From an uncultured virus (IMG/VR IMGVR_UViG_3300042526_000204) (taxonomy: Duplodnaviria > Heunggongvirae > Uroviricota > Caudoviricetes): a DNA stretch of 64,000 nt. Location of the stretch: the IMG/VR virus record IMGVR_UViG_3300042526_000204; one strand, 5' to 3'. The notes beneath the pieces were generated by a model. It saw nothing but the letters and a program-made list of their open reading frames with translations. It was not told the origin of the DNA and ran no database searches. Shown here piece after piece: positions 1 to 64,000 of the stretch. A program made the translations under genes and the position numbers. Position 1 is the stretch's first letter. Every line of letters starts with the position of its first letter.

Positions 1-560
1 TTATCAGGAGTCATTTGCTGTATTTCAGATTCCATTTGAGCTTGCATTTCTTGCATTTCTTGCTCAGTAAGTTCTCTACCTTTCATCTGAGCTTGATACT
101 CTGCTTCTTTCTGTTGCTTAATAGGAGCCATTATAGATTCAACTACAAAGTCTCTTATTCTATTAGTTTCTTCTTCTACCTTTCTATTAGAAGCTTCTTT
201 ATTAGTTGCCATTACTCTGTACCCAAAAGGTCTTTTCATTTCCATACCAATAAGAGCTTTTACTCTATAGGAACAAATATCTCTATTTGCCATTTGAGCT
301 GGCATCTCTCCTTGTTCTGCTCCATAAGGAGTTGCTACATAAGCAAAGTCTGAAAGGTCAACAATATTATTGAATAAGTCATAATTAACTCTCATCCTTT
401 TATACTCATTCACTCCTCCATACCCTATAGATAGGAAGTTAGCTTTAGTATCATACATATCAATTTTCTCTCTATACCATAGAAAGTTGTTTGATTCTTT
501 TTCATTTCTACTAAGTCTTTCAGTAGAATAAGATTTGGGTTGTACAACAGGTTGGTTCAT
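1..560 (-). CDS. Portal protein, N-terminal part (runs off the window)
   Basis: Not in the ORF track because it has no stop in the window. ATG at 560 translates to MNQPVVQPKSYSTERLSRNEKESNNFLWYREKID...RMRVNYDLFNNIVDLSDF...NRDICSYRVKALIGMEMKRPF, open to base 1. It lies directly downstream of TerL, as in the crAss-like capsid module. Confidence 0.8.
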   Translation of the reverse strand, partial: MNQPVVQPKSYSTERLSRNEKESNNFLWYREKIDMYDTKANFLSIGYGGVNEYKRMRVNYDLFNNIVDLSDFAYVATPYGAEQGEMPAQMANRDICSYRVKALIGMEMKRPFGYRVMATNKEASNRKVEEETNRIRDFVVESIMAPIKQQKEAEYQAQMKGRELTEQEMQEMQAQMESEIQQMTPD

Positions 561-582
561 TTGACTAAAATATAAGTATTTA

Positions 583-590
583 CAAAAGTA
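583..590 (-). promoter_or_regulatory. Bacteroidota sigma70 -7 element (TACTTTTG) upstream of the portal gene
   Basis: Matches TAnnTTTG about 23 nt upstream of the ATG at 560. Confidence 0.5.
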
Positions 591-594
591 GTTA

Positions 595-2739
595 TTAATT
601 TAATCTCTGTGTCAAGTTCTTAGCATTATTTTTCTGGTACATATTGCCCATCATATCTAATAGCTGTTTTGCTTTTCTATTTCCTAATGATTTAGGTTGG
701 TATTCTTTACCATGTAAATCTTCTTGGTCTTGGAACATTACTTGCATAAGTGCCATAACCCTATCAAAGTTTCCTTTTCTATTATATCCAATTAATTCTT
801 CTAAGAGTCCTATTGAATATATCTGATCTAAAGCTCTAATTGGAAAACCTTCATCATCAAAATCCTGTACATCTAAAAGCCAAGATTTAATATACTTTTC
901 ACCTGCATCTTTAAGTTGCTCATTCATGTGACAACCATAAAGTCTATTTACCCTAGAGTTTTTAACATTCTTCTTAATAACTTCATCAGGTTGGTAAGCA
1001 AGGTAATTTAATTGTTTTCTTCTTCTAAAGTAATCCTTAACATGGGTTACCTCATTCTCATGCATAATAGTAGTGTTGTATAGTTCAGCAAATAATCTAC
1101 AAATGTAGTTTACATCATCTGCTTCTCCAGGTCTACCTACATATTCTGCTACAATTATCCTTTTAGTTCTCTCTCCAATAATGACACTCTTGTACACAAA
1201 GATAGCTGCTAGAGAAGTTCCTTTATCTTGTCTATAAGGGTCATACCCTATTTTATAAGCACCCCTTTGAGGAACCTCAGCAGGATACTCATAAATAACA
1301 GGGCATCCTTCTAGAGAGGTATTATCAGGTTTTTGTCTATAAATTACATTAGCTGTACCATCAAGTATAGGTTCTGCTTTAACTCTTTTTTGCTCATAGT
1401 CATAAAAGAGTTTAACAGGAGTACCCATTATCATGTGTAAATTCTTGGCTTTAACTATTTCAAGTTGTCTCTTTAATTCAAGTACAGGGAAGTTATTAGT
1501 AGATACCATACCAAAGGCTTCAAAAGGGCCCAATGGTTTCTCTTGCATTCTCTGTTGAATATCAGCAGAAGTAGCACCATTATCTAATAAAATCTTTCTG
1601 TTTGCAAGTTCTACTTTCTTAGCTCCTTCTCTGTCTGAATTACCTTGGGCATCATAGTACCCTTCCATATTCCAACTAATAGGATGGAAGAAACCACACT
1701 TCATATCTTCAGAGTCTTCATCCCAAATATTCTGAAAAGGAAGCATACCAAACCTAAGTGGATTAGAGTGCATCTCAGAGTAATCTGCAGTACCACCTTC
1801 CATATCTCCTGATGTACCAAAGACAGTAATCATACCTGTCTTAATGTCCCCTGCCATTACACAATCCTCAGTTGCTTTATATGCTCCTTTTAAAAGACCA
1901 GGAGAACCAAAGGCTCCTGATTCTTCAAAGATTACATCTCTAGCATCTTTACCCCTTGCGGCATCTGCATTGTCTTTAAATGTAAGAGCCATTATCTCAG
2001 ATAAGAAACCTACTTCAATCTTAACCCCATTTCTGTATTCTACAGTAGAAGCTTTAACGTGGTCCATTTTATCTACAACATCTTTAGGATATACCCAAGC
2101 TGTGTTAGCATTAATAAAGTTGAGGTAGTTAGATGCCATTGTAAAGATACCTTTAGGATAGAGGAATTTCTTTTCATAAGCACCAAATATAGTAAGTGCT
2201 TTTTCATAGCACAAGTAGTTCTTAACTGCAATAGCTGCATTCTTATAAGAGTATCCTTTTCTTCTAGATTTACCTACAATAAGATTATACCCTCCTGCTA
2301 GATAAGGTTCTTCAATCTTTACTTCTAGTTGTAAACTATTAAATAAATCAAGGTCTGTAAGTTTAGTTACAGGTACTCCTAAACCATCAACTATACCATT
2401 GAAAGCAATTTCCCTTGCCCAAAAGTAATTATAATCTCCATCCCAAAAGTCAGGGAAGTCAGTTACTTTAGAAGATTTTTTAAGGGTTGTATCTTCTACT
2501 TTTAAGATAGGACAGAAGTTTAAGTAGAAATAATGGTCACCTGTGATTTTAACACCACCTGAAGAATAACCATTGATAAGTCTATTTCTTTGTTCTTGCC
2601 AATAAGAATACCAATCAGGAGAACCCCAGGGATCCAGACAGTATGCCCCATACTTCTGGAATTTTCTCGCCTCTTCCCGAAACACCTCTGTGTTAATCCA
2701 AATCCCATCAGGGTTTCTGATTGATCCTAGTTGACTCAT
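595..2739 (-). CDS. terL: Terminase large subunit (crAss-like)
   Basis: ITGDHYFYLNF motif, Walker A region KSRRKGYS, Walker B IFEESG, FGTSG coupling motif, RNase H-like GYDPY...HENE...NFDRV. Confidence 0.95.
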   Translation of the reverse strand: MSQLGSIRNPDGIWINTEVFREEARKFQKYGAYCLDPWGSPDWYSYWQEQRNRLINGYSSGGVKITGDHYFYLNFCPILKVEDTTLKKSSKVTDFPDFWDGDYNYFWAREIAFNGIVDGLGVPVTKLTDLDLFNSLQLEVKIEEPYLAGGYNLIVGKSRRKGYSYKNAAIAVKNYLCYEKALTIFGAYEKKFLYPKGIFTMASNYLNFINANTAWVYPKDVVDKMDHVKASTVEYRNGVKIEVGFLSEIMALTFKDNADAARGKDARDVIFEESGAFGSPGLLKGAYKATEDCVMAGDIKTGMITVFGTSGDMEGGTADYSEMHSNPLRFGMLPFQNIWDEDSEDMKCGFFHPISWNMEGYYDAQGNSDREGAKKVELANRKILLDNGATSADIQQRMQEKPLGPFEAFGMVSTNNFPVLELKRQLEIVKAKNLHMIMGTPVKLFYDYEQKRVKAEPILDGTANVIYRQKPDNTSLEGCPVIYEYPAEVPQRGAYKIGYDPYRQDKGTSLAAIFVYKSVIIGERTKRIIVAEYVGRPGEADDVNYICRLFAELYNTTIMHENEVTHVKDYFRRRKQLNYLAYQPDEVIKKNVKNSRVNRLYGCHMNEQLKDAGEKYIKSWLLDVQDFDDEGFPIRALDQIYSIGLLEELIGYNRKGNFDRVMALMQVMFQDQEDLHGKEYQPKSLGNRKAKQLLDMMGNMYQKNNAKNLTQRLN

Positions 2740-2742
2740 ATA

Positions 2743-3174
2743 TTATGTAACAATGTTTTTAATTCTGTACAAAGTGTGAGCAATAAGTTGAGATATCTCA
2801 TCAATTTGATTTAAAAGAAATGACTCTTTAATATTTACTCTCTCTGTTTGAATAGCATTGTATAAACCTTTAAAGTAAGTTAAAGGATTAGAAATAACCT
2901 CTGATTCAGGCACTTCTTCAAGAGTAAAACTATCATCAATACCCATTGAAGTCTCAATGTAAGTATCAATTAAATCTCCTACTGACTCATAGAAAATACT
3001 CATAGCATTATGAGTTGCCAAGGTTTTATCTTTTTGTCTTAAGTGTGTAAGGTGAGCATCAGTTCTTGCTTTAAACAATAAAGCAGGAATAACTCCTCTT
3101 GTATTCTTTGTTGACTTAGAAGAAGTAGTTTCTACTATATCATCATCATCTAACATTTTTGCTAAATCAGCCAT
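2743..3174 (-). CDS. Ferritin/Dps-like four-helix protein
   Basis: AHLTH...HNAMSIFYESVGDLIDTYIE...NQIDEI pattern, typical of phage Dps-like proteins. Confidence 0.7.
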   Translation of the reverse strand: MADLAKMLDDDDIVETTSSKSTKNTRGVIPALLFKARTDAHLTHLRQKDKTLATHNAMSIFYESVGDLIDTYIETSMGIDDSFTLEEVPESEVISNPLTYFKGLYNAIQTERVNIKESFLLNQIDEISQLIAHTLYRIKNIVT

Positions 3175-3191
3175 GATTTTAGAATTTAAAT

Positions 3192-3413
3192 TTAATCAAA
3201 TAGTTTTGTGAAAAATCCTTTCTCAGTAAGGTCTTCAGGATTTTTACTAGCTCTTTCTTGAGCTTTGTTGATTTCATCTTGAGTGAATAAAATACATCTC
3301 TCATTAGATCCATCTGCATCTTCTACTTGCACTGCAATGTAAGATAAAGCTGAACCAAACTTTCTGTCTGTATTGTCAACCTGAATTAATCTGCCTTTTA
3401 CAACTTTTGCCAT
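3192..3413 (-). CDS. Hypothetical protein
   Basis: Operon context and an A-rich start region. Confidence 0.6.
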   Translation of the reverse strand: MAKVVKGRLIQVDNTDRKFGSALSYIAVQVEDADGSNERCILFTQDEINKAQERASKNPEDLTEKGFFTKLFD

Positions 3414-3457
3414 AAGAATTGTTTTTAAAGTTAATTTTAAAATGTAAAGATAGTAAT

Positions 3458-4033
3458 TTATTTCAAACTGTTAGGGTCTGCAAATGGGCTAACTATCTTT
3501 TGCCCTCTCTTTTTAACTTCTTCAAATACCTCATTATCAACTTTTTCCCTAAGTGTATTAAGATTTTCAAGTACTCTAGAGGTATCATTTAAAGCTGAAG
3601 TTATATCTTTAGGTTTAAAAATTGGTGCTCCAGTTCTAAGATTAACATCTGACATACTAAAATTAATAAAGAAGTGTTGCATCTTTTCAGCTGCAGATTT
3701 AGCAGCCATGTAATAATTATAAGTAACAGAAGCTTCTGCTTGAAACTCTTTTAGCTTTTCAATACCAGCAAGTAGTAAAGGATCTTCTTGGTCCCATTCT
3801 GCTCTAGTGATTATATCCTTTATAATCTTTTCAGGTCTTTGATTCTCAGGATAACCTGAATAAGGATTAGATTTCTGAATAGATGCCATGAATTCAATAT
3901 AGCTAAAGTCTTCAATAGCAAACCTTTTATCCTTTGAATCATCTCTTTCCCATATCTCTCTAAAAGGAAATATAAGAAGTGTTTCTGTAGTGGGAGAGAC
4001 TACTTTGCTCTCCACAGTAAATAATAAACTCAT
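3458..4033 (-). CDS. Conserved crAss-like protein near TerL (possible small terminase)
   Basis: Helical protein with KPKDITSAL and a coiled coil, upstream of TerL. The function is inferred from position only. Confidence 0.5.
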   Translation of the reverse strand: MSLLFTVESKVVSPTTETLLIFPFREIWERDDSKDKRFAIEDFSYIEFMASIQKSNPYSGYPENQRPEKIIKDIITRAEWDQEDPLLLAGIEKLKEFQAEASVTYNYYMAAKSAAEKMQHFFINFSMSDVNLRTGAPIFKPKDITSALNDTSRVLENLNTLREKVDNEVFEEVKKRGQKIVSPFADPNSLK

Positions 4034-4182
4034 AGTAAATTGTATTTTTTAGCATCTACCTCATTAATAGACTTTGAGATAATTAGGCCATGAGTATGAA
4101 AGTCAGGTAAACCAATCACATTAACTCCTATTTGAAAGTCAATAAGCAAGGTTGTTATGTACATTCTATATTTCTTTGACAT
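4030..4182 (-). CDS. Small hypothetical protein, 50 aa (MSKKYRMYITTLLIDFQIGVNVIGLPDFHTHGLIISKSINEVDAKKYNLL)
   Basis: Fills the gap exactly, with an ATGA overlap onto the next gene. It is below the ORF-track cutoff. Confidence 0.6.
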   Translation of the reverse strand: MSKKYRMYITTLLIDFQIGVNVIGLPDFHTHGLIISKSINEVDAKKYNLL

Positions 4183-4183
4183 A

Positions 4184-4765
4184 CTATTTGATTTTAAAGA
4201 TTGCTACTGATCTATTTAACCATCCTTTTAAGAATTTACCTAAACTCTTGTTGGCTTTAACTAATCTATTATAGGTAGTATTTCTAGCCAAGTATAAGCA
4301 TTCTTCAGTTACAAACTGCATTTTCTCCCTAGTTGCAGGACCAATTATTCCATCAGCAGGGACTTTAGCACAGCCTTGCATTATTTTAATTGCCCTAACA
4401 TTTCCCATATTATAAGCAGTATCAAAATACATAAGCCTAGATTCAAGAGGTAATATAAAAGCATTAATAGCTCTGTAGTATTTTGTGTAAGCAATAGCCG
4501 CAGCTTCTTCATAAGTTGTATCTTTAAAATCAGCAAAGTTTTTAAACATCTCTTTGTTGTGGTTGTAGGCAATACCCCATAAAGTCCACCCTCCTGAATC
4601 TCCTGCTACATTGTGCAAGTTACCTCCAGCTTTAGGATTTTTTACTCCTTCCCAAACTAGTGTCCTATTGAACACATATTCCTTAAAATATTGAAATTCT
4701 TTTTCTACTGTGGGGTTGGCTCTAGCCAATCTTAAGTAGTCTGCTATGGTAAGTTTATTTGCCAT
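4184..4765 (-). CDS. Endolysin, glycoside hydrolase family 108 with a peptidoglycan-binding C-terminus
   Basis: WEG...DSGGWTLWGI, FDTAYNMG, ADGIIGPAT, FLKGWLNR. Confidence 0.85.
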   Translation of the reverse strand: MANKLTIADYLRLARANPTVEKEFQYFKEYVFNRTLVWEGVKNPKAGGNLHNVAGDSGGWTLWGIAYNHNKEMFKNFADFKDTTYEEAAAIAYTKYYRAINAFILPLESRLMYFDTAYNMGNVRAIKIMQGCAKVPADGIIGPATREKMQFVTEECLYLARNTTYNRLVKANKSLGKFLKGWLNRSVAIFKIK

Positions 4766-5058
4766 TATCTAATTCTTGTTGCTATAATAGTTAGTGTTTC
4801 AGTTGTATCATCTTGATAGGTTACATCAATTCTTTTTTTAATTGATTGGGGACCTTTTACTTGAACAGGCATTGCAGAGTTAGAATAAGTAATAGTCAAC
4901 TCTTTATTTACCTTATCAAAATTAGTGGTAGTACAACCACAGTAAGGAGTGATAGCCTTAATTTGAGGAATTTCTTCTAAAGCATTAAAAATTACCTTTT
5001 TAGGAGATCCTGCTTTAATAACTCCTAGACTAATTATGGGATTTTTCCAGTGACTCAT
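4765..5058 (-). CDS. DUF1573-like Ig-fold protein
   Basis: ITPYCGCTT motif in a beta-rich 97-aa protein. Confidence 0.65.
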   Translation of the reverse strand: MSHWKNPIISLGVIKAGSPKKVIFNALEEIPQIKAITPYCGCTTTNFDKVNKELTITYSNSAMPVQVKGPQSIKKRIDVTYQDDTTETLTIIATRIR

Positions 5059-5420
5059 TAGAATGTCTTTTTATGGGTTATTCTTAATTCAAATTCTCTT
5101 GGTTTGTCAGAGTTCCAATATTTAAATTCAATACTATTCTCTGCTTTATAGATTTCCCAATCTGTTTCATCCATCATAACAGGGTAACAAACTCCCTCAC
5201 AAGATCTGTCTGCCATTTGAAGTGCAGGAGTAGCACAACCACAGTGTATGCATTCTCCATTTGAGAAGCACTCTTTATTCATTACAAATAACCTATAGTT
5301 AATTTGCTCAAATATGTGTACTCTGAGTAACCAATTAAAGTGTTTACTATAAAATAACTTCTCTCTAAGGTTTCCTTGAATATAAGACTTAATATTAGTC
5401 CAATTTACTTTTGCTTTCAT
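5058..5420 (-). CDS. Cys-rich, probably zinc-binding protein
   Basis: CFSNGECIHCGC...CEGVC. Confidence 0.55.
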   Translation of the reverse strand: MKAKVNWTNIKSYIQGNLREKLFYSKHFNWLLRVHIFEQINYRLFVMNKECFSNGECIHCGCATPALQMADRSCEGVCYPVMMDETDWEIYKAENSIEFKYWNSDKPREFELRITHKKTF

Positions 5421-5725
5421 AAATGTTTGTTTAAATATTTTTCTAATTGTTCTTTCTTTTTAAAATAATTCTGTGGAGTAATCCTGTGTTCCTTAAACAT
5501 CTTCTCATACTGAGCAAGAATAAACTTAACTCTCTTAGGATAAGCTACAAAAGTACCAAAAAACTTCAGTCTGATAGTAGGAAACTCCCCTGACTCTATT
5601 CCTTTTCTAACTTCAACAAAAGGAGCAGAAACAATCTCATTACATTGAGACAAAGTTAATTCAGGATGGGAATCTTTGATAGAATCAAAGTATTCTTGTA
5701 CTAAATCAGGGTGAAGTAGTCTCAT
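5417..5725 (-). CDS. IHF/HU-like DNA-binding protein
   Basis: Two helices followed by IRLKFFGTF, the HU/IHF beta-arm signature. Confidence 0.65.
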   Translation of the reverse strand: MRLLHPDLVQEYFDSIKDSHPELTLSQCNEIVSAPFVEVRKGIESGEFPTIRLKFFGTFVAYPKRVKFILAQYEKMFKEHRITPQNYFKKKEQLEKYLNKHL

Positions 5726-6087
5726 TATTGCTGGAGTTGAACTATTTTAAATTGATAAAACTGTTGTTTCTCTTCAGGCAATAAAATAGGGGCTATTATA
5801 ACTACACCCCCCAATTCCTCTCTAATGGCTCCCTTCTCCTTCAAAGAAGAAAGGTGATTACTCAAACCCCCATCTGACATACCTAACTTATTCTTTACCT
5901 CTTTTCTAAAAGAAGTACCAAACCTGTTCTTATCAGCCAATTCCCCTTTAAATGACATAAAGGTCCCAAGAACTACTCTCTCTTTTGGAGTCAATTCTAC
6001 AGGAAGAAAAGGGTTGATAATACTAAGATGATAAATGTAATATTGGGCATCTTTTAACCCAAGTATTCCTTTTTGTATTATTTTCAT
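5725..6087 (-). CDS. Winged-helix DNA-binding protein
   Basis: LTPKERVVL...KNKLGMSDGGLSNHLSSLKEKGAI. Confidence 0.65.
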   Translation of the reverse strand: MKIIQKGILGLKDAQYYIYHLSIINPFLPVELTPKERVVLGTFMSFKGELADKNRFGTSFRKEVKNKLGMSDGGLSNHLSSLKEKGAIREELGGVVIIAPILLPEEKQQFYQFKIVQLQQ

Positions 6088-6100
6088 AAATATAAATTAG

Positions 6101-6898
6101 TTAATTACAACATTGTGTGTATTCAAAAGTAAAAGTAAAATCTAATCCTGAAATACCACTATAAGTTAAATCAGCAATAAAACAAGGATCAGATAAATCT
6201 GTTCCTGCAATAAGATAATTTCTAACTCCTATAGTTCCAAAGTTACCACTACCATTATCTTGAATATTTATCATTTCTACAACATTATTTTGTTGAAGAA
6301 GAGCAGGGTCAAAATGATAAACTACCATATCTACTAAATCACAATCAAAATCTGAGTCTATTAAAACAGTAGCAGGGTTTAAATCTCCAATAAAAACAGA
6401 ACCTACCTGAGCAGCAGCATTTAAGTCTACCATACCAATAACTACTCCATTGAGATAAATAACAAAGTTATCATCTACAACAGCATTTTCATTACATATC
6501 TGAAATACTATTCTTCTATCAGGACATACAGGAACAATAGTATCACATGCAGGAACTTCTACTTGTAACTGATCAATTATAGGAATTATTTCAGTATTAA
6601 GAGGTACTTTATTTCCTTGGTCATCTAACACTCTTACTGTATAATCTCCATTACTAGGATATGCAATTTCTGCTTCTGTAAACCACTCCTTAATAAGATC
6701 ATCTCTATCTTCTTTAGGTGTACATGCAGGTTCAATCCCAGCATCTACCCAATCTTGAATCTGTTGTTGCCACTTATTTCTAACATATAACCTCCTTATA
6801 GTCTTACCATTCATAACAGTATGAGTAGTAGTAGGTTTTTGATATATCTCAGGGTAGTAACTATAAGCTATACTTTCTTCATTGGTGGTAGTGTCCAT
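6101..6898 (-). CDS. Hypothetical acidic, Cys-containing beta-rich protein (possibly virion-associated)
   Basis: 265-aa ORF in the late operon. Confidence 0.5.
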   Translation of the reverse strand: MDTTTNEESIAYSYYPEIYQKPTTTHTVMNGKTIRRLYVRNKWQQQIQDWVDAGIEPACTPKEDRDDLIKEWFTEAEIAYPSNGDYTVRVLDDQGNKVPLNTEIIPIIDQLQVEVPACDTIVPVCPDRRIVFQICNENAVVDDNFVIYLNGVVIGMVDLNAAAQVGSVFIGDLNPATVLIDSDFDCDLVDMVVYHFDPALLQQNNVVEMINIQDNGSGNFGTIGVRNYLIAGTDLSDPCFIADLTYSGISGLDFTFTFEYTQCCN

Positions 6899-6900
6899 AA

Positions 6901-7221
6901 TTATAAATTTTTAAGTCTTGTTACTTCATTTGTTTGGTCCTCATCTTTAACCTCTAATAGAGTCTTTACTCCTAGCATAAGATATTTATACACATAAGCA
7001 TGAAGGGCATGGATAGCTTTAGCTTCAGTTGCATCTGTTACCCTAAAAGGAATCAAATAGTAAACTCCATCATACTTCTTTCTAACTAAAGTGCTAAATG
7101 CTATTTCTTTACTTGCTTCCTCTCTCCTAACTGTAGGGTATAGGGGAAGGGAATCTCTTAGACTAGTAGCACTTTTTAACTTTAATTCTTGAATAAGATG
7201 AGAGTTTAATTCCATAGACAT
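6901..7221 (-). CDS. Hypothetical protein, first gene of the minus-strand operon
   Basis: ORF preceded by a TAACTTTG promoter element. Confidence 0.55.
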   Translation of the reverse strand: MSMELNSHLIQELKLKSATSLRDSLPLYPTVRREEASKEIAFSTLVRKKYDGVYYLIPFRVTDATEAKAIHALHAYVYKYLMLGVKTLLEVKDEDQTNEVTRLKNL

Positions 7222-7238
7222 TTCAGATTAATATTTAG

Positions 7239-7246
7239 CAAAGTTA
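7239..7246 (-). promoter_or_regulatory. Bacteroidota sigma70 -7 element (TAACTTTG)
   Basis: Exact TAnnTTTG match 18 nt upstream of the ATG at 7221. Confidence 0.6.
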
Positions 7247-7569
7247 AGAATAATATTTAAACTTAGTCCTTTGGTTATAAAATTTTTCTAAAATTTTTTT
7301 AGGTCTATGAATTATTTTAAAAATTATGAATGTGTGTCCCTCCCTACTCAAAGACCCCCACTAATTTTTAGCATTACAAGGCCCCGCCAGCCTAAAATAG
7401 TAAGTAATATTTCCTGGCGGGTAATATATATAGGAGAAGCTTTGTGTCTTGGTAGGTAACTCCTCTCTTGTTCTTGGAACTGTAGTCATCTAACTTGAGT
7501 GTTGATGTTGACTACAGTTCAGAGCTAAGACTTTGGGTGTTGTTGTTGTCTTTCTTTATAGTACATCAT

Positions 7570-7592
7570 CAGTTAAAAACCCTCACTGATTT
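7570..7592 (+). promoter_or_regulatory. Repeated early-region motif CAGTTAAAAACCCTCACTGATTT (candidate phage RNAP promoter)
   Basis: Near-identical copies at 8081-8103 and 11518-11540, and a weaker copy near 7347-7367. All are intergenic and in the same orientation. Confidence 0.6.
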
Positions 7593-7647
7593 ATAGTATT
7601 AATCTTTGCCTGATTACAAGGGCTTTAAACACGTGTTCCTTATTATC

Positions 7648-7968
7648 ATGTCTACTAACAAATCAATGACTGGTATTGTTAAATCAAATGGTTCTAAAGT
7701 ATTAGCTAAAAGCAATGGAGCAACTTATGTGCTTATGAATGTGCTAATTACTTCTGGTCCTGCTAAAGGTATGACTGTTCTTGCTACAAGAACTACGTTG
7801 ACCAAAGATGCTGTTGTGAAAGTTATTCCTGAGCTTAATGCTGAGGTAACACTTTATCACAGTGTGGTTCCTTCTACTAAAGAAGGTGAGAAAAACCAGC
7901 ATTTCTTTGAGATCAGCACTGGAGCTGATACTGCAAGCAATGCAGACCTTGATGCTATCTTCGGATAG
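7648..7968 (+). CDS. Early protein, possibly OB-fold, with an acidic C-terminal tail
   Basis: The ATG at 7648 is more likely than the TTG at 7606. Beta-rich, ending ...ADLDAIFG. Confidence 0.55.
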   Translation: MSTNKSMTGIVKSNGSKVLAKSNGATYVLMNVLITSGPAKGMTVLATRTTLTKDAVVKVIPELNAEVTLYHSVVPSTKEGEKNQHFFEISTGADTASNADLDAIFG

Positions 7969-8043
7969 CATTAAGGAACTAATACAGATGTGTACCCAAA
8001 TGCATAAGGCGAGACTCCTTGAAGATTTGGAATAGCATATAGG

Positions 8044-8061
8044 AGGAGAGCAATCTCCTTC
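8044..8061 (+). terminator. Hairpin AGGAGA-GCAA-TCTCCT
   Basis: Perfect stem with a GNRA loop. A near-identical hairpin occurs at 11484. Confidence 0.5.
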
Positions 8062-8080
8062 TATTGTTATTACTTAGCCT

Positions 8081-8103
8081 CAGTTAAAAACCTTCACTAA
8101 TTT
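8081..8103 (+). promoter_or_regulatory. Repeated early motif CAGTTAAAAACCTTCACTAATTT
   Basis: Copy of the 7570 motif. Confidence 0.6.
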
Positions 8104-8558
8104 CTAGCTGTATACTGTACTAATTATCTTTTTTTTAATTTAGTGCTGTATATGTATTATATATTTTTATATATCGTAGTGGAAACAGCTAAAGTTTTTG
8201 TTGTAACTCATTGAAATGCAAAGAGTTAAGTGTGGGCTTGTAAAAACCAACACCTTTTAACCACATTTTCATACCTATAACAATCAATATCATATAGTTT
8301 AATAGCTTTATTTATAAAACAGGAAAGGTAAATACATTTGAACCTGTATAAAATACCTAAGGTAAGGAGGCATAATGTAGCCTAAGATATACCTTGATCA
8401 TCTAGCATATTGCAGAATGATAATGGCTTAACTAATGCCTATTGCAAATTAGTAATAACACATAACCAGCATTAATACAGCTTAAGGCTGATAATGTAGC
8501 ATTTCTTATACCGATGTTATGTGTTATTTTTTCTTGTAACCAATTTAAATCCAACATA

Positions 8559-8765
8559 ATGAAACAGTTTTTAGCAATTTTTGGCATCCTATTATTAGGT
8601 GCTTTTATTGGAGTGTATATGTCTAATTCATATCATCCAAGGTCAGAGTATCACATTCAATTACTTGATTATGATCAAGTTCAATTAATGGATAACAATC
8701 ACACCCTAATTAAGACTACAACTCTTGACAGTCTTTCTTATCACTTAAATCAAGATAACCTTTAA
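8559..8765 (+). CDS. Small membrane-anchored protein
   Basis: Likely start MKQFLAIFGILLLGAFIG at 8559, giving an N-terminal hydrophobic helix. Confidence 0.6.
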   Translation: MKQFLAIFGILLLGAFIGVYMSNSYHPRSEYHIQLLDYDQVQLMDNNHTLIKTTTLDSLSYHLNQDNL

Positions 8766-8776
8766 TCCAAAACAAG

Positions 8777-9001
8777 ATGAAAAATCTAATTATTACCGCA
8801 TTTCTTTTACTTTCTTTATCTATGTCAGCACAAAAAGTGTATAACTTAGATAAAAAGAAAGACACAACATCAGCTACTAAAACTACTGATGTAGCTATTT
8901 ATCATGGTGAGAAATTACCAGTGTATAGATCAACTAGAGGTAAACTCTTTATCTATGTTGTCTCAAGAACAGGCAACAGATATAAAAAGTATTTGAACTA
9001 A
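8777..9001 (+). CDS. Small secreted protein with a Bacteroidota-style signal peptide
   Basis: MKNLIITAFLLLSLSMSA|Q, followed by a basic beta-rich domain. Confidence 0.65.
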   Translation: MKNLIITAFLLLSLSMSAQKVYNLDKKKDTTSATKTTDVAIYHGEKLPVYRSTRGKLFIYVVSRTGNRYKKYLN

Positions 9002-9048
9002 CAATTAATAGGCTCTTTAATTAGAGCCTGTTAAATAGCTTTATTTTT

Positions 9049-9273
9049 ATGAATTTAGAAATACATAAAAGCAACAGGGCCAGAGGTAAATTTCATCATA
9101 AAGCTCCAAGAGGAATCAATAGCAAGAAAACAAGATCTATTGTGATGAAAGAAATAACTGAATACATACATCAAAATGGTGATTTTGGTAATGTTAATTA
9201 CCTAGCATATGAATCTCAAATTACAACTAAATTAGATCCTCATACTACATATAGATATGAAGATTTATATTAA
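9049..9273 (+). CDS. Hypothetical protein
   Basis: ORF in the early operon. Confidence 0.5.
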   Translation: MNLEIHKSNRARGKFHHKAPRGINSKKTRSIVMKEITEYIHQNGDFGNVNYLAYESQITTKLDPHTTYRYEDLY

Positions 9274-9293
9274 ACCTTATTATTTAATCCAAT

Positions 9294-9731
9294 ATGGAAA
9301 ATTATAAATTAGCAAAAGAAATTATTGAATTAAGTATTTCTAATACATGGGAAGAAGCAAAAAAAGAATGGTTTCTTTCTTCTATTTATTTTTCTCATAT
9401 TCATGAAAACTGTTTATGTGGCCATGAAATAGTAGAATGCTGTGTACTAGAAAACACTCTAAATAAAAATAGATGTGTTGTTGGTAATATATGTGTCAAT
9501 AACTTTATGGAAATAGAATCTAACTTAATCTTTGATGCTATCAAAAGAGTCAAGAAAGACATTTCAAAAAGCTTAAATAGTGATACTATACACTATGCCT
9601 ATGAAAAAAGGTGGATAAATGAATGGGAAAAAACTTTTTACTTTAACACGTCAAACAAAAGAAAACCTTCAGAAAAACAACTAGTTAAAAGGCAACAAAT
9701 AAATGAAAAAATACTTAATAAAATAATTTAA
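9294..9731 (+). CDS. Putative zinc-binding protein
   Basis: CLCGH...VGNICV motif. Confidence 0.55.
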   Translation: MENYKLAKEIIELSISNTWEEAKKEWFLSSIYFSHIHENCLCGHEIVECCVLENTLNKNRCVVGNICVNNFMEIESNLIFDAIKRVKKDISKSLNSDTIHYAYEKRWINEWEKTFYFNTSNKRKPSEKQLVKRQQINEKILNKII

Positions 9732-9732
9732 C

Positions 9733-9831
9733 ATGAAAAGACTATCCTTACAACAAATAGCAAACATACTTAAAGTCACTGCTATCCTTATTACAGCTTA
9801 CATCATCTATTCAGTAACATTTCCCTCATAA
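9733..9831 (+). CDS. 32-aa membrane peptide (MKRLSLQQIANILKVTAILITAYIIYSVTFPS)
   Basis: Fills the gap between two ORFs exactly and has a hydrophobic helix. Confidence 0.55.
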   Translation: MKRLSLQQIANILKVTAILITAYIIYSVTFPS

Positions 9832-9833
9832 TT

Positions 9834-10082
9834 ATGAGCAGACATCACACAATAGGTACAAATCCTGATACTAGTAACACCGTAGATATATTTTATGGGT
9901 ATGATCAAGTACCAGGATTTGTTGGTGGTTATTTCTTCCAAGTTTATTCAAGAGAAGAAATACCAAATGACCCTTCAGGAGAAGGTATCATTGTAAATGA
10001 AGGTTTCCTAAATGGAATATCAAAAAAAGCACTTAATGAACTTGCTAAACACTGGCAATGTAAACTTAAAACTAATATTTAA
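9834..10082 (+). CDS. Hypothetical protein
   Basis: Tightly packed ORF with a YGYD...GYFFQV motif. Confidence 0.6.
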   Translation: MSRHHTIGTNPDTSNTVDIFYGYDQVPGFVGGYFFQVYSREEIPNDPSGEGIIVNEGFLNGISKKALNELAKHWQCKLKTNI

Positions 10083-10088
10083 TTCAAC

Positions 10089-10295
10089 ATGAAAAATCAA
10101 ACACAATTTCAAAAAGAACATTCTAAGCAAGTAGCTTGGGAATCTTGGTTTATCTTATCCATAGTATTCTTTGGAGGCATATTCTTTATCTGCACTCTTG
10201 ATGGTAGCAGAGAAATAGCTGAATTACCTTACCTATTAGCAATCTCTATTATTAATCTTGCCATTTGTTTATACAAAGGCTTTAAACCTAGATAA
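10089..10295 (+). CDS. Small protein with two transmembrane segments
   Basis: Two hydrophobic segments. Confidence 0.6.
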   Translation: MKNQTQFQKEHSKQVAWESWFILSIVFFGGIFFICTLDGSREIAELPYLLAISIINLAICLYKGFKPR

Positions 10296-10297
10296 AT

Positions 10298-10684
10298 ATG
10301 GAAAACTTTCATACTAATCAAGTAAACAATCTTCTTAGAAAAAGATGGACACAAGAAGAAGAAGTTATTGTTTTAAATAACATCAAAAATTTCCCTGACA
10401 ACTTACATGAAGCTTTCAGAGTTTCTGCAAGACAATTAGAAAACAGAAATGTCCATTCTATTGAGCAAAAGTATTACAATACTTTAAAACTTAAATATCC
10501 TAATGTAATCTCTGTAGGCACATCAAAAGGCTTTAGTGTTAAAAACACCAAAAACAGAGCAAACAAGTCTGAAAATCAAGAAGAGTCTTTATCTCCTATT
10601 TTAAGACCTGTTCATAGAATAGTAATGGAAATGATGCAATTATCTCCTGAAGATCTCAAAAAGATAATTGAATTCTTTAAATAA
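10298..10684 (+). CDS. Myb/SANT-like HTH protein
   Basis: RWTQEEEVIVL...LENRNVHSIEQKYY. Confidence 0.55.
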   Translation: MENFHTNQVNNLLRKRWTQEEEVIVLNNIKNFPDNLHEAFRVSARQLENRNVHSIEQKYYNTLKLKYPNVISVGTSKGFSVKNTKNRANKSENQEESLSPILRPVHRIVMEMMQLSPEDLKKIIEFFK

Positions 10685-11013
10685 TGGGTTGGGATAATTT
10701 TCCAGAGAATTGGGAAACAGATGCTCCACAAATAGAAATCCTTGATATTGATAGAGTGCCTATAGAATTAACTGTAGGCACTAAATATCATTGTACATGG
10801 GCATTCTCTAAAGGTATGGTTTGGGTATTAAAAGGTATTAGCAATAACAATCAAGCTATACTTGAAACACCTAGAACTAAAAAGACTATCACTACTCATG
10901 TGCATAATCTTAGGCATATTAACAAAAATGCTTTGTTTCAAGCTAAACAGAGAATCAAAAAAGAAAATAGACTTAAAGAGTTAAAAGACAAAGAGTTAAA
11001 CCTTCTTACTTAA
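10684..11013 (+). CDS. Hypothetical protein (possible small SH3-like barrel)
   Basis: TAATG coupling to the upstream gene. Confidence 0.5.
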   Translation: MGWDNFPENWETDAPQIEILDIDRVPIELTVGTKYHCTWAFSKGMVWVLKGISNNNQAILETPRTKKTITTHVHNLRHINKNALFQAKQRIKKENRLKELKDKELNLLT

Positions 11014-11208
11014 ACCATTACATATCTAAAAGAAAAAAAGAACCAAAAAAAGAAAAACTATAGACCAAGTCTAGTGGGTCAAGAAGTTTGACTCATAGTC
11101 TTACTCTGTTGCACTGTAGTGCACATAGAAAAACTATGTTAAGGCAAAGTTATAAGAAATAATTGACATAATCAATAGTTTAATTGTTAAATTTTAATCC
11201 AAATAAAA

Positions 11209-11493
11209 ATGGCACAAATTGTATTTGACCACACAAAAGAAGAAACTTTAGAAGCTATAGGTTTTACAAAAGATGACCTAGAAAGCTTAAATCACAAATT
11301 AGCTAATATAAGTAAGCTAATTATTTTAGAACAACCAAAACAAAGTGTAGTAATTCAAAAAATAGCTGAAACATTTAGTTATAAAGAACTGCTTGTAGTA
11401 GCAACTATGTTTGTTGTAGATAAAACATTAGATATGGTTAAAAATAATCCATTATTAGCTATAGTAGAATTATTAAAAGATAAAGGAGAGTAA
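11209..11493 (+). CDS. Hypothetical protein
   Basis: A-rich start region, followed by a terminator. Confidence 0.6.
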   Translation: MAQIVFDHTKEETLEAIGFTKDDLESLNHKLANISKLIILEQPKQSVVIQKIAETFSYKELLVVATMFVVDKTLDMVKNNPLLAIVELLKDKGE

Positions 11494-11507
11494 TCTCCTT
11501 TTTTTTT
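11484..11507 (+). terminator. Intrinsic terminator AGGAGA-GTAA-TCTCCT plus T-tract
   Basis: Stem-loop followed by a long T run. Confidence 0.75.
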
Positions 11508-11517
11508 GTTTTAACCT

Positions 11518-11540
11518 CATTTTAAAACCCTCACTAATTT
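11518..11540 (+). promoter_or_regulatory. Repeated early motif CATTTTAAAACCCTCACTAATTT
   Basis: Third copy of the motif, directly after a terminator. Confidence 0.6.
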
Positions 11541-11576
11541 AGACAAGTATTAATAACATCTTAAATTATATTGCAA

Positions 11577-11744
11577 ATGGCGTCAAAAAGGACAAGAATC
11601 AGATTTGCTACACTAGAGGCATCTAGTAATGATTTAACTAACATTAAAGCTAAAAGACTTGTAATGTTAGTTAAATATGTAGCGGGTATTAATCCAAGAG
11701 TACTAAGTGTTGAAGCTCAAGGAATTAAAGTCAGAAATTATTAA
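11577..11744 (+). CDS. Small basic protein, 55 aa (MASKRTRIRFATLEASS...GIKVRNY)
   Basis: ORF read manually downstream of the repeated motif. It is below the track cutoff. Confidence 0.55.
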   Translation: MASKRTRIRFATLEASSNDLTNIKAKRLVMLVKYVAGINPRVLSVEAQGIKVRNY

Positions 11745-11764
11745 TTTATTATCCAACTTAAACA

Positions 11765-12025
11765 ATGAAAAAATTATTAAATTACCTCAGAACACATTTA
11801 TCTGCATTAATTTCTCCTGAACCTGAAATTCAGAGTGATTATGTAAATAAAGTAGTGTATTTGTTAAGAAGAGATTTTGACTCTGAACAACAAAATGAAA
11901 TACTAGTAGCTGTTGCTACTAAATTGTCTATCTTGAGAGATCAAGATTTAGCACAAATGGAAAAAGATTATGCTAATCTACAAGAGAATAATAATACTCT
12001 TAAACATAGAATGGCAATAACTTAA
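11765..12025 (+). CDS. Hypothetical coiled-coil protein
   Basis: ORF with a helical heptad pattern. Confidence 0.55.
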   Translation: MKKLLNYLRTHLSALISPEPEIQSDYVNKVVYLLRRDFDSEQQNEILVAVATKLSILRDQDLAQMEKDYANLQENNNTLKHRMAIT

Positions 12026-12402
12026 ATTTGAGTTGGATTAAATTTGACGGTAAGATTAGGTAGAGGGTAAATCTTCTATGGAAGTGCCTCTCCCTTTCTT
12101 ATTAATCCAATCATCTACAATTTAAAGTCTTAATCAGGATAGGAGAAGCTTCAGGAATCCTCCAAAATAAACATATTAGTTGTATGTCTAATATTCCTGG
12201 TCACTGAAATAAGTTTACTCACCTATTCTTAAAGTAGTGTATAAACAAGGTTAAGACTTTATAATATAAGTGGACCGCTGCAGACTGTAAGTCAAGCTAG
12301 CAGAGAAGCTTTATAACGTAGAAACAACATTTCCCCAGTTTCTTGTTCTGTGCACAGAGAAGATTTATAAGGAAATTGACAGCTAGGAAAGACTAGCAAT
12401 AT

Positions 12403-12783
12403 GGGCCTGACTTGGCTTTGATTAGGTATGTTATTTATTAGAAATCAGCACAGAGAGATAACTGTATAAAACTAAGGTGAATCATTTTAAATGGAAACAC
12501 ACAAGAGAATACCCAAGTACAAGCTAATATGAGTAAAGTTTACTCACTTATTTCTTCTGTAGAAGAAGTGGCTGTGGCAGCTTAAGCCAAAGATTAAGCA
12601 AGATTAATACTCCCTTTTTCCATAGCTTAGGGTAAAAAACTATGGTGGTGGATGTCAATTTAACAGTTGACCCTATATTCTTGCATTGCCAAAGCAGAAT
12701 TAAAAGATACATTGGTAAAAAAAGCTGTATAAATTTCTAATATTGAAGTATTTAAGACTGGGGTTCGACTCCCCACAGGTCCA
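12403..12783 (+). ncRNA. ssrA: Phage-encoded tmRNA
   Basis: 5' GGGCCTG pairs with 3' CAGGTCC-A and includes a G3.U wobble (Ala identity). T-arm is TGGGG-TTCGACT-CCCCA at 12759-12775. D-loop-like ACTTGGCTTTGA follows the 5' stem. An internal tag frame at 12493-12585 ends ...VAVAA*. Length is about 381 nt, and CCA is not encoded. Confidence 0.9.
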
Positions 12784-12799
12784 CGTCCACAAATTATTC

Positions 12800-12830
12800 T
12801 TTGCACTTCCACATATTATTTGTATCTTTA
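12800..12830 (+). promoter_or_regulatory. Host-type promoter TTTG-N19-TATCTTTA for the endonuclease gene
   Basis: Bacteroidota -33/-7 spacing, with one mismatch in the -7 element. Confidence 0.5.
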
Positions 12831-12848
12831 TAATCTAAATTTAAAACT

Positions 12849-13376
12849 ATGAAACAAATAAGAAAAAAACTGGAAGTGCATTGTTATAGTTGTAATGCAA
12901 TTATCTTAAAAGATAACTCTGAAGTAAAAAGAAATGAGAAATTAAGTAGAAATAATTTTTGCTCTATTTCTTGTTCTAAAAAAGTAGCTCAAAATATAGA
13001 AATGCTATCTAGTTATAGAAGCTCTGCACATCTTAATGCAGGTAATAGAAGAGATGAATTTACAGGTTTTAGAGAGCATTTATTAAGAGCTAAAAGAAGA
13101 AATCAAAATGTAGATATTACATTAGAAGACTTAAAAGAAACTTGGATTAAACAACAAGGTATTTGCCCTTATTCTAAAGTTAAATTACAATTTGTAAAAC
13201 TTAAAATTAGAAATAACCCTATATATACTATGAGTTTAGACAGAATAAATTCAAATTTAGGGTATGTTAAAGGCAACATACAATTTATTAGTATTGCTAT
13301 GAATCTAATGAAAAACAGTATGTCAGAAGAAGAAATGAAAGAGCTTCTTTTGATATTAAAATATTCTTCTAATTAA
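12849..13376 (+). CDS. HNH/His-Me-finger homing-type endonuclease with an N-terminal Zn finger
   Basis: CYSC...FCSISC Zn finger; QQGICPYS...SLDRINSNLGYVKGNIQF...NLMK. Confidence 0.75.
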   Translation: MKQIRKKLEVHCYSCNAIILKDNSEVKRNEKLSRNNFCSISCSKKVAQNIEMLSSYRSSAHLNAGNRRDEFTGFREHLLRAKRRNQNVDITLEDLKETWIKQQGICPYSKVKLQFVKLKIRNNPIYTMSLDRINSNLGYVKGNIQFISIAMNLMKNSMSEEEMKELLLILKYSSN

Positions 13377-13673
13377 TTTAGAAGTCCCACTACAAACATT
13401 GTCAGCAAAATTCTTCATCCCATTGTATCCTAAAACAATAGAGCTCTTGAGCTTAAATATTGTAAGTGATCTGGTCACTGGTCATAGATGATTGCAGTAC
13501 AGGAGTTTGGGTCAGAGTAATAGTCTTGTGTTGCTGAGCATGATCATTATCTACAAAACCTCTCTGACTTTTAATTAACCAAAGGTAAATTTAAACAAAA
13601 ATCTAAAACAAATCTCTAACTATGGAATAGGTTAATACCTTTACTATGAAGTATTTAGAACAAAAACAAAAGA

Positions 13674-14315
13674 ATGAATACAACAAGTTCAAACACAGAA
13701 AACAGAGTAAGAAAAGAAACTTCTAAATCAGGTCTTGAAGTAGCAAGAGTACATGCAACTGCTTACCAAAAAGAAGGAACTCTTACTGCAGAAATTAAAC
13801 AGACTATAACTGCTAAAAGTTATTACCCATCAAAGTCTGTAAGTAACAACATGCAAGATAATCCATTCAGCACTGCTGAATTTGGTTTCTCTGAAAAAGA
13901 GTATGTTGCTACTGAGAAAAGAGTAGCTTGGGTTGATGTACCTACAGGTTCTAGTGTAGAATCTGTTATTGCTAAACTAGCAACTCTTCCTAATGCTAGT
14001 ATTTACAAAATACTAGCTAATCATCCAATCCTTTCTGATAACCAACAGTATGGTATCAATGCAGGATTGACAACAAAAGATTCTATTGCTGATAAGCAAG
14101 TTGTAAGATATCCAGAAGGACATCCACAAGCAGGAGCACTAATCTTAAAAGATGGTAAACCTCAGTACAAAGCAACTTTCTTCAAATCTGAAGCAAAAGA
14201 AGATGAAGATTTGAGAACTGCAGACCCTGCAGATTTCTATGCTAGTGCTACTATGAGAGTAGAATTAGCAGGAACTATTAATACTATAGCCTTAGTAGGC
14301 CAAGATAGTTTATAG
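13674..14315 (+). CDS. Hypothetical protein, probably abundant
   Basis: 213-aa ORF followed by a strong terminator. Confidence 0.6.
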   Translation: MNTTSSNTENRVRKETSKSGLEVARVHATAYQKEGTLTAEIKQTITAKSYYPSKSVSNNMQDNPFSTAEFGFSEKEYVATEKRVAWVDVPTGSSVESVIAKLATLPNASIYKILANHPILSDNQQYGINAGLTTKDSIADKQVVRYPEGHPQAGALILKDGKPQYKATFFKSEAKEDEDLRTADPADFYASATMRVELAGTINTIALVGQDSL

Positions 14316-14330
14316 TTTATGTTGAAGATA

Positions 14331-14367
14331 AAAGAGAGTGAGGATTTTTCCTCACTTTCTTTTTTTC
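14331..14367 (+). terminator. Intrinsic terminator
   Basis: AGAGAGTGAGGA-TTTT-TCCTCACTTTCT followed by a T run. Confidence 0.8.
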
Positions 14368-14395
14368 ATTTCCAAAAGTTGCAACAGATATATCA

Positions 14396-14403
14396 TATAT
14401 TTG
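14396..14403 (+). promoter_or_regulatory. Bacteroidota -7 element TATATTTG heading the replication operon
   Basis: Exact TAnnTTTG after a terminator, upstream of 14440. Confidence 0.6.
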
Positions 14404-14439
14404 TAGCCCTTATTTTTATTAACCCTTATTTATTTAGCC

Positions 14440-14733
14440 ATGAGTGCAAAGAAGAATTTAACCCCTTTTACAGGGTATTTTGAAGGTATGTCCAAACCTG
14501 AACTTATTACCATTGAAGGTAAACCAACTAAAAAAAGAGCTATTGTTACTGTAACTACAGAAGATGATCAAAAAGCTTTCTTTGAAGTAAGAGATGCTGT
14601 TATAGCAAGAATTGAAAAGCTAGGCATTAGAAAAGGAGATGAAATCAATATTGGTTTTGTATTCATTGGTTCTGAAAAACAAGGTAGAACTTACAATAAC
14701 CTGTTTATCAATCAGATAGACTATGTCAATTAA
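14440..14733 (+). CDS. Small OB-fold, SSB-like protein (DUF3127-like)
   Basis: FFEVR...KGDEINIGF.F.GSEKQGRTYNNL pattern. Confidence 0.6.
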   Translation: MSAKKNLTPFTGYFEGMSKPELITIEGKPTKKRAIVTVTTEDDQKAFFEVRDAVIARIEKLGIRKGDEINIGFVFIGSEKQGRTYNNLFINQIDYVN

Positions 14734-15121
14734 AGAAACAAAAGAACAGATTGAAGACAGTAATCTGCAGTTTGTAGTTCTTTTAACTCTTATTATTGAA
14801 AGAATTGAGTTTCTTGAAAAACATGGTTACATCTATGGTACCATAAAAGCTTTCCTCAAGAACAGTAAGACTAAGTATGAAGAGTTTATAGCTAAAGTAT
14901 TTCAATATCAAGGTTCTATAGAAGGTAATGATGCTAAGCAAGCTACTAACAAACTACTTGTAATGCAAGAAAGAGTAGAGTTGGCTTTAGTTAATCAGTA
15001 TGTCTTAACTGTAGATGAAAGAAGAGAAAGAGCTAAAGAAATTCTTAGCAAATATCTTATAGGGCCTATGGTAGAAAATGCTATGCAAGAAATGGAAGAT
15101 AAAAACCTATTTAATTTTTAA
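14723..15121 (+). CDS. Hypothetical helical protein
   Basis: Overlapping ORF within the operon. Confidence 0.55.
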   Translation: MSIKETKEQIEDSNLQFVVLLTLIIERIEFLEKHGYIYGTIKAFLKNSKTKYEEFIAKVFQYQGSIEGNDAKQATNKLLVMQERVELALVNQYVLTVDERRERAKEILSKYLIGPMVENAMQEMEDKNLFNF

Positions 15122-15123
15122 TT

Positions 15124-15336
15124 ATGAAACATTTTAATTCTTCATTAGAGTTGTATTCTGACTTAATAAGTCAGCACTCTACAAATGGTTTCTTTAATTG
15201 GTGTTGTGACTGTATTCAATTTTATGCAAATGTATTTGGGGTTACTTATGAAGAATTAAATATTATTCTATTTGTAATCTTAGAGCCTTGTATTATACTG
15301 TTACTACTATTTCTATTAATTCTTAAAAAGAAATGA
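15124..15336 (+). CDS. Small membrane protein
   Basis: FGVTYEELNIILFVILEP followed by a C-terminal transmembrane helix. Confidence 0.6.
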   Translation: MKHFNSSLELYSDLISQHSTNGFFNWCCDCIQFYANVFGVTYEELNIILFVILEPCIILLLLFLLILKKK

Positions 15337-17216
15337 GATACACCATATTTGATATAGAAACTGATGGTTTACTAGATACTCTAACTACTTTTCATTGTCT
15401 TGTAGCTCATACTTATGAAGACAACCAATTACTAGGAGAAATTGTTATTACAAATCCTTGGGAATTGGCTAACTTTTTAAGTGGACAAGCTATGCTTGTA
15501 GGTCATAATGTGAAAAGATATGACTTTCCTGCTATACAAAAACTTACAGGGTATGTACATACAGGCCAAATAATAGACACTTTGGCTTTGTCTTGGTACT
15601 TATATCCAAATGAAGCAGAACATGGCTTAGAAGTATGGGGAGAAAGAGTAGGAGTAGCTAAACCTGTAATCACAGACTGGGAAAACCTAGATACAGAAGA
15701 TTACATCAATAGATGTAGACAAGATGTTGTGATTAATAGTATCATTCTTGGAGATTTCATTAGTTATCTAAAAGAAATATATCAGAATGAGGACTATCAT
15801 AGACTAATGGCATATCTAACTTGGAAATTAGATTGTGCAGCAGAACAAGAAGCAAATCCATTAACCATTGACAGAGTATATTGTAAAGAAACATTGGATA
15901 CTCTTCATACTCTTGTAAATGAAAGAAAAGCCAATCTCACTCAGGCAATGCCTAAAGTAGAGAAATTTGCTATCAAAAGAAAACCTTCTAAAATGTTTAC
16001 AGTTAAAGATGAACTGACCAAGGCAGGCATAGCTTGGTTAGAATTATTAGCTGACAATGATTTAGAAGCAGATTTTGATGGGGAAATTGGTGTACTTAAA
16101 TCCACAGAAGAACCTAATCCAACTTCAACAACACAATTAAAGTCTTGGCTATTCAGTTTAGGCTGGAGACCTACAGTATTTAACTATGTAAAAGAAGGTG
16201 ATGGCACCAGAGCAGTACCTCAGATACAAGATAAGGATAAAAAGCTATGCCCTAATATTATATTGCTAGCTGAAACACATCCTGTTCTTGAGAATCTAAA
16301 AGGTCTCTTTATGCTTCAACACAGAATTGGTGTTCTTAATGGATTTCTAGAGTGCTCTAATGAGCAAGGCAAAATGAAAGCTGAGATAGCTGGTCTTACT
16401 AATACTCTTAGATTTAAACACAAGAAGCCCGTTGCTAATCTTCCTAGTGTAGACAAACCTTATGGTAAAGAAATCAGAGGAGCTATTATAGCACCTGATA
16501 ATGACCATCTCTTTTGTGGTAGTGATATGAGTTCATTGGAAGACACTACTAAACAACACTACATGTATTTTTATGATCCTGAATATGTAAAAGCAATGAG
16601 AGTACCAGGATTTGATCCTCATCTTGATATTGCTGTACTATCAGGTATGCTTACTACTGAACAAGTAGAGGAGCATAAGCTTTTTGAAGCCACAAAAGGA
16701 GAACAAGGTACATCTTACAAGAAGGTTAGAACAAAGGCTAAAGTGGTAAACTTTTCAGGTATTTATGGAGCAGGCCCACCTAAGATTGCCTTAACTACAG
16801 GCATGTCATTAGAAGAAGCATCATTGCTACATAAAATTTACTGGGAAAGAAATAAGTCTGTAAAACAGATTAGTAATGATTCTGTTTACAAATCAGTTAG
16901 AGACCAAATGTGGCTATACAATCCTGTCAGTGGATTTTGGTATTCTTTAAGACAACCTAAAGATAGATTCAGTACTCTCAATCAAGGTACAGGAGTATAT
17001 TGCTTTGACACTCACATTAAAAATGTGAGACAACAAGGCATTGTGATTAATCTCCAATATCATGATGAGATAGGCTTTGCTTTCTTAAGAGAAGATGAAG
17101 AAGTAATCAAAGAAAAACTTAACAAAGCTATAGAGCTTACTAACAAAGCACTTTGTCTTAATGTACCATTAGGAATAAGTATTGATATAGGAAAGAATTA
17201 TGCAGAAGCACATTAA
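15333..17216 (+). CDS. polA: Family A DNA polymerase with 3'-5' exonuclease
   Basis: ExoI FDIETDG, ExoII GHNVKRYD, motif A GSDMSSLE, motif B RTKAKVVNFSGIYG, motif C YHDE. Confidence 0.95.
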   Translation: MRYTIFDIETDGLLDTLTTFHCLVAHTYEDNQLLGEIVITNPWELANFLSGQAMLVGHNVKRYDFPAIQKLTGYVHTGQIIDTLALSWYLYPNEAEHGLEVWGERVGVAKPVITDWENLDTEDYINRCRQDVVINSIILGDFISYLKEIYQNEDYHRLMAYLTWKLDCAAEQEANPLTIDRVYCKETLDTLHTLVNERKANLTQAMPKVEKFAIKRKPSKMFTVKDELTKAGIAWLELLADNDLEADFDGEIGVLKSTEEPNPTSTTQLKSWLFSLGWRPTVFNYVKEGDGTRAVPQIQDKDKKLCPNIILLAETHPVLENLKGLFMLQHRIGVLNGFLECSNEQGKMKAEIAGLTNTLRFKHKKPVANLPSVDKPYGKEIRGAIIAPDNDHLFCGSDMSSLEDTTKQHYMYFYDPEYVKAMRVPGFDPHLDIAVLSGMLTTEQVEEHKLFEATKGEQGTSYKKVRTKAKVVNFSGIYGAGPPKIALTTGMSLEEASLLHKIYWERNKSVKQISNDSVYKSVRDQMWLYNPVSGFWYSLRQPKDRFSTLNQGTGVYCFDTHIKNVRQQGIVINLQYHDEIGFAFLREDEEVIKEKLNKAIELTNKALCLNVPLGISIDIGKNYAEAH

Positions 17217-17454
17217 TTATTTAGACTTTTTCCAGTTCTATTTACATATTCCTGTTGCCATATTTGAAGATATAACTGACCAAGAAGTCTTAGATGATTG
17301 TCTTGACTTAGAAGCATATCCTTTGAGTATTATCAGAGATGTAAATCATCCTTTATTTGTTAAGATTAAAAAAGATTTTAAGACTAAAGGAGTAAAACAA
17401 GATTTAAAATTAATTGTCCTTGCAATAGGATATAATAAAGAGTATTTATCATGA
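17200..17454 (+). CDS. Hypothetical protein
   Basis: Overlap-coupled ORF. Confidence 0.5.
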   Translation: MQKHINYLDFFQFYLHIPVAIFEDITDQEVLDDCLDLEAYPLSIIRDVNHPLFVKIKKDFKTKGVKQDLKLIVLAIGYNKEYLS

Positions 17455-18743
17455 TGAAGTATTTTAGAGAGTTACAGGATCTCTTTCAAAACCAACCACA
17501 TTCTGTATTAACTTACATTGACAAAGTAGAAGCTATAAGAGCTAAAATTACAGAACCCTTAGCTATTACTGAATTTGTAAATAGAGTTAGGGAAAAAGTC
17601 CAGCATGAAGCCATACAAGCTGTTGTAGACAATAATGGTACAGGAATGGTAGCAATGGCTACAGGTTCAGGTAAGTCTAGAGTAGCAGTAGAGTTAGCTA
17701 AGTATTACTTTAAAACTAGTGTAGGGTATGATACAGCTCTATTAGTACCTACTGAAAAACTCAGAGATGAAAATTGGAAAGAAGAATTTGAAAAATGGGA
17801 TGCAAGTGTTCTTTGGACTGAAACTACAAGACTTTGTTATGCTTCTGCTTCTAAAGTTCATAACAGAAATTTTGAGTTAGCTATTCTTGATGAAGGTCAC
17901 AACATTACAGATTTATCTTCAGAGTTTTTCTTAAACAATAATGTAGAGAGAATAGTGTTACTTACTGCAACTCCTCCTACTGATATGGTTAAGAAGCAAA
18001 TCTTATCTGATTTAAACATCAAGCTTGTCTATGAACTTACTTTAGACCAAGCTGTTAGATTAGGATTTGTAGCACCATATAAGATTACTGTTATTACAGT
18101 GCCTTTAGATGCTGTGACCAAGAATATCCCAGGTGGTAACAAAGCCAATCCTTTTATGACTACTGAAGCAGCTACTTATGCTTATCACAACAAAAGAGTT
18201 CAGCAATGCTTTGGTGATCAAACCTCACAAGGTAGGGCTAAGATGAAGTTTGCTATTCTAGGTAGAATGCAATTTATCTACAAGATACCTTCTAAAACTC
18301 AGGTAATCAAGTTCTTATTGAACAAAGTAATACCTGAAGATGATAGAACTATTGTCTTTTGTGGTAATATTAATCAAGCTGAAGAAGTGTGTCCTACATT
18401 TTATCACTCTAAGTCAGGTAATGAATCTTATGATGCTTTTAAAGCAGAGAAAATCAATAGATTATCTTGTGTAAAAGCTGTCAATGAAGGTCATAACTTT
18501 CCTGGAGTTGACTCTGGTATTATAGGTCAACTTAACTCTAAGGAGAAAGACTTGGTGCAAAGAATTGGTAGGCTCATTAGGTTTAGACCTGGGCATGAAG
18601 CTCATTTATACATCATAGTTTCTGAAGGAACTCAAGATGAAAAATGGCTTGAGAATGCTATTGAAAACTTAGATCAATCTAAGATAGAATATGTAAGATT
18701 TACTAACTTTAAAAAAAGAATAGAAGATGCAAGTAGTTTATAA
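17451..18743 (+). CDS. Superfamily 2 DExH helicase
   Basis: ATGSGKS, LDEGH, TAT, QRIGRLIR. Confidence 0.9.
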   Translation: MMKYFRELQDLFQNQPHSVLTYIDKVEAIRAKITEPLAITEFVNRVREKVQHEAIQAVVDNNGTGMVAMATGSGKSRVAVELAKYYFKTSVGYDTALLVPTEKLRDENWKEEFEKWDASVLWTETTRLCYASASKVHNRNFELAILDEGHNITDLSSEFFLNNNVERIVLLTATPPTDMVKKQILSDLNIKLVYELTLDQAVRLGFVAPYKITVITVPLDAVTKNIPGGNKANPFMTTEAATYAYHNKRVQQCFGDQTSQGRAKMKFAILGRMQFIYKIPSKTQVIKFLLNKVIPEDDRTIVFCGNINQAEEVCPTFYHSKSGNESYDAFKAEKINRLSCVKAVNEGHNFPGVDSGIIGQLNSKEKDLVQRIGRLIRFRPGHEAHLYIIVSEGTQDEKWLENAIENLDQSKIEYVRFTNFKKRIEDASSL

Positions 18744-18996
18744 ATACTTAGCCAACATTGGAGATACTACTCTCTTAATGTTACCTCTAGGAGCAAAAAT
18801 TCTTACTGTTCAAAAACAAGAAGAAAATATTTGTTTTTGGGTGTTACAATATGAAGGACAAGCTCCTATTGAAGTTAAAACTATCCTAAAAGTAGGCACA
18901 GGCCATACTTTTGATGATGTTAATTATTATCAATACATTGGTACTGTTCAAGAATTTGATGGAAGTTTAGTATGGCATTATTTTGAAGTAAAATAA
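18727..18996 (+). CDS. Small conserved phage protein
   Basis: LPLGAKILTVQ...VGTGH...YIGTVQ...LVWHYFE, a common phage family pattern. Confidence 0.6.
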   Translation: MQVVYKYLANIGDTTLLMLPLGAKILTVQKQEENICFWVLQYEGQAPIEVKTILKVGTGHTFDDVNYYQYIGTVQEFDGSLVWHYFEVK

Positions 18997-19011
18997 TTAA
19001 AAATCTAAAAG

Positions 19012-19557
19012 ATGAAAATAAACCCTCAAATTACATCAGTTCTAGAGCAATTTAATATTCCTGTAGCTGATGGTGTAGCTTATCTTTTATCTGTTTTCTT
19101 TGATTGTAGACCTTCTTATACACCAACACTCCTAGTACAAAGATTAAATGTAACTAACATCTTGGGTATTGATGATAACCGAGATGTAATGTGGCATATT
19201 CCTTTGTTTACTGAAGAAGAATCACAAGACAAGTGGAAATGGGTATTTGAATGGAATGCAGAATTCAAGAGAATAAATAAACTAAGAAGAGCTCCAGACA
19301 AAGATGTACTTACAAGGATGAAAGCATTTTTTGCTGACAATCCTGATGTAAGAAAAGAAGAGGTAATTGAAGGCACTAACCTGTATTTCAAAAGCTTAAG
19401 CAGTGCTGAATACCTTATCAGTTCACATTACTTTATTAGTAAAGGTGTGGGTAGAGATAGAACTTCAGCATTATTAGGCTGGATTGAGAAATACAGAGAA
19501 GCAATCTCTGACACTTCTTCTAACAATGCAGAAGACATAACTTCAAGAATGCAATAA
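19012..19557 (+). CDS. Conserved protein upstream of the helicase (possible loader/initiator)
   Basis: TAATG-coupled to the DnaB-like gene. The function is inferred from position. Confidence 0.45.
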   Translation: MKINPQITSVLEQFNIPVADGVAYLLSVFFDCRPSYTPTLLVQRLNVTNILGIDDNRDVMWHIPLFTEEESQDKWKWVFEWNAEFKRINKLRRAPDKDVLTRMKAFFADNPDVRKEEVIEGTNLYFKSLSSAEYLISSHYFISKGVGRDRTSALLGWIEKYREAISDTSSNNAEDITSRMQ

Positions 19558-20819
19558 TGAATTTTAGAGCAGCATTTGAAGCAGGTCAAAGAGGTAGTAA
19601 CAAAGGTCTTCCTATGGGGGAAGGCCTAAAGACTATTTCACAGGCTATTAATGGTATTCAAAGAGGAAGAATTTACACTGTTGGAGCTGCCCCAAAGGGA
19701 GGGAAGTCAACAATGGTAGATGTAGGTTTTTGTATAGAACCTGCCCTTTATGTGCTTACCACTAATGCCAAAACTAGAGCTTCTATGGAAGCTATTGTTA
19801 CTAAGTTACAGACAGTTACAGATTCTGATGCAAGAAATACTTTAAATCAAGAGTATGAATTGCTTAATAGTCAACTAATTGATTTGGAATTTATCTACAA
19901 CTCTTATGAGATTGACAGAGTTAGTAAAGAGTTTGATTTTGTAGCACATTTTCTGAACACAGATTTTGCTATTTATCAAATAAATTTACCTTCTGGAAAG
20001 CTCTACAAAGGGAATAATTTCGTATATTTATCCTCTGCTTTTCTCAAGGGAGAATTAGAGTATGATACTGAAATCCCTGATGCACCCAAAGAAATTATTA
20101 CAGTCTCTCAAGAAATTATTGACAAAATTAAGATTGTCTACAAGACTAGGATAATACCTCTCTTTGGTGAGTATAGTGAAAAGGGAGAGAAAGTTTCTAA
20201 AGGTTTGATTAAGTTCTTGGAAATCAAGGACAATCCTACTGGAGTTAGAAATTATCTTTTAGAGTATGCCAAGGAAAATGGTGAGTTTCTCTACAAACAA
20301 ACAGAGAAAAATGGTCAAGTATTTACAAGGATGATTGGGTATAAACCCCATAATCCTAAGAAATATGTCATCATTATTACTGACCATTTAAGAAAGCTAC
20401 TACCTGAAAGAGGTTTCAAGATGAAAGAAACTGTAGATAAATTCTCAGAGTATGCTGTAGAATTTAGGAACACTTGCAATTTCACATTTGTGCATATTAT
20501 CCACCTTAATAGAGCACTGAGTGACATTGGAAGAAGACAATTTGATGATGATAGACTGTTTCCACAGTCTGATGACATCAAAGAAACTGGGAATTTAAGT
20601 GAGGATAGCAATTACATCTTTACTATGTTTAACCCTAATGATGACAAGTTTAACTTGACTAAGCATTTTGGTAAGACAATAAGGAGACCTGACAAGTCAC
20701 TTTTATACCCTTTTATGAGAACCATTCATTTAGTTGAATCTAGACATTGTGTTTGTCCTCAACACTTTAGAGTCAGCATGTATGGTGATGTTAAGAAATT
20801 TGAACCTTTAATTATTTAA
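19557..20819 (+). CDS. DnaB-like (SF4) replicative helicase
   Basis: INGIQRGRIYTVGAAPKGGKS, IITDH, HLNR, DIKETGNLSEDSN. Confidence 0.85.
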   Translation: MNFRAAFEAGQRGSNKGLPMGEGLKTISQAINGIQRGRIYTVGAAPKGGKSTMVDVGFCIEPALYVLTTNAKTRASMEAIVTKLQTVTDSDARNTLNQEYELLNSQLIDLEFIYNSYEIDRVSKEFDFVAHFLNTDFAIYQINLPSGKLYKGNNFVYLSSAFLKGELEYDTEIPDAPKEIITVSQEIIDKIKIVYKTRIIPLFGEYSEKGEKVSKGLIKFLEIKDNPTGVRNYLLEYAKENGEFLYKQTEKNGQVFTRMIGYKPHNPKKYVIIITDHLRKLLPERGFKMKETVDKFSEYAVEFRNTCNFTFVHIIHLNRALSDIGRRQFDDDRLFPQSDDIKETGNLSEDSNYIFTMFNPNDDKFNLTKHFGKTIRRPDKSLLYPFMRTIHLVESRHCVCPQHFRVSMYGDVKKFEPLII

Positions 20820-20827
20820 AAACAAAA

Positions 20828-21538
20828 ATGGCTAAAATTTTAGTGCTTGCCCCTAGTGGGTTTGGTAAGTCCACCAGTATAGGACAAATACCTGAATTAG
20901 GTATCACAGGATTAAAGCCTGAAGAGACTTTTCTTATCTCAGTAACTTCTAAGCCTCTTCCATTTAAAGGAAGTGGTACAGCATATCCAATATGTGCTCC
21001 TGGAGATTTAAAATCAGGTAGAAGAGTAATTACTGATGATGCAAAAGCAATAGCTGAAATCTTTCTAGCATTAGTAGGTAGTCCTCACAAAAATATTGTG
21101 TGGGATGATAGCAACTATGTTATGCAGAATTGGTACATGGCTAATGCATTAGCTAAAGGCTGGGATGCCCCTAAGCAAATTGGTTTTATGATGGGTAGAA
21201 TTTTTGATGCTATAGAGAAACTAGATGCAGCAGGAAAGAACATCATAATCTTAGCTCATGGTGACAGTGTACCTGGTCCTGATGGCAGAATCTATATGAA
21301 GTACAAATCTACAGGTAAAATGGTAGATGAGTATTTGACTGTAGAGGGTAAAGTAGATGTAACTCTTATTGGTATCAGTAGATATGATGCTACTGACAAG
21401 AAAGCTGTTAAAGAGTTCTTGACTAATGAGAATGAAATGTACTCATCAGCAAAATCTCCTATTGGAATGTTTGACAAACAATTCATTCCTAATGACCTAG
21501 GTTTAGTAGTTAATAAGATTGCTGAGTATTATGGGTAG
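20828..21538 (+). CDS. AAA ATPase, Sak4/AAA_24-like
   Basis: APSGFGKST, IVWDD, ILAH, AKSPIGMF. Confidence 0.8.
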   Translation: MAKILVLAPSGFGKSTSIGQIPELGITGLKPEETFLISVTSKPLPFKGSGTAYPICAPGDLKSGRRVITDDAKAIAEIFLALVGSPHKNIVWDDSNYVMQNWYMANALAKGWDAPKQIGFMMGRIFDAIEKLDAAGKNIIILAHGDSVPGPDGRIYMKYKSTGKMVDEYLTVEGKVDVTLIGISRYDATDKKAVKEFLTNENEMYSSAKSPIGMFDKQFIPNDLGLVVNKIAEYYG

Positions 21539-21707
21539 TTTTGTTATTGGTGTTGTTGTTGGTGCCATGTTAGGAATAGTAGCATTAAGTTTATTACAAG
21601 CTAATAAGCCTACTAAAAATCTTTGCCCAAGATGTTCTAATGAAACTGAAGAAGAAAGACAGTTGAAAAAGATTTGGGAAGAACAACAAAAAGGATACAA
21701 TAATTAA
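21531..21707 (+). CDS. Small membrane-anchored protein with CxxC
   Basis: Hydrophobic N-terminus and CPRC. The ATG at 21531 is the likely start. Confidence 0.5.
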   Translation: MGSFVIGVVVGAMLGIVALSLLQANKPTKNLCPRCSNETEEERQLKKIWEEQQKGYNN

Positions 21708-21724
21708 TTTTAATTGATATAGAC

Positions 21725-22093
21725 ATGTCAGAAAATGTAAATGTAGAGCAACAAGCTCCATTGAGAATCACTGTAAGTGAAATCAAAGGTTTATTAAACC
21801 AAGGTAAAAGCAGAAAAGAAATTGCTGAATACTATGGTAAATCTGTAGCAGAAATGCAGAGAAGTGTTTGGAGTAATCCAAAGTTGAAGAATCTTAAAGC
21901 AAAGAAACAATACAATGATATTGTGCTTGAAGATGATGAGCAAGAAGAGCAAGTTGAGCAAGCTGATGTAAATGAAGTGGCTCATGTACCTGGACCAGAA
22001 GCTAACTATGCTTTTGAGAACCAAGAAGAAATGGGAACTGTGGCTACTGAAGAAGTAGAAGTTACTCAACCTGCAACTGCAGATTGGAATTAA
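21725..22093 (+). CDS. HTH protein with a long acidic tail
   Basis: LLNQGKSRKEIAEYYG followed by an E/D-rich C-terminus. Confidence 0.55.
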   Translation: MSENVNVEQQAPLRITVSEIKGLLNQGKSRKEIAEYYGKSVAEMQRSVWSNPKLKNLKAKKQYNDIVLEDDEQEEQVEQADVNEVAHVPGPEANYAFENQEEMGTVATEEVEVTQPATADWN

Positions 22094-22119
22094 TTGTTTA
22101 ATTTTTAAAAAAGACTAAT

Positions 22120-22887
22120 ATGTCAGGATTACAAGGATACGGATTTGTATCAGATTCAGATGAATCATTGAAAACCAAGAGTGGTGCTAAGTTTGGTGGT
22201 AACTTTGGAGTTGCTTTCTTAACTAAATTTGCTTACAGTGCTAATGTTTCTAAAGCAGGACAACCTGCAAGAGAAGCTATTGAGTTAGAAATAACTGTAG
22301 GAGAAAGAGGTTACAAAGAATGGATTAACCCTGTAGACAGAGTTGTTGACAAGAACAATGCTGAAATCACAGATAAAGCATCTGCTGAGTACATTGCTGG
22401 GTTTAATACTCTTATTGTTCAACAAAATGCTACAGTAACTCACTACTTGAAAGCAGTAGGTGTTACAGAAGAAGCTATGAGAGCAGCATTTGCAACAGCT
22501 CCAGTTAGTTTTGCTGACTATGCTCAAAGAATTTGTTCTTTGTTGCCTATTGGGTATGACAAGAAACCACTAGATTTGTTCCTTGAATACCAATGGAATT
22601 TTGGTAAAAAACAAGATGGGTCTTTACAAGATAAGACTTATCCTACTTTACCAAAAAACATGAAGGGTGGTTACTTTGTAGTACCTGCTCAACCTGGAGT
22701 GTTTGTTGAGAAAAGAGAAGAAGATGGCAAATTAACTTATGTTAATTCTAATGGCCAAAAGCATCCTTTTGAAAGAGATGCTAACTTCATGTCTTCTAAC
22801 AAAGGTACTCAACAAGTAATGGGTGGTGCTGCAACAGCAGCTTCTCCAATGGGAGCTATGGCAGCAACCACAGGTGGTACTTGGTAG
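22120..22887 (+). CDS. Putative ssDNA-binding protein
   Basis: Lies between the ATPase and primase and has a flexible tail ending in W. The call is positional. Confidence 0.5.
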   Translation: MSGLQGYGFVSDSDESLKTKSGAKFGGNFGVAFLTKFAYSANVSKAGQPAREAIELEITVGERGYKEWINPVDRVVDKNNAEITDKASAEYIAGFNTLIVQQNATVTHYLKAVGVTEEAMRAAFATAPVSFADYAQRICSLLPIGYDKKPLDLFLEYQWNFGKKQDGSLQDKTYPTLPKNMKGGYFVVPAQPGVFVEKREEDGKLTYVNSNGQKHPFERDANFMSSNKGTQQVMGGAATAASPMGAMAATTGGTW

Positions 22888-22916
22888 TGAACTAATCTAA
22901 AACTAAATCCTTTTCT

Positions 22917-23945
22917 ATGAACTTGTTTCAATATAATTCAGATAAACTTGATAGAAAAGGATTTATAAGTAAAAAAAGCATCTTGTCATTAGTTACTCAG
23001 GAACAAATATTTGAATTAGTGTTCAAGTTTAAACCTGTTGAATATGAGTATGTTGTTTCTCCTTTAAGGAATGATGATGTTCCAGGCTGTTGGTTTAGTT
23101 TACATGATAATGGAATCCTTTATTTTGTAGATTTTGGTACTGGCAGAAGACACAGTGATTGCTTTAATATAGTACAAGACTATTACAAACTTCCTAATTT
23201 CTATCTAACTTTAGAATACATCTATAACTCTTTAATTAGAGGTAAAGAAGAACTAAAGCCAATAGAAGCTAAGAGGGACATTCAAAGAGATGTCAAAAAG
23301 AAAGTCAAACTCCTAATAGAAGCAAGAGCCTTTGATAGCAGAGATGCTCAATTTTGGTCTCAATATGGCATCAGAAAGAAAGATTTAATTGAAGATAGGG
23401 TTTTTCCTGTTCACAGATTATATGCTTTAAACACTAAAACAGGAAATCATGCTATTGAATGCAGAGATATTGCATACAGTTACAATGATTTTCCTGATTC
23501 TAGAAAGAAAATCTATTTTCCTTTAAGAGAAGGTAAGAAAAGGTTCATTACTAATTGTAGTCAGAATGATGTAGGTGGCATCAATTCTTTACTCCCTTAT
23601 GGTAGGGAACTAATAATTACTAAAGGCTATAAGGATTATAGAGTACTGAAGAATCATGGTAAGAATGTGGTTTGGTTTCAAAATGAGGGTATGATACCCA
23701 ATGATTTAATCTTAAATAAGTTGGTTAAACCTTATATTAATGTCATTGTGTGGTTTGATAATGATCAACCTGGTATCACAGCTTCAGAGAAAGTTAAACA
23801 ACATATCAATACTATGTTTCCAAGTAAGGCTAAGAATTTGTGGCTGCCTGAAAGAGGATTGGATTTTGGAATTAAAGATCCTTCTGACTGTAAGGCTAAA
23901 GATCCAATCTATTTTGAACAATTTCTTAAAACATTTACTGAATGA
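22917..23945 (+). CDS. DNA primase (Toprim), crAss-like
   Basis: SPLRNDDVPGC...YFVDFG, IITKGYKD, WFDNDQPG, KDPSD. Confidence 0.85.
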   Translation: MNLFQYNSDKLDRKGFISKKSILSLVTQEQIFELVFKFKPVEYEYVVSPLRNDDVPGCWFSLHDNGILYFVDFGTGRRHSDCFNIVQDYYKLPNFYLTLEYIYNSLIRGKEELKPIEAKRDIQRDVKKKVKLLIEARAFDSRDAQFWSQYGIRKKDLIEDRVFPVHRLYALNTKTGNHAIECRDIAYSYNDFPDSRKKIYFPLREGKKRFITNCSQNDVGGINSLLPYGRELIITKGYKDYRVLKNHGKNVVWFQNEGMIPNDLILNKLVKPYINVIVWFDNDQPGITASEKVKQHINTMFPSKAKNLWLPERGLDFGIKDPSDCKAKDPIYFEQFLKTFTE

Positions 23946-24481
23946 ATTTCAATCATATTCATTATTCTTGGGGACCTCTTCTGAGAGAATTCAATACAGA
24001 TGCTTTTCTTTACTTTAAAAATGAAGTTCTCCCAAGAGAGAAATACTACCCTGAAGCTGATAAAGTTTTCAGGGTTTTTTCTATGCCTGTGTCTGCTATT
24101 AAAATAGTAGTCATTGGTTCATGGAAGCACCCTAATATCAGAGAATTAGAAAAGCAAGGCTTGTTCTGGCTACCTGTTTCTTTAACATCAGGTGTAGATG
24201 TGGACCACACAGAATATTGGGAGCCCTTCATTAAAAAGGTAGTATATTTTATAGCCAAGAGTAATCCTACTATTTGGCTATTACCTACCTTAAAAGCACA
24301 AAGATTTACAGCTAATCTACCTGCAAAATCTATTTATAATGTGCTAAGATATGATGATAGCACTATTCATCAAATTCCTATCAATGTAGATTACAACTAT
24401 GTGTTCAAAGGCATCTATGTCAATACTGAACATGTAAACATCCTCCTAAAAAGATTAGGTAGGGACACAATTAATTGGTAA
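23942..24481 (+). CDS. Degenerate family-1 uracil-DNA glycosylase-like protein
   Basis: YYPEADKVFRVF...IKIVVIG, KQGLFWLPVSLT and HTEYWEPF align with UNG, but GQDPY and HPSP are absent. Confidence 0.7.
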   Translation: MNFNHIHYSWGPLLREFNTDAFLYFKNEVLPREKYYPEADKVFRVFSMPVSAIKIVVIGSWKHPNIRELEKQGLFWLPVSLTSGVDVDHTEYWEPFIKKVVYFIAKSNPTIWLLPTLKAQRFTANLPAKSIYNVLRYDDSTIHQIPINVDYNYVFKGIYVNTEHVNILLKRLGRDTINW

Positions 24482-24496
24482 TCAAATTTAAAAATC

Positions 24497-25180
24497 ATGA
24501 GTGAAGTACAAGCTCCAGTTTCTCAAGAGAGAGAAATTACAATTTATGCCACTAGAGGTGGTCAAATGAAGAAAATCACAACTGCTGTAACTACTTGGGG
24601 AGAATTGCAACCCCTAGTAAGAAGAGAAGGTTTTGATTTATCTTCTTTATTAGCTGCAGAAAACATTACTAAGACAGATTTAGTAAATGATTTAGCAGTA
24701 TTGCCAACAACTGCTTTTAGATTATTTCTAAGACCAAAGCAGACTAAGTCTGGTGCTTATAACAGAAAAGAATGCTTTGAAGTTATCAAGATTCATTTAT
24801 TGAATCACCCTGAAGACAAAGCAAACTTTAGTATTAATGGTAGAAATGTAACTCAGTTACCTACTGGTACAGTACAAGAATTAGTAGCTAAATATTGCCA
24901 AAAAGGTGAAATAGCCTCTAGTAGTGTTACAACTACTGCTTCTACAACAGTTACTGAGAAGATAGTGTATAAGACTGCTGAGAATAATACTGATTCTCAA
25001 AAAGTTCAAGCAGCTATTAATCTAATCTCTTCTTTAGAAGGTTATGATTATTATCGCAAGGCTCATAAGTATTTAGATAGACTTCTTGATGAAGTTTCTA
25101 TGCCAGAAGCTTCAGAAGCTCCAGAAATGGAAACTGAAGAAGAAGCTATAGCTAGAGAAGCTAGAGAATTAGGTTACTAG
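24497..25180 (+). CDS. Ubiquitin-like (beta-grasp) domain ending ...KQTKSG(86), with a C-terminal extension
   Basis: Strand-strand-helix (TWGELQPLV) pattern, final strand FRLFLRP followed by KSG. It is the first gene of the E2-JAB-E1 cluster. Confidence 0.65.
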   Translation: MSEVQAPVSQEREITIYATRGGQMKKITTAVTTWGELQPLVRREGFDLSSLLAAENITKTDLVNDLAVLPTTAFRLFLRPKQTKSGAYNRKECFEVIKIHLLNHPEDKANFSINGRNVTQLPTGTVQELVAKYCQKGEIASSSVTTTASTTVTEKIVYKTAENNTDSQKVQAAINLISSLEGYDYYRKAHKYLDRLLDEVSMPEASEAPEMETEEEAIAREARELGY

Positions 25181-25187
25181 TAATAAC

Positions 25188-25212
25188 AAAGGGTTAGGAA
25201 ACTAACCCTTTT
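25188..25212 (+). terminator. Intrinsic terminator after the Ubl gene
   Basis: AAAGGGTTAG-GAAA-CTAACCCTTTT. Confidence 0.75.
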
Positions 25213-25225
25213 AATTTTATATCCT

Positions 25226-26425
25226 ATGGAAATAAATGATAATACATTGCTTTCTTCTAAGTTTAGAAGAAAAATTCATAATGCAATGTTGATGGGAACT
25301 CATAGAAATAAGAAGTTTCTTCAGTGGCTATTTGATAAGGATTATTTGCATTTTTATAGTGGAGATGTTAGTACAAGATCTAAAGAAGAATTCTTTAAAC
25401 TTCTAGATTTGTTTGAAGCTAAATACAAAGGTAATTGGGACTTAGGTTTTGAACAAGCTGGAAGCATTGCTCTTAAACCTTATTTTAAAGTTATTTATCC
25501 TGAGTTTACTATTACAAATAGTAATGGAGAAAGTCACTTAATAAAAGATTTAGTGGTAATTCATAGAGTAGCTTTTAGTGATAGAAGTTATTCTGTTTAC
25601 ACTCTTCAACCTCAAGGTGGTAGACTTAGTAAGACTAAACTAGAAATAGCTAGTGGCTATCAACAAAGCCATTTACCTGGTCATTCAGATTGGATAAACC
25701 TTCCTTTTCATACAGAAAACTTTTGTGTAGGTGGAGATACTGATGTAAATAGAATGCTAGCTGAGTTTGAAATAGAAATGGATTGGGATAGATATGAGTT
25801 GTATTTGTTTTGTGTAGATTCTATGGTTACTTGGGAATCTTTAGAAGGTGTTCCTTACAGAAAAATGAATACTATAAAGAATGCTTTAAACTCTATGGTT
25901 ACTAGTGTAAGTGAATCTTATTCAAATGATCTTGTAGCTCATATTATAGCTGATAAAATTCCTTTAAATGTTGACTTTTATGTTGCAGATGGAATATTTA
26001 GGATTAAACCTAATGAAAAAGCTAATGAGTTTATTAAGAATATTATTCTACAGAAATACACTTATAGTATTTACAAGTCTTTATTAGTAACTAGAGTTCC
26101 TAATACATTTGATCAGTTTTTACAAATGAAAACTGAAAACTCTCCTACAAAAACTTTTGAAGTAGTGGCTACAAATGCTTATACTATCATTAAAGGAAAG
26201 AAAATGTTTGCCAAAAACATTAAAGAGGATAGCAGGAATCAAAAACCTACTCCTATAAAAGAATATATTGTATATCCTAAATTTTTAAAAAATGTCCTTA
26301 ACAAACTTGAATCAAGAATCTATAGCAAGGCAATTACCAAGAGTGGAATTAAAATCTATAATTCCCTTAGTGATGCCGATAGAAGTATTGCACCAGATCC
26401 AGTATCTATGCAAGTCAATTTCTAA
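25226..26425 (+). CDS. Prokaryotic E2-like (UBC-fold) protein
   Basis: YQQSHLP...NFCVGG, the His...Cys-x-Gly arrangement of prokaryotic E2s, located between the Ubl and JAB genes. Confidence 0.6.
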   Translation: MEINDNTLLSSKFRRKIHNAMLMGTHRNKKFLQWLFDKDYLHFYSGDVSTRSKEEFFKLLDLFEAKYKGNWDLGFEQAGSIALKPYFKVIYPEFTITNSNGESHLIKDLVVIHRVAFSDRSYSVYTLQPQGGRLSKTKLEIASGYQQSHLPGHSDWINLPFHTENFCVGGDTDVNRMLAEFEIEMDWDRYELYLFCVDSMVTWESLEGVPYRKMNTIKNALNSMVTSVSESYSNDLVAHIIADKIPLNVDFYVADGIFRIKPNEKANEFIKNIILQKYTYSIYKSLLVTRVPNTFDQFLQMKTENSPTKTFEVVATNAYTIIKGKKMFAKNIKEDSRNQKPTPIKEYIVYPKFLKNVLNKLESRIYSKAITKSGIKIYNSLSDADRSIAPDPVSMQVNF

Positions 26426-27536
26426 AGTAGAGTGGTCAGGAGCTCTCTTTTATACTACAGAGGGTAGTATTGAAAATCCTGAAACATTTAAAATTACTTT
26501 AAAAACAATCCTTCCTTTAGATATGGGCTCTCAAGCTTATACTGAATACAATCTTGATGAAAGATTTATGGATTTTATTGAAGAAGATTTTGAAGAAAGA
26601 TGTACTTGGAAACTAGGTCATATTCACTCCCACAACACCATGGCAGTATTCTTTTCAGGAACTGATATGGCAGAGTTAAATGACAATGCTCCAGCACATA
26701 ATTTTTATCTTTCTCTTATTGTAAACAATTATATGGACTTTATTGCTAAAGTTGCTTTCATTGGAGAAGCTAAGAAAGATATTAAACAGGTTCCATATAC
26801 AGCTAAGAATGTAGATGGCCATGATTACACTATTGAGAAACAAGACTTTGAAGTTAACACTAAAAAGCTGTTTATCTATGACTGTGACATTGATGCTCCT
26901 ATTAATAAAATAGTTGTTAGTGAGCAGTTTACAGCACAAGTAGCTAAAATTATGGAGCCTAAACCTGTTAAGAAAGTAGAATCTAGATGGCCTGTTACTA
27001 CTCCTACTACAAGAAATGGGTGGCAAAGACATGGTAACAACAATTCCAGGCAATTCAAATCACAAGAAGAAAGGGAAATGGAAAGCTTCAACAAAAGTTT
27101 TCAACAACCTAAAAAGCCTTTTAATAACTGGGAAGATTGGGGTTTACCTGCTACTAACAGTCTTGTAGAAGATTTAGATGTTGAAGAATTAAAATTAGAG
27201 TCTATTTACAATTTTGCTAAAAGTTTGTTTGACTTTACAGGAGGTGCTTTAGATGAAGATGAGATTCTAGAAGATGTTTTAGATGTCCTAGCAGAGTTTC
27301 AATTAACTCCTGCTGAAATTGCTAAATCTGTTATTGAAAGTTATGCTAAAGACTTTAGCAAACATTTTCCTAATGCTAGTGCAGCAGACTTTGTTCAGTA
27401 CACTAATGAAGTAATAGATTTGCTAGAAGATGTCAAAATGTTGTATCCTGAAATAGGGCTAACTATTAAGACTATTAACTCAATGATAACTAAATTTGTA
27501 GAAAGTGAGACAGAGAGATACCACACAGCAAAGTAG
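26292..27536 (+). CDS. JAB/MPN+ metallo-isopeptidase with an extended C-terminus
   Basis: VEWSG...GHIHSHNTMAVFFSGTD, matching the JAMM motif E...HxH-x7-S-x2-D. Confidence 0.9.
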   Translation: MSLTNLNQESIARQLPRVELKSIIPLVMPIEVLHQIQYLCKSISKVEWSGALFYTTEGSIENPETFKITLKTILPLDMGSQAYTEYNLDERFMDFIEEDFEERCTWKLGHIHSHNTMAVFFSGTDMAELNDNAPAHNFYLSLIVNNYMDFIAKVAFIGEAKKDIKQVPYTAKNVDGHDYTIEKQDFEVNTKKLFIYDCDIDAPINKIVVSEQFTAQVAKIMEPKPVKKVESRWPVTTPTTRNGWQRHGNNNSRQFKSQEEREMESFNKSFQQPKKPFNNWEDWGLPATNSLVEDLDVEELKLESIYNFAKSLFDFTGGALDEDEILEDVLDVLAEFQLTPAEIAKSVIESYAKDFSKHFPNASAADFVQYTNEVIDLLEDVKMLYPEIGLTIKTINSMITKFVESETERYHTAK

Positions 27537-28203
27537 ATTTAAAGATGCCCCCTGGTTTCCTAGACATGATGAATTATGCATGGTAGGTGGTGCAGGTGGT
27601 ATTGGTTCTTGGTTATGTTATTTCTTAACTAAGATTGGTTTCAAAATTAATCTTTATGATTTTGACACTGTAGAAGATCACAATTTAGGTGGTCAATTAT
27701 TCTTTCAAGAAGATGTAGGAAGAAATAAAGTACAAGCAGTATCAAGAGTAATACAAGCTTTTTGTAATGCTCCTCTTTCTACTTTTAATGAAAGAATTGA
27801 TTTAAATACAATGACTCATTACTATGTGTTTTCAGCTTTTGACAACATGAAGGCCAGAAATGATTTGTTTCAAGTCTGGAAAAAGTCTTGGATTAGAACC
27901 CCTGTAGGTGTAACTCCTATATTTATTGATGGCAGGCTAGAAATAGAGCAGCTTCAAGTATTTTGTGTAACTCCTAGTAATGCAGATAGATATGAGAAAG
28001 AACATCTCTTTTCTGATTCTGCAGTTGATGATGCACCTTGTACTATGAAGCAAAGTTCTCATACAGCAGCTATGATTGGTACTATTATGACCTCCTACTT
28101 TACTAATCATATTGCTAATACTTATGCAGGAGAGACTATCAGAGAAGTCCCTTTCTACTATGAATTTGTAGTTCCTATGAACTACTCTGCATCTGAATTA
28201 TGA
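27505..28203 (+). CDS. ThiF/MoeB/E1-like activating enzyme
   Basis: GGAGGIGS, YDFDTVEDHNLGGQ, NKV, AFDNMKAR, IDGR; candidate catalytic Cys in DAPCTMK. Confidence 0.9.
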   Translation: MRQRDTTQQSRFKDAPWFPRHDELCMVGGAGGIGSWLCYFLTKIGFKINLYDFDTVEDHNLGGQLFFQEDVGRNKVQAVSRVIQAFCNAPLSTFNERIDLNTMTHYYVFSAFDNMKARNDLFQVWKKSWIRTPVGVTPIFIDGRLEIEQLQVFCVTPSNADRYEKEHLFSDSAVDDAPCTMKQSSHTAAMIGTIMTSYFTNHIANTYAGETIREVPFYYEFVVPMNYSASEL

Positions 28204-29201
28204 GAGTTACATCTCATACAGTAGGAAGTTACAATATGGATCCTTTTAAGAAAACTGCATTGTGTGCTAACACTCATATTCCTATTTATGCAAATCACAC
28301 AATTTCTTATGAGCACAATTTTGAAAATACAGTAAGCCTTATGTTCTATGGTAGACCTAAATTTGATTCAGGGTGTATTAGAAAAGCAAATACTCTTAAG
28401 AATCTTAAGACTGCTTTAGAAAGGTACATTGGTCCTGCAAGAATTCCTATTGGAGGTAAAAACTATTTCTTTATGAAAGGAGCAATGTACACTGAGGAAG
28501 GGATTCCTCTTATGGTGTTAGCTATGCCTCAAAAAGCTTTTAAAGATCCAAATATCAAAAAGTTCTCTGACTTTAGATATGATCAAGAAGTCAACCCTGT
28601 TGACTATAAAAATTTTGTTTTGTTTTATTCCACATCTTTCTTTACTAATCCAAGCTATGCTGCTCTAAACAGAAGATTTCAAAAAGAGATACTAATGGAC
28701 TGCTATATAAAAGGTATAGAGGTAAAAGTAATTACCTCATCAGAAATTGAAAAGAATACCTTTGCAAGTTTATTTGAGATCCCTAAAGCTAATTCTGTTA
28801 GCCAATTAGAGGAGTACATGAGTACAGTACTACCAACATATTTATACACAGAGGAAGAGGACACCTTTGTATTTAAAGAGTTGGAAGTGCCACAAGCTCA
28901 AGAAGAGGAATTATCATTAGAAGAAGAAGCTTTATTATTTGACTCTGAAAGCAGTCCTACATTAGAACAGGTACTTAGTGATTCTGCCCATACAGAACAC
29001 ACTTATTTTGTAGGTGTAGACCCTGCTTTCTCAACAAGTATGCCTTTTACATCTTTAACAACTGGAGATTTCCATTTTGTAGACCAACCTAATATTTCTA
29101 TAGGATATCCTGCAGGTGAAATAATTACAGCAGAAGGTACAAGTTGGATATATACTGGTAGAGATGAAAGACCAATAGAGCTAATTGATGATGAAGTGTA
29201 A
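28200..29201 (+). CDS. Hypothetical protein coupled to the E1 gene, with an acidic C-terminal half
   Basis: ATGA overlap with the E1 gene. Confidence 0.55.
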   Translation: MRVTSHTVGSYNMDPFKKTALCANTHIPIYANHTISYEHNFENTVSLMFYGRPKFDSGCIRKANTLKNLKTALERYIGPARIPIGGKNYFFMKGAMYTEEGIPLMVLAMPQKAFKDPNIKKFSDFRYDQEVNPVDYKNFVLFYSTSFFTNPSYAALNRRFQKEILMDCYIKGIEVKVITSSEIEKNTFASLFEIPKANSVSQLEEYMSTVLPTYLYTEEEDTFVFKELEVPQAQEEELSLEEEALLFDSESSPTLEQVLSDSAHTEHTYFVGVDPAFSTSMPFTSLTTGDFHFVDQPNISIGYPAGEIITAEGTSWIYTGRDERPIELIDDEV

Positions 29202-29249
29202 TTCCCAAAAGGTATGTAAGTTTTTTAGTTATAATTTTAAAAATCTTAT

Positions 29250-29747
29250 ATGGGATTAGGAGCCACAAACAAAAGAAAGGGTAGTTCTGCAGAAAGATAT
29301 TATGCCAAGTTCTTTAGAGAATTAGGCTTTACATTCTGTGAAACTGCTAGATTTGGAAGTAAAAAACATGACAATGCAAAGATTGATTTATTGTATATAC
29401 CTTTCAATGTGCAGATTAAAGCTGGAGTCCAAAAGAATATGAATCCTGGGAAGGAATTATTTATGATGGCTAGCTCTATTACTGCAATGTTTCCCCCTGA
29501 AGATGAAGTTTCAAAAAGACCTTGTATATTGTTTCATTACAAACAAGGTAAACCTGGGGTTAAGAGAACTCCAGAGATGGAAATAGTGTATATGTCTATG
29601 ATACAATTTGAATTATTTAAAGTTGAAAGTCCTGATTTAGAGTATTTTATGATGAAAGACTTCAAGTTTGACTTAAACTCAGAATTTAAAACTATTGTAG
29701 GTATGACACTAGAACATTTTAAAGAAAAAGTAATCTTAAAAAAGTAA
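29250..29747 (+). CDS. PD-(D/E)xK Holliday junction resolvase-like nuclease
   Basis: KRKGSSAER...KIDL...VQIK. Confidence 0.75.
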   Translation: MGLGATNKRKGSSAERYYAKFFRELGFTFCETARFGSKKHDNAKIDLLYIPFNVQIKAGVQKNMNPGKELFMMASSITAMFPPEDEVSKRPCILFHYKQGKPGVKRTPEMEIVYMSMIQFELFKVESPDLEYFMMKDFKFDLNSEFKTIVGMTLEHFKEKVILKK

Positions 29748-29751
29748 ACAA

Positions 29752-30921
29752 ATGTCAGTAATTGTAGCCACAAAGAAAGAAACACTAGAGTATTATGAGT
29801 CTAGTGCTTTAGGTCAATCAAAATTAAAGTTATTATTAGGGGACTTAGGTTCCTTTCACAAAGAGTTTGACTCTTCAGCAGAACATTTTATGATAGGTTC
29901 TGCAGTAGATTGTATATTAACTAATTCAAGAGAAGCTTTTGAAGAACAGTACTACATTTCAAGTGTAGATAAACTGCCTTCTGATGCTATAATAGAAATT
30001 CTAAAGTTAGTTTATGAAGATGTACTGCAGGTCTATGCTGAGCATTTAGAAGTAGTACAGGGACAAGATGAGCCTTTACCTGTTACCCCATTTCATGAGT
30101 TTGTAGGAGAACTTGCTAACTGGGGAGCTTATATTCTAGATGCTTGTGAAAAAACAGGATGGCAACCTAGATGGGGTGCTGATGCTAAACTTAAGAATAT
30201 TGTAGAACCTAGTTCTGCTTATTTCTTAGATATGTGTCTAGGTTTTGGTAAGACTGTAATAAGTCAAACTCAAACAGAAACCATTAAAAGTATTGTTAAA
30301 TCCTTAGAAATAAATCCAAGAACAGGAAGTTTTTTTGACAGAGCTTTCTTTGAATTAGTACCAAACATAACAATGTATTACCAGTTTCCTATTTACTTTG
30401 AGTACAGAGGAGTACAGTGTAAAGCTTTGTTAGATATGGTAATTGTTCACAGAGATGATGAAGGAAAGATTTTGTCTATCACAGGTATTGACTTGAAGAC
30501 TATGAATGGAAATACTTATTATTTTCCTAGTAGTATTAAAGCAAGAAGATATGATATTCAAGCTGCTTGGTACACTCTTGCTTTACAACACCACTTTGCA
30601 GTTCCAGAAGGTTCTGATGTAATTAAACCTTTCCAATTTGTAGTAGAATCTACTACTTATCAAGGAAAACCTTTAAATTTTATTGTCTCTGAAAGTCTCC
30701 TAAACATGGGTAGATTTGGTAGAAGAGCTATTTCTTTACATGAAACAGACATGTTTAATGGAGATGGTATGGCAAGTGCTATTATTCAGTATGAAATTAA
30801 AGGCTTTGAACAACTTTTAGATATGTATATTTACCATAGTGAGAATGGTTTTACAGAAGAAAGAGAAATTCAAGAAGCAGGTTTAGCTCCATTAGTAGTT
30901 GACTGGGATGGTATTGTCTAG
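29752..30921 (+). CDS. PD-(D/E)xK exonuclease (RecE/ExoVIII-like)
   Basis: GQSKLK, IGSAVD, CKALLD, IDLKT, YDIQAAWY. Confidence 0.8.
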   Translation: MSVIVATKKETLEYYESSALGQSKLKLLLGDLGSFHKEFDSSAEHFMIGSAVDCILTNSREAFEEQYYISSVDKLPSDAIIEILKLVYEDVLQVYAEHLEVVQGQDEPLPVTPFHEFVGELANWGAYILDACEKTGWQPRWGADAKLKNIVEPSSAYFLDMCLGFGKTVISQTQTETIKSIVKSLEINPRTGSFFDRAFFELVPNITMYYQFPIYFEYRGVQCKALLDMVIVHRDDEGKILSITGIDLKTMNGNTYYFPSSIKARRYDIQAAWYTLALQHHFAVPEGSDVIKPFQFVVESTTYQGKPLNFIVSESLLNMGRFGRRAISLHETDMFNGDGMASAIIQYEIKGFEQLLDMYIYHSENGFTEEREIQEAGLAPLVVDWDGIV

Positions 30922-30937
30922 AATTGTAAAACAAGGT

Positions 30938-31543
30938 ATGGATATTGAGATAGGTAAACTTTATACTAACAGAACTCTTAAGTATTTAGTTCCTGCTCTC
31001 AATTTCTATGGGCCCACTTTGAAGACCAAGCTAAACTTGGTCTTTAAGTTAGCCTTTGGCATACATGATTCCTTGTTGGAAGGTACTCATTTACAAGGTC
31101 AAAAGAATATTTTTATTCTTGTTGACAAACTTGTGAGACCTGATCTATACCAAAACTTTATGGATTGGTTAAAACATCAAGAATATTATGTTACAGACTA
31201 TGCTTATGACTCAATACTTGAGCATAATAGCAGAAAGCAAATGATTGTGATAGCTTTTCCACCTAAGCTAGCTGATATTTATGACAAGTTTTTGCTGGGT
31301 AAGTATAGTTTGATGTACACAAAAGAGGAAATCAACACTTTCTTTGGAGATGAAAATAAAGCTGAAGCAAGGCATGTATTGTGTAAAACACTATTTGCTA
31401 AAAATCAGTTTAAAATCTTAGTCAGAGAAACCTTTGGTACTATACTAGAAGAACAAGATTTTCTAGTAGGTTCTTGGGAATATGATTTACCTCCTAGTGC
31501 AGAAGAAGAATTTTTTAACACTTGGAAACCTTTGGGGAGCTAG
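30938..31543 (+). CDS. Conserved crAss-like hypothetical protein
   Basis: NRTLKYLVP...FLLGKYSLMY. The ATG at 30938 is the likely start. Confidence 0.55.
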   Translation: MDIEIGKLYTNRTLKYLVPALNFYGPTLKTKLNLVFKLAFGIHDSLLEGTHLQGQKNIFILVDKLVRPDLYQNFMDWLKHQEYYVTDYAYDSILEHNSRKQMIVIAFPPKLADIYDKFLLGKYSLMYTKEEINTFFGDENKAEARHVLCKTLFAKNQFKILVRETFGTILEEQDFLVGSWEYDLPPSAEEEFFNTWKPLGS

Positions 31544-31575
31544 TCTCCCCTTAAGTTTTCATTAATATTAATCAG

Positions 31576-31797
31576 ATGGCACACACATTAATTGTTACAG
31601 CTTTCCAACCTAACTTTACTCCTCATTTTAAAGCTTGGATAAAGAAAAACATTTCTCCTTCTATGGTAAATCCTAATGATGAAGAGTGTAGTTACAACTT
31701 AGAAACTATTTTAGATGACATAGAGACAATCTCTTTAGATGACTCTATATTAATTAAAGAATTGCAATCACAAAATGTAGAGTATGTTGAATTCTAA
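31576..31797 (+). CDS. Hypothetical protein
   Basis: Operon ORF. Confidence 0.5.
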   Translation: MAHTLIVTAFQPNFTPHFKAWIKKNISPSMVNPNDEECSYNLETILDDIETISLDDSILIKELQSQNVEYVEF

Positions 31798-32098
31798 AAA
31801 AAGAAAGAATAGTCTTAGTGAAGAAAAGGTGTATGTTACTTATAAAGGTAACCTCCCTGCTAGAGTTATAGATGTTGAAAAAAGAGGTAGAAAAATCTAT
31901 CTTTTATTAAGATGGGAAAATCTTGGAGGAGAACAATTTAAACCTGAAAGATGGGTTAAAGATACTCTTTGTGAAGAGTATAAACCTTCAGGTAAAAAGT
32001 CTCTCTATCAACAAATTTATGGAGAGAAATTTAAAATGGCCTGGTGGCAAGAACTAATTGTTAAATTACAAAACTGGTGGTATGGATTTAGAGACTAA
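31784..32098 (+). CDS. Hypothetical protein (possible chromo/Tudor-like barrel)
   Basis: ARVIDVEKRGRKIYLLLRWEN...ERWV pattern. Confidence 0.45.
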   Translation: MLNSKKRKNSLSEEKVYVTYKGNLPARVIDVEKRGRKIYLLLRWENLGGEQFKPERWVKDTLCEEYKPSGKKSLYQQIYGEKFKMAWWQELIVKLQNWWYGFRD

Positions 32099-32441
32099 AT
32101 CAGTGACTTACACTAAAATGACTGAGACTCAATTTGATGCTCTTGTATTGAATAGATGTATTAAAGTCAAGGATACTCTTGTAGAAAAAGGGAAAGAATA
32201 CAGAAGAAATGCAGACCCACTACATAATTTTAGGGTAGCTGCTAGAGTACAGAATACAACTGAAGAGAAAGCCCTTTGGGGTTTTGCAACTAAACACTAT
32301 GTATCATTCTTAGATATTCTAAATGATATAGAAAAGGGAAAACTTCCTGAAATAGAAGTTGTAGATGAAAAGATAGGGGACTTAATCAACTATCTTATTT
32401 TATGTGAAGCGAGTATTAAAGAAAAAATTCAAAATCGATGA
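32082..32441 (+). CDS. All-alpha NTP pyrophosphatase-like / nucleotide-modification-associated protein
   Basis: KGKEY...PLHNF...KH...DEKIGDLINYLIL. Confidence 0.6.
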   Translation: MDLETKSVTYTKMTETQFDALVLNRCIKVKDTLVEKGKEYRRNADPLHNFRVAARVQNTTEEKALWGFATKHYVSFLDILNDIEKGKLPEIEVVDEKIGDLINYLILCEASIKEKIQNR

Positions 32442-33070
32442 TTAAAAAAGAATTCTTATTAAAGCACTGTAAAACTTCTAAAGAAGGAGTTATAGCATTA
32501 CTTAACACTTTTGTTGAGACTGCAATTAAAGTGCATGGTTGCCCTATTATAGTAACCTGTGATGATTACCCAGGAGAAGAAGCTACTTATTCTGTAGAAG
32601 AATTGTTACAACCCTCTTTTACAGCAGGCCCTTATCCTAATAAACATAGTATGGATCCTGAAGATACTTACAAATTGTGTATGTATCCTTGGAAAGGTGT
32701 TCCTGTTGAAAGAAAAGTATTAAATCTTGCTATGGCACCACCTCAAGAAGTTGTCCATGAAATTGTAGTTCAAACACCTATAGTTCACAAAAGTGGTAGA
32801 GAGTACACAATTAAAACTCCTGTAATAGTAACTTCATTTGAAGAAAAGACAGTTTCTCTTTCTCAGTACATAGGATTAAGTATTTGTCAAACTAGAACAG
32901 CTAGAGGTCTTACTCAGAATGCTTTATCTAACTTGACAGGTAATAAAGTTTCTGCTTCTAGTATTAGTCAAATAGAGACTTCTGATACTAACCCTATCTT
33001 AAGTTCTTTAGAGTATATTGCAGAAGCTTTAGGTCTTCATATCACTGATTTATTTCCCCCTAAAAACTAG
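32438..33070 (+). CDS. Protein with a C-terminal XRE/Cro HTH domain
   Basis: RTARGLTQNALS...SISQIETSDTNPILSSLEYIAEAL. Confidence 0.8.
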   Translation: MIKKEFLLKHCKTSKEGVIALLNTFVETAIKVHGCPIIVTCDDYPGEEATYSVEELLQPSFTAGPYPNKHSMDPEDTYKLCMYPWKGVPVERKVLNLAMAPPQEVVHEIVVQTPIVHKSGREYTIKTPVIVTSFEEKTVSLSQYIGLSICQTRTARGLTQNALSNLTGNKVSASSISQIETSDTNPILSSLEYIAEALGLHITDLFPPKN

Positions 33071-33073
33071 ACC

Positions 33074-33307
33074 ATGAATCAAAAATTAAAAATTGGAAAC
33101 CTTACTGTTGATGTTTTTTTCAATGAGTATGACAAGAATCTAAAAACTAGGAAGCAAATTCCAGGTCATGATTTAACTAATCAAGATAAGAATGCTATCA
33201 ATAGAGGTTTAGATGATACTGACTTTGGAGAGTTCTACAAATATGAGGACAAAGACAAAGAGATAACTGGAATGTTTAATGTTGTAATGGCAGATGAAGA
33301 TGAATAG
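33074..33307 (+). CDS. Hypothetical protein
   Basis: Operon ORF. Confidence 0.5.
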   Translation: MNQKLKIGNLTVDVFFNEYDKNLKTRKQIPGHDLTNQDKNAINRGLDDTDFGEFYKYEDKDKEITGMFNVVMADEDE

Positions 33308-33485
33308 TCTAGATGATTTAGTACAATGGGCAAAAGGAATTAAACAAAGATTTCCTCAATACAGAGATGCTATTTGGGACCTTATCTCTCTTTGTCAAGA
33401 TGAAATAGAAGGAGGAGGTTCTGAATCTCATGAAGTTCAACTTTGTTATAATGACATTTGTGATTTAGTAGGAATAGATGAATAA
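33300..33485 (+). CDS. Hypothetical protein
   Basis: Operon ORF containing LCQDEIEGGGSESHE. Confidence 0.5.
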   Translation: MNSLDDLVQWAKGIKQRFPQYRDAIWDLISLCQDEIEGGGSESHEVQLCYNDICDLVGIDE

Positions 33486-33503
33486 CTTTAAAAATAATTA
33501 AAA

Positions 33504-33749
33504 ATGACACAAGTTCAATTAGATAGGCATCCTTTTGCAAAACACACTTTTTATAAAGGTGTGTACACACACAATAGTGTAGAATATGCTTTTGACTTAA
33601 CTGTAGAAGAATCTGAAAACAGTATTCAACCTAATATTATAGTAGAGTTTGAAATGTGTAGCAGTCTTTTACCTTTTAATTATGATAAAGCTTATAAAGA
33701 AATTATAGCAATTTATTTACCTAATGGAGATCAAGAAGCAGAAAACTAA
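33504..33749 (+). CDS. Hypothetical protein
   Basis: Operon ORF. Confidence 0.5.
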   Translation: MTQVQLDRHPFAKHTFYKGVYTHNSVEYAFDLTVEESENSIQPNIIVEFEMCSSLLPFNYDKAYKEIIAIYLPNGDQEAEN

Positions 33750-34569
33750 GACTTTAGTTACTAGAGATAATAGTAGGAGCAGTGATGCCATTGCTCCTAA
33801 CTTTATCTATGGGTGTTTAGGAGGATGTATGAAGTCTTATTGCTATGTAGCTAGGTATAACCATGACAAGGTTTATATCAATGAAAATACAGAGCAAATT
33901 CTAAGATCTATTTATGATTGGGTAGACACTAAGCCTTGGCCCAAAGAGCCTAATCAAGTAGATGACACTTATTATTGTGTTGATATAGGGTGTAGTACTG
34001 ATGTGCCTTTACACAGTAAACACTACCCCTGGCAACAGGTATTTGACTTTTTCAATACACAATATAAAGTAAAAACTACTTTTGCTACAAAGTATCCTAC
34101 TAAGTTTAAGCTACAAGAGTATAACCTTACTCCAGGTAAGCACAGGATAAGAATTAGTCTTATGCCTCAAAAGATCTCAAGTATCTTAGAACCCAATACT
34201 GACAGCATAGCTGATAGAATTGCTATGATACCTGTACTCCAAACAAAAATGGAGGTGCATATAAACTTTAGTCCTATAGTTTACTACCCTACTTGGTTAG
34301 AAGATTATGAAGAGTTATTTCAACAACTCAAAGGATTAGAATTTAAATCAGAATGTATTTTTGTAACTTATAATAAGAATCAAGCTCAAAGAAATAGCTC
34401 TGATGTTAATTATTACCTTTGGCAACCCAGTATTCAAGAATCTAAAGATTCTGAATATGCTGCTGATAACATTAGGTATGAAAGACATTTTAAGCAAAAC
34501 CTGATAGATGAATTTGTAGCTTTGTACATTAAATATTTTCCTATAGAAAGTATTAGATACATTTTCTAG
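33724..34569 (+). CDS. Spore photoproduct lyase-like radical SAM protein
   Basis: GCLGGCMKSYCYV cluster motif, DIGCSTD, FATK, RIRISLMP, HINFSP, NIRY. Confidence 0.8.
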   Translation: MEIKKQKTKTLVTRDNSRSSDAIAPNFIYGCLGGCMKSYCYVARYNHDKVYINENTEQILRSIYDWVDTKPWPKEPNQVDDTYYCVDIGCSTDVPLHSKHYPWQQVFDFFNTQYKVKTTFATKYPTKFKLQEYNLTPGKHRIRISLMPQKISSILEPNTDSIADRIAMIPVLQTKMEVHINFSPIVYYPTWLEDYEELFQQLKGLEFKSECIFVTYNKNQAQRNSSDVNYYLWQPSIQESKDSEYAADNIRYERHFKQNLIDEFVALYIKYFPIESIRYIF

Positions 34570-34585
34570 AGTAAACATTTATATT

Positions 34586-34593
34586 TATATTTG
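34586..34593 (+). promoter_or_regulatory. Bacteroidota -7 element TATATTTG upstream of the GroES-like gene
   Basis: Exact TAnnTTTG match in the intergenic gap. Confidence 0.55.
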
Positions 34594-34614
34594 TAAACAA
34601 TTAAATTTAAAAAG

Positions 34615-34923
34615 ATGAAAATCATTGGTAACAGAGTACTTGTAGAACAAACAAGTACAAAAAGTGAGTCATTAATTATTATGACTGAAAAGAATAAAGG
34701 AAATGATTTAATAATTACCTTTAAAGTTCTTCAATTAGGAAATGAATGTCCTACAGGTGAAGGTCATGTAAAAGTAGGAGACACTCCTATATTTAGTGAG
34801 CATGTATCATTTAGTGGTCATAAGACTATTGATGTAACTAAAGCTCCTAATGGAGAAGTTACTAAGCTTATAGCTCATACTATTGTGTACTATGATGATA
34901 TTATAGCTACAGAAAATGACTAA
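34615..34923 (+). CDS. groES: GroES-like co-chaperonin
   Basis: MKIIGNRVLVE...LII...VLQLG...VKVGD...DDIIA. Confidence 0.75.
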   Translation: MKIIGNRVLVEQTSTKSESLIIMTEKNKGNDLIITFKVLQLGNECPTGEGHVKVGDTPIFSEHVSFSGHKTIDVTKAPNGEVTKLIAHTIVYYDDIIATEND

Positions 34924-34925
34924 TT

Positions 34926-35144
34926 ATGGCAAACATTGTAAAAGACCTTGAAGCTTATGCTAAAGAATTGTGTGAATTAGGTAACTCTAGAGAACAAGCT
35001 GAAGGGCATGGAATGAGAAAAGTACTTGAAGAAATTGGTAAATACTACTATGGATTTCAAGAGTATGATACTTATTTTGATAGTATTTCAGATGAAGAAA
35101 AACCTAAATTAAATAAAAAACTTAAAAAACTTAAAATTTATTAA
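34926..35144 (+). CDS. Hypothetical protein
   Basis: Operon ORF. Confidence 0.5.
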   Translation: MANIVKDLEAYAKELCELGNSREQAEGHGMRKVLEEIGKYYYGFQEYDTYFDSISDEEKPKLNKKLKKLKIY

Positions 35145-35145
35145 G

Positions 35146-35727
35146 ATGAGTAAAATTAAAACTATCCTTGAGTATCAAGAATTAGCAAGTAGAACTTGCA
35201 CAAGTTTACCAGGAGAACATGAAAATGAAAGACACATGAATCTTGGTGTAATCACTGAAATTGGAGAAGTCCTTGACATCTTTAAGAAAAACCTAGCTTA
35301 CAAGAAGCCTATTGATGTAGTTAATCTTGGAGAAGAGTTAGCAGACATTTCTTGGTACATTGTAAATAAGTGTGCTTTTGAGCCAATTCCTTTAGAGGAA
35401 GACTTTGATGTTGTTATGGCTGATGTAAAAGACCTCTTAGACAATAAAATGTTTAGAGTAGAGAACTTACCTATAGGTTTAAAGACAGAAGCTTTAATGC
35501 ACACTCTTCTTTTAGCTTATTGTGGTACTACTAATAACATTTTTAGTGCTCCTATTGTACAATTAGCTATCTTAGCTAATATTGCAGAGTGGTATGAGTT
35601 AGACTTCTTTCAAGTACTCACTAATAACATTGACAAGTTAAAAGTAAGATACCCTGAAAAGTTTACTGAAGAAGCTGCTCAAAACAGAGACTTAGAAGCT
35701 GAAAGAGCTGAACTAGAAAAAGAGTAA
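35146..35727 (+). CDS. MazG-like NTP pyrophosphohydrolase
   Basis: EYQELASRT, LGVITEIGEVLDIFKK, EELADISWY, NIDKLKVRYPEKF. Confidence 0.85.
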   Translation: MSKIKTILEYQELASRTCTSLPGEHENERHMNLGVITEIGEVLDIFKKNLAYKKPIDVVNLGEELADISWYIVNKCAFEPIPLEEDFDVVMADVKDLLDNKMFRVENLPIGLKTEALMHTLLLAYCGTTNNIFSAPIVQLAILANIAEWYELDFFQVLTNNIDKLKVRYPEKFTEEAAQNRDLEAERAELEKE

Positions 35728-35740
35728 TAATCAGAAATAG

Positions 35741-35768
35741 GAGGCTTGTAATGAGCCTCTTGTTTTTT
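35741..35768 (+). terminator. Intrinsic terminator
   Basis: GAGGCTT-GTAAT-GAGCCTC plus a T-rich tail. Confidence 0.6.
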
Positions 35769-35781
35769 AATTTAAAAAGTC

Positions 35782-36558
35782 ATGAAAGAAATTAACAAAG
35801 TTGAATTGACAAAACTTGAATCAAGAGTTAAAAATGTATTCTTTTTTGCTCTTATCCTACTATGTATTTTCCTTTTATTTAAAAGTTGTAATGCTGAAGT
35901 TAGATTAGCTGAAGCAGAAACTATGAATGAAGCTTTAGGAGATAGTTTAGTTACTTGGAAAGACAAAGAAGGTAATTTTAAAGCTAAGATCACTTTATTA
36001 GAAAGCTCTCAGACAGAGAGCTTTACTAAATTAAAAAGTGCAGATTCTACTATTATAGCTTTACAGATTTTAGTAGCTAAGTATAAAAAGCAATTAGCTA
36101 AAAAAGGAAGTGCTACAATTATACATACTGATGCTGAAATAGACCTTCAAGAACCTACAGTAGTCTATAGAGATAGTGCTAAACCTTGTGATCCCACTTA
36201 CAAATCTAATTTTGAGATTATGGGGACAGGTAAACATGAAAAAACTAAATGGGTTTGGGGTGTAGTCACAGCTACTAAAGACAGCACTCAAGTAGGTATG
36301 AGATTTCATGAAGAAATTGATGTAGTAATTGGGCAAGAGAAGACAGGTTTCTTAGGGATAGGTAAACCTAAAGCTTTTGCTGAAGTAACTCTTCATAATC
36401 CTTTCAATAAGGTCTCAGTTTTAAGAAGTTATAGTACAACACCATTACCACCTAAAAGGTTTGGTATAGGGCCCACAGTGTCTTATGGAGTGGGACCTGG
36501 ATTTGTTCCTGGAGTATTTGTAGGTGTAGGAGTTAATTATTCAGTTCTTAGATTATAG
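35782..36558 (+). CDS. Membrane-anchored coiled-coil protein with a C-terminal amphipathic beta-hairpin (spanin-like)
   Basis: N-terminal TM helix (...LLFKSC), a coiled coil, and C-terminal FGIGPTVSYG...VFVGVGVNYSV. Confidence 0.55.
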   Translation: MKEINKVELTKLESRVKNVFFFALILLCIFLLFKSCNAEVRLAEAETMNEALGDSLVTWKDKEGNFKAKITLLESSQTESFTKLKSADSTIIALQILVAKYKKQLAKKGSATIIHTDAEIDLQEPTVVYRDSAKPCDPTYKSNFEIMGTGKHEKTKWVWGVVTATKDSTQVGMRFHEEIDVVIGQEKTGFLGIGKPKAFAEVTLHNPFNKVSVLRSYSTTPLPPKRFGIGPTVSYGVGPGFVPGVFVGVGVNYSVLRL

Positions 36559-36560
36559 AC

Positions 36561-36779
36561 ATGGAACCAGGAAGAACTTACACAGAACATGAATTAGGAC
36601 AAAAAGTCCAAGAGATAGAAAGACAAGTTAAGTATATATTCAATAAAAGTTACATTCCTACTTTTTTAGTTCAAAAAGCTAATAGACTTATAGCTAAATG
36701 GAAGCTATTAACTAATTGGAAAGAAGACGATACTCCTGCCTATCAAGAACCTATTATAGAACAAAAAGAAATAAGATGA
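36561..36779 (+). CDS. Hypothetical protein
   Basis: Operon ORF. Confidence 0.5.
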   Translation: MEPGRTYTEHELGQKVQEIERQVKYIFNKSYIPTFLVQKANRLIAKWKLLTNWKEDDTPAYQEPIIEQKEIR

Positions 36780-36982
36780 CAGCAGTAGAATTTATAGAGC
36801 AACAATATAACACTAGTGGTAAATTAACACCAGTTGATTTTTATCAAGCCAAAGAAATGGAAAAGCAACAGATAGTTGAGGCACACGCAGTTGGTAGAAT
36901 AAAAGAGTGTAGTGGGATACATACAGATGGAGAGCATTACTACAACGAAACATTTAACCTTTCACAACAAAATAAACCCTAA
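36776..36982 (+). CDS. Small phage protein (MTAVEF...QAKEMEKQQI...YYNETF family)
   Basis: ATGA-coupled start at 36776. The motif is recalled from Flavobacterium-type phages. Confidence 0.6.
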   Translation: MTAVEFIEQQYNTSGKLTPVDFYQAKEMEKQQIVEAHAVGRIKECSGIHTDGEHYYNETFNLSQQNKP

Positions 36983-37019
36983 AAAATGGGGTTTTTATAA
37001 CAACAAAAAGTAATATAAA

Positions 37020-37241
37020 ATGGAAAAAGAATGTAAAAAAAATATTTGTTATTGTTTAAATGAAAAATGTACTTGTAAACACAATGAGGTTTTAAAAAAT
37101 TCTGCATTATTTTATAGAGATGAATTTGCTATTGGATTTGCAGAGTGGTTAATAACAGATTGGCATAATGATGAAAGATGGTCAATTATAACTGATAGAA
37201 AAGAACTATTAAAAATTTATAAAGAAGAAAAAGGATTATGA
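37020..37241 (+). CDS. Small phage protein (FAIGFAEW...KELLKIYKEEKGL)
   Basis: ORF with a Cys-rich N-terminus. Confidence 0.55.
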   Translation: MEKECKKNICYCLNEKCTCKHNEVLKNSALFYRDEFAIGFAEWLITDWHNDERWSIITDRKELLKIYKEEKGL

Positions 37242-37567
37242 CAAAAGAAATTGAAGAACTTTCAGTATTTCCTGGATATGATACAGAAACTGTAGAAGAT
37301 GATATTTTTACTTTTAGGAGTACTATACATCTTCATAAAGATACTGAAGATTGTGTAAAAGTTTATTTGTATCCTGTAGAATCAACTTATGTAGCAAGAA
37401 CTAGAAAAGAAAAAGAACTTGTGATTAAAGCTCATCTTAGAGAATGTCTTAGATTAAGCAAATATTTGAATACAGATGTGTTAGATACTGCTACTTATCC
37501 TTATGTGGCAAGTCTAGTAAAGACTGACCATGATTTCCTAGATAAGTTACACTATCAGTATATGTAA
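37238..37567 (+). CDS. Hypothetical protein, last plus-strand gene
   Basis: ATGA overlap; ends at the convergent terminator. Confidence 0.55.
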   Translation: MTKEIEELSVFPGYDTETVEDDIFTFRSTIHLHKDTEDCVKVYLYPVESTYVARTRKEKELVIKAHLRECLRLSKYLNTDVLDTATYPYVASLVKTDHDFLDKLHYQYM

Positions 37568-37600
37568 AGTGAGGCCCCAATAAGGCCTCACTTTATTTTT
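37566..37600. terminator. Bidirectional terminator between the convergent genome halves
   Basis: AAAGTGAGGCC-CCAATAA-GGCCTCACTTT, an 11-bp perfect stem. Confidence 0.85.
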
Positions 37601-37604
37601 CTTT

Positions 37605-37772
37605 TTATTTACCTTTAACTTTTTTCAAGTTTGGGTTAGCCTTTTTAGCAGCAGGAGATGCATTTCTAGTAGCTGAAGCAAGTATTGCTCCTGCTGCTTT
37701 CTGGGATACTCCTTGCTTAGAAGCAATACTAGATTGTACTGCTTTAAATCCTGGGTGTTTTTTACTTGCCAT
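37605..37772 (-). CDS. 55-aa Lys/Ala-rich basic protein (MASKKHPGFKAVQSSIASKQGVSQKAAGAILASATRNASPAAKKANPNLKKVKGK)
   Basis: TAATG-coupled to the 1871-aa gene and ends at the terminator. It is below the ORF-track cutoff. Confidence 0.8.
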   Translation of the reverse strand: MASKKHPGFKAVQSSIASKQGVSQKAAGAILASATRNASPAAKKANPNLKKVKGK

Positions 37773-40700
37773 TATTCTTCTTTTTTAGGTTTTTTCATTT
37801 GATCCTTATCAAACTTAGTTCTTTTTGGTACAAAAACCTTATCTTCTAAATCTTTAGTTAAGTTTTCTTCTCTAATTAATTTTGCAGCTTCTATTTTTAC
37901 TTGTTTTTTAAACAAAGTCATTGTAGCTACAGGAATATCTTCTACAGATTCATATTTCCAAGATTGTAAAACATTATCTAAAGCTATTGGTAACTTAATA
38001 GCCATCTCTGCTTTATACTTTGTTGATGCTTTCTTAAAATCAGTAGTTCTTAGATAATCTTTTGCCCAAGATTTTTTACTTCTTTCTGTTTCAGTTATAC
38101 TTTCAGCTCCCATTCTCCATCCTTTTAAAGGTTTTTTAAATCCTCCTTCAGCTCCTACTTGTCTTACAGTAGCAGGAAGTAAAGCTCCTCTTAAAAATTG
38201 AGAGGTTTTACTTTGTCCCATATTTTTACCAGTTTTAATGATGTCTTCTTCTTCAGGTCTAAGCCAAGCTTCTAAAGCTTTACCTAATTTATCATAAGAA
38301 CCTTCTAAAGTATTTTTACTACCAAAAGTAGTTGCTAGAATAGTGATATCTAAACAAGTATTAGTTTCTTGAAGAAGTCTTTCCGAAACATTAACAGCAA
38401 AATTATAATAAGGGTGCTCTATTTTTTTTCTTTCTTGTTGTGCTTCCCATCTTTTTCTTTGTGCTGAACCTTCTTCTCCTTTTTTTTCTTCTTCTTCATC
38501 AGGAGGTCCAAAAGCAGCTTGAATAGCTAAATTAAAAGCAACTATTGCTAGACTATATTGTAAATTTCTTGCTATATCTCTAGCAGCTAAAGCTGAGATT
38601 TTCTCATTTAATTTACTTTCATTAAGACCTAAAGCATCTTCTCCAGTTTTTATTATCTGTCTTCCAGCAAGCATATTAATAGGAGTAGCAGGAGTTCTTA
38701 AAACAGTTTGTAAAACAAAATTAACTTGTTTTTTCCAAGTTACTACCATTTCATCTTCATCATCTATTAAAGAAGCCTCTCTATTTGTGACACTTCTAAC
38801 AATATTATTAACAACACCTATTCCAGCTAAAGCAGCACCTATAGTTAAAGGTATTGCAGGATTACTTAAAACAAGAGCTCCTATAGCAACTGTAGAACCT
38901 AACATAATACCAGAACTTCCTGAAGTTTTACCTGTAATTGCTTCTAACATAAAACCTTTTTCTACAGTACCTTTTTTAACATTTTTCTGTGCTACTTTCC
39001 ATCTTGAACTTAAGTATTTAGGTAACCAAGTTTTGTACAACATAAGAGGGGCTGTTAAAACATGCCCTTTAATTCTTGTAACTCCTGTATGAGAGTAATC
39101 TCCATTGAGTTCATTTAGGGCTTCTCTTGTATCTCCTTTCCAATCTAATATACTTTCAGAGTTCATGTCTATAAGAGATTTTCTATTTTCAGGAGTATCA
39201 AATTCTGGAGACAACTCTAAATTTCCATCTTTAAGAGTATAACCATTAAATTTACTGCCTGTAAATAGTGGAAACTCATTTCCATTTATATCTTTAATCA
39301 TGTGACCTGTAGCCATACAAAGTATTCCTAAAGTTTGATTAGAGTCTTCTGCCCATTTCATTAATCCCATAGGATATAAAACACTAAACTCTTGTCTTAA
39401 CCTTCCTTCAGCTCTTTCTAACTCTGAAGTTCCATCATTTATAAGAGCCATTCTTTGAGTAAAAATTCTTAGTATTTTAGCTTGTTCTTCCCATTCTTTA
39501 CTGACAAGTTTCATCATGGGTTTTTTATGAATAAAGCTATTACATTTGTAAAAACTTCCTTTAGGCCAGTATTTACCATCTCTATTTCTACAAGCAGCCC
39601 AACCTGCAGCTTTATTAAAAAACTGAGCAACAGGGTTAGAAATTAAGTTTACAGAAACAGCTAATTTTAATGCTACTGCTTGATATACTGTAGATAAGAA
39701 ATAGTCATTACCTAAATTAGACATAGTATTTTCAAGAGAAGCTAAGGTTTCTTCTTCTTTTTTAGTAAGGTTTTCAAGACCTTTAGCGTTTAAAGGAATC
39801 CAAGATTTTAAAGCAAGTTTATAGACTTCTTTTTGTTCTGCTGTAAAAAACTTATAAAACATTCTACTTCTACTAAACTTTTTACGAGAAAGTTTTCTAT
39901 CTATTGCTATAAGAGCTTTACTTACATCGCCATATTGTTTTTTACCTTTTTTATTAAGCAAGACATTATTATAAAAAAATCTCTGTCTTGCCATTTCATT
40001 CTTTCTGTCTTTTCCTAACTTGTCTTTAATATTTTCAGACTCTTCCATATAAAACCTCACTTTATCTTTAGCTAAAGTTCTAGCTTTATGAACAGCAGAA
40101 ATTTCTAATGCAGCTTTAATTACAGTTGCTAGGTTTGTTTTATTATCTCCCTGGTTATCAAAACTAATCCCAAGAGGTGTTTCAATAATATTATCATCAA
40201 AATACTCACTATTAGTTCCTGATAGATTTTTGCCTAAAAAAGTTCTTACTGGTTTTAAAGTTACAACAGCTTTAAGAACTTTAAGTACTTCAGGTAAAGA
40301 AGTAGGTAAACCTTGTTTTAAAGCTCCTTTCCAACCTTTTTCAAGAAGTATATCTGTAATAGTCTTTTTAAAAGAAGGCAAATCTCCAGCAGATATAAAA
40401 ATTCCAGAGCCTCTTAAATTATCTTCTACATGATATACTCCTTTTCTTATAGCAGTATATAAAGCTAAAATATCAGGATTATTTGCAATCTTATCAAATT
40501 CAGTATCAAAGTAATCTGTAGGATTTCCTTGTAAATCTACTTTTCTAGGTATATAAGTATTGTAAGTTAATTTAGCAGTTGCTGTATTAGCTTGAGTTCC
40601 TATACTGTAAGCTACCATATTTCCTCCATTTAGTTTATAGTTTTCTATAAACTTTAAAGGATTAGACCTTGTTTCAAAAATTGTAATGTTTTTTTGGCTT

Positions 40701-43387
40701 TCAGGGCTAAGTTTACTTTGATCTGTTAATCCTTCTTGATCTTTTTTGTATTGAATATACCCAGCTAAATCTTGTTCAAAAGCATCAAGACTATTTCTTT
40801 GAGTTTCTACAATGTTGTCATATTCAATTTGACCTATAGTATTTATTAATTGAGCTTTGTAAGCAGCAGCTTGAGCAGGAGTACCTAATTGATATTTAGT
40901 ATAATTTCCTGAACCATTTTCAATTTCATGTAATAAACCTATGTCAATAAATTCAGTATCATTATTAAGTAAATTAAACTTTTGAGTTAAAAGTTGTTGT
41001 TCTAATAACCAATCTTTGTTTTTTATGGCTTGATAGATTTTACTGTCTAATGCAATTCTTATAGCTTTTATAAAAGAGTTATAATTACCTGTAAATTTTT
41101 CAATTATTTTATCAGCATATTTACCTGGTCTTATGAATAGGCTGTAATCTTCTCCAATAGCTTTTAATGCAGCTACACCTTTTGCTTCTGCAACAGAGAT
41201 TTCAGTTTTAATAACTGTTTGAGCAGCCATCATTCTGTCTTCTTCTATTTCATACTCTAATCTCATTAAAGAATCTAATACATTGTTTTTTCTAACAATG
41301 TTTTCTCCTGTAGCAAAAAGATAACTTTCAACTTGAGTAATATCACTAAGTTCTTTTTTAAGTTCCTGTCTTACTTCTTCTAAAGATTGAGATTTAAAAA
41401 TAGACATAAGTTTTGATTCATGTCTTTCAAGTAACTCCATTACTACTACTTCTCCTGCATTTTTTACTAGCATTTGAGCTTTATCTGTAAGTGTTCTAAC
41501 TTCTTCTAACACTTTTAAAACTTCTGTTGGATAAAAAGCTTTTGGATTTAAGTAAGGTGTCATTGTATTACCTATTCCTTTTTTTATATCTCCCTCTTTA
41601 GTAGGATCAGAAATCTTCTTCATAAAGTCAAGTAGATCTTTAGCTAAGAAGTAGTTATCTATAGTAGGGTTTTTTAGTAAAGCTGAAACTGTATTTACAT
41701 CTTGTTTAAAAAATCTTTCAATAAGTTCTAACTTATCTACATCAGGTTTATTAAAGTCATAAATATCTGAAATTAGATTGTCTTGAAGATTTCTAAATTC
41801 TTTTATTTTAGCATCAAACTTAGTTGATTTAACTTTATTTTTTTGTGCATACAAGTTTTTTAAAGAAGCCTCTACATGTATTAGCATAGCTTCTTTTTGT
41901 TTTAAGTATGCATCATAATTAGGTTGAGTTACTCCTATTGGAATATTTGCATTTGCTATAGCATTTTCCCCTTCTTCTAAAATCTCTTGTTCAAGTTCTT
42001 TTAATCTAGCTCTAAAATAGTCTTCAGCTTGAGCAGCAGAAGTAAAACTAACTTTTACTTGACCTCCAAATTCAGTAGTAGCTAAAATGGCCCCTGGTTC
42101 TTTAACTCTAGCTAATTCAGCTTCATAAGCAAGAATCTTTTTAATGGTAGAGTTCATTTCAGAAATCTCATCTTGAAGTTCTTCTATTTCTTGATTTTCT
42201 TCTTGAGTATAATCTTCTGCTAAATATTCTTCAACAGTTTTTCCTTCAATTAAATCAGACTCTTCTATATTAGTTGGTTGTTCTAATAAGTCCAATAAGT
42301 CCATTTGAGCAAAAAAGTCTAGGATTTCTTCATTTGTCACTGGAACATCTTCTGTTATTGAATCTGGATTAGGAGTAACTTCAGTAGATAAGATATTACT
42401 TGCTATATTAAAAGCTTGTTCATAAGCAGTGTCTTCTGATTGTAATCCAATAATACTTAATATTTTATCAAGTATTTCAGCAAAAACATTTGGATAAGTT
42501 TTAGTGTTAGAAGCTGGGATGCTTTTAAGATCTTTTATAAAATCTGAGTTAGTGAAAATAGCCACAAAAAACTCATCCATAGTGTAGTAAGCATGAGTTT
42601 CTGATAACTTACTATTCTCTTTGGCATAGTTATAAAGATTTTCAAAATCTTTAATTATGTCTGCATTAGCTACACTTAGTTTACTCCAGGACAAAGCATG
42701 AAGAATCTCATGTAAAACAGTAGACTCAGCTTGACCCATAGGATACAAAGCTTTGTCTGCTACAGTAATACTCTTATCTGTAGGATTATAGTATGCTGTA
42801 GAAGGAATTCCTTCAGCATTTAATATAGAAGCATCCTGTAATCTAATAGGTATATTTTGATCTCCTACTATAGAAGAAAGAGCCTTAGCTAACTCTTTTA
42901 AAGGGTGGTTTGATTCTGAGATAGTGGTCAGAATATTTTGTACAGAAGTTTCTTCTTTTCCTTCAAAAAGTCTTTCTTGTAAATTTTCATCTATCCTAGG
43001 GGCTCCTCTTTTTACAAGAGTTTCTTTTTCAAATACAGGCACTTTAGTAGTGACTGGTATTCCTTCATTAGTAATATTCCAAGTGTATATATCTGCTTGT
43101 CCTTGTTGTTCAAAAACTACAAATACATTTGAATTATTTTTTTTATTGTAAGATTCAATTTTCTTTTTAACAAGACTAGTTTGGAGACCTGATAATTTTT
43201 TCTTATTTATACCAAGTCTTTTAGACATAGGAGTAAAACTAAAAATTTGTTCTTTATTAGGAAATTTGTCAAGTCCATTTACATCCTGCCAAAGAGAAAC
43301 TTTAGATTGAAGAACTGGTGTACTTAATCCTGTCTCTCTTCTTAAATCTTTAAATTCTTTAGTATTTGTATTTACACAATTTGCCAT
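37772..43387 (-). CDS. Giant virion cargo/ejection protein with an N-terminal zincin domain and C-terminal hydrophobic segments
   Basis: 1871 aa; LHEILH at 42698-42712 with a downstream DEF; hydrophobic GSTVAIGALVLSNPAIPLTIGAALAGIGVV. Confidence 0.8.
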   Translation of the reverse strand: MANCVNTNTKEFKDLRRETGLSTPVLQSKVSLWQDVNGLDKFPNKEQIFSFTPMSKRLGINKKKLSGLQTSLVKKKIESYNKKNNSNVFVVFEQQGQADIYTWNITNEGIPVTTKVPVFEKETLVKRGAPRIDENLQERLFEGKEETSVQNILTTISESNHPLKELAKALSSIVGDQNIPIRLQDASILNAEGIPSTAYYNPTDKSITVADKALYPMGQAESTVLHEILHALSWSKLSVANADIIKDFENLYNYAKENSKLSETHAYYTMDEFFVAIFTNSDFIKDLKSIPASNTKTYPNVFAEILDKILSIIGLQSEDTAYEQAFNIASNILSTEVTPNPDSITEDVPVTNEEILDFFAQMDLLDLLEQPTNIEESDLIEGKTVEEYLAEDYTQEENQEIEELQDEISEMNSTIKKILAYEAELARVKEPGAILATTEFGGQVKVSFTSAAQAEDYFRARLKELEQEILEEGENAIANANIPIGVTQPNYDAYLKQKEAMLIHVEASLKNLYAQKNKVKSTKFDAKIKEFRNLQDNLISDIYDFNKPDVDKLELIERFFKQDVNTVSALLKNPTIDNYFLAKDLLDFMKKISDPTKEGDIKKGIGNTMTPYLNPKAFYPTEVLKVLEEVRTLTDKAQMLVKNAGEVVVMELLERHESKLMSIFKSQSLEEVRQELKKELSDITQVESYLFATGENIVRKNNVLDSLMRLEYEIEEDRMMAAQTVIKTEISVAEAKGVAALKAIGEDYSLFIRPGKYADKIIEKFTGNYNSFIKAIRIALDSKIYQAIKNKDWLLEQQLLTQKFNLLNNDTEFIDIGLLHEIENGSGNYTKYQLGTPAQAAAYKAQLINTIGQIEYDNIVETQRNSLDAFEQDLAGYIQYKKDQEGLTDQSKLSPESQKNITIFETRSNPLKFIENYKLNGGNMVAYSIGTQANTATAKLTYNTYIPRKVDLQGNPTDYFDTEFDKIANNPDILALYTAIRKGVYHVEDNLRGSGIFISAGDLPSFKKTITDILLEKGWKGALKQGLPTSLPEVLKVLKAVVTLKPVRTFLGKNLSGTNSEYFDDNIIETPLGISFDNQGDNKTNLATVIKAALEISAVHKARTLAKDKVRFYMEESENIKDKLGKDRKNEMARQRFFYNNVLLNKKGKKQYGDVSKALIAIDRKLSRKKFSRSRMFYKFFTAEQKEVYKLALKSWIPLNAKGLENLTKKEEETLASLENTMSNLGNDYFLSTVYQAVALKLAVSVNLISNPVAQFFNKAAGWAACRNRDGKYWPKGSFYKCNSFIHKKPMMKLVSKEWEEQAKILRIFTQRMALINDGTSELERAEGRLRQEFSVLYPMGLMKWAEDSNQTLGILCMATGHMIKDINGNEFPLFTGSKFNGYTLKDGNLELSPEFDTPENRKSLIDMNSESILDWKGDTREALNELNGDYSHTGVTRIKGHVLTAPLMLYKTWLPKYLSSRWKVAQKNVKKGTVEKGFMLEAITGKTSGSSGIMLGSTVAIGALVLSNPAIPLTIGAALAGIGVVNNIVRSVTNREASLIDDEDEMVVTWKKQVNFVLQTVLRTPATPINMLAGRQIIKTGEDALGLNESKLNEKISALAARDIARNLQYSLAIVAFNLAIQAAFGPPDEEEEKKGEEGSAQRKRWEAQQERKKIEHPYYNFAVNVSERLLQETNTCLDITILATTFGSKNTLEGSYDKLGKALEAWLRPEEEDIIKTGKNMGQSKTSQFLRGALLPATVRQVGAEGGFKKPLKGWRMGAESITETERSKKSWAKDYLRTTDFKKASTKYKAEMAIKLPIALDNVLQSWKYESVEDIPVATMTLFKKQVKIEAAKLIREENLTKDLEDKVFVPKRTKFDKDQMKKPKKEE

Positions 43388-43389
43388 AA

Positions 43390-46300
43390 TTAGTTACATC
43401 TTTTAATTCTGTCTTGTTCTTCTTGACTTAAATCATCCCACTCTTCTTGAGTAATACCTAAATCTTGAATAGGAGTTCCAAAGTTAGTTAAAATATTTGA
43501 GATCATTGCTTCTCCTCCTTGTCCTTCAAGAAGTTCTTTCTTAAGTTCTTGTTTTCTTTCTTCAGAAAGACTTTCTATTAAATCAGACTCTTCTTGACTA
43601 AAATCAAAAATAAATTTGTCTTCTAATAGCATTTGTTTATACAAATTCCCTGCTCTTGAGTCTTCTTCAGATAACTCAACTTGATTTTTATCAGTGGTTT
43701 CTTTATTAACTTCAGTACTTTCTCCATAAGTAACTGCTACATTGGCATTAGGTAATGAAGGTTGCACTATAGTTTTAACAGGTATTTTAGCTCTTTCTTC
43801 TTGAATAAACTTCATTGAAGCTAGAATTGATGCTCTAGCTATAGAATCTTCTTTTAGTCCTGGAAAGATTTCATCTAACATGTTAATAAAGAAGTCTTCA
43901 ATTTTATTTAAAATAGATTTACCTGATTTTAAATAAGGAACACTTTTAAACTCATTGTGAAAATCTTCTGAAGTCATAGCTACAGAAACAAATTCAAATA
44001 CATTTGTAAGACCATAAATTACATTAAGTTCTCTATCTGTGTATTCTATTTGAGGGTTACCCTTGATAGAGTTATTAGCTATTTTGTTTTCTAAAGTTGT
44101 TACTTCTGCTTCATAAACTTTTCTTGCAGCATTGTAAGCTTCAAAAAGAGAAGTCACATGAGCAGGAATAGATACATCTGTTCTTAAAGTCTTACCTGAA
44201 TTATCAAAGTAATCTGTTAAATGACTTACAGCTACTGAGTGAAGAATTTCATGGATAATTAATTCAGAACCTTTCTCTTTAGAAAGTTCTTGTAACTTAT
44301 CTTTAGATAAAGAGATCAATATTTCTCCATTACTATCAGGTCTGCTAGTGTGTCCTGCTAATCCTCCTGGTAAAGATTCAGAAATTCTAATACTTACTAA
44401 ACCTTCTTTTAATAAAGGAGTTAACCACTTGGCAGTTTCAGCTAAAAATTTCTGTTCTTCAGAAAAATTTAAGTTCTGAATTTGCTCAAGTAAAGCTTCT
44501 GGAGTAGTAATACCATCCATAGTAATTGCTTCTAAGATTTTAGTATCTTCTGCAATAGTTGGAGTATCTTCAATAGTATTATCAGTGTTAAAAATAGAAG
44601 TAAGTTCTTTTTGTTTATAAGAGTATTCTTTAATACCTGACTGACCTACAATATCTATTCTTCTATATTCAGTTAATCCTACATTTTCATATAAGTTAGT
44701 TACTTTTTTACCATCTTGAGTAGTATCATAAGTAATAAATTTAGGAGATTTGAACTGATTATTTTCATAAAGTAAAACTCCATTTTCAGTAAACTTTACA
44801 TTTTTAGACCAAGCTCTTTTAGCTTTCTTAGGATTGTTTTGAAAGTATTGTCTTGTAAAAGAAGCAATATCATTCTCTTGAATACCTAAAGCTTTATCAA
44901 AGAAAGTTGGAGAATTTTCTCTATTATTAAACATTTGTAACTTTCTGTTAATAGGTACAAACATATCCTTACCTCCTTTGTTTTCTATTTGGCCCATTAC
45001 TTCCATTAATTGTACAGGAATAAATTTGCTAAATTGAGTAGCTTCTTGCACTCCTCCTTCAAGAAAAGAATAAGCAACTAAATCTTCTGCTAATTGTCTA
45101 GTAGAATAAGGTTTACCATTTCTAGGAGGCAAAGGAAGATTAGAAAGTATTAATTCAGGAATAGCATTGTAAAGAATCTCTTCATCTAAATTATCAGTAG
45201 CTGTATTATTATACTTAATTAAAGAAAGTTCTCCCTCAGCCCCTGTTACATAAGAAAATCTAGAGTATAAAGCATTTTTTAATACAGAATTTACTCCTCT
45301 TTTATTAGTTGTTGAACTAGATAAATCTCTTAAATAAGTTGATACAGAAGTATTACTATCTGAATCTACAAAAGTTTCTTGTCTTTTTGCTTTAGTTTCT
45401 CCTATATAAGTATTGTTGTTAGGATTAGAGTTAATATACTTAATCATTTCTTCCATAATTTTATGGAATTCTTTTATATAAACACTGTCAGCCATTGTTT
45501 CTGGGTTTAAACCTTGAGACAATAAAATTTGATTAATAACAGAATTAATACCTACATCATCATAAGGAAAGAAACTCTTAAATAAAGTGTTACCAGTTTG
45601 AAGTCCATGTATTGTAACATGTCCTTGGGGAGTATTAGGAGTTACATAATAACTACCAATTTTATACATATCATCAGTAATAACTTTTGGATCTTTTTCA
45701 AAATCACCTAAAAGCTTACTTATGTTTTTAATAGGACTATCAGGAAGATTTGCTAGAGCTCTGTAAGAAACACTAGATTCAACTAAAGATTTACCTAACT
45801 CATTAGTATTTAATACTTTTTGAGCTTTAGAAACATTTTTAGCATGCTTATCTAACTCTATAAAAGTAATTAAAGCATCTACTTGAACCATATTATCTGA
45901 AATACCTTGACTAGCAATACCATCATACATAGCTTGACCTGTCAAAGATTTTCCAGGTTTATAGACAGTGCCTGTATCAGCATATCTAAAAGTAGTAAAA
46001 TTTTTACGATCAAAAGAAGACATACTCTTGTCTTTACCAAATGTAATTACACCTCCACTTAGTTTTTCAATGCTGTCTTTTTTTAATTTATTTACATCAA
46101 AGAAATCATTTGCTAAAATTCCCTTACTGTTTTTAATTTGCTTATTATATTCTTTAATACTTGGTTGAGAAAGAAGTAAATAAGGAAGAGCCATTTTTTG
46201 TTTCTCTTTTTCTCCTGGAACAGAAACAAGGTCAGTATCAAATCCTAACATAGTCAATAAAGAGTCTACATTAATAGTTTGATCATTAACTCCTACTCTT

Positions 46301-49300
46301 CCTAAAATTTGTTCTTTTTCATTATCTGTTGCAGTATTTTCTTTTTCAGCAAATATTTCAGCAACTGTTCTTTTTAAACCTTTCCAAGTTTCATTAGAAA
46401 TATGAGAGGGTTTTAAAGACTCTAGTACACCTAGTTTACCTTTAGAAGTTACTCCTCCAATAGTAATTTCAGTATCTAAAGAAATCTCTTCACCTTGTTG
46501 TTGAATAAGACCTGCCATAGTAGTATAATTTGCATATACTCCAATAGCAGTTTTACCAATAGAACCTAGGTCCATTTTCATTTTTTGATAACTGTAAGAC
46601 AAAACAGTATTATAACTTTGATTTGTAAGATACTCTTGTTCAGCATCTTCCATTGTCATACCTAAGTCTACAAATTTGGCAACTTCTTTTGCTTTGTTTC
46701 CATCTTCAACAGCTTTCTCAAACATCTTAGCTTGATCTTGAGCAAAAGACATAGATAAAACTTTATTAATTTTACTTTGTACTTCAGCTCTTGGATTATT
46801 AAAGACAGCTAAATGAGATTTTATAAAACTATTTTCAGCCATTTGACTAGCTATTTTAGTATCTAAAGCTTTTTGAATAGCTTTCATAGAATGATTAATA
46901 TCCTTAATACTTGATTTAGAATCTTTTATCATTGCCCACAAACCTTCAACTTCTGATTGAAGTTCATTCATGTAAGGAATGTTAGATGCTACATTAAGTT
47001 TATTTTGAAGGATATCTAATTCTGCTTCTACTTCAGCAATAGTGTCAAAATCTCTACCTTTATAGAATTGTAATTCTTTTATAGAGTCTTTTGTTCTTTG
47101 TACATACTCTTCATTTACTTCTCTAATTTTACCTTCAGAATCAATGTAATGGTTTAATTGATAAGTGTTTTCTTTATCTACATCAAAGTCAAGACCTTTT
47201 TGTTTAGTGAAGTTTTTAGGTACAATCATTAATTCTCCCATTTCAGGAGGTAAAATACCAGCAATTTCAATACTAGAACCAGATACATGAGAAGAAGTTG
47301 GTGTTCTAAAAGAAAACATATTCATTAGACTTTCATCTATCATGTCTTCTTTTAATCCAAGAGTACCATTCTCTCTTCTCACTAAATACTTAGCTTTAGA
47401 AACATCTCCTGTTTCATTGTTGTATCCTTCAAAAAGATTTATTAATTCTCCTGTACTAGGATTTTTAAAATAAGATCTAACAAAAACTTGTGCTTTTTTA
47501 AACACAGGAGTTCCATCTTCTTCTGTAACAGAGGTTGCTCCTAATTCTTTACCATTAAAGTTATTGAGGTAAATTATTCTTGATTTAGTTCTTTCATCAA
47601 CATCATTAAGACTATTCAAACCTTCTTTCATTTGAATACCTGATTCAGAACCTGCTACATAAGCATTTCCTGAGATTTTATGTTGCATTAATCTATTAGT
47701 TACAATAGAGTTTAATAAAGACTCATATCTATTTTTATCAGAAGATAACCAAAGGGGAGTTTTAAATTCATAAAATACTCCTGAAGCCATAGCTAGTTCA
47801 TCAATCTTTAATCCTGCAATAGATTTTAGACTGTATCCTCTACTAACAGCTTCTTTTTCAAGAAGTTTACCTAAACTATAGATAAATTCTTTTTTATCTA
47901 TTATTTCTCCTTGAGGAGAAAGACCTAGTTCTTGAAATAACTCTGTTCTTTTATGTCTAGCAAGTTCAGCAAAAGAGTCTGAGTAATACTTATGCAATTC
48001 CTTACCTGTCATAGGTTTACCATCAATTTCAAATCCATCAAGATTTGTAATTCCATCTCCAAATAAAAGTTTGAAGAACTGAGTTCCCATAGAAATCTTA
48101 TCTGCTTTAGTCTTTTCAGATTTAACAGGCACATCTTGTTGAATTCTAAAATTATTTCTGTCTAAAACTAAAACTTTAGCATTAACATCTCCTTCAGCAT
48201 ATTCTTTAATTCCTTCTAAAGAGTACTTATCAAAAGGATTTATAGTTGTTCTTGTAGCTCCTACTTTATTAGCAGACTGAAAAGATGCTCTAGTAAACCT
48301 ACCAGTAGATTTTTCTAACTCTTCCATTTTAACTCTTAAAGCATCTAACTTGGTGCCTTTTGTAAATTCTGGAAGTAAAGGATATGAAGAAGATTTGATA
48401 TAAACATATCTATTTACATCTGTTGTTTTATCTGCATAAGAACCTGTGTGTACAGGTTTAATAGGTTGCATAATAACTTTCAAATCTTCTCTAGCTAAAG
48501 CTTGTCCTGCATTTAATTTAGCCTCAATAGCTTTCATTTTGGCAGTTGTTAATCTTCCTTGTCTATTTAGAATATTGATATGTTCTCTAACTGTAGTATA
48601 CTCCTGTGCATCAGTAGATTCAATATCAAAGTAATCAGCCACAACAGGAAAAGTTTTTTGAAGATTATGTCTTGCCAAAGCCATATCTTTTTTAGCTTTA
48701 TCTACAGCAGGTACATCCATAACTTCTCCAATTTCATATCTGTGCACTAGGTCTGCACTCTTACTGTAATCATTAAGTAGAGTTTTAATTCCTGGAGTCA
48801 AAGCATCTTTACCATAGTGCAAAGAAATTAAATACTCTGAATTTGGAGCAATATCTTTACTGTCTGTTAAAAAGATTTGATTATACTTTCTAAACTTTGG
48901 GTCTGCAGAACCAGCTATTTTATTCCCTGGAGCTGCTAGGGCAGCTAATCTTTTACCAAGATTAACTCCAATACCCTTATTAAGATTTATCCAATCCTCA
49001 TTAGTGTATTCATTTAAAGGTACTTTATTACCATTTTCATCTTGTTTAAAGAGTTTGTTTTGAGAGTACATTGCCATATCTCCTGCAAATACTTTAAACA
49101 TTTCTGAGTTGTGTAACATACCATTAATTACTACATCATAGATAGCCTTATTGTAATCTTTAGCAGGACTTTTATTTACTTCTGTAAAGTAATTAGCAGA
49201 AAACATTTTAGAACCTACTCCTGGAGTAAAATGTTCTTTCCATAATTCTTTCTTTACTCTTGCTTCAGTATCTATAACTTTTGTTATAATTTCTTCAAAT

Positions 49301-52300
49301 TGAGATTTGTATTTTGCTTTTACAATCTCAGAAGTTAAATTAGGAACAGTAGCTAATTCATCTAAAAGACTTAACCCATTAGACTCTAAAGCATTAAGAG
49401 CAGGAATTAAATGAAATACTTCAGCTCCTCTATCATAATCCTTAATATTAGTTTGTTTAACTTGAGCATGATATTTTAGAATTCTTTTTACTTCAGGCAT
49501 AATAAGTTGTTCTATTAAAACATCTTTTAGTCTGCTAGACATAAGAACTTCTTCTTGCTCATTTTCTTGTAACTCTTCTCCTCTAAGAAGATCTAAACCT
49601 ATAGTATCTAAGTAGTAAGCTTTAGATTTATCAGACATTGTAGGAGAAAGCATTCTCATAACTCTGGCATGAATACCAGAAATCTTTTCAGAAGTAGTAA
49701 GTTGTTTAATTTTTCTATCTCCAAACTGACCATTAACATTAAAGTCATAATCAATTTCTCCTAAGTCTGTAATACTTCTTCTTTCTGAAACCTCTTCACC
49801 TCTTTCTTTAAGAGTTAAGATAGCAGCATGAGAAACTTTAAAAAGTTCTTTAAAAGAATTACCCTCTCTTTTTAGAAAATCTAAAATAAGAGAGTTTTCA
49901 GAGAAAGAAAGAGATTGAAGATCTTCAATTAAAGTATTATCTTCTTGACCTAAAGAATCTAATAAATCATTAACCTTATCAGACATAAAGGTCTCTGGAG
50001 TTTGTGTAAAGATAGTCTTATCTCCATCTCTGTAAGTTAAGGACACTAAGTTAGTGTTGTAAATAGCTTCTATCTTTGCTAGAGATTTAAACATTCCTGA
50101 CAATTCCTTAAAAATATTTTTATCTTCATTATGAAGATAAGTTCCAGGAGTTGTTCTTGCTTCTCTTAAAAAGTTTACTATTGGTAAAAAGATACCTTGA
50201 CTCTTATCAAATAAAAGATTATTATAACTATAACCTTTATCTTTAATTCCTTCAGCCACTATTTTATCCCAAGCAGCATCAGTAAAACTGATACCTAACT
50301 TATCTAACCAAGCTCTATGATTTTCAGGAGTATTTCCTTCTCCTTTTAACCATCCCTCATAAGTATCAATTAGTTGCCCAGCAGTTGTAGTATTAACTGT
50401 TAGGTTCCTGTTGTATAATGCTGAAGTTCTGTTATTATTCTTCCATTTATTTTCAATAACTCTTGTAGCTTCATTTGCATTAGTCTCATAAGATTTTAAC
50501 TCAGATAATTCTCCTAAGTCTTTATACATAGTAAAGTTTGAAGTCATACTATGTTTTACAAAAGTATACAAGAATTGATTTCTAGTTTGTTCATCAGCAC
50601 TTTTTAATTTAACTAATATGTCTTTTGTAAAAGGTACTTCAGAAGTTTCTAGTCTTTTTATTAAAGCATCGTAGTTAGAAGGTAAATCAGAACCTAAAGA
50701 AAGAACTTTAGTCAACTCATTAAAGATTTCATTAAAAGTATAATACTTAGGTAAACCTAAATACCCAGTTTGAATAGCACCTTTAGAGTCTCTCTTTTGT
50801 ACTCCATGCATAAAATTTCTAAGAATAGTACCAACACTTAATTTACTATTCTCTTCTACTGAATCTTTATTATAACTTTTTTCATTTAAAGCATCTTCTA
50901 CTTCTTCTCCATCTTCTATTTCTGTCTTAGATTGCTTTTCAAAATCTAAAGCAGCTCTTTTAAATAGTGTTCTATACTCAGATTCTACAGACTCAATATT
51001 TTTAAGAGTATCAGTATAAGCATTAACAAAAGCTCTTTTTTCAGCAGTATCTTCTGTTTGACTTAAAACAATATTAAGATTAGTTTGAACAGCTTTTTTA
51101 ACTTCTGCTAAAGTGGATAATAGTTTGTCTTTAGTTTCTTGCTCAATTACTCTTTCTTTTTTATTAAAGACTCTTCCCTCTTCATCTATGTACTGTTTAT
51201 TCTCTGCAATAGAGTGAGTCACATATTGTCTAATGTCTTGTTCTTGAGGAGTAGTAAGACCTGCAACAGATATTAGTAAAGATTGTAAAGAAGATGTATC
51301 ATTAGCAATCATAGCTTCTCCATCTTCAAATTCTTGATAAGAATCTATATCAATTCCTAAAGTTGCTGCAAACTCATATTGTTCATTACTATTAAAAGAA
51401 GGAGTATTACCTAATAAAGTATCATTGTTAACAACTTCAATAACTTTCTCTGCCTCATTTTGAGGAGTAATTCCTTCTACAGGAGTATACTCTATATTAA
51501 TAATAGGCTGAATACTTGTAATATAATTAGGTTTTTCTGTTGTACCAATATTAAAAGACAAAACATTGGTCATTAAACTAGTTTTTAAATACTCTTGATA
51601 CCCCATATTTAATGGGACTACTTGTCCATTAATAATATGAACTGCAGATTTAAAATCTCCTTTTTTAAGTAAAGACTCTTTAGTGTGCTGAACAAATCCT
51701 ACTAAATTATTATTTTTAGCAACTTCATCTAGTAACTCAGCATCCATACCTAGATTATCTTTAAGAAGATTTTTTTGGTAGTATGCTACTTGATTTTTAG
51801 GAGGTTTATTAGATAACTGTAAAAAACTTTCTATAAAAGTTAGGATATCTACAGAGTCAAAAATATCTAAACCAGTGTGATTAAGTACTTGTTCTCTAAT
51901 ATTTTGAGCTTGAGTTTCAGTCATTGAAGTCCAAGGTGTTGGAGCAGTCAAATAAGAGTTAAATTTATTTTTAACTGCATTAGCAGCTAATGCCCACTTA
52001 ACTGTTTCTAGTTGTTGGTCTGTAACTTTTCTTTGAACATGAAAAGCTCTGTAGGTATTAACCCAAGTACCATCTGGTCTTTTTAATTTACCTTCTCTTC
52101 TTATTTCCCAAACTCTACTGTCATATTTTAATTTTCCATTTGGAGATCTTTCAGAGAAAACAGCTTCATTAACAATGACACCATCTTTAAATTCTTGTTT
52201 ATTACCTAAAGATATTTTTTCTCCAATTTGTACAGCAAGAACACTTTGAGGATTATTACTTTGCAAGCTAACTAAAGCATCATCTCCTACTGTTTGAAAT

Positions 52301-55300
52301 ACACTAGTTGGAGATCTCTTTATAGTTGCTTCTCTTAATCCACCTTTTAAGACAGCTTGTCTAAAGTTGTAAGTTGCTTCCTTACCTTTTTGAATTTCAA
52401 TGGCCCACTCTCCTAATGGTCTGTGAGGATTTACATTTAGTTCATTAGGATCAGCTACATTATATCCACTATACCAATCTGTGTCATGTACAGCACTAGT
52501 TCTTTCACCATCTTTGGTAAAATACATTGGAACTTTGGCATCAATTTCTTCTTGAGTTCTAGGTTTTTCTGCTAACCACTTATCAAAAGTAGTAAGTATA
52601 GTTTTTCCATTGGCATCTCTACCATTAGAAACTGGGATGTCTTTCCACTCTTCTTCTGTAGTTATTTCAATTCCTACAATATCTCCAGTTTGTAATCCAT
52701 CAGGGTCTAGTATTGGAGTTATATTTACACCATTACTCTTACTAGTAATAAGAATAGGAATTGATACTTTTTTATAAGTGCCATCTTCATTTCCTTCTGT
52801 ATACTCTAAAGAAGAGTACCCCATTTTAGGTAATACATTTGCAGTTCTTTGAGTGTCAATAACTATTTCTACAACTTGTTCAGTAACTTCTCTATTAGAT
52901 TCATCTTGTCCTACTACTCTACTAGAAATTAAAGCAGTTGCTTGTACATTATCATTTTCTTCTCTTACTTCTATAGCAGGATGAGTAACTGGCATTGTAG
53001 GTACTACAGGAGCTTGTGGTGCTACAATATTTCCATCTTGGAAATCCATAGTAGCAAAAACATCAAAAGCAGTTATAGGAGCATACATTGCACTAAAGGT
53101 TTCTGTAAAATCTTCAAGAGGATACATATTATCTCCATGCTTTTGATTTAGTGCAATCCAAGCAGAAGTCATGGCACCATAGTTTTTCTTTACATCTTCA
53201 AGTAAACCTTTTGATTTATAGTGCTCAAAGATTTCTCTGAAAGTAACTCTGTTACCTGTTTGATCTTCATAAAGTTGAGATATACTTTCTAAAGTATCTT
53301 GAATATGTTTTAAAAACTCTGGAGGATAGATTTTACCAATCATAGGTTCTCCATCAAAGAAAGTAGTATCATCAGGAATTACAATAGAAGTACCAGGAGT
53401 AGTTTTATTTAATAAAGGAGTTATTAATTTATCATACTCTTTATAAAGCTGATCTTGTTCTACATCATATTTAGCATTAATTTTTTTAGCTAATTTACTC
53501 TCTACTTCTTCTGTTTTATAAGGAGTAAAATCTTCAATTACACTATCATAATTTTCTTCTATGCTTTCACTTGGTTTAAACTCTGCTATTTGATTTCCAC
53601 TCTCTACACCTCTTACTATCTTACTTCCATCTCTGTAAGTTGTTATTTCAACTTGTCCTCCTTGTATAGTATTATAATATTCTCTTTTTACAGGAATATC
53701 TTTAGCTTTTTTATCTAATTCAGAATTTAATTCTTCTAACCTTCTTTTTTCTATTTCAGCTTTTTTAACTTGCTCTTCAGCTCTATATTCAGCAACTTTT
53801 TGTTCATTAGTCTTAGAAGTTGTTTGAGTGTTTTCAAATGATTTTAACTCTCTTTGTTTTTGAGCTATTTGTTTCTTTATATCAGTTTGATTATATTCAA
53901 CTCTTAAAAAATCAGAACCATCTAATTTTTCTCCTGTACTAGTAATTATAGAAGGAACACCATTAGTATTAGTTGGTATTTTAGCTATAGTATAGTTTGT
54001 TTTACCAAAACCTTGATATTCTCTTAGTATTATATTATCTCCAACTTTTGCTGTTTCTAAACTAAAACCTATAGACTGTATTTTTTCTAATCTTTCTATT
54101 TCAGCTTGTATATCAGTTTTAGAAGCAGTTTGAGCACTAGGAATAGATAAATCTATAGGTTGAGAAATAACATCTTGTGTTCCTACAGTAGATACAGGAT
54201 CAGCAGTTAAACCTTGATGAGCTAAACCAAATGCAGCATCTAAATCTGGATTTGAGTTTATAGCACTTTCAGGCAATTCTGTATCATCTACATACCCATC
54301 TACTTGTACATCAGTATCTTCAGGCATAGTTACTAACTCTGAAGTTAAAGAAGCATCTTCAGCAACAGGAATTTTACTATCTTCAATTTTTTTAGTTTCT
54401 TCAATTAACAAATCTTTGATAGCAGCATTTCTTTCAAGTTTAGCTCTTTCAATTTTATTGTCTTTAAGTTCTTTTAAATCTTCTGAAGAAATCATGTGCC
54501 CATAAGTTTCCTCAATGTGTTGTATAATAGCTTTAGCTTTTTTAACAGCATTTAATCCACTAGGTTGTTTTTTATCTTCAGAGTCTGTGATGCCAGGTAA
54601 AACTAGTTCTCCTTTTTCAATATCTTGTTCAACTAGTTCATACTCATCTCTTAAAGATTGTTTAGCTTTAAGTTTATCTTGTCTATCAGGAGATAGTTCA
54701 TCATTAAGAATTTTCTTATTTTCAGCTACATCTAATTCTGCAGCTCTTCTCATTTTAATGTTTGCTACAAGATTTTGAACAGCCATATTATTTTCTTTCT
54801 TTGGGTCTAATAACTCATCCAAAGTCTCTTGATAATTAGCCTTTTCTTCTTCAGAAGCAAACTCTCTAGTTAATAAATTACTAGCATCAAAATCAAATGC
54901 TTTACCTGTTCTTTTTTTATAAGCTTCAATTTCTTCTCTAGCTTGTTGTTCTAAAGTAATAGCTTGTTGCTCAAGTTTTTTAATGTTATCTTGATGCAAT
55001 CCAGCATAAACAGTTGCATTTAGTATTTCAGAAAAGTTTTCTTTATCAGAATGTTCTTGATGTACTTTATGAATAGCTTCTACTTGATTAGCAACTCTTA
55101 AAGCATTCTGTTTAAAAGTGTCAGGTATATCTTGTCTGTTTACTAGATTATCTACAGATTCTTTATAAGAACCCATCTTACCTAATCTAGCAGCTTGTTG
55201 AGCTAAGTTAATAAACATTCTTTGTTCTAACTGATCTGCAGCTACATGATTACCAGCTTCTCTTAGGTTATTACTAATAATTCTATAGTCTATAGGACTA

Positions 55301-57585
55301 CCTAATTTTTGACCTGAAGCTAAAGCAAGTGCTTTTTTCTCATCTTGAGAAATGTCTATCTTTTCTAAATCAGATAGTAATTTTGTGTAATTTTTTTTAT
55401 CTTTAGAATAAGCTCTTGCTCTACCTGCAGCACCAATACTTTGAAAACCAATTCCCATAACAGCAGTTTGAGCCATTACATCTCTGTAAAAACTTGCCTT
55501 ACCTAACTCTTTTACATTCTGTTTATACTGAGCAAAAGTTTGATTTGTAGAAGGCATTGCTTGAACAAAAATTTCTTCAAAAGTTTCTGCAGGGATACCT
55601 TGAATTAACCCTTCTCCAGATTCTTTTCCAATTTTTTCAAAACTTGCTCTACCTAAAGTAAGGTTATTTACAGCATTAGTTAATTTTCTAAAAGGAGAAT
55701 TAATTTTAGTAAGAATGTTTCCAGTAGCATCAATCATAGATCCTGCTTTTGGAGTAATTTTATTAGCTGACCATCTAAGACCCTTACTAGCACCTTTTCC
55801 TACAGCTCCTAAACCTCTACCTACATAAGCTTCTGAAAAAGATTCTTTTAAGTACTCTCCTGCAGCATATCCTAAAGAACTAAGTTCACTCTTAGGTATA
55901 AAAGAATCCCACTCAGCTTGTAAAGAATCTCTTTTACTTTCAAAGTCTGCCTTTTTATCAGGGTCTTTTTCTAATGCAATAAGTTTATCTAAAGACTTTA
56001 ATTGATCTTTATAGTAAGGACTCTTCATTTCATAAAGTTCATCCTTAACTACATATCTTGTTTTACCTCCTGTTTCAATTACACTTTCTATTCCTCCTAT
56101 TTGATCTGAGGCATAAGCTTTATAAAACATAGGTGATAAAGGTGCTTGAACTAAAAGTCCTGTTCCAGCTGCAACTCCTCTTTCTGCAATTTCTCTACTA
56201 GCAGTACCTAAAGAAGATAAAGTACCTTTTTTAATACTTTGTTTTAATAGTCCTCTCAGACCTATTTTCATTTCTTCTTCAAGACCTTTTTCTAATCCTT
56301 GTCTAATACCTTTTTTAACTCCTCCTTTAATTAAAGCAGTAACTCCTTGTTTAGTAATAGTACCTGCACCTCTAGTTAATAACATTTGAGCCATAAATCC
56401 CATAGAACCTCCTACACCAGCTCCTAGATTATATGCAAAATTATCCTCATGTAACTTTAAACTATTTACATCATTCTCTAACTTATAAACTTCAGCTACA
56501 GCATTTTCTGCTTCTGATAAAGTTTCTGTAGATTCTAACCCTTTCTTTTTAGCTAAAGAAATTCTGTTGATTTTATCAAATACTTCTTTGGCTCTGAAAT
56601 CATTAATTACAGGTTTTAATCCTAATGTTCCTATATCTTGACTTGTAGTAGAAATACCAGCAAAAAAATCAGTATTACCTTTTCTATAATCAGAGATTTT
56701 TTCATTTAAGTCTTGATGCTTACTAGCTACAGTTCTCCAATAAGCTTCTTCAGCAGTCTGAGTATAGTTGTCTTCATTACTATTAGCTGTAGGTCCTACA
56801 CTTCCATCAGGATAAAACATAGGTTGAGAGTCAGCTTTTAACTTAATTTGTTTTAACTCTTCAGCTTTAGCCAAAGCTGTCTCATACATTAATTTTCCTC
56901 TTTCTTCTAAAGGCATTAAGGCAGGATCAATCTCTTTTCTTTTGTAGTCTTGAAGTTCTTTGTATTTCTTTTCTTCAGCAGGAGTCATTCCTTTTAAAAC
57001 ACCAAAGCCTAAAGCAGCATCTGTAATGTGTTTATCAGTACTTTCTAACCTGTTTGCATTCCAAAGAGTTAAAGCTGCAGCTTCTCCAAGTGTTTTAATT
57101 CTTCCCCAAAGAGTTTTATCTTTAAGGTTATCTAACTCACTTTGAGCATCAGCAAACTTTATAATTTTTTCTTCAGCTTGCTTTTCACTACCAGTTTTTT
57201 TGGTAATAATATCTTTTAATTCTTTTACAGCAGGGACAGCTTCAATCTTAGCAAGTTTTTCAGCTTTTTGTTTAGCTGCCATTGCTTCATACTTAGCCTG
57301 ATTTATTTGGCCTTGTTCTCTTTGAGAAGTGTATGCACTAGCAGTACCTATATTACTAGTAGTTAAACTGCTACTTCCAGTTCCAAAAATACTTTCAAGT
57401 TCATCATCATCTATTCCTTGAGTAGCTAAATCTCCTAAAGGAGCATTAGGAGTAAATTTTTGTCTTGCTTCTTCAAGAGTTTTACCCATAGCAGAAGTAT
57501 TTCCAGCTTCTATTAAAGCTTGAGAACTTAAGGGGTCTATAACATTTTGTTTTTTTCTAACAGGTGATTTAGGATTTAATCCCAT
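43390..57585 (-). CDS. Virion-packaged two-barrel RNA polymerase polyprotein (crAss-like) with a C-terminal zincin protease domain
   Basis: 4731 aa; STDAQEY, PIKP, FRTPTS, catalytic GLDFDVDK at 47176-47190, ATDNEK; HEILH at 44239-44253. Confidence 0.9.
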   Translation of the reverse strand: MGLNPKSPVRKKQNVIDPLSSQALIEAGNTSAMGKTLEEARQKFTPNAPLGDLATQGIDDDELESIFGTGSSSLTTSNIGTASAYTSQREQGQINQAKYEAMAAKQKAEKLAKIEAVPAVKELKDIITKKTGSEKQAEEKIIKFADAQSELDNLKDKTLWGRIKTLGEAAALTLWNANRLESTDKHITDAALGFGVLKGMTPAEEKKYKELQDYKRKEIDPALMPLEERGKLMYETALAKAEELKQIKLKADSQPMFYPDGSVGPTANSNEDNYTQTAEEAYWRTVASKHQDLNEKISDYRKGNTDFFAGISTTSQDIGTLGLKPVINDFRAKEVFDKINRISLAKKKGLESTETLSEAENAVAEVYKLENDVNSLKLHEDNFAYNLGAGVGGSMGFMAQMLLTRGAGTITKQGVTALIKGGVKKGIRQGLEKGLEEEMKIGLRGLLKQSIKKGTLSSLGTASREIAERGVAAGTGLLVQAPLSPMFYKAYASDQIGGIESVIETGGKTRYVVKDELYEMKSPYYKDQLKSLDKLIALEKDPDKKADFESKRDSLQAEWDSFIPKSELSSLGYAAGEYLKESFSEAYVGRGLGAVGKGASKGLRWSANKITPKAGSMIDATGNILTKINSPFRKLTNAVNNLTLGRASFEKIGKESGEGLIQGIPAETFEEIFVQAMPSTNQTFAQYKQNVKELGKASFYRDVMAQTAVMGIGFQSIGAAGRARAYSKDKKNYTKLLSDLEKIDISQDEKKALALASGQKLGSPIDYRIISNNLREAGNHVAADQLEQRMFINLAQQAARLGKMGSYKESVDNLVNRQDIPDTFKQNALRVANQVEAIHKVHQEHSDKENFSEILNATVYAGLHQDNIKKLEQQAITLEQQAREEIEAYKKRTGKAFDFDASNLLTREFASEEEKANYQETLDELLDPKKENNMAVQNLVANIKMRRAAELDVAENKKILNDELSPDRQDKLKAKQSLRDEYELVEQDIEKGELVLPGITDSEDKKQPSGLNAVKKAKAIIQHIEETYGHMISSEDLKELKDNKIERAKLERNAAIKDLLIEETKKIEDSKIPVAEDASLTSELVTMPEDTDVQVDGYVDDTELPESAINSNPDLDAAFGLAHQGLTADPVSTVGTQDVISQPIDLSIPSAQTASKTDIQAEIERLEKIQSIGFSLETAKVGDNIILREYQGFGKTNYTIAKIPTNTNGVPSIITSTGEKLDGSDFLRVEYNQTDIKKQIAQKQRELKSFENTQTTSKTNEQKVAEYRAEEQVKKAEIEKRRLEELNSELDKKAKDIPVKREYYNTIQGGQVEITTYRDGSKIVRGVESGNQIAEFKPSESIEENYDSVIEDFTPYKTEEVESKLAKKINAKYDVEQDQLYKEYDKLITPLLNKTTPGTSIVIPDDTTFFDGEPMIGKIYPPEFLKHIQDTLESISQLYEDQTGNRVTFREIFEHYKSKGLLEDVKKNYGAMTSAWIALNQKHGDNMYPLEDFTETFSAMYAPITAFDVFATMDFQDGNIVAPQAPVVPTMPVTHPAIEVREENDNVQATALISSRVVGQDESNREVTEQVVEIVIDTQRTANVLPKMGYSSLEYTEGNEDGTYKKVSIPILITSKSNGVNITPILDPDGLQTGDIVGIEITTEEEWKDIPVSNGRDANGKTILTTFDKWLAEKPRTQEEIDAKVPMYFTKDGERTSAVHDTDWYSGYNVADPNELNVNPHRPLGEWAIEIQKGKEATYNFRQAVLKGGLREATIKRSPTSVFQTVGDDALVSLQSNNPQSVLAVQIGEKISLGNKQEFKDGVIVNEAVFSERSPNGKLKYDSRVWEIRREGKLKRPDGTWVNTYRAFHVQRKVTDQQLETVKWALAANAVKNKFNSYLTAPTPWTSMTETQAQNIREQVLNHTGLDIFDSVDILTFIESFLQLSNKPPKNQVAYYQKNLLKDNLGMDAELLDEVAKNNNLVGFVQHTKESLLKKGDFKSAVHIINGQVVPLNMGYQEYLKTSLMTNVLSFNIGTTEKPNYITSIQPIINIEYTPVEGITPQNEAEKVIEVVNNDTLLGNTPSFNSNEQYEFAATLGIDIDSYQEFEDGEAMIANDTSSLQSLLISVAGLTTPQEQDIRQYVTHSIAENKQYIDEEGRVFNKKERVIEQETKDKLLSTLAEVKKAVQTNLNIVLSQTEDTAEKRAFVNAYTDTLKNIESVESEYRTLFKRAALDFEKQSKTEIEDGEEVEDALNEKSYNKDSVEENSKLSVGTILRNFMHGVQKRDSKGAIQTGYLGLPKYYTFNEIFNELTKVLSLGSDLPSNYDALIKRLETSEVPFTKDILVKLKSADEQTRNQFLYTFVKHSMTSNFTMYKDLGELSELKSYETNANEATRVIENKWKNNNRTSALYNRNLTVNTTTAGQLIDTYEGWLKGEGNTPENHRAWLDKLGISFTDAAWDKIVAEGIKDKGYSYNNLLFDKSQGIFLPIVNFLREARTTPGTYLHNEDKNIFKELSGMFKSLAKIEAIYNTNLVSLTYRDGDKTIFTQTPETFMSDKVNDLLDSLGQEDNTLIEDLQSLSFSENSLILDFLKREGNSFKELFKVSHAAILTLKERGEEVSERRSITDLGEIDYDFNVNGQFGDRKIKQLTTSEKISGIHARVMRMLSPTMSDKSKAYYLDTIGLDLLRGEELQENEQEEVLMSSRLKDVLIEQLIMPEVKRILKYHAQVKQTNIKDYDRGAEVFHLIPALNALESNGLSLLDELATVPNLTSEIVKAKYKSQFEEIITKVIDTEARVKKELWKEHFTPGVGSKMFSANYFTEVNKSPAKDYNKAIYDVVINGMLHNSEMFKVFAGDMAMYSQNKLFKQDENGNKVPLNEYTNEDWINLNKGIGVNLGKRLAALAAPGNKIAGSADPKFRKYNQIFLTDSKDIAPNSEYLISLHYGKDALTPGIKTLLNDYSKSADLVHRYEIGEVMDVPAVDKAKKDMALARHNLQKTFPVVADYFDIESTDAQEYTTVREHINILNRQGRLTTAKMKAIEAKLNAGQALAREDLKVIMQPIKPVHTGSYADKTTDVNRYVYIKSSSYPLLPEFTKGTKLDALRVKMEELEKSTGRFTRASFQSANKVGATRTTINPFDKYSLEGIKEYAEGDVNAKVLVLDRNNFRIQQDVPVKSEKTKADKISMGTQFFKLLFGDGITNLDGFEIDGKPMTGKELHKYYSDSFAELARHKRTELFQELGLSPQGEIIDKKEFIYSLGKLLEKEAVSRGYSLKSIAGLKIDELAMASGVFYEFKTPLWLSSDKNRYESLLNSIVTNRLMQHKISGNAYVAGSESGIQMKEGLNSLNDVDERTKSRIIYLNNFNGKELGATSVTEEDGTPVFKKAQVFVRSYFKNPSTGELINLFEGYNNETGDVSKAKYLVRRENGTLGLKEDMIDESLMNMFSFRTPTSSHVSGSSIEIAGILPPEMGELMIVPKNFTKQKGLDFDVDKENTYQLNHYIDSEGKIREVNEEYVQRTKDSIKELQFYKGRDFDTIAEVEAELDILQNKLNVASNIPYMNELQSEVEGLWAMIKDSKSSIKDINHSMKAIQKALDTKIASQMAENSFIKSHLAVFNNPRAEVQSKINKVLSMSFAQDQAKMFEKAVEDGNKAKEVAKFVDLGMTMEDAEQEYLTNQSYNTVLSYSYQKMKMDLGSIGKTAIGVYANYTTMAGLIQQQGEEISLDTEITIGGVTSKGKLGVLESLKPSHISNETWKGLKRTVAEIFAEKENTATDNEKEQILGRVGVNDQTINVDSLLTMLGFDTDLVSVPGEKEKQKMALPYLLLSQPSIKEYNKQIKNSKGILANDFFDVNKLKKDSIEKLSGGVITFGKDKSMSSFDRKNFTTFRYADTGTVYKPGKSLTGQAMYDGIASQGISDNMVQVDALITFIELDKHAKNVSKAQKVLNTNELGKSLVESSVSYRALANLPDSPIKNISKLLGDFEKDPKVITDDMYKIGSYYVTPNTPQGHVTIHGLQTGNTLFKSFFPYDDVGINSVINQILLSQGLNPETMADSVYIKEFHKIMEEMIKYINSNPNNNTYIGETKAKRQETFVDSDSNTSVSTYLRDLSSSTTNKRGVNSVLKNALYSRFSYVTGAEGELSLIKYNNTATDNLDEEILYNAIPELILSNLPLPPRNGKPYSTRQLAEDLVAYSFLEGGVQEATQFSKFIPVQLMEVMGQIENKGGKDMFVPINRKLQMFNNRENSPTFFDKALGIQENDIASFTRQYFQNNPKKAKRAWSKNVKFTENGVLLYENNQFKSPKFITYDTTQDGKKVTNLYENVGLTEYRRIDIVGQSGIKEYSYKQKELTSIFNTDNTIEDTPTIAEDTKILEAITMDGITTPEALLEQIQNLNFSEEQKFLAETAKWLTPLLKEGLVSIRISESLPGGLAGHTSRPDSNGEILISLSKDKLQELSKEKGSELIIHEILHSVAVSHLTDYFDNSGKTLRTDVSIPAHVTSLFEAYNAARKVYEAEVTTLENKIANNSIKGNPQIEYTDRELNVIYGLTNVFEFVSVAMTSEDFHNEFKSVPYLKSGKSILNKIEDFFINMLDEIFPGLKEDSIARASILASMKFIQEERAKIPVKTIVQPSLPNANVAVTYGESTEVNKETTDKNQVELSEEDSRAGNLYKQMLLEDKFIFDFSQEESDLIESLSEERKQELKKELLEGQGGEAMISNILTNFGTPIQDLGITQEEWDDLSQEEQDRIKRCN

Positions 57586-57610
57586 AGCAATATAGTTTTA
57601 TAGTGTAAGA

Positions 57611-57618
57611 CAAAAATA
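57611..57618 (-). promoter_or_regulatory. Bacteroidota -7 element TATTTTTG upstream of the RNAP gene
   Basis: TAnnTTTG match 26 nt upstream of the ATG at 57585. Confidence 0.5.
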
Positions 57619-57629
57619 ATAAAAAATCT

Positions 57630-59855
57630 CTACTCTTGTCTAGCTTTATCATAATACATTTTTATTAAAGCTTCTTGAGTCATACCAGCTTCAGCAGGAC
57701 TTATTTTTTCTCCATTTTTACCTACTACATACCAACCTTTAGAAGCAGATTTACCAACAGTCAAACCTTTAATTACAGGAATAGGAGTAAGAACAGGTGG
57801 AACTGCACTTTTCCAATCATTATAAACTTGAAGAGCTTTTCTGTTTGGATCATTAATGTATTTTTGTAAATCAGGTTGTTGAATAGTACTAGCATCTATT
57901 GTAGCAATAACAGAAAAATCTCCTCCTGTAACAGGAAGTGCTATAACAGTTTTACCATTAACATTTCTATCTACAACTCTAGCACTACCTGATTTAAAAG
58001 TTAAATTACTTTTTTTACCATTTATAGTTAATCCTGTAACACTTGTTGAATCATCTCCTTCTTCTCCTGGTTCTGCTGCAGGATTAGTAGGGTCAACAGT
58101 AGCTGAAGGGTGAACATATTCTAACCCTGTAGCTAAACCTAAATTAACTAAATTTTGAGCTTGTATATTACCATCAGTATCTAAAGCAGGAATAAGAAAA
58201 TTACCTTTATCATCTACTTTATAAGTTTTACCATTTACAGGATAAGTTGCTGTTTTAGAATACTTAGCATCTCCTCCTGGAGGTACTAATCTTACATTAC
58301 TATTACCATCTGGAGTTGTATAGACAGTATTCATATTTTTAGCATTATGAAGATTTAAAGATAAACTACCTCCTAAATCATTCAAAACTTTACCAATAGC
58401 TGTTGTAGCTTTAGCTCCTACTCCTGCTTGAACATTATCTGCTGTGTAAGTTATAGGTACATTTTTCTGATATCCAGGTTGTTTAGAATAGATATTAAAC
58501 AACCTAGCTTTTCCATCTTCTGTTTTAGGATCAATAGCAACATATCTTTTTTTACCTTTTTCTAAAATACTAATAACAACATTTCCTTTTGCATCTTTTT
58601 GTCTACCATTTGCCCATGTAGTGTAGTCTTTATCTACTTCTTGTTGAAGTTTTTGTTTAGCAAAAAGTTGTTTAAACTGTTCTATATATCCTTGACTATC
58701 AGGAATACCTGCAAAAGCAGAGTAATCTCCAGCACCAATTTGTTTTCCTAAAGCTAATCTTTCTGCTTCAGTTTTAAGATTTAACTTATTAGCTACAACA
58801 GTAAAAAGTTGATTTTTAGAATTTATGATTTCTTTCTTAGTTGTGTTATAAGAATTATAATCATGAGTTAAAGGATGTTTATCTGTGTCTTGAAAACTAA
58901 ATCCTACAGGTTGCTCTAATTCTCTCTCTCTAATACCAGCTGCATACTCTTGATTACCAGCTTCATTCCTTAATTTAGCATTACTAGTTTTAACATCTGT
59001 AATACCATATTTTTCTTTAGCATAATTAAGTTCTCTGTAAAAAGCATTGTTTTTAGTGTCATCAATAATAGGAACCCCTTTTTCATCAAACAATGGTTCT
59101 TGATAACCAGGTACTCCTAAAGAATTTAATTGTTGCATTGCCCCTAATTGATTTGGGTCTGCTACTAAAGCTGCTCTATATTTTGATTTTAATTTAGCAT
59201 CAGTCCAACCTTCTGTACCTCTTTCTCCTTTAATTTGCCAAAGACCTTTGTCATAATCCCAAGAAACACTTTTAACTTTACCTACAGCTTCTTTAAGAAT
59301 ATCATCTATAAATACATCAGTAGGTTTCTTTTCTAATAAAGCCTCCCCAGTAAAAGTATTATAAGTATTTGGATTTTGATAATTGGTCCCTTTAAAATCA
59401 TCTAACTTTTTAGCTTTTAAAAGTTCCCATTGTTGAGGAGAAATCTTGTTACCTGCTTTTTCTGCCTGTTTTTTAGTTTCTTCTTCCCAAGCATTATATG
59501 CAGCAAGATTACCTTGTATCTTAGCTACCTCTCCCATTTTCCAATCTGAAGTAATCCTTCTTTTAAGATCTTCTATTTTAGGCATATAAGAAGCGGCATT
59601 CATAGCATCTCCATAGATACCTGAACTAATGTCTCCTACTTGATTTGTGTAGCCACTTATAATTTGTTGTAATCTAGGGTCATCTACTTTTAAACCTTTT
59701 GCTTCTAATAAAGCATTTAGTTCACTGTTAGATTTTGCAGTTTCTTCAACTTCTTTATCTTTTTTAGCAATAAGTTGCCCCATTAACTCAGAAGGAGCAT
59801 TATACATAGCATCATCTAAGAAAGTAATATCTGCACCTTTATAAAACTGTCCCAT
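57630..59855 (-). CDS. Virion cargo/ejection protein
   Basis: 741 aa, immediately upstream of the RNAP gene, with an MGQFY...YNAPSELM N-terminus. Confidence 0.65.
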   Translation of the reverse strand: MGQFYKGADITFLDDAMYNAPSELMGQLIAKKDKEVEETAKSNSELNALLEAKGLKVDDPRLQQIISGYTNQVGDISSGIYGDAMNAASYMPKIEDLKRRITSDWKMGEVAKIQGNLAAYNAWEEETKKQAEKAGNKISPQQWELLKAKKLDDFKGTNYQNPNTYNTFTGEALLEKKPTDVFIDDILKEAVGKVKSVSWDYDKGLWQIKGERGTEGWTDAKLKSKYRAALVADPNQLGAMQQLNSLGVPGYQEPLFDEKGVPIIDDTKNNAFYRELNYAKEKYGITDVKTSNAKLRNEAGNQEYAAGIRERELEQPVGFSFQDTDKHPLTHDYNSYNTTKKEIINSKNQLFTVVANKLNLKTEAERLALGKQIGAGDYSAFAGIPDSQGYIEQFKQLFAKQKLQQEVDKDYTTWANGRQKDAKGNVVISILEKGKKRYVAIDPKTEDGKARLFNIYSKQPGYQKNVPITYTADNVQAGVGAKATTAIGKVLNDLGGSLSLNLHNAKNMNTVYTTPDGNSNVRLVPPGGDAKYSKTATYPVNGKTYKVDDKGNFLIPALDTDGNIQAQNLVNLGLATGLEYVHPSATVDPTNPAAEPGEEGDDSTSVTGLTINGKKSNLTFKSGSARVVDRNVNGKTVIALPVTGGDFSVIATIDASTIQQPDLQKYINDPNRKALQVYNDWKSAVPPVLTPIPVIKGLTVGKSASKGWYVVGKNGEKISPAEAGMTQEALIKMYYDKARQE

Positions 59856-59857
59856 GA

Positions 59858-62800
59858 TTATGTAAGTTTAGATTTTTGTTGTTTTAATAACTTTTCAAAT
59901 TCTGCTCTAGGAATACTAACTTTTTTTCCATTTTCATCAGTGTATACTATATCCTTATTACTTAAAGTACCATCATCTTCTCCTTGTACATAAGTCCCTG
60001 ATTTTTTCTGCATATTCCATTTCATTTTACTCTCTTTCATATCATTAAGGTCTTTACCAGTCTGCATAAGACCTTCAGCAAATTGGTTTCTTCCTTTACC
60101 TAAAGCAGTGTAGTAAGCATCCTTAGCAGCTTCATTAGCCATAGCAGCATCATACTCTCCTTTACCTTTAAGTTGATCTGCATTCATAGCTACACCTGAT
60201 TTCTGTACATCAATACCTGAAATCTGTTGAGCAGCTCCTGCACTAATTTCTGCTATCTGTTGGTTTAAAGCAGTGTCATAAAGCCAATCCATACCTCTCA
60301 TTTGGTTTACTCCTCTAGCAGAATTTCTACCTCCTCTTTTACCTCCTCTAGAAGTAGAGGTAGCTTTTACTATAGCTTGAGCTTTACTAACTTCAATTCC
60401 TTGTTTAGCATTGTCAAGAAGTTTCTGAGACTCATCTCCAGCATTTTTATAGACATTAGTATGAGTTATATCACTTGCTCTTTGTTCTCCAGCAGTTTTA
60501 ATACCTGCAGTCATACCTAAATAGTTACCAAACATTTTAGTAAGGTCTCCTACACCAGGTATGCTTCCCATAAACTTACCTGCTTTACTTTGCTTTTTTT
60601 CTCCTTTAGGAGTTCCTACTTGACCTCGAGTATAAAAAGCAGCATCTTCTTCTGCATCAAAACCAGCTTCACCAGGGTCTTCTCTAAAGTCTTCTTGCAG
60701 AAATTGTTCTCCTTCTTCTAAATTCATACCAAAACCTCTCACAAAACCTGGGGCATTTTCTTTGCCTGTACTTACTATAGGGTTTACATATCCATCAGGT
60801 GATTTATCTTTATTAGCTGCTAACCAATTTTGAGAAGCTTTATAAGTAGCTGGTCCAAACATCTTACCAAAACCTTTAGCATTATTTGCTATACCTATAT
60901 CACTTTGAATAAAGTTCATATCCATTACACCACCAGGATTTAACTCATTGTACTTAGCATAAAAGTCTTTAAACATATCTGCATTATATCCTTTACCATA
61001 TACTATACCTTCAGGTGGAGTTCCTGAATAATATTTCATAACTCCTTTACTTCCTGTACCATAACCATACTCCATAGAATCTCCTATAGGATTATCTTGT
61101 AAACCTGCCATACCTGTACCAAAAGCTGCTACCATAGTATCAGCCATAGCTTGCATATTGTTTACTTTTTCTTGAAAGTCTAAATCAGCCATTTCTTCTT
61201 TTTCAATAGCCATCATCTTTCTCTTAGCAGCATTCTTTACAGCTTGATCTACTAAAGCTTGTGAAGCAATCTTTTCAAGATTAGCAGTTTGTCTTTCTCT
61301 TGTAGCTTTTCTTTCAGCTAAAGTCTTGTTACCTACCTTAAGTCTATCAGAGTACACTTTAGTCCCTTCTTCTACATCTTCTCCTACTTCTAATGGAATA
61401 CCTCCTTGCTCATGAGCAGGTCCTTCAAATTCTCCTACTTGTCCTTGAGGTGTTTCATACATCTCTCCTCCTTCAACTTCTACATCAGCTTGAACATTGT
61501 TTATACCATTAGCACCATATTGGCTATTATTATCTCCAGCAGTTCCTGCATAAGTATCTCCATTATTTGCACTTTCTCCAGGTTTTAAAACATTAGCATT
61601 TATACCTCTACCTACAAAACTTTGAGCAGCTCCTCCTACAGCAGCTACTATAGGTATCCAAGGATTAGACATAGCTTTAGCTTCTACTTTAGCCATTTGA
61701 ATATTATAATCATTCAAAGCTTCAGCAGGACTGACTATATAATTAGACCCAACATTACTGGTACCATTAGCATACTTCTTTCTAGGGTTCATTTTTGTTT
61801 TCATAATTCCTTGGGAGTTAGTTCCATAACCATGTTTTATTAATCCATTTTGAGTATAGTATTCAGCTAACTCAACATTAGGTATTTCAATCTCTTCTCC
61901 AGATTGTCTTCCATATTTAACAGCTTCTCTAGGTGTTAATTTACTTAACAACCCAAGTTCATCTTGAATAACACTTGGAGATACAAAAGCATTACCTTCA
62001 TTATCTGTTGAGTACTGCATTAAATGAGTTGTCTTTGAACCATCTTCATTTATCATCATAGGATAATCAGAAGGATTTAAAGCTCTTTGTACAAAGTTTT
62101 TATCTTTGTTTCTTTCAGTAATAACTTTAGACATTAACTCATTTTCAAAAGCAAGTCTAGTAGGAGGATCTCCAATACCATTATCTCCAGTTCCAAAAGC
62201 TAATTCTTCTACAGGTATCTTACCAATTAAATTAGGTTTTTTACCATCATCAGGTAATGCTGTTCCTGCATAAGCTCTAACTTTTTTATAAAAAGTATCT
62301 GCCTTTTCAGGATCTGTTTTAGAAAAATCATAAGAGTCATATATTTCTGTTTCTCCTAGTGCATTCTTTTTATAAGAAACTCTACCTAACATAGTAGCTG
62401 CTTGTATAGCAGGGTCAGTAGAAATCATTTGTTTTTTACCTGCTGACATTCCTTGAAAAGCTTGTTCAACTTCAGGACTGTAATCAATATATTGTGTTCC
62501 TCCTGAATCTTTACCTGTTCTTTTCTGAGCATTCTTTACACTCTTAATTAAAGCTTCTTGTATATCTGGAGTTAAATCTTGAAGACCTAACTTATTATCT
62601 TTGGTTGCAATAGCAGTAAGAAACTGAGCAGCTTGGTCTGGCATTAGAGTTCCTAAAACTTCTCTAGTTACTTTAGTTTTTAAATCTGAAGTAACAGGTA
62701 CATTGTTTTGTGCTTTCCATTTTTCTAACTGAACTGAATTAGACACAGGAACATATTTTACTCCTTCTTCATCTCCAGGCTTTTCTACTTTTCCTCTTTT

Positions 62801-63445
62801 AGGATTAGTGTTGTAATAGACTACTTTAGATTTTTTTGTTTTACTAGATTCTTCTTTTTTTGGTAATTGACCTTGTACAGCCCCTGCTACATCACTTAAA
62901 GTGTTTGTTGTATTTAAAGTTGCTGCTGTTGTAATAATTCCAGCTTTATTTCTAGGAGCTTTAGTTATTACTTTATCAAGAACTTTACCAGTGCCTTTCT
63001 CAATTATTTTAGTAAGCTTTTGAAGACTTTCTGCTCCTATTCCTACTCCCATACTTGCTGCTGCTATAGGGTTAGCTCTTCCTCCTCTACTAGCTCTTTG
63101 AATTGATCTACCTACATTTTTTCCTTCTTTTAATACAGCAGGAACTACTTTCTCAGCTTTTGCTACAAGTTTATTTACTTTGTTTAATCCTTCAATGTAT
63201 TTATTTGCTGTTCTTATTGCTTTAAGACCTTTACCTGCTTTTCCAATAACAGGCAAAGCACCTAAAACTTCTAACCCTGTACCTAAAGAAAACAATCCTT
63301 CTTTCTTATAACTCCTATATACATCATCATAAGAAGACATACCTGTAGGGTCAAAAATTTCAAAGATATCTTCTGCCAGACTATCTTGAGTCTTTGACTT
63401 CTTATTTCTTGAAGACCTTTTGTTAGATTTCTTAGGTTGTAACAT
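59858..63445 (-). CDS. Virion cargo protein (crAss-like, EVEGGE...GPAHEQGGI domain)
   Basis: 1195 aa; VEVEGGE/GPAHEQGGIP/VYSDRL motif, Ala/Gln-rich coiled C-terminus, internal GT repeats. Confidence 0.7.
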   Translation of the reverse strand: MLQPKKSNKRSSRNKKSKTQDSLAEDIFEIFDPTGMSSYDDVYRSYKKEGLFSLGTGLEVLGALPVIGKAGKGLKAIRTANKYIEGLNKVNKLVAKAEKVVPAVLKEGKNVGRSIQRASRGGRANPIAAASMGVGIGAESLQKLTKIIEKGTGKVLDKVITKAPRNKAGIITTAATLNTTNTLSDVAGAVQGQLPKKEESSKTKKSKVVYYNTNPKRGKVEKPGDEEGVKYVPVSNSVQLEKWKAQNNVPVTSDLKTKVTREVLGTLMPDQAAQFLTAIATKDNKLGLQDLTPDIQEALIKSVKNAQKRTGKDSGGTQYIDYSPEVEQAFQGMSAGKKQMISTDPAIQAATMLGRVSYKKNALGETEIYDSYDFSKTDPEKADTFYKKVRAYAGTALPDDGKKPNLIGKIPVEELAFGTGDNGIGDPPTRLAFENELMSKVITERNKDKNFVQRALNPSDYPMMINEDGSKTTHLMQYSTDNEGNAFVSPSVIQDELGLLSKLTPREAVKYGRQSGEEIEIPNVELAEYYTQNGLIKHGYGTNSQGIMKTKMNPRKKYANGTSNVGSNYIVSPAEALNDYNIQMAKVEAKAMSNPWIPIVAAVGGAAQSFVGRGINANVLKPGESANNGDTYAGTAGDNNSQYGANGINNVQADVEVEGGEMYETPQGQVGEFEGPAHEQGGIPLEVGEDVEEGTKVYSDRLKVGNKTLAERKATRERQTANLEKIASQALVDQAVKNAAKRKMMAIEKEEMADLDFQEKVNNMQAMADTMVAAFGTGMAGLQDNPIGDSMEYGYGTGSKGVMKYYSGTPPEGIVYGKGYNADMFKDFYAKYNELNPGGVMDMNFIQSDIGIANNAKGFGKMFGPATYKASQNWLAANKDKSPDGYVNPIVSTGKENAPGFVRGFGMNLEEGEQFLQEDFREDPGEAGFDAEEDAAFYTRGQVGTPKGEKKQSKAGKFMGSIPGVGDLTKMFGNYLGMTAGIKTAGEQRASDITHTNVYKNAGDESQKLLDNAKQGIEVSKAQAIVKATSTSRGGKRGGRNSARGVNQMRGMDWLYDTALNQQIAEISAGAAQQISGIDVQKSGVAMNADQLKGKGEYDAAMANEAAKDAYYTALGKGRNQFAEGLMQTGKDLNDMKESKMKWNMQKKSGTYVQGEDDGTLSNKDIVYTDENGKKVSIPRAEFEKLLKQQKSKLT

Positions 63446-63473
63446 CTTTCTTTAATTTATTAAAGGTTGAGAT

Positions 63474-64000
63474 TTATCTTTCTGATTGTTTTTTATCCAA
63501 AGCTGAGAAGTTAAAGATTAATCTTGTATCAGCAAAGTTATCAAATATTAACCTTACCACCAAGAACTTATCTCTGAAACTTTCTAACTGTGACCAATCC
63601 TTATTGTAATCAATAGCACTAGGATTAACTACCTTATCTATGTAATAATTACTTTGAAGAGAAGCTATATTTTTTAAGAACATAGGTACAGTATGAGCTC
63701 CAAAAAGGTTGTCTTGTTTTCTATAATCTTTAAGGTTGTTAAGAGTCCAGTCTCTTTCATTTCTATCTACTGTTACTACTCCTGGAGTATTACTAGTCTG
63801 TTGGAAGAAATAGTTGGTGCTATCATTTTGTTTAGGTGCTAAAGTAAGCATTCCAGTAGTTTGTAAAGTATTATAGAATACCCCTTTGTTAAAAGTCATA
63901 TTAGGTTGATCTAAATACTCTTCTGAAACAGGGTCAAACTTCTTAGCTTCAGTTTGAAATAATATGTTATCCCAAACCTTAGTTGTTAAAGGTGAAGGGT
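63474..64000 (-). CDS. Tail stabilization/nozzle-type protein, C-terminal part (starts outside the window)
   Basis: The frame is open from the window edge (PSPLTTKVWDNILFQTEA...) through WTLNNLKD...FRDKFLVVRLIFDN, and it precedes the cargo genes. Confidence 0.65.
   Translation of the reverse strand, partial: PSPLTTKVWDNILFQTEAKKFDPVSEEYLDQPNMTFNKGVFYNTLQTTGMLTLAPKQNDSTNYFFQQTSNTPGVVTVDRNERDWTLNNLKDYRKQDNLFGAHTVPMFLKNIASLQSNYYIDKVVNPSAIDYNKDWSQLESFRDKFLVVRLIFDNFADTRLIFNFSALDKKQSER

Follow-up and report, generated by a model that had tools for sequence, protein, structure and literature searches.

The window, by which we mean the whole 64,000-nucleotide stretch analyzed here, covers the opening 64 kb of a virus record of 78,153 bases (83% complete). 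It carries a run of five genes encoding a precursor with a ubiquitin-like (Ubl) domain, an E2-like protein, a JAB metallopeptidase, an E1 and a fifth protein, with a terminator-like hairpin between the first gene and the second (Table 1). Genes for PolA, helicases, a primase and a UDG-like protein lie upstream. The closest named phages are Flavobacterium Fipvunavirus, in which the E1 is 57.7% identical and the gene order is the same in Fpv3, and the same cassette was found in gut Steigviridae (crAss001 gp79-gp75, cr111_1, cr106_1, cr126_1, DAC15 and cr85_1). The order Ubl, E2-like, JAB, E1, fifth gene was kept in Fipvunavirus and gut Steigviridae wherever the locus was long enough. A scan of 185,579 prokaryote genomes returned five JAB relatives, all on MAG contigs, and three of the four that were checked had the Ubl gene too. 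The MAGs whose contigs carry cassette genes in L394, L395, L397 and L398 are labelled Bacilli, Clostridium and Acholeplasmatales; these contigs may reflect mis-binned phage or a broader range of hosts. The UDG-like gene of the window (23942-24481) encodes 179 aa with no Pfam match, the annotated UDG of Fpv3 has 249 aa, and the shorter gene may be degenerate.

Table 1. The Ubl cassette in window coordinates, with the basis of each assignment.
Feature	Position	Strand	Basis and remarks
Ubl precursor gene	24497..25180	+	227 aa; homologue of crAss001 gp79 and Fpv3 ANB40457; PHROG 15560
Ubiquitin-like beta-grasp domain, residues 10-86	24524..24754	+	AlphaFold model; VIA-align Z 9.2; Foldseek
Lys84-Ser85-Gly86, predicted JAB cut after Gly86	24746..24754	+	Invariant Gly; split and short forms
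T1, residues 88-134, small helical domain with N-x-T-x-x-x-T motif	24758..24898	+	Model and alignment; absent in some lineages
Thr/Ser/Val low-complexity linker, variable	24905..24985	+	pLDDT < 50
T2, residues 166-201, helical pair	24992..25099	+	Model; conserved in close homologues
T3, acidic stretch and terminal amphipathic helix (EEEAIAREARELGY)	25130..25177	+	Type kept family-wide
Intrinsic-terminator-like hairpin and T-rich tail	25188..25219	+	Stem 25188-25211
E2-like protein, 399 aa, weak fold call	25226..26425	+	His149 and Cys167 invariant in 38/38 representatives; model
JAB/JAMM metallopeptidase, 414 aa	26292..27536	+	Glu47, His112, His114, Ser122 and Asp125 invariant, 33/33
Minimal ThiF-family E1, 232 aa, without rhodanese domain	27505..28203	+	PF00899, E 1.9e-16; 29/29
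Fifth cassette gene, fast-evolving, candidate target adaptor	28200..29201	+	Position kept; PHROG 15446, unknown

The initial annotation had placed a candidate conjugatable Gly86 inside the first protein, with a 141-residue tail behind it, and both statements can be read directly from the open reading frame. Gly86 is encoded at 24752-24754 in the context ...RPKQTKSG/AYNRK..., where the slash follows Gly86, and 141 residues lie C-terminal to it. An AlphaFold model of the precursor from a 60-row alignment had a mean pLDDT of 80.8 and a pTM of 0.43. In the Ubl part (pLDDT about 90), strands at residues 12-18 and 24-29 were followed by a helix at 34-43 and strands at 51-55 and 74-80. When residues 7-85 were compared with ubiquitin-like folds using VIA-align, the best match had Z 9.2 and an rmsd of 2.2 Å over 73 residues; 34 chains scored Z ≥ 8, and ubiquitin-fold chains occurred throughout the best 50 rows. 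A Foldseek search of the PDB with the precursor again gave ubiquitin-like matches, the best at E 1.0e-3 and none at E ≤ 0.001, and Pfam and NCBIfam searches returned no family naming the protein. The two features expected of a beta-grasp modifier were thus found in the model, the fold itself (residues 7-85, Z 9.2) and a Gly on an extended tail, since the last strand (74-80) is followed by the invariant Gly86. On the strength of this model, the open reading frame encodes a ubiquitin-like domain ending at Gly86.

Behind the Ubl domain, the model contained helices at residues 90-134, a disordered segment at 137-158, a helical pair at 166-201 and a terminal helix at 214-224, the segments between these modules being modelled with low confidence. 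The initial annotation had described the tail as a helical domain, a Thr/Ser linker and an acidic end; these three parts are present, but the second helical pair at 166-201 had gone unmentioned. Among close homologues, 16 positions of T1 never vary and T3 is almost unchanged. In distant homologues, the mean share of the top residue was 0.53 in the Ubl domain, 0.36 in T1, 0.15 in the linker, 0.21 in T2 and 0.39 in T3. The drop in conservation that had been anticipated after KSG was accordingly seen as a dip over a few residues, but T1 and T3 were conserved again. Tail length ranged from 52 to 252 aa across 60 representatives with <70% identity, and cr126_1 gp_24977 (L138:4501-5427) carries a ribosomal bL12 C-terminal domain (PF00542, E 5e-12, residues 158-220) in the linker between T1 and T2. 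Searches with the tail found no family or fold, with no usable match in the ESM Atlas and fold-search rows filled by the Ubl domain, and T1 had no PDB sequence match at E < 0.15; T1 may resemble HeH/Rho-N. Because T1 and T3 are conserved and the tail is kept as a gene in phages with a split precursor (see below), sequence comparison identifies the tail as a conserved functional cargo protein and not a throw-away pro-sequence.

Conservation of Gly86 across homologues had been set beforehand as a test of the precursor reading, and the outcome was clear: the residue was kept in 120/120 close homologues (the best 120 of 616) and in 141/141 distinct long ORFs from fetched loci. Among the 60 representatives with <70% identity, P1 was Gly in 60, P2 was Ser in 56 and Ala in three, and P3 was Lys in 55 and Arg in four, whereas P1′ was Ala in 28 and the commonest residue at P2′ was found in at most 16. 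Residues that are held before the Gly and variable after it form the one-sided pattern expected of a protease site. The more distant L376, L379 and L381 have KQG where others have KSG. A profile search limited to proteins of 40-160 aa returned 77 homologues, 19 of which stop exactly at Gly+2 and two at Gly+1, with one each at Gly+3, +4, +6, +8 and +9; 32 end beyond Gly+9, and 19 lacked a motif match. In L380, a 79-aa Ubl ends in KSG-E, the form known from BilA, and there is no tail gene, the hairpin and then the E2-like gene following directly 3′. Comparison across lineages thus presents the tail as a modular protein kept for its own sake, yet dispensable in one lineage.

The reactive Gly could instead be the penultimate residue of the precursor (...ELG-Y), which would make the whole 226-residue protein the modifier. 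Gly226 was present in 117/120 close homologues, but crAss001, cr111_1 and many other phages lack it, variable extensions follow it, and it lies on a helix rather than at the end of the beta-grasp fold; we consider this reading very improbable.

The most direct view of the junction came from natural split alleles. A pattern scan and a metagenome scan together gave 115 loci, 84 with the Ubl gene; 31 of the 35 pattern-scan loci were dropped as chance matches, as no Ubl was present. The gene was fused to the tail in 76 of the 84, split in six, broken by a stop in the linker in one and open in one. In cr106_1, KIKSG-KF-stop is followed by a NUMOD4-HNH gene, then by the tail, which forms an ORF of its own behind an A-rich leader, and lastly by the hairpin, whereas a fused, near-identical sister (P0199) reads KIKSG-AMSRAEL. 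The NUMOD4-HNH element thus brings a recoded xSG, two residues and a stop, plus the new A-rich leader and start for the tail. The DNA context of splits is available for these six loci in three lineages, cr106_1 itself being one, and 23 short proteins are known as proteins alone. The tail ORF was retained in 6/6 split loci, even where the HNH gene carries a stop or is shrunk to 246 nt; the HNH gene is already broken in three of the six, and next to decayed copies the split stays in place. In six pairs from one split lineage, dN/dS was <1 for both halves (0.17-0.65 for the tail and 0.06-0.53 for the Ubl, from 1-10 changes per pair). On the tree, split forms were scattered beside near-identical fused forms with 14 changes, at least eight of which were forced by well-supported branches, a distribution that homing predicts. 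These observations indicate that an HNH homing endonuclease repeatedly split the Ubl gene two codons after the Gly. An intron was considered as the source of the split alleles and rejected on the grounds that no Rfam intron model matched and that the flanks of the HNH ORF are just 1-16 nt.

The NUMOD4-HNH element of the split alleles is free-standing (L137:1725-2928; L201, L218, L231, L243 and L244). In L065, L074 and L080, the stop of the fused Ubl gene is separated from the E2-like gene by 520-600 additional bases; this insert begins with a NUMOD4-like ORF start and marks a second insertion site near the Ubl gene.

HNH genes also cut phage coding regions into two polypeptides in Aeh1 nrdA/mobE and T4 gene 60/mobA, and PMC2988022 describes these as split enzymes whose halves reassemble. 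Because endonucleases target conserved sequence and split enzymes can reassemble, proteolysis is not proven by a split at KSG. The present case differs from the Aeh1 and T4 pieces in that the split lies at a predicted protease site and recurs many times, and in that the element supplies the recoded xSG-plus-two-residue end together with a new tail start. Reassembly of split enzymes (PMC2988022) would also suit a precursor that is never cut, namely an adaptor of several domains whose N-terminal ubiquitin-like domain serves interaction in the Rad23/UBX style and whose Gly is a structural hinge. In line with such an adaptor, UBX and UBL domains that are not conjugated are among the best fold matches, viral Rad23-like proteins match from end to end, and the tail is conserved. 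A hinge does not account for a Gly that stays invariant even where the chain ends one or two residues later and where there is no tail, nor for one-sided conservation around it; moreover, a free C-terminal carboxylate is what an E1 requires, and no second Ubl gene turned up in the cassette. An uncut adaptor is therefore improbable in our judgment. The cut after Gly86, for which the natural splits are the best evidence, very probably takes place and is made by the JAB of the cassette. The reading of the gene as a precursor proposed in the initial annotation is well supported by comparison, through the invariant Gly, the variable P1′ and P2′, the Gly+2 splits, the tail-less Gly+1 form and the intact JAMM motif.

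Catalytic residues of the downstream enzymes were counted in representatives with <85% identity, with L131 and L133-L136 (E1 only) left out. The JAMM zinc motif E-x(n)-H-x-H-x7-S-x2-D was intact in 33/33 (E47, H112, H114, S122, D125), whereas profile matches were weak: Prok-JAB in Pfam was under the cut-off (E 0.019 here and 4.9e-4 in crAss001), and CSN5 and archaeal Rpn11-like profiles matched at E 0.02. The E1 is a single ThiF domain in which GxGxxG, Asp52, Lys75, Asp113, Arg118 and Cys179 were invariant (29/29). Invariant columns of the E2-like protein comprised N98, R133, S148, H149, C167, G169, E204, S205, G208 and P210; no conserved His follows the Cys, and the invariant His precedes it by 18. 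Compared with UEV, UBC and RWD chains, the E2-like model (pLDDT 87) gave at best Z 6.0 with an rmsd of 3.9 Å, a Z that is common by the scale of the tool. At least 30 of the top 50 fold rows were E2, UEV or RWD by title, BubB included, and Foldseek matches had E ≥ 0.048, below significance. The gene at 25226 is likely E2-like on this model, although a best fold score of only Z 6.0 makes the assignment likely rather than proven.

Other features of these genes varied between phages. The JAB gene starts 134 bases inside the E2-like gene (26292-26425), and overlaps of 60-130 bases are usual family-wide; L380 has an 11-base gap at this place. In L010:6545-7696 and other loci of the crAss001 type, the E1 carries at its N terminus an acidic, variable extension of 60-210 residues, which is missing from the E1 of the window. 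E1, E2-like and JAB genes are interrupted in single phages by inserts of 0.9-1.2 kb (L001:9028-10807, on the contig of L104; L057:5770-8021; L078:7013-9353), which are probably introns or endonuclease genes.

A Ubl that is cut after Gly86 could also act as a sulfur carrier of the ThiS/MoaD type, with a C-terminal thiocarboxylate that serves a nucleotide, a tRNA or a cofactor. The E1 is of the minimal ThiF type and its best NCBIfam match was ThiS adenylyltransferase (E 3e-14, under the cut-off), MoaD-like chains were among the fold matches of the Ubl (Z 8.8), the cassette sits among DNA-metabolism genes, and JAB maturation of ThiS/MoaD fusions is proposed in PMC1779556. However, the 78-kb record, which is 83% complete, yielded no rhodanese, and neither the 12 proteins around the cassette nor 56 further proteins of the window matched a sulfur-relay family. 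A rhodanese, desulfurase or acceptor enzyme was thus lacking nearby, though host enzymes could supply them. In addition, where the locus extends far enough, the gene after the Ubl encodes the E2-like protein with its invariant His and Cys. We consider a sulfur carrier unlikely.

The initial annotation had also called a strong terminator between the Ubl gene and the enzymes, and this terminator-like hairpin proved to be real and conserved in position. The stem at 25188-25211 has 10 pairs and a GAAA loop and is followed by TAATTTTATA, the stable hairpin and U tract expected of an intrinsic terminator occupying 25188-25219. The 51-nt junction folded at -14.2 kcal/mol with a z of -3.5, and 0/200 shuffles were as good. 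Terminator-like sites were called by our own hairpin-plus-T rule at distinct junctions. A hairpin and T tract followed the Ubl gene at 78/84 junctions but seldom or never the primase (0/80), UDG (0/55), E2 (1/64), JAB (1/70) and E1 (3/76) genes, gene 5 (1/43) and the SSB-position gene (5/46), a contrast that shows position and not strength because these control genes mostly overlap their neighbours. The hairpin was missing at the remaining 6/84 junctions, among them those of cr111_1 and Dulem virus 41. Stem sequences were unrelated between lineages, and in split alleles the hairpin sits after the tail gene. A second terminator-like hairpin was noted at 31534-31550, where the gene that follows the exonuclease ends.

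Seven RNA runs from two studies were compared as assembled contigs on L012, whose gp79 is 100% identical to that of crAss001. Contigs broke at the hairpin in four of the seven (X2, X3, X5 and X6) and crossed it in three (X1, X4 and X7); adaptor ends are present at two of these breaks, a single study supplied both of the others, and T tract length is variable. Depth was higher upstream of the hairpin (for example 64 versus 14, 105 versus 14 and 262 versus 14), although contig depth cannot rank genes, and in X15, a run of unspecified kind from a related strain, contig depth was flat at about 5-10 around the hairpin. These contigs are compatible with a transcript step at the hairpin, which they weakly hint at. 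In most RNA runs, one long contig spanned the upstream replication genes and the Ubl gene, and the hairpin seems to close an extended unit of replication genes lying upstream, the Ubl gene being part of it. TAnnTTTG is the Bacteroidota promoter consensus. As a conserved box upstream of the Ubl gene it was not found, with occurrences in 8/111 (E2 6/118, E1 3/99); a sigma-70 promoter scan was at chance level, and codon bias did not set the Ubl gene apart (rank 10/41). The gap from the stem to the next start codon (25226) is only 14 nt, and since this leaves little promoter room before the E2-like start, the mRNA of the enzymes likely comes from read-through past the hairpin. Stranded RNA-seq of crAss001 is described in PMC8375218.

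The initial annotation had taken an excess of modifier over catalysts as support for protein tagging, an argument that we do not retain, as an excess would fit a decoy, a tail needed in quantity or a sulfur carrier equally. What argues for tagging is the E2-like gene with its invariant Cys, not stoichiometry. High expression of the precursor would suit a decoy: an abundant Ubl might load or block host E1 and E2 enzymes of type II CBASS or Bil while the JAB frees phage proteins of host tags, and attachment to true targets would be secondary. Host ubiquitin-like systems act against phages, as documented in PMC11601603 and PMC10557695. A decoy, however, needs no private E1 and E2-like genes, and the fixed order and invariant catalytic residues from Flavobacterium to gut crAss phages are more core-like than would be expected of fast-turnover anti-defence genes. 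We regard this function as unlikely too.

In type I Bub (Iyer 6E.1; Ye et al., PMC11601596), as here, a Ubl stands at the front of a longer pre-protein and a JAB cut, predicted in our case, falls right after a conserved internal Gly and frees a second polypeptide; BubCD cuts BubAB after Gly229. The part released in Bub is the E2, whereas here it is an unrelated cargo that is all-helical in the model and the E2-like protein is encoded by the next, separate gene. Bub has a JAB-E1 fusion and a DUF6527 protease, whereas here JAB and E1 are separate ORFs and no DUF6527 match was found among the cassette proteins. Bub uses Tyr/Ser oxyesters and no catalytic Cys, in contrast to the invariant E1 Cys179 (29/29) and E2-like Cys167 (38/38), to which we would assign catalytic roles, and it is carried by the host rather than by a phage (PMC11601596).

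Bil (BilABCD; Chambers et al., PMC10557695) shares separate Ubl, E2 (here E2-like), JAB and E1 genes in the same order, an E1 and E2 based on Cys, as predicted here, and JAB pre-processing after a Gly, likewise predicted here, BilC cutting BilA between Gly97 and Ala98, which resembles the Gly+1 and Gly+2 forms described above. It differs in that BilD is a large IAD-AAD-CYS E1 rather than a 232-aa single ThiF-type protein, in that BilB has a CEHH motif with His after Cys rather than a His 18 before it, and in that Bil serves host defence, acting on phages through tags on a tail protein, without a long C-terminal cargo, whereas the present Ubl has a 141-aa tail and is phage-borne. The PRTRC cassette (Iyer type 6d; PMC1779556) is likewise carried on mobile DNA, Bacteroides included, and joins Ubl and JAB genes to E1-like and E2-like ones with no sulfur-metabolism partners. 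Its Ubl, however, is small and stand-alone with a terminal Gly, whereas the tailed Ubl here had no Prok_Ub or PRTRC C match; its E2 has no upstream His and a His downstream of Cys, the reverse of the arrangement here; and its JAB-N domain has no counterpart, no conserved Trp preceding the JAB core (PMC1779556).

In lambdoid phages, tail assembly protein I and protein K (JAB, NlpC/P60; PMC1779556) also provide a phage Ubl with an internal Gly, a C-terminal domain and an adjoining JAB, but as tail-morphogenesis genes without E1 or E2, whereas the present cassette lies among replication genes. PRTRC models scored far below their cut-offs on the cassette (ThiF 40.8 of 144.75 bits; protein A 12.6 of 101.8). 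The present system would work like the Bil and type I Bub precursors yet falls outside both definitions and that of PRTRC/6d. Eukaryotes make ubiquitin-ribosomal protein fusions, UbL40 and UbS27a/eS31, from which the cargo is released by a deubiquitinase. The likeness to these lies in a Ubl and Gly followed by an independent cargo, and the tail of cr126_1 even has a bL12 domain; they have Gly-Gly, whereas here a single Gly follows Lys-Ser and the usual cargo has no known family, and no homology is implied.

Taken together, the reading we favor, and consider fairly likely on comparative grounds, is that the JAB cuts after Gly86, the E1 and E2-like proteins attach the tag via Cys thioesters, and the tail works separately. 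The adjacent JAB would cut the precursor into a free tag and a tail that acts as a separate protein. Adenylation of the freed tag by the E1, a thioester on E1 Cys179, passage of the tag to E2-like Cys167 and isopeptide bonds to target lysines would follow, a sequence of steps that we consider probable. The hairpin may stop most transcripts of the upstream replication-gene unit, so that the precursor would exceed the enzymes made by read-through, as the present data weakly suggest. As a guess, the fusion would ensure a 1:1 supply of tag and tail, the acidic terminal helix of the tail (T3) would be a docking peptide, and the targets would be host or phage proteins handled during the DNA-replication phase. 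More tentatively still, crAss-like phages, among them the cultured gut phage crAss001, might run a complete ubiquitination pathway of their own as a core replication-phase module, its tag being made as a ubiquitin-fusion-style polyprotein with a working cargo and homing having split it exactly at the scissile bond, while the bL12 domain would hint at docking of the cargo on host machinery, for instance that of translation; this broader picture is possible, but we would lean slightly against it.

Type II CBASS, Bil and Bub, the ubiquitin-like pathways so far characterized in bacteria, belong to the host and are linked to defence against phages, and a phage-borne, Cys-based Ubl-E2-JAB-E1 set would, if confirmed, reverse the roles of host and phage. 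Precursor processing itself has precedent; what draws interest is a phage-borne pathway in a cultured, abundant gut phage. The cassette has gone unrecognized in the cultured phages crAss001, DAC15 and Fpv3, where its genes are annotated as 'hypothetical', 'metalloprotease' or 'thiamine biosynthesis'. A search of the literature, mostly open-access texts, found no publication on the cassette, although supplements of crAss papers may annotate it, and ThiF, thiamine and metalloprotease gave no match in PMC7886860 or PMC6235969. Because these three phages are all in culture, the cut, the conjugates and the targets are directly testable; the natural split alleles are ready-made constructs and mark the tail as a separate protein that merits study.

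Two long ORFs elsewhere in the window, of 4731 aa (43393-57585) and 1871 aa (37775-43387, minus strand), had no Pfam matches and sit where the virion RNA polymerase subunits of crAss-like phages would be expected. A spore photoproduct lyase-like radical SAM gene (PF20903, E 4e-13) was found at 33724-34569.
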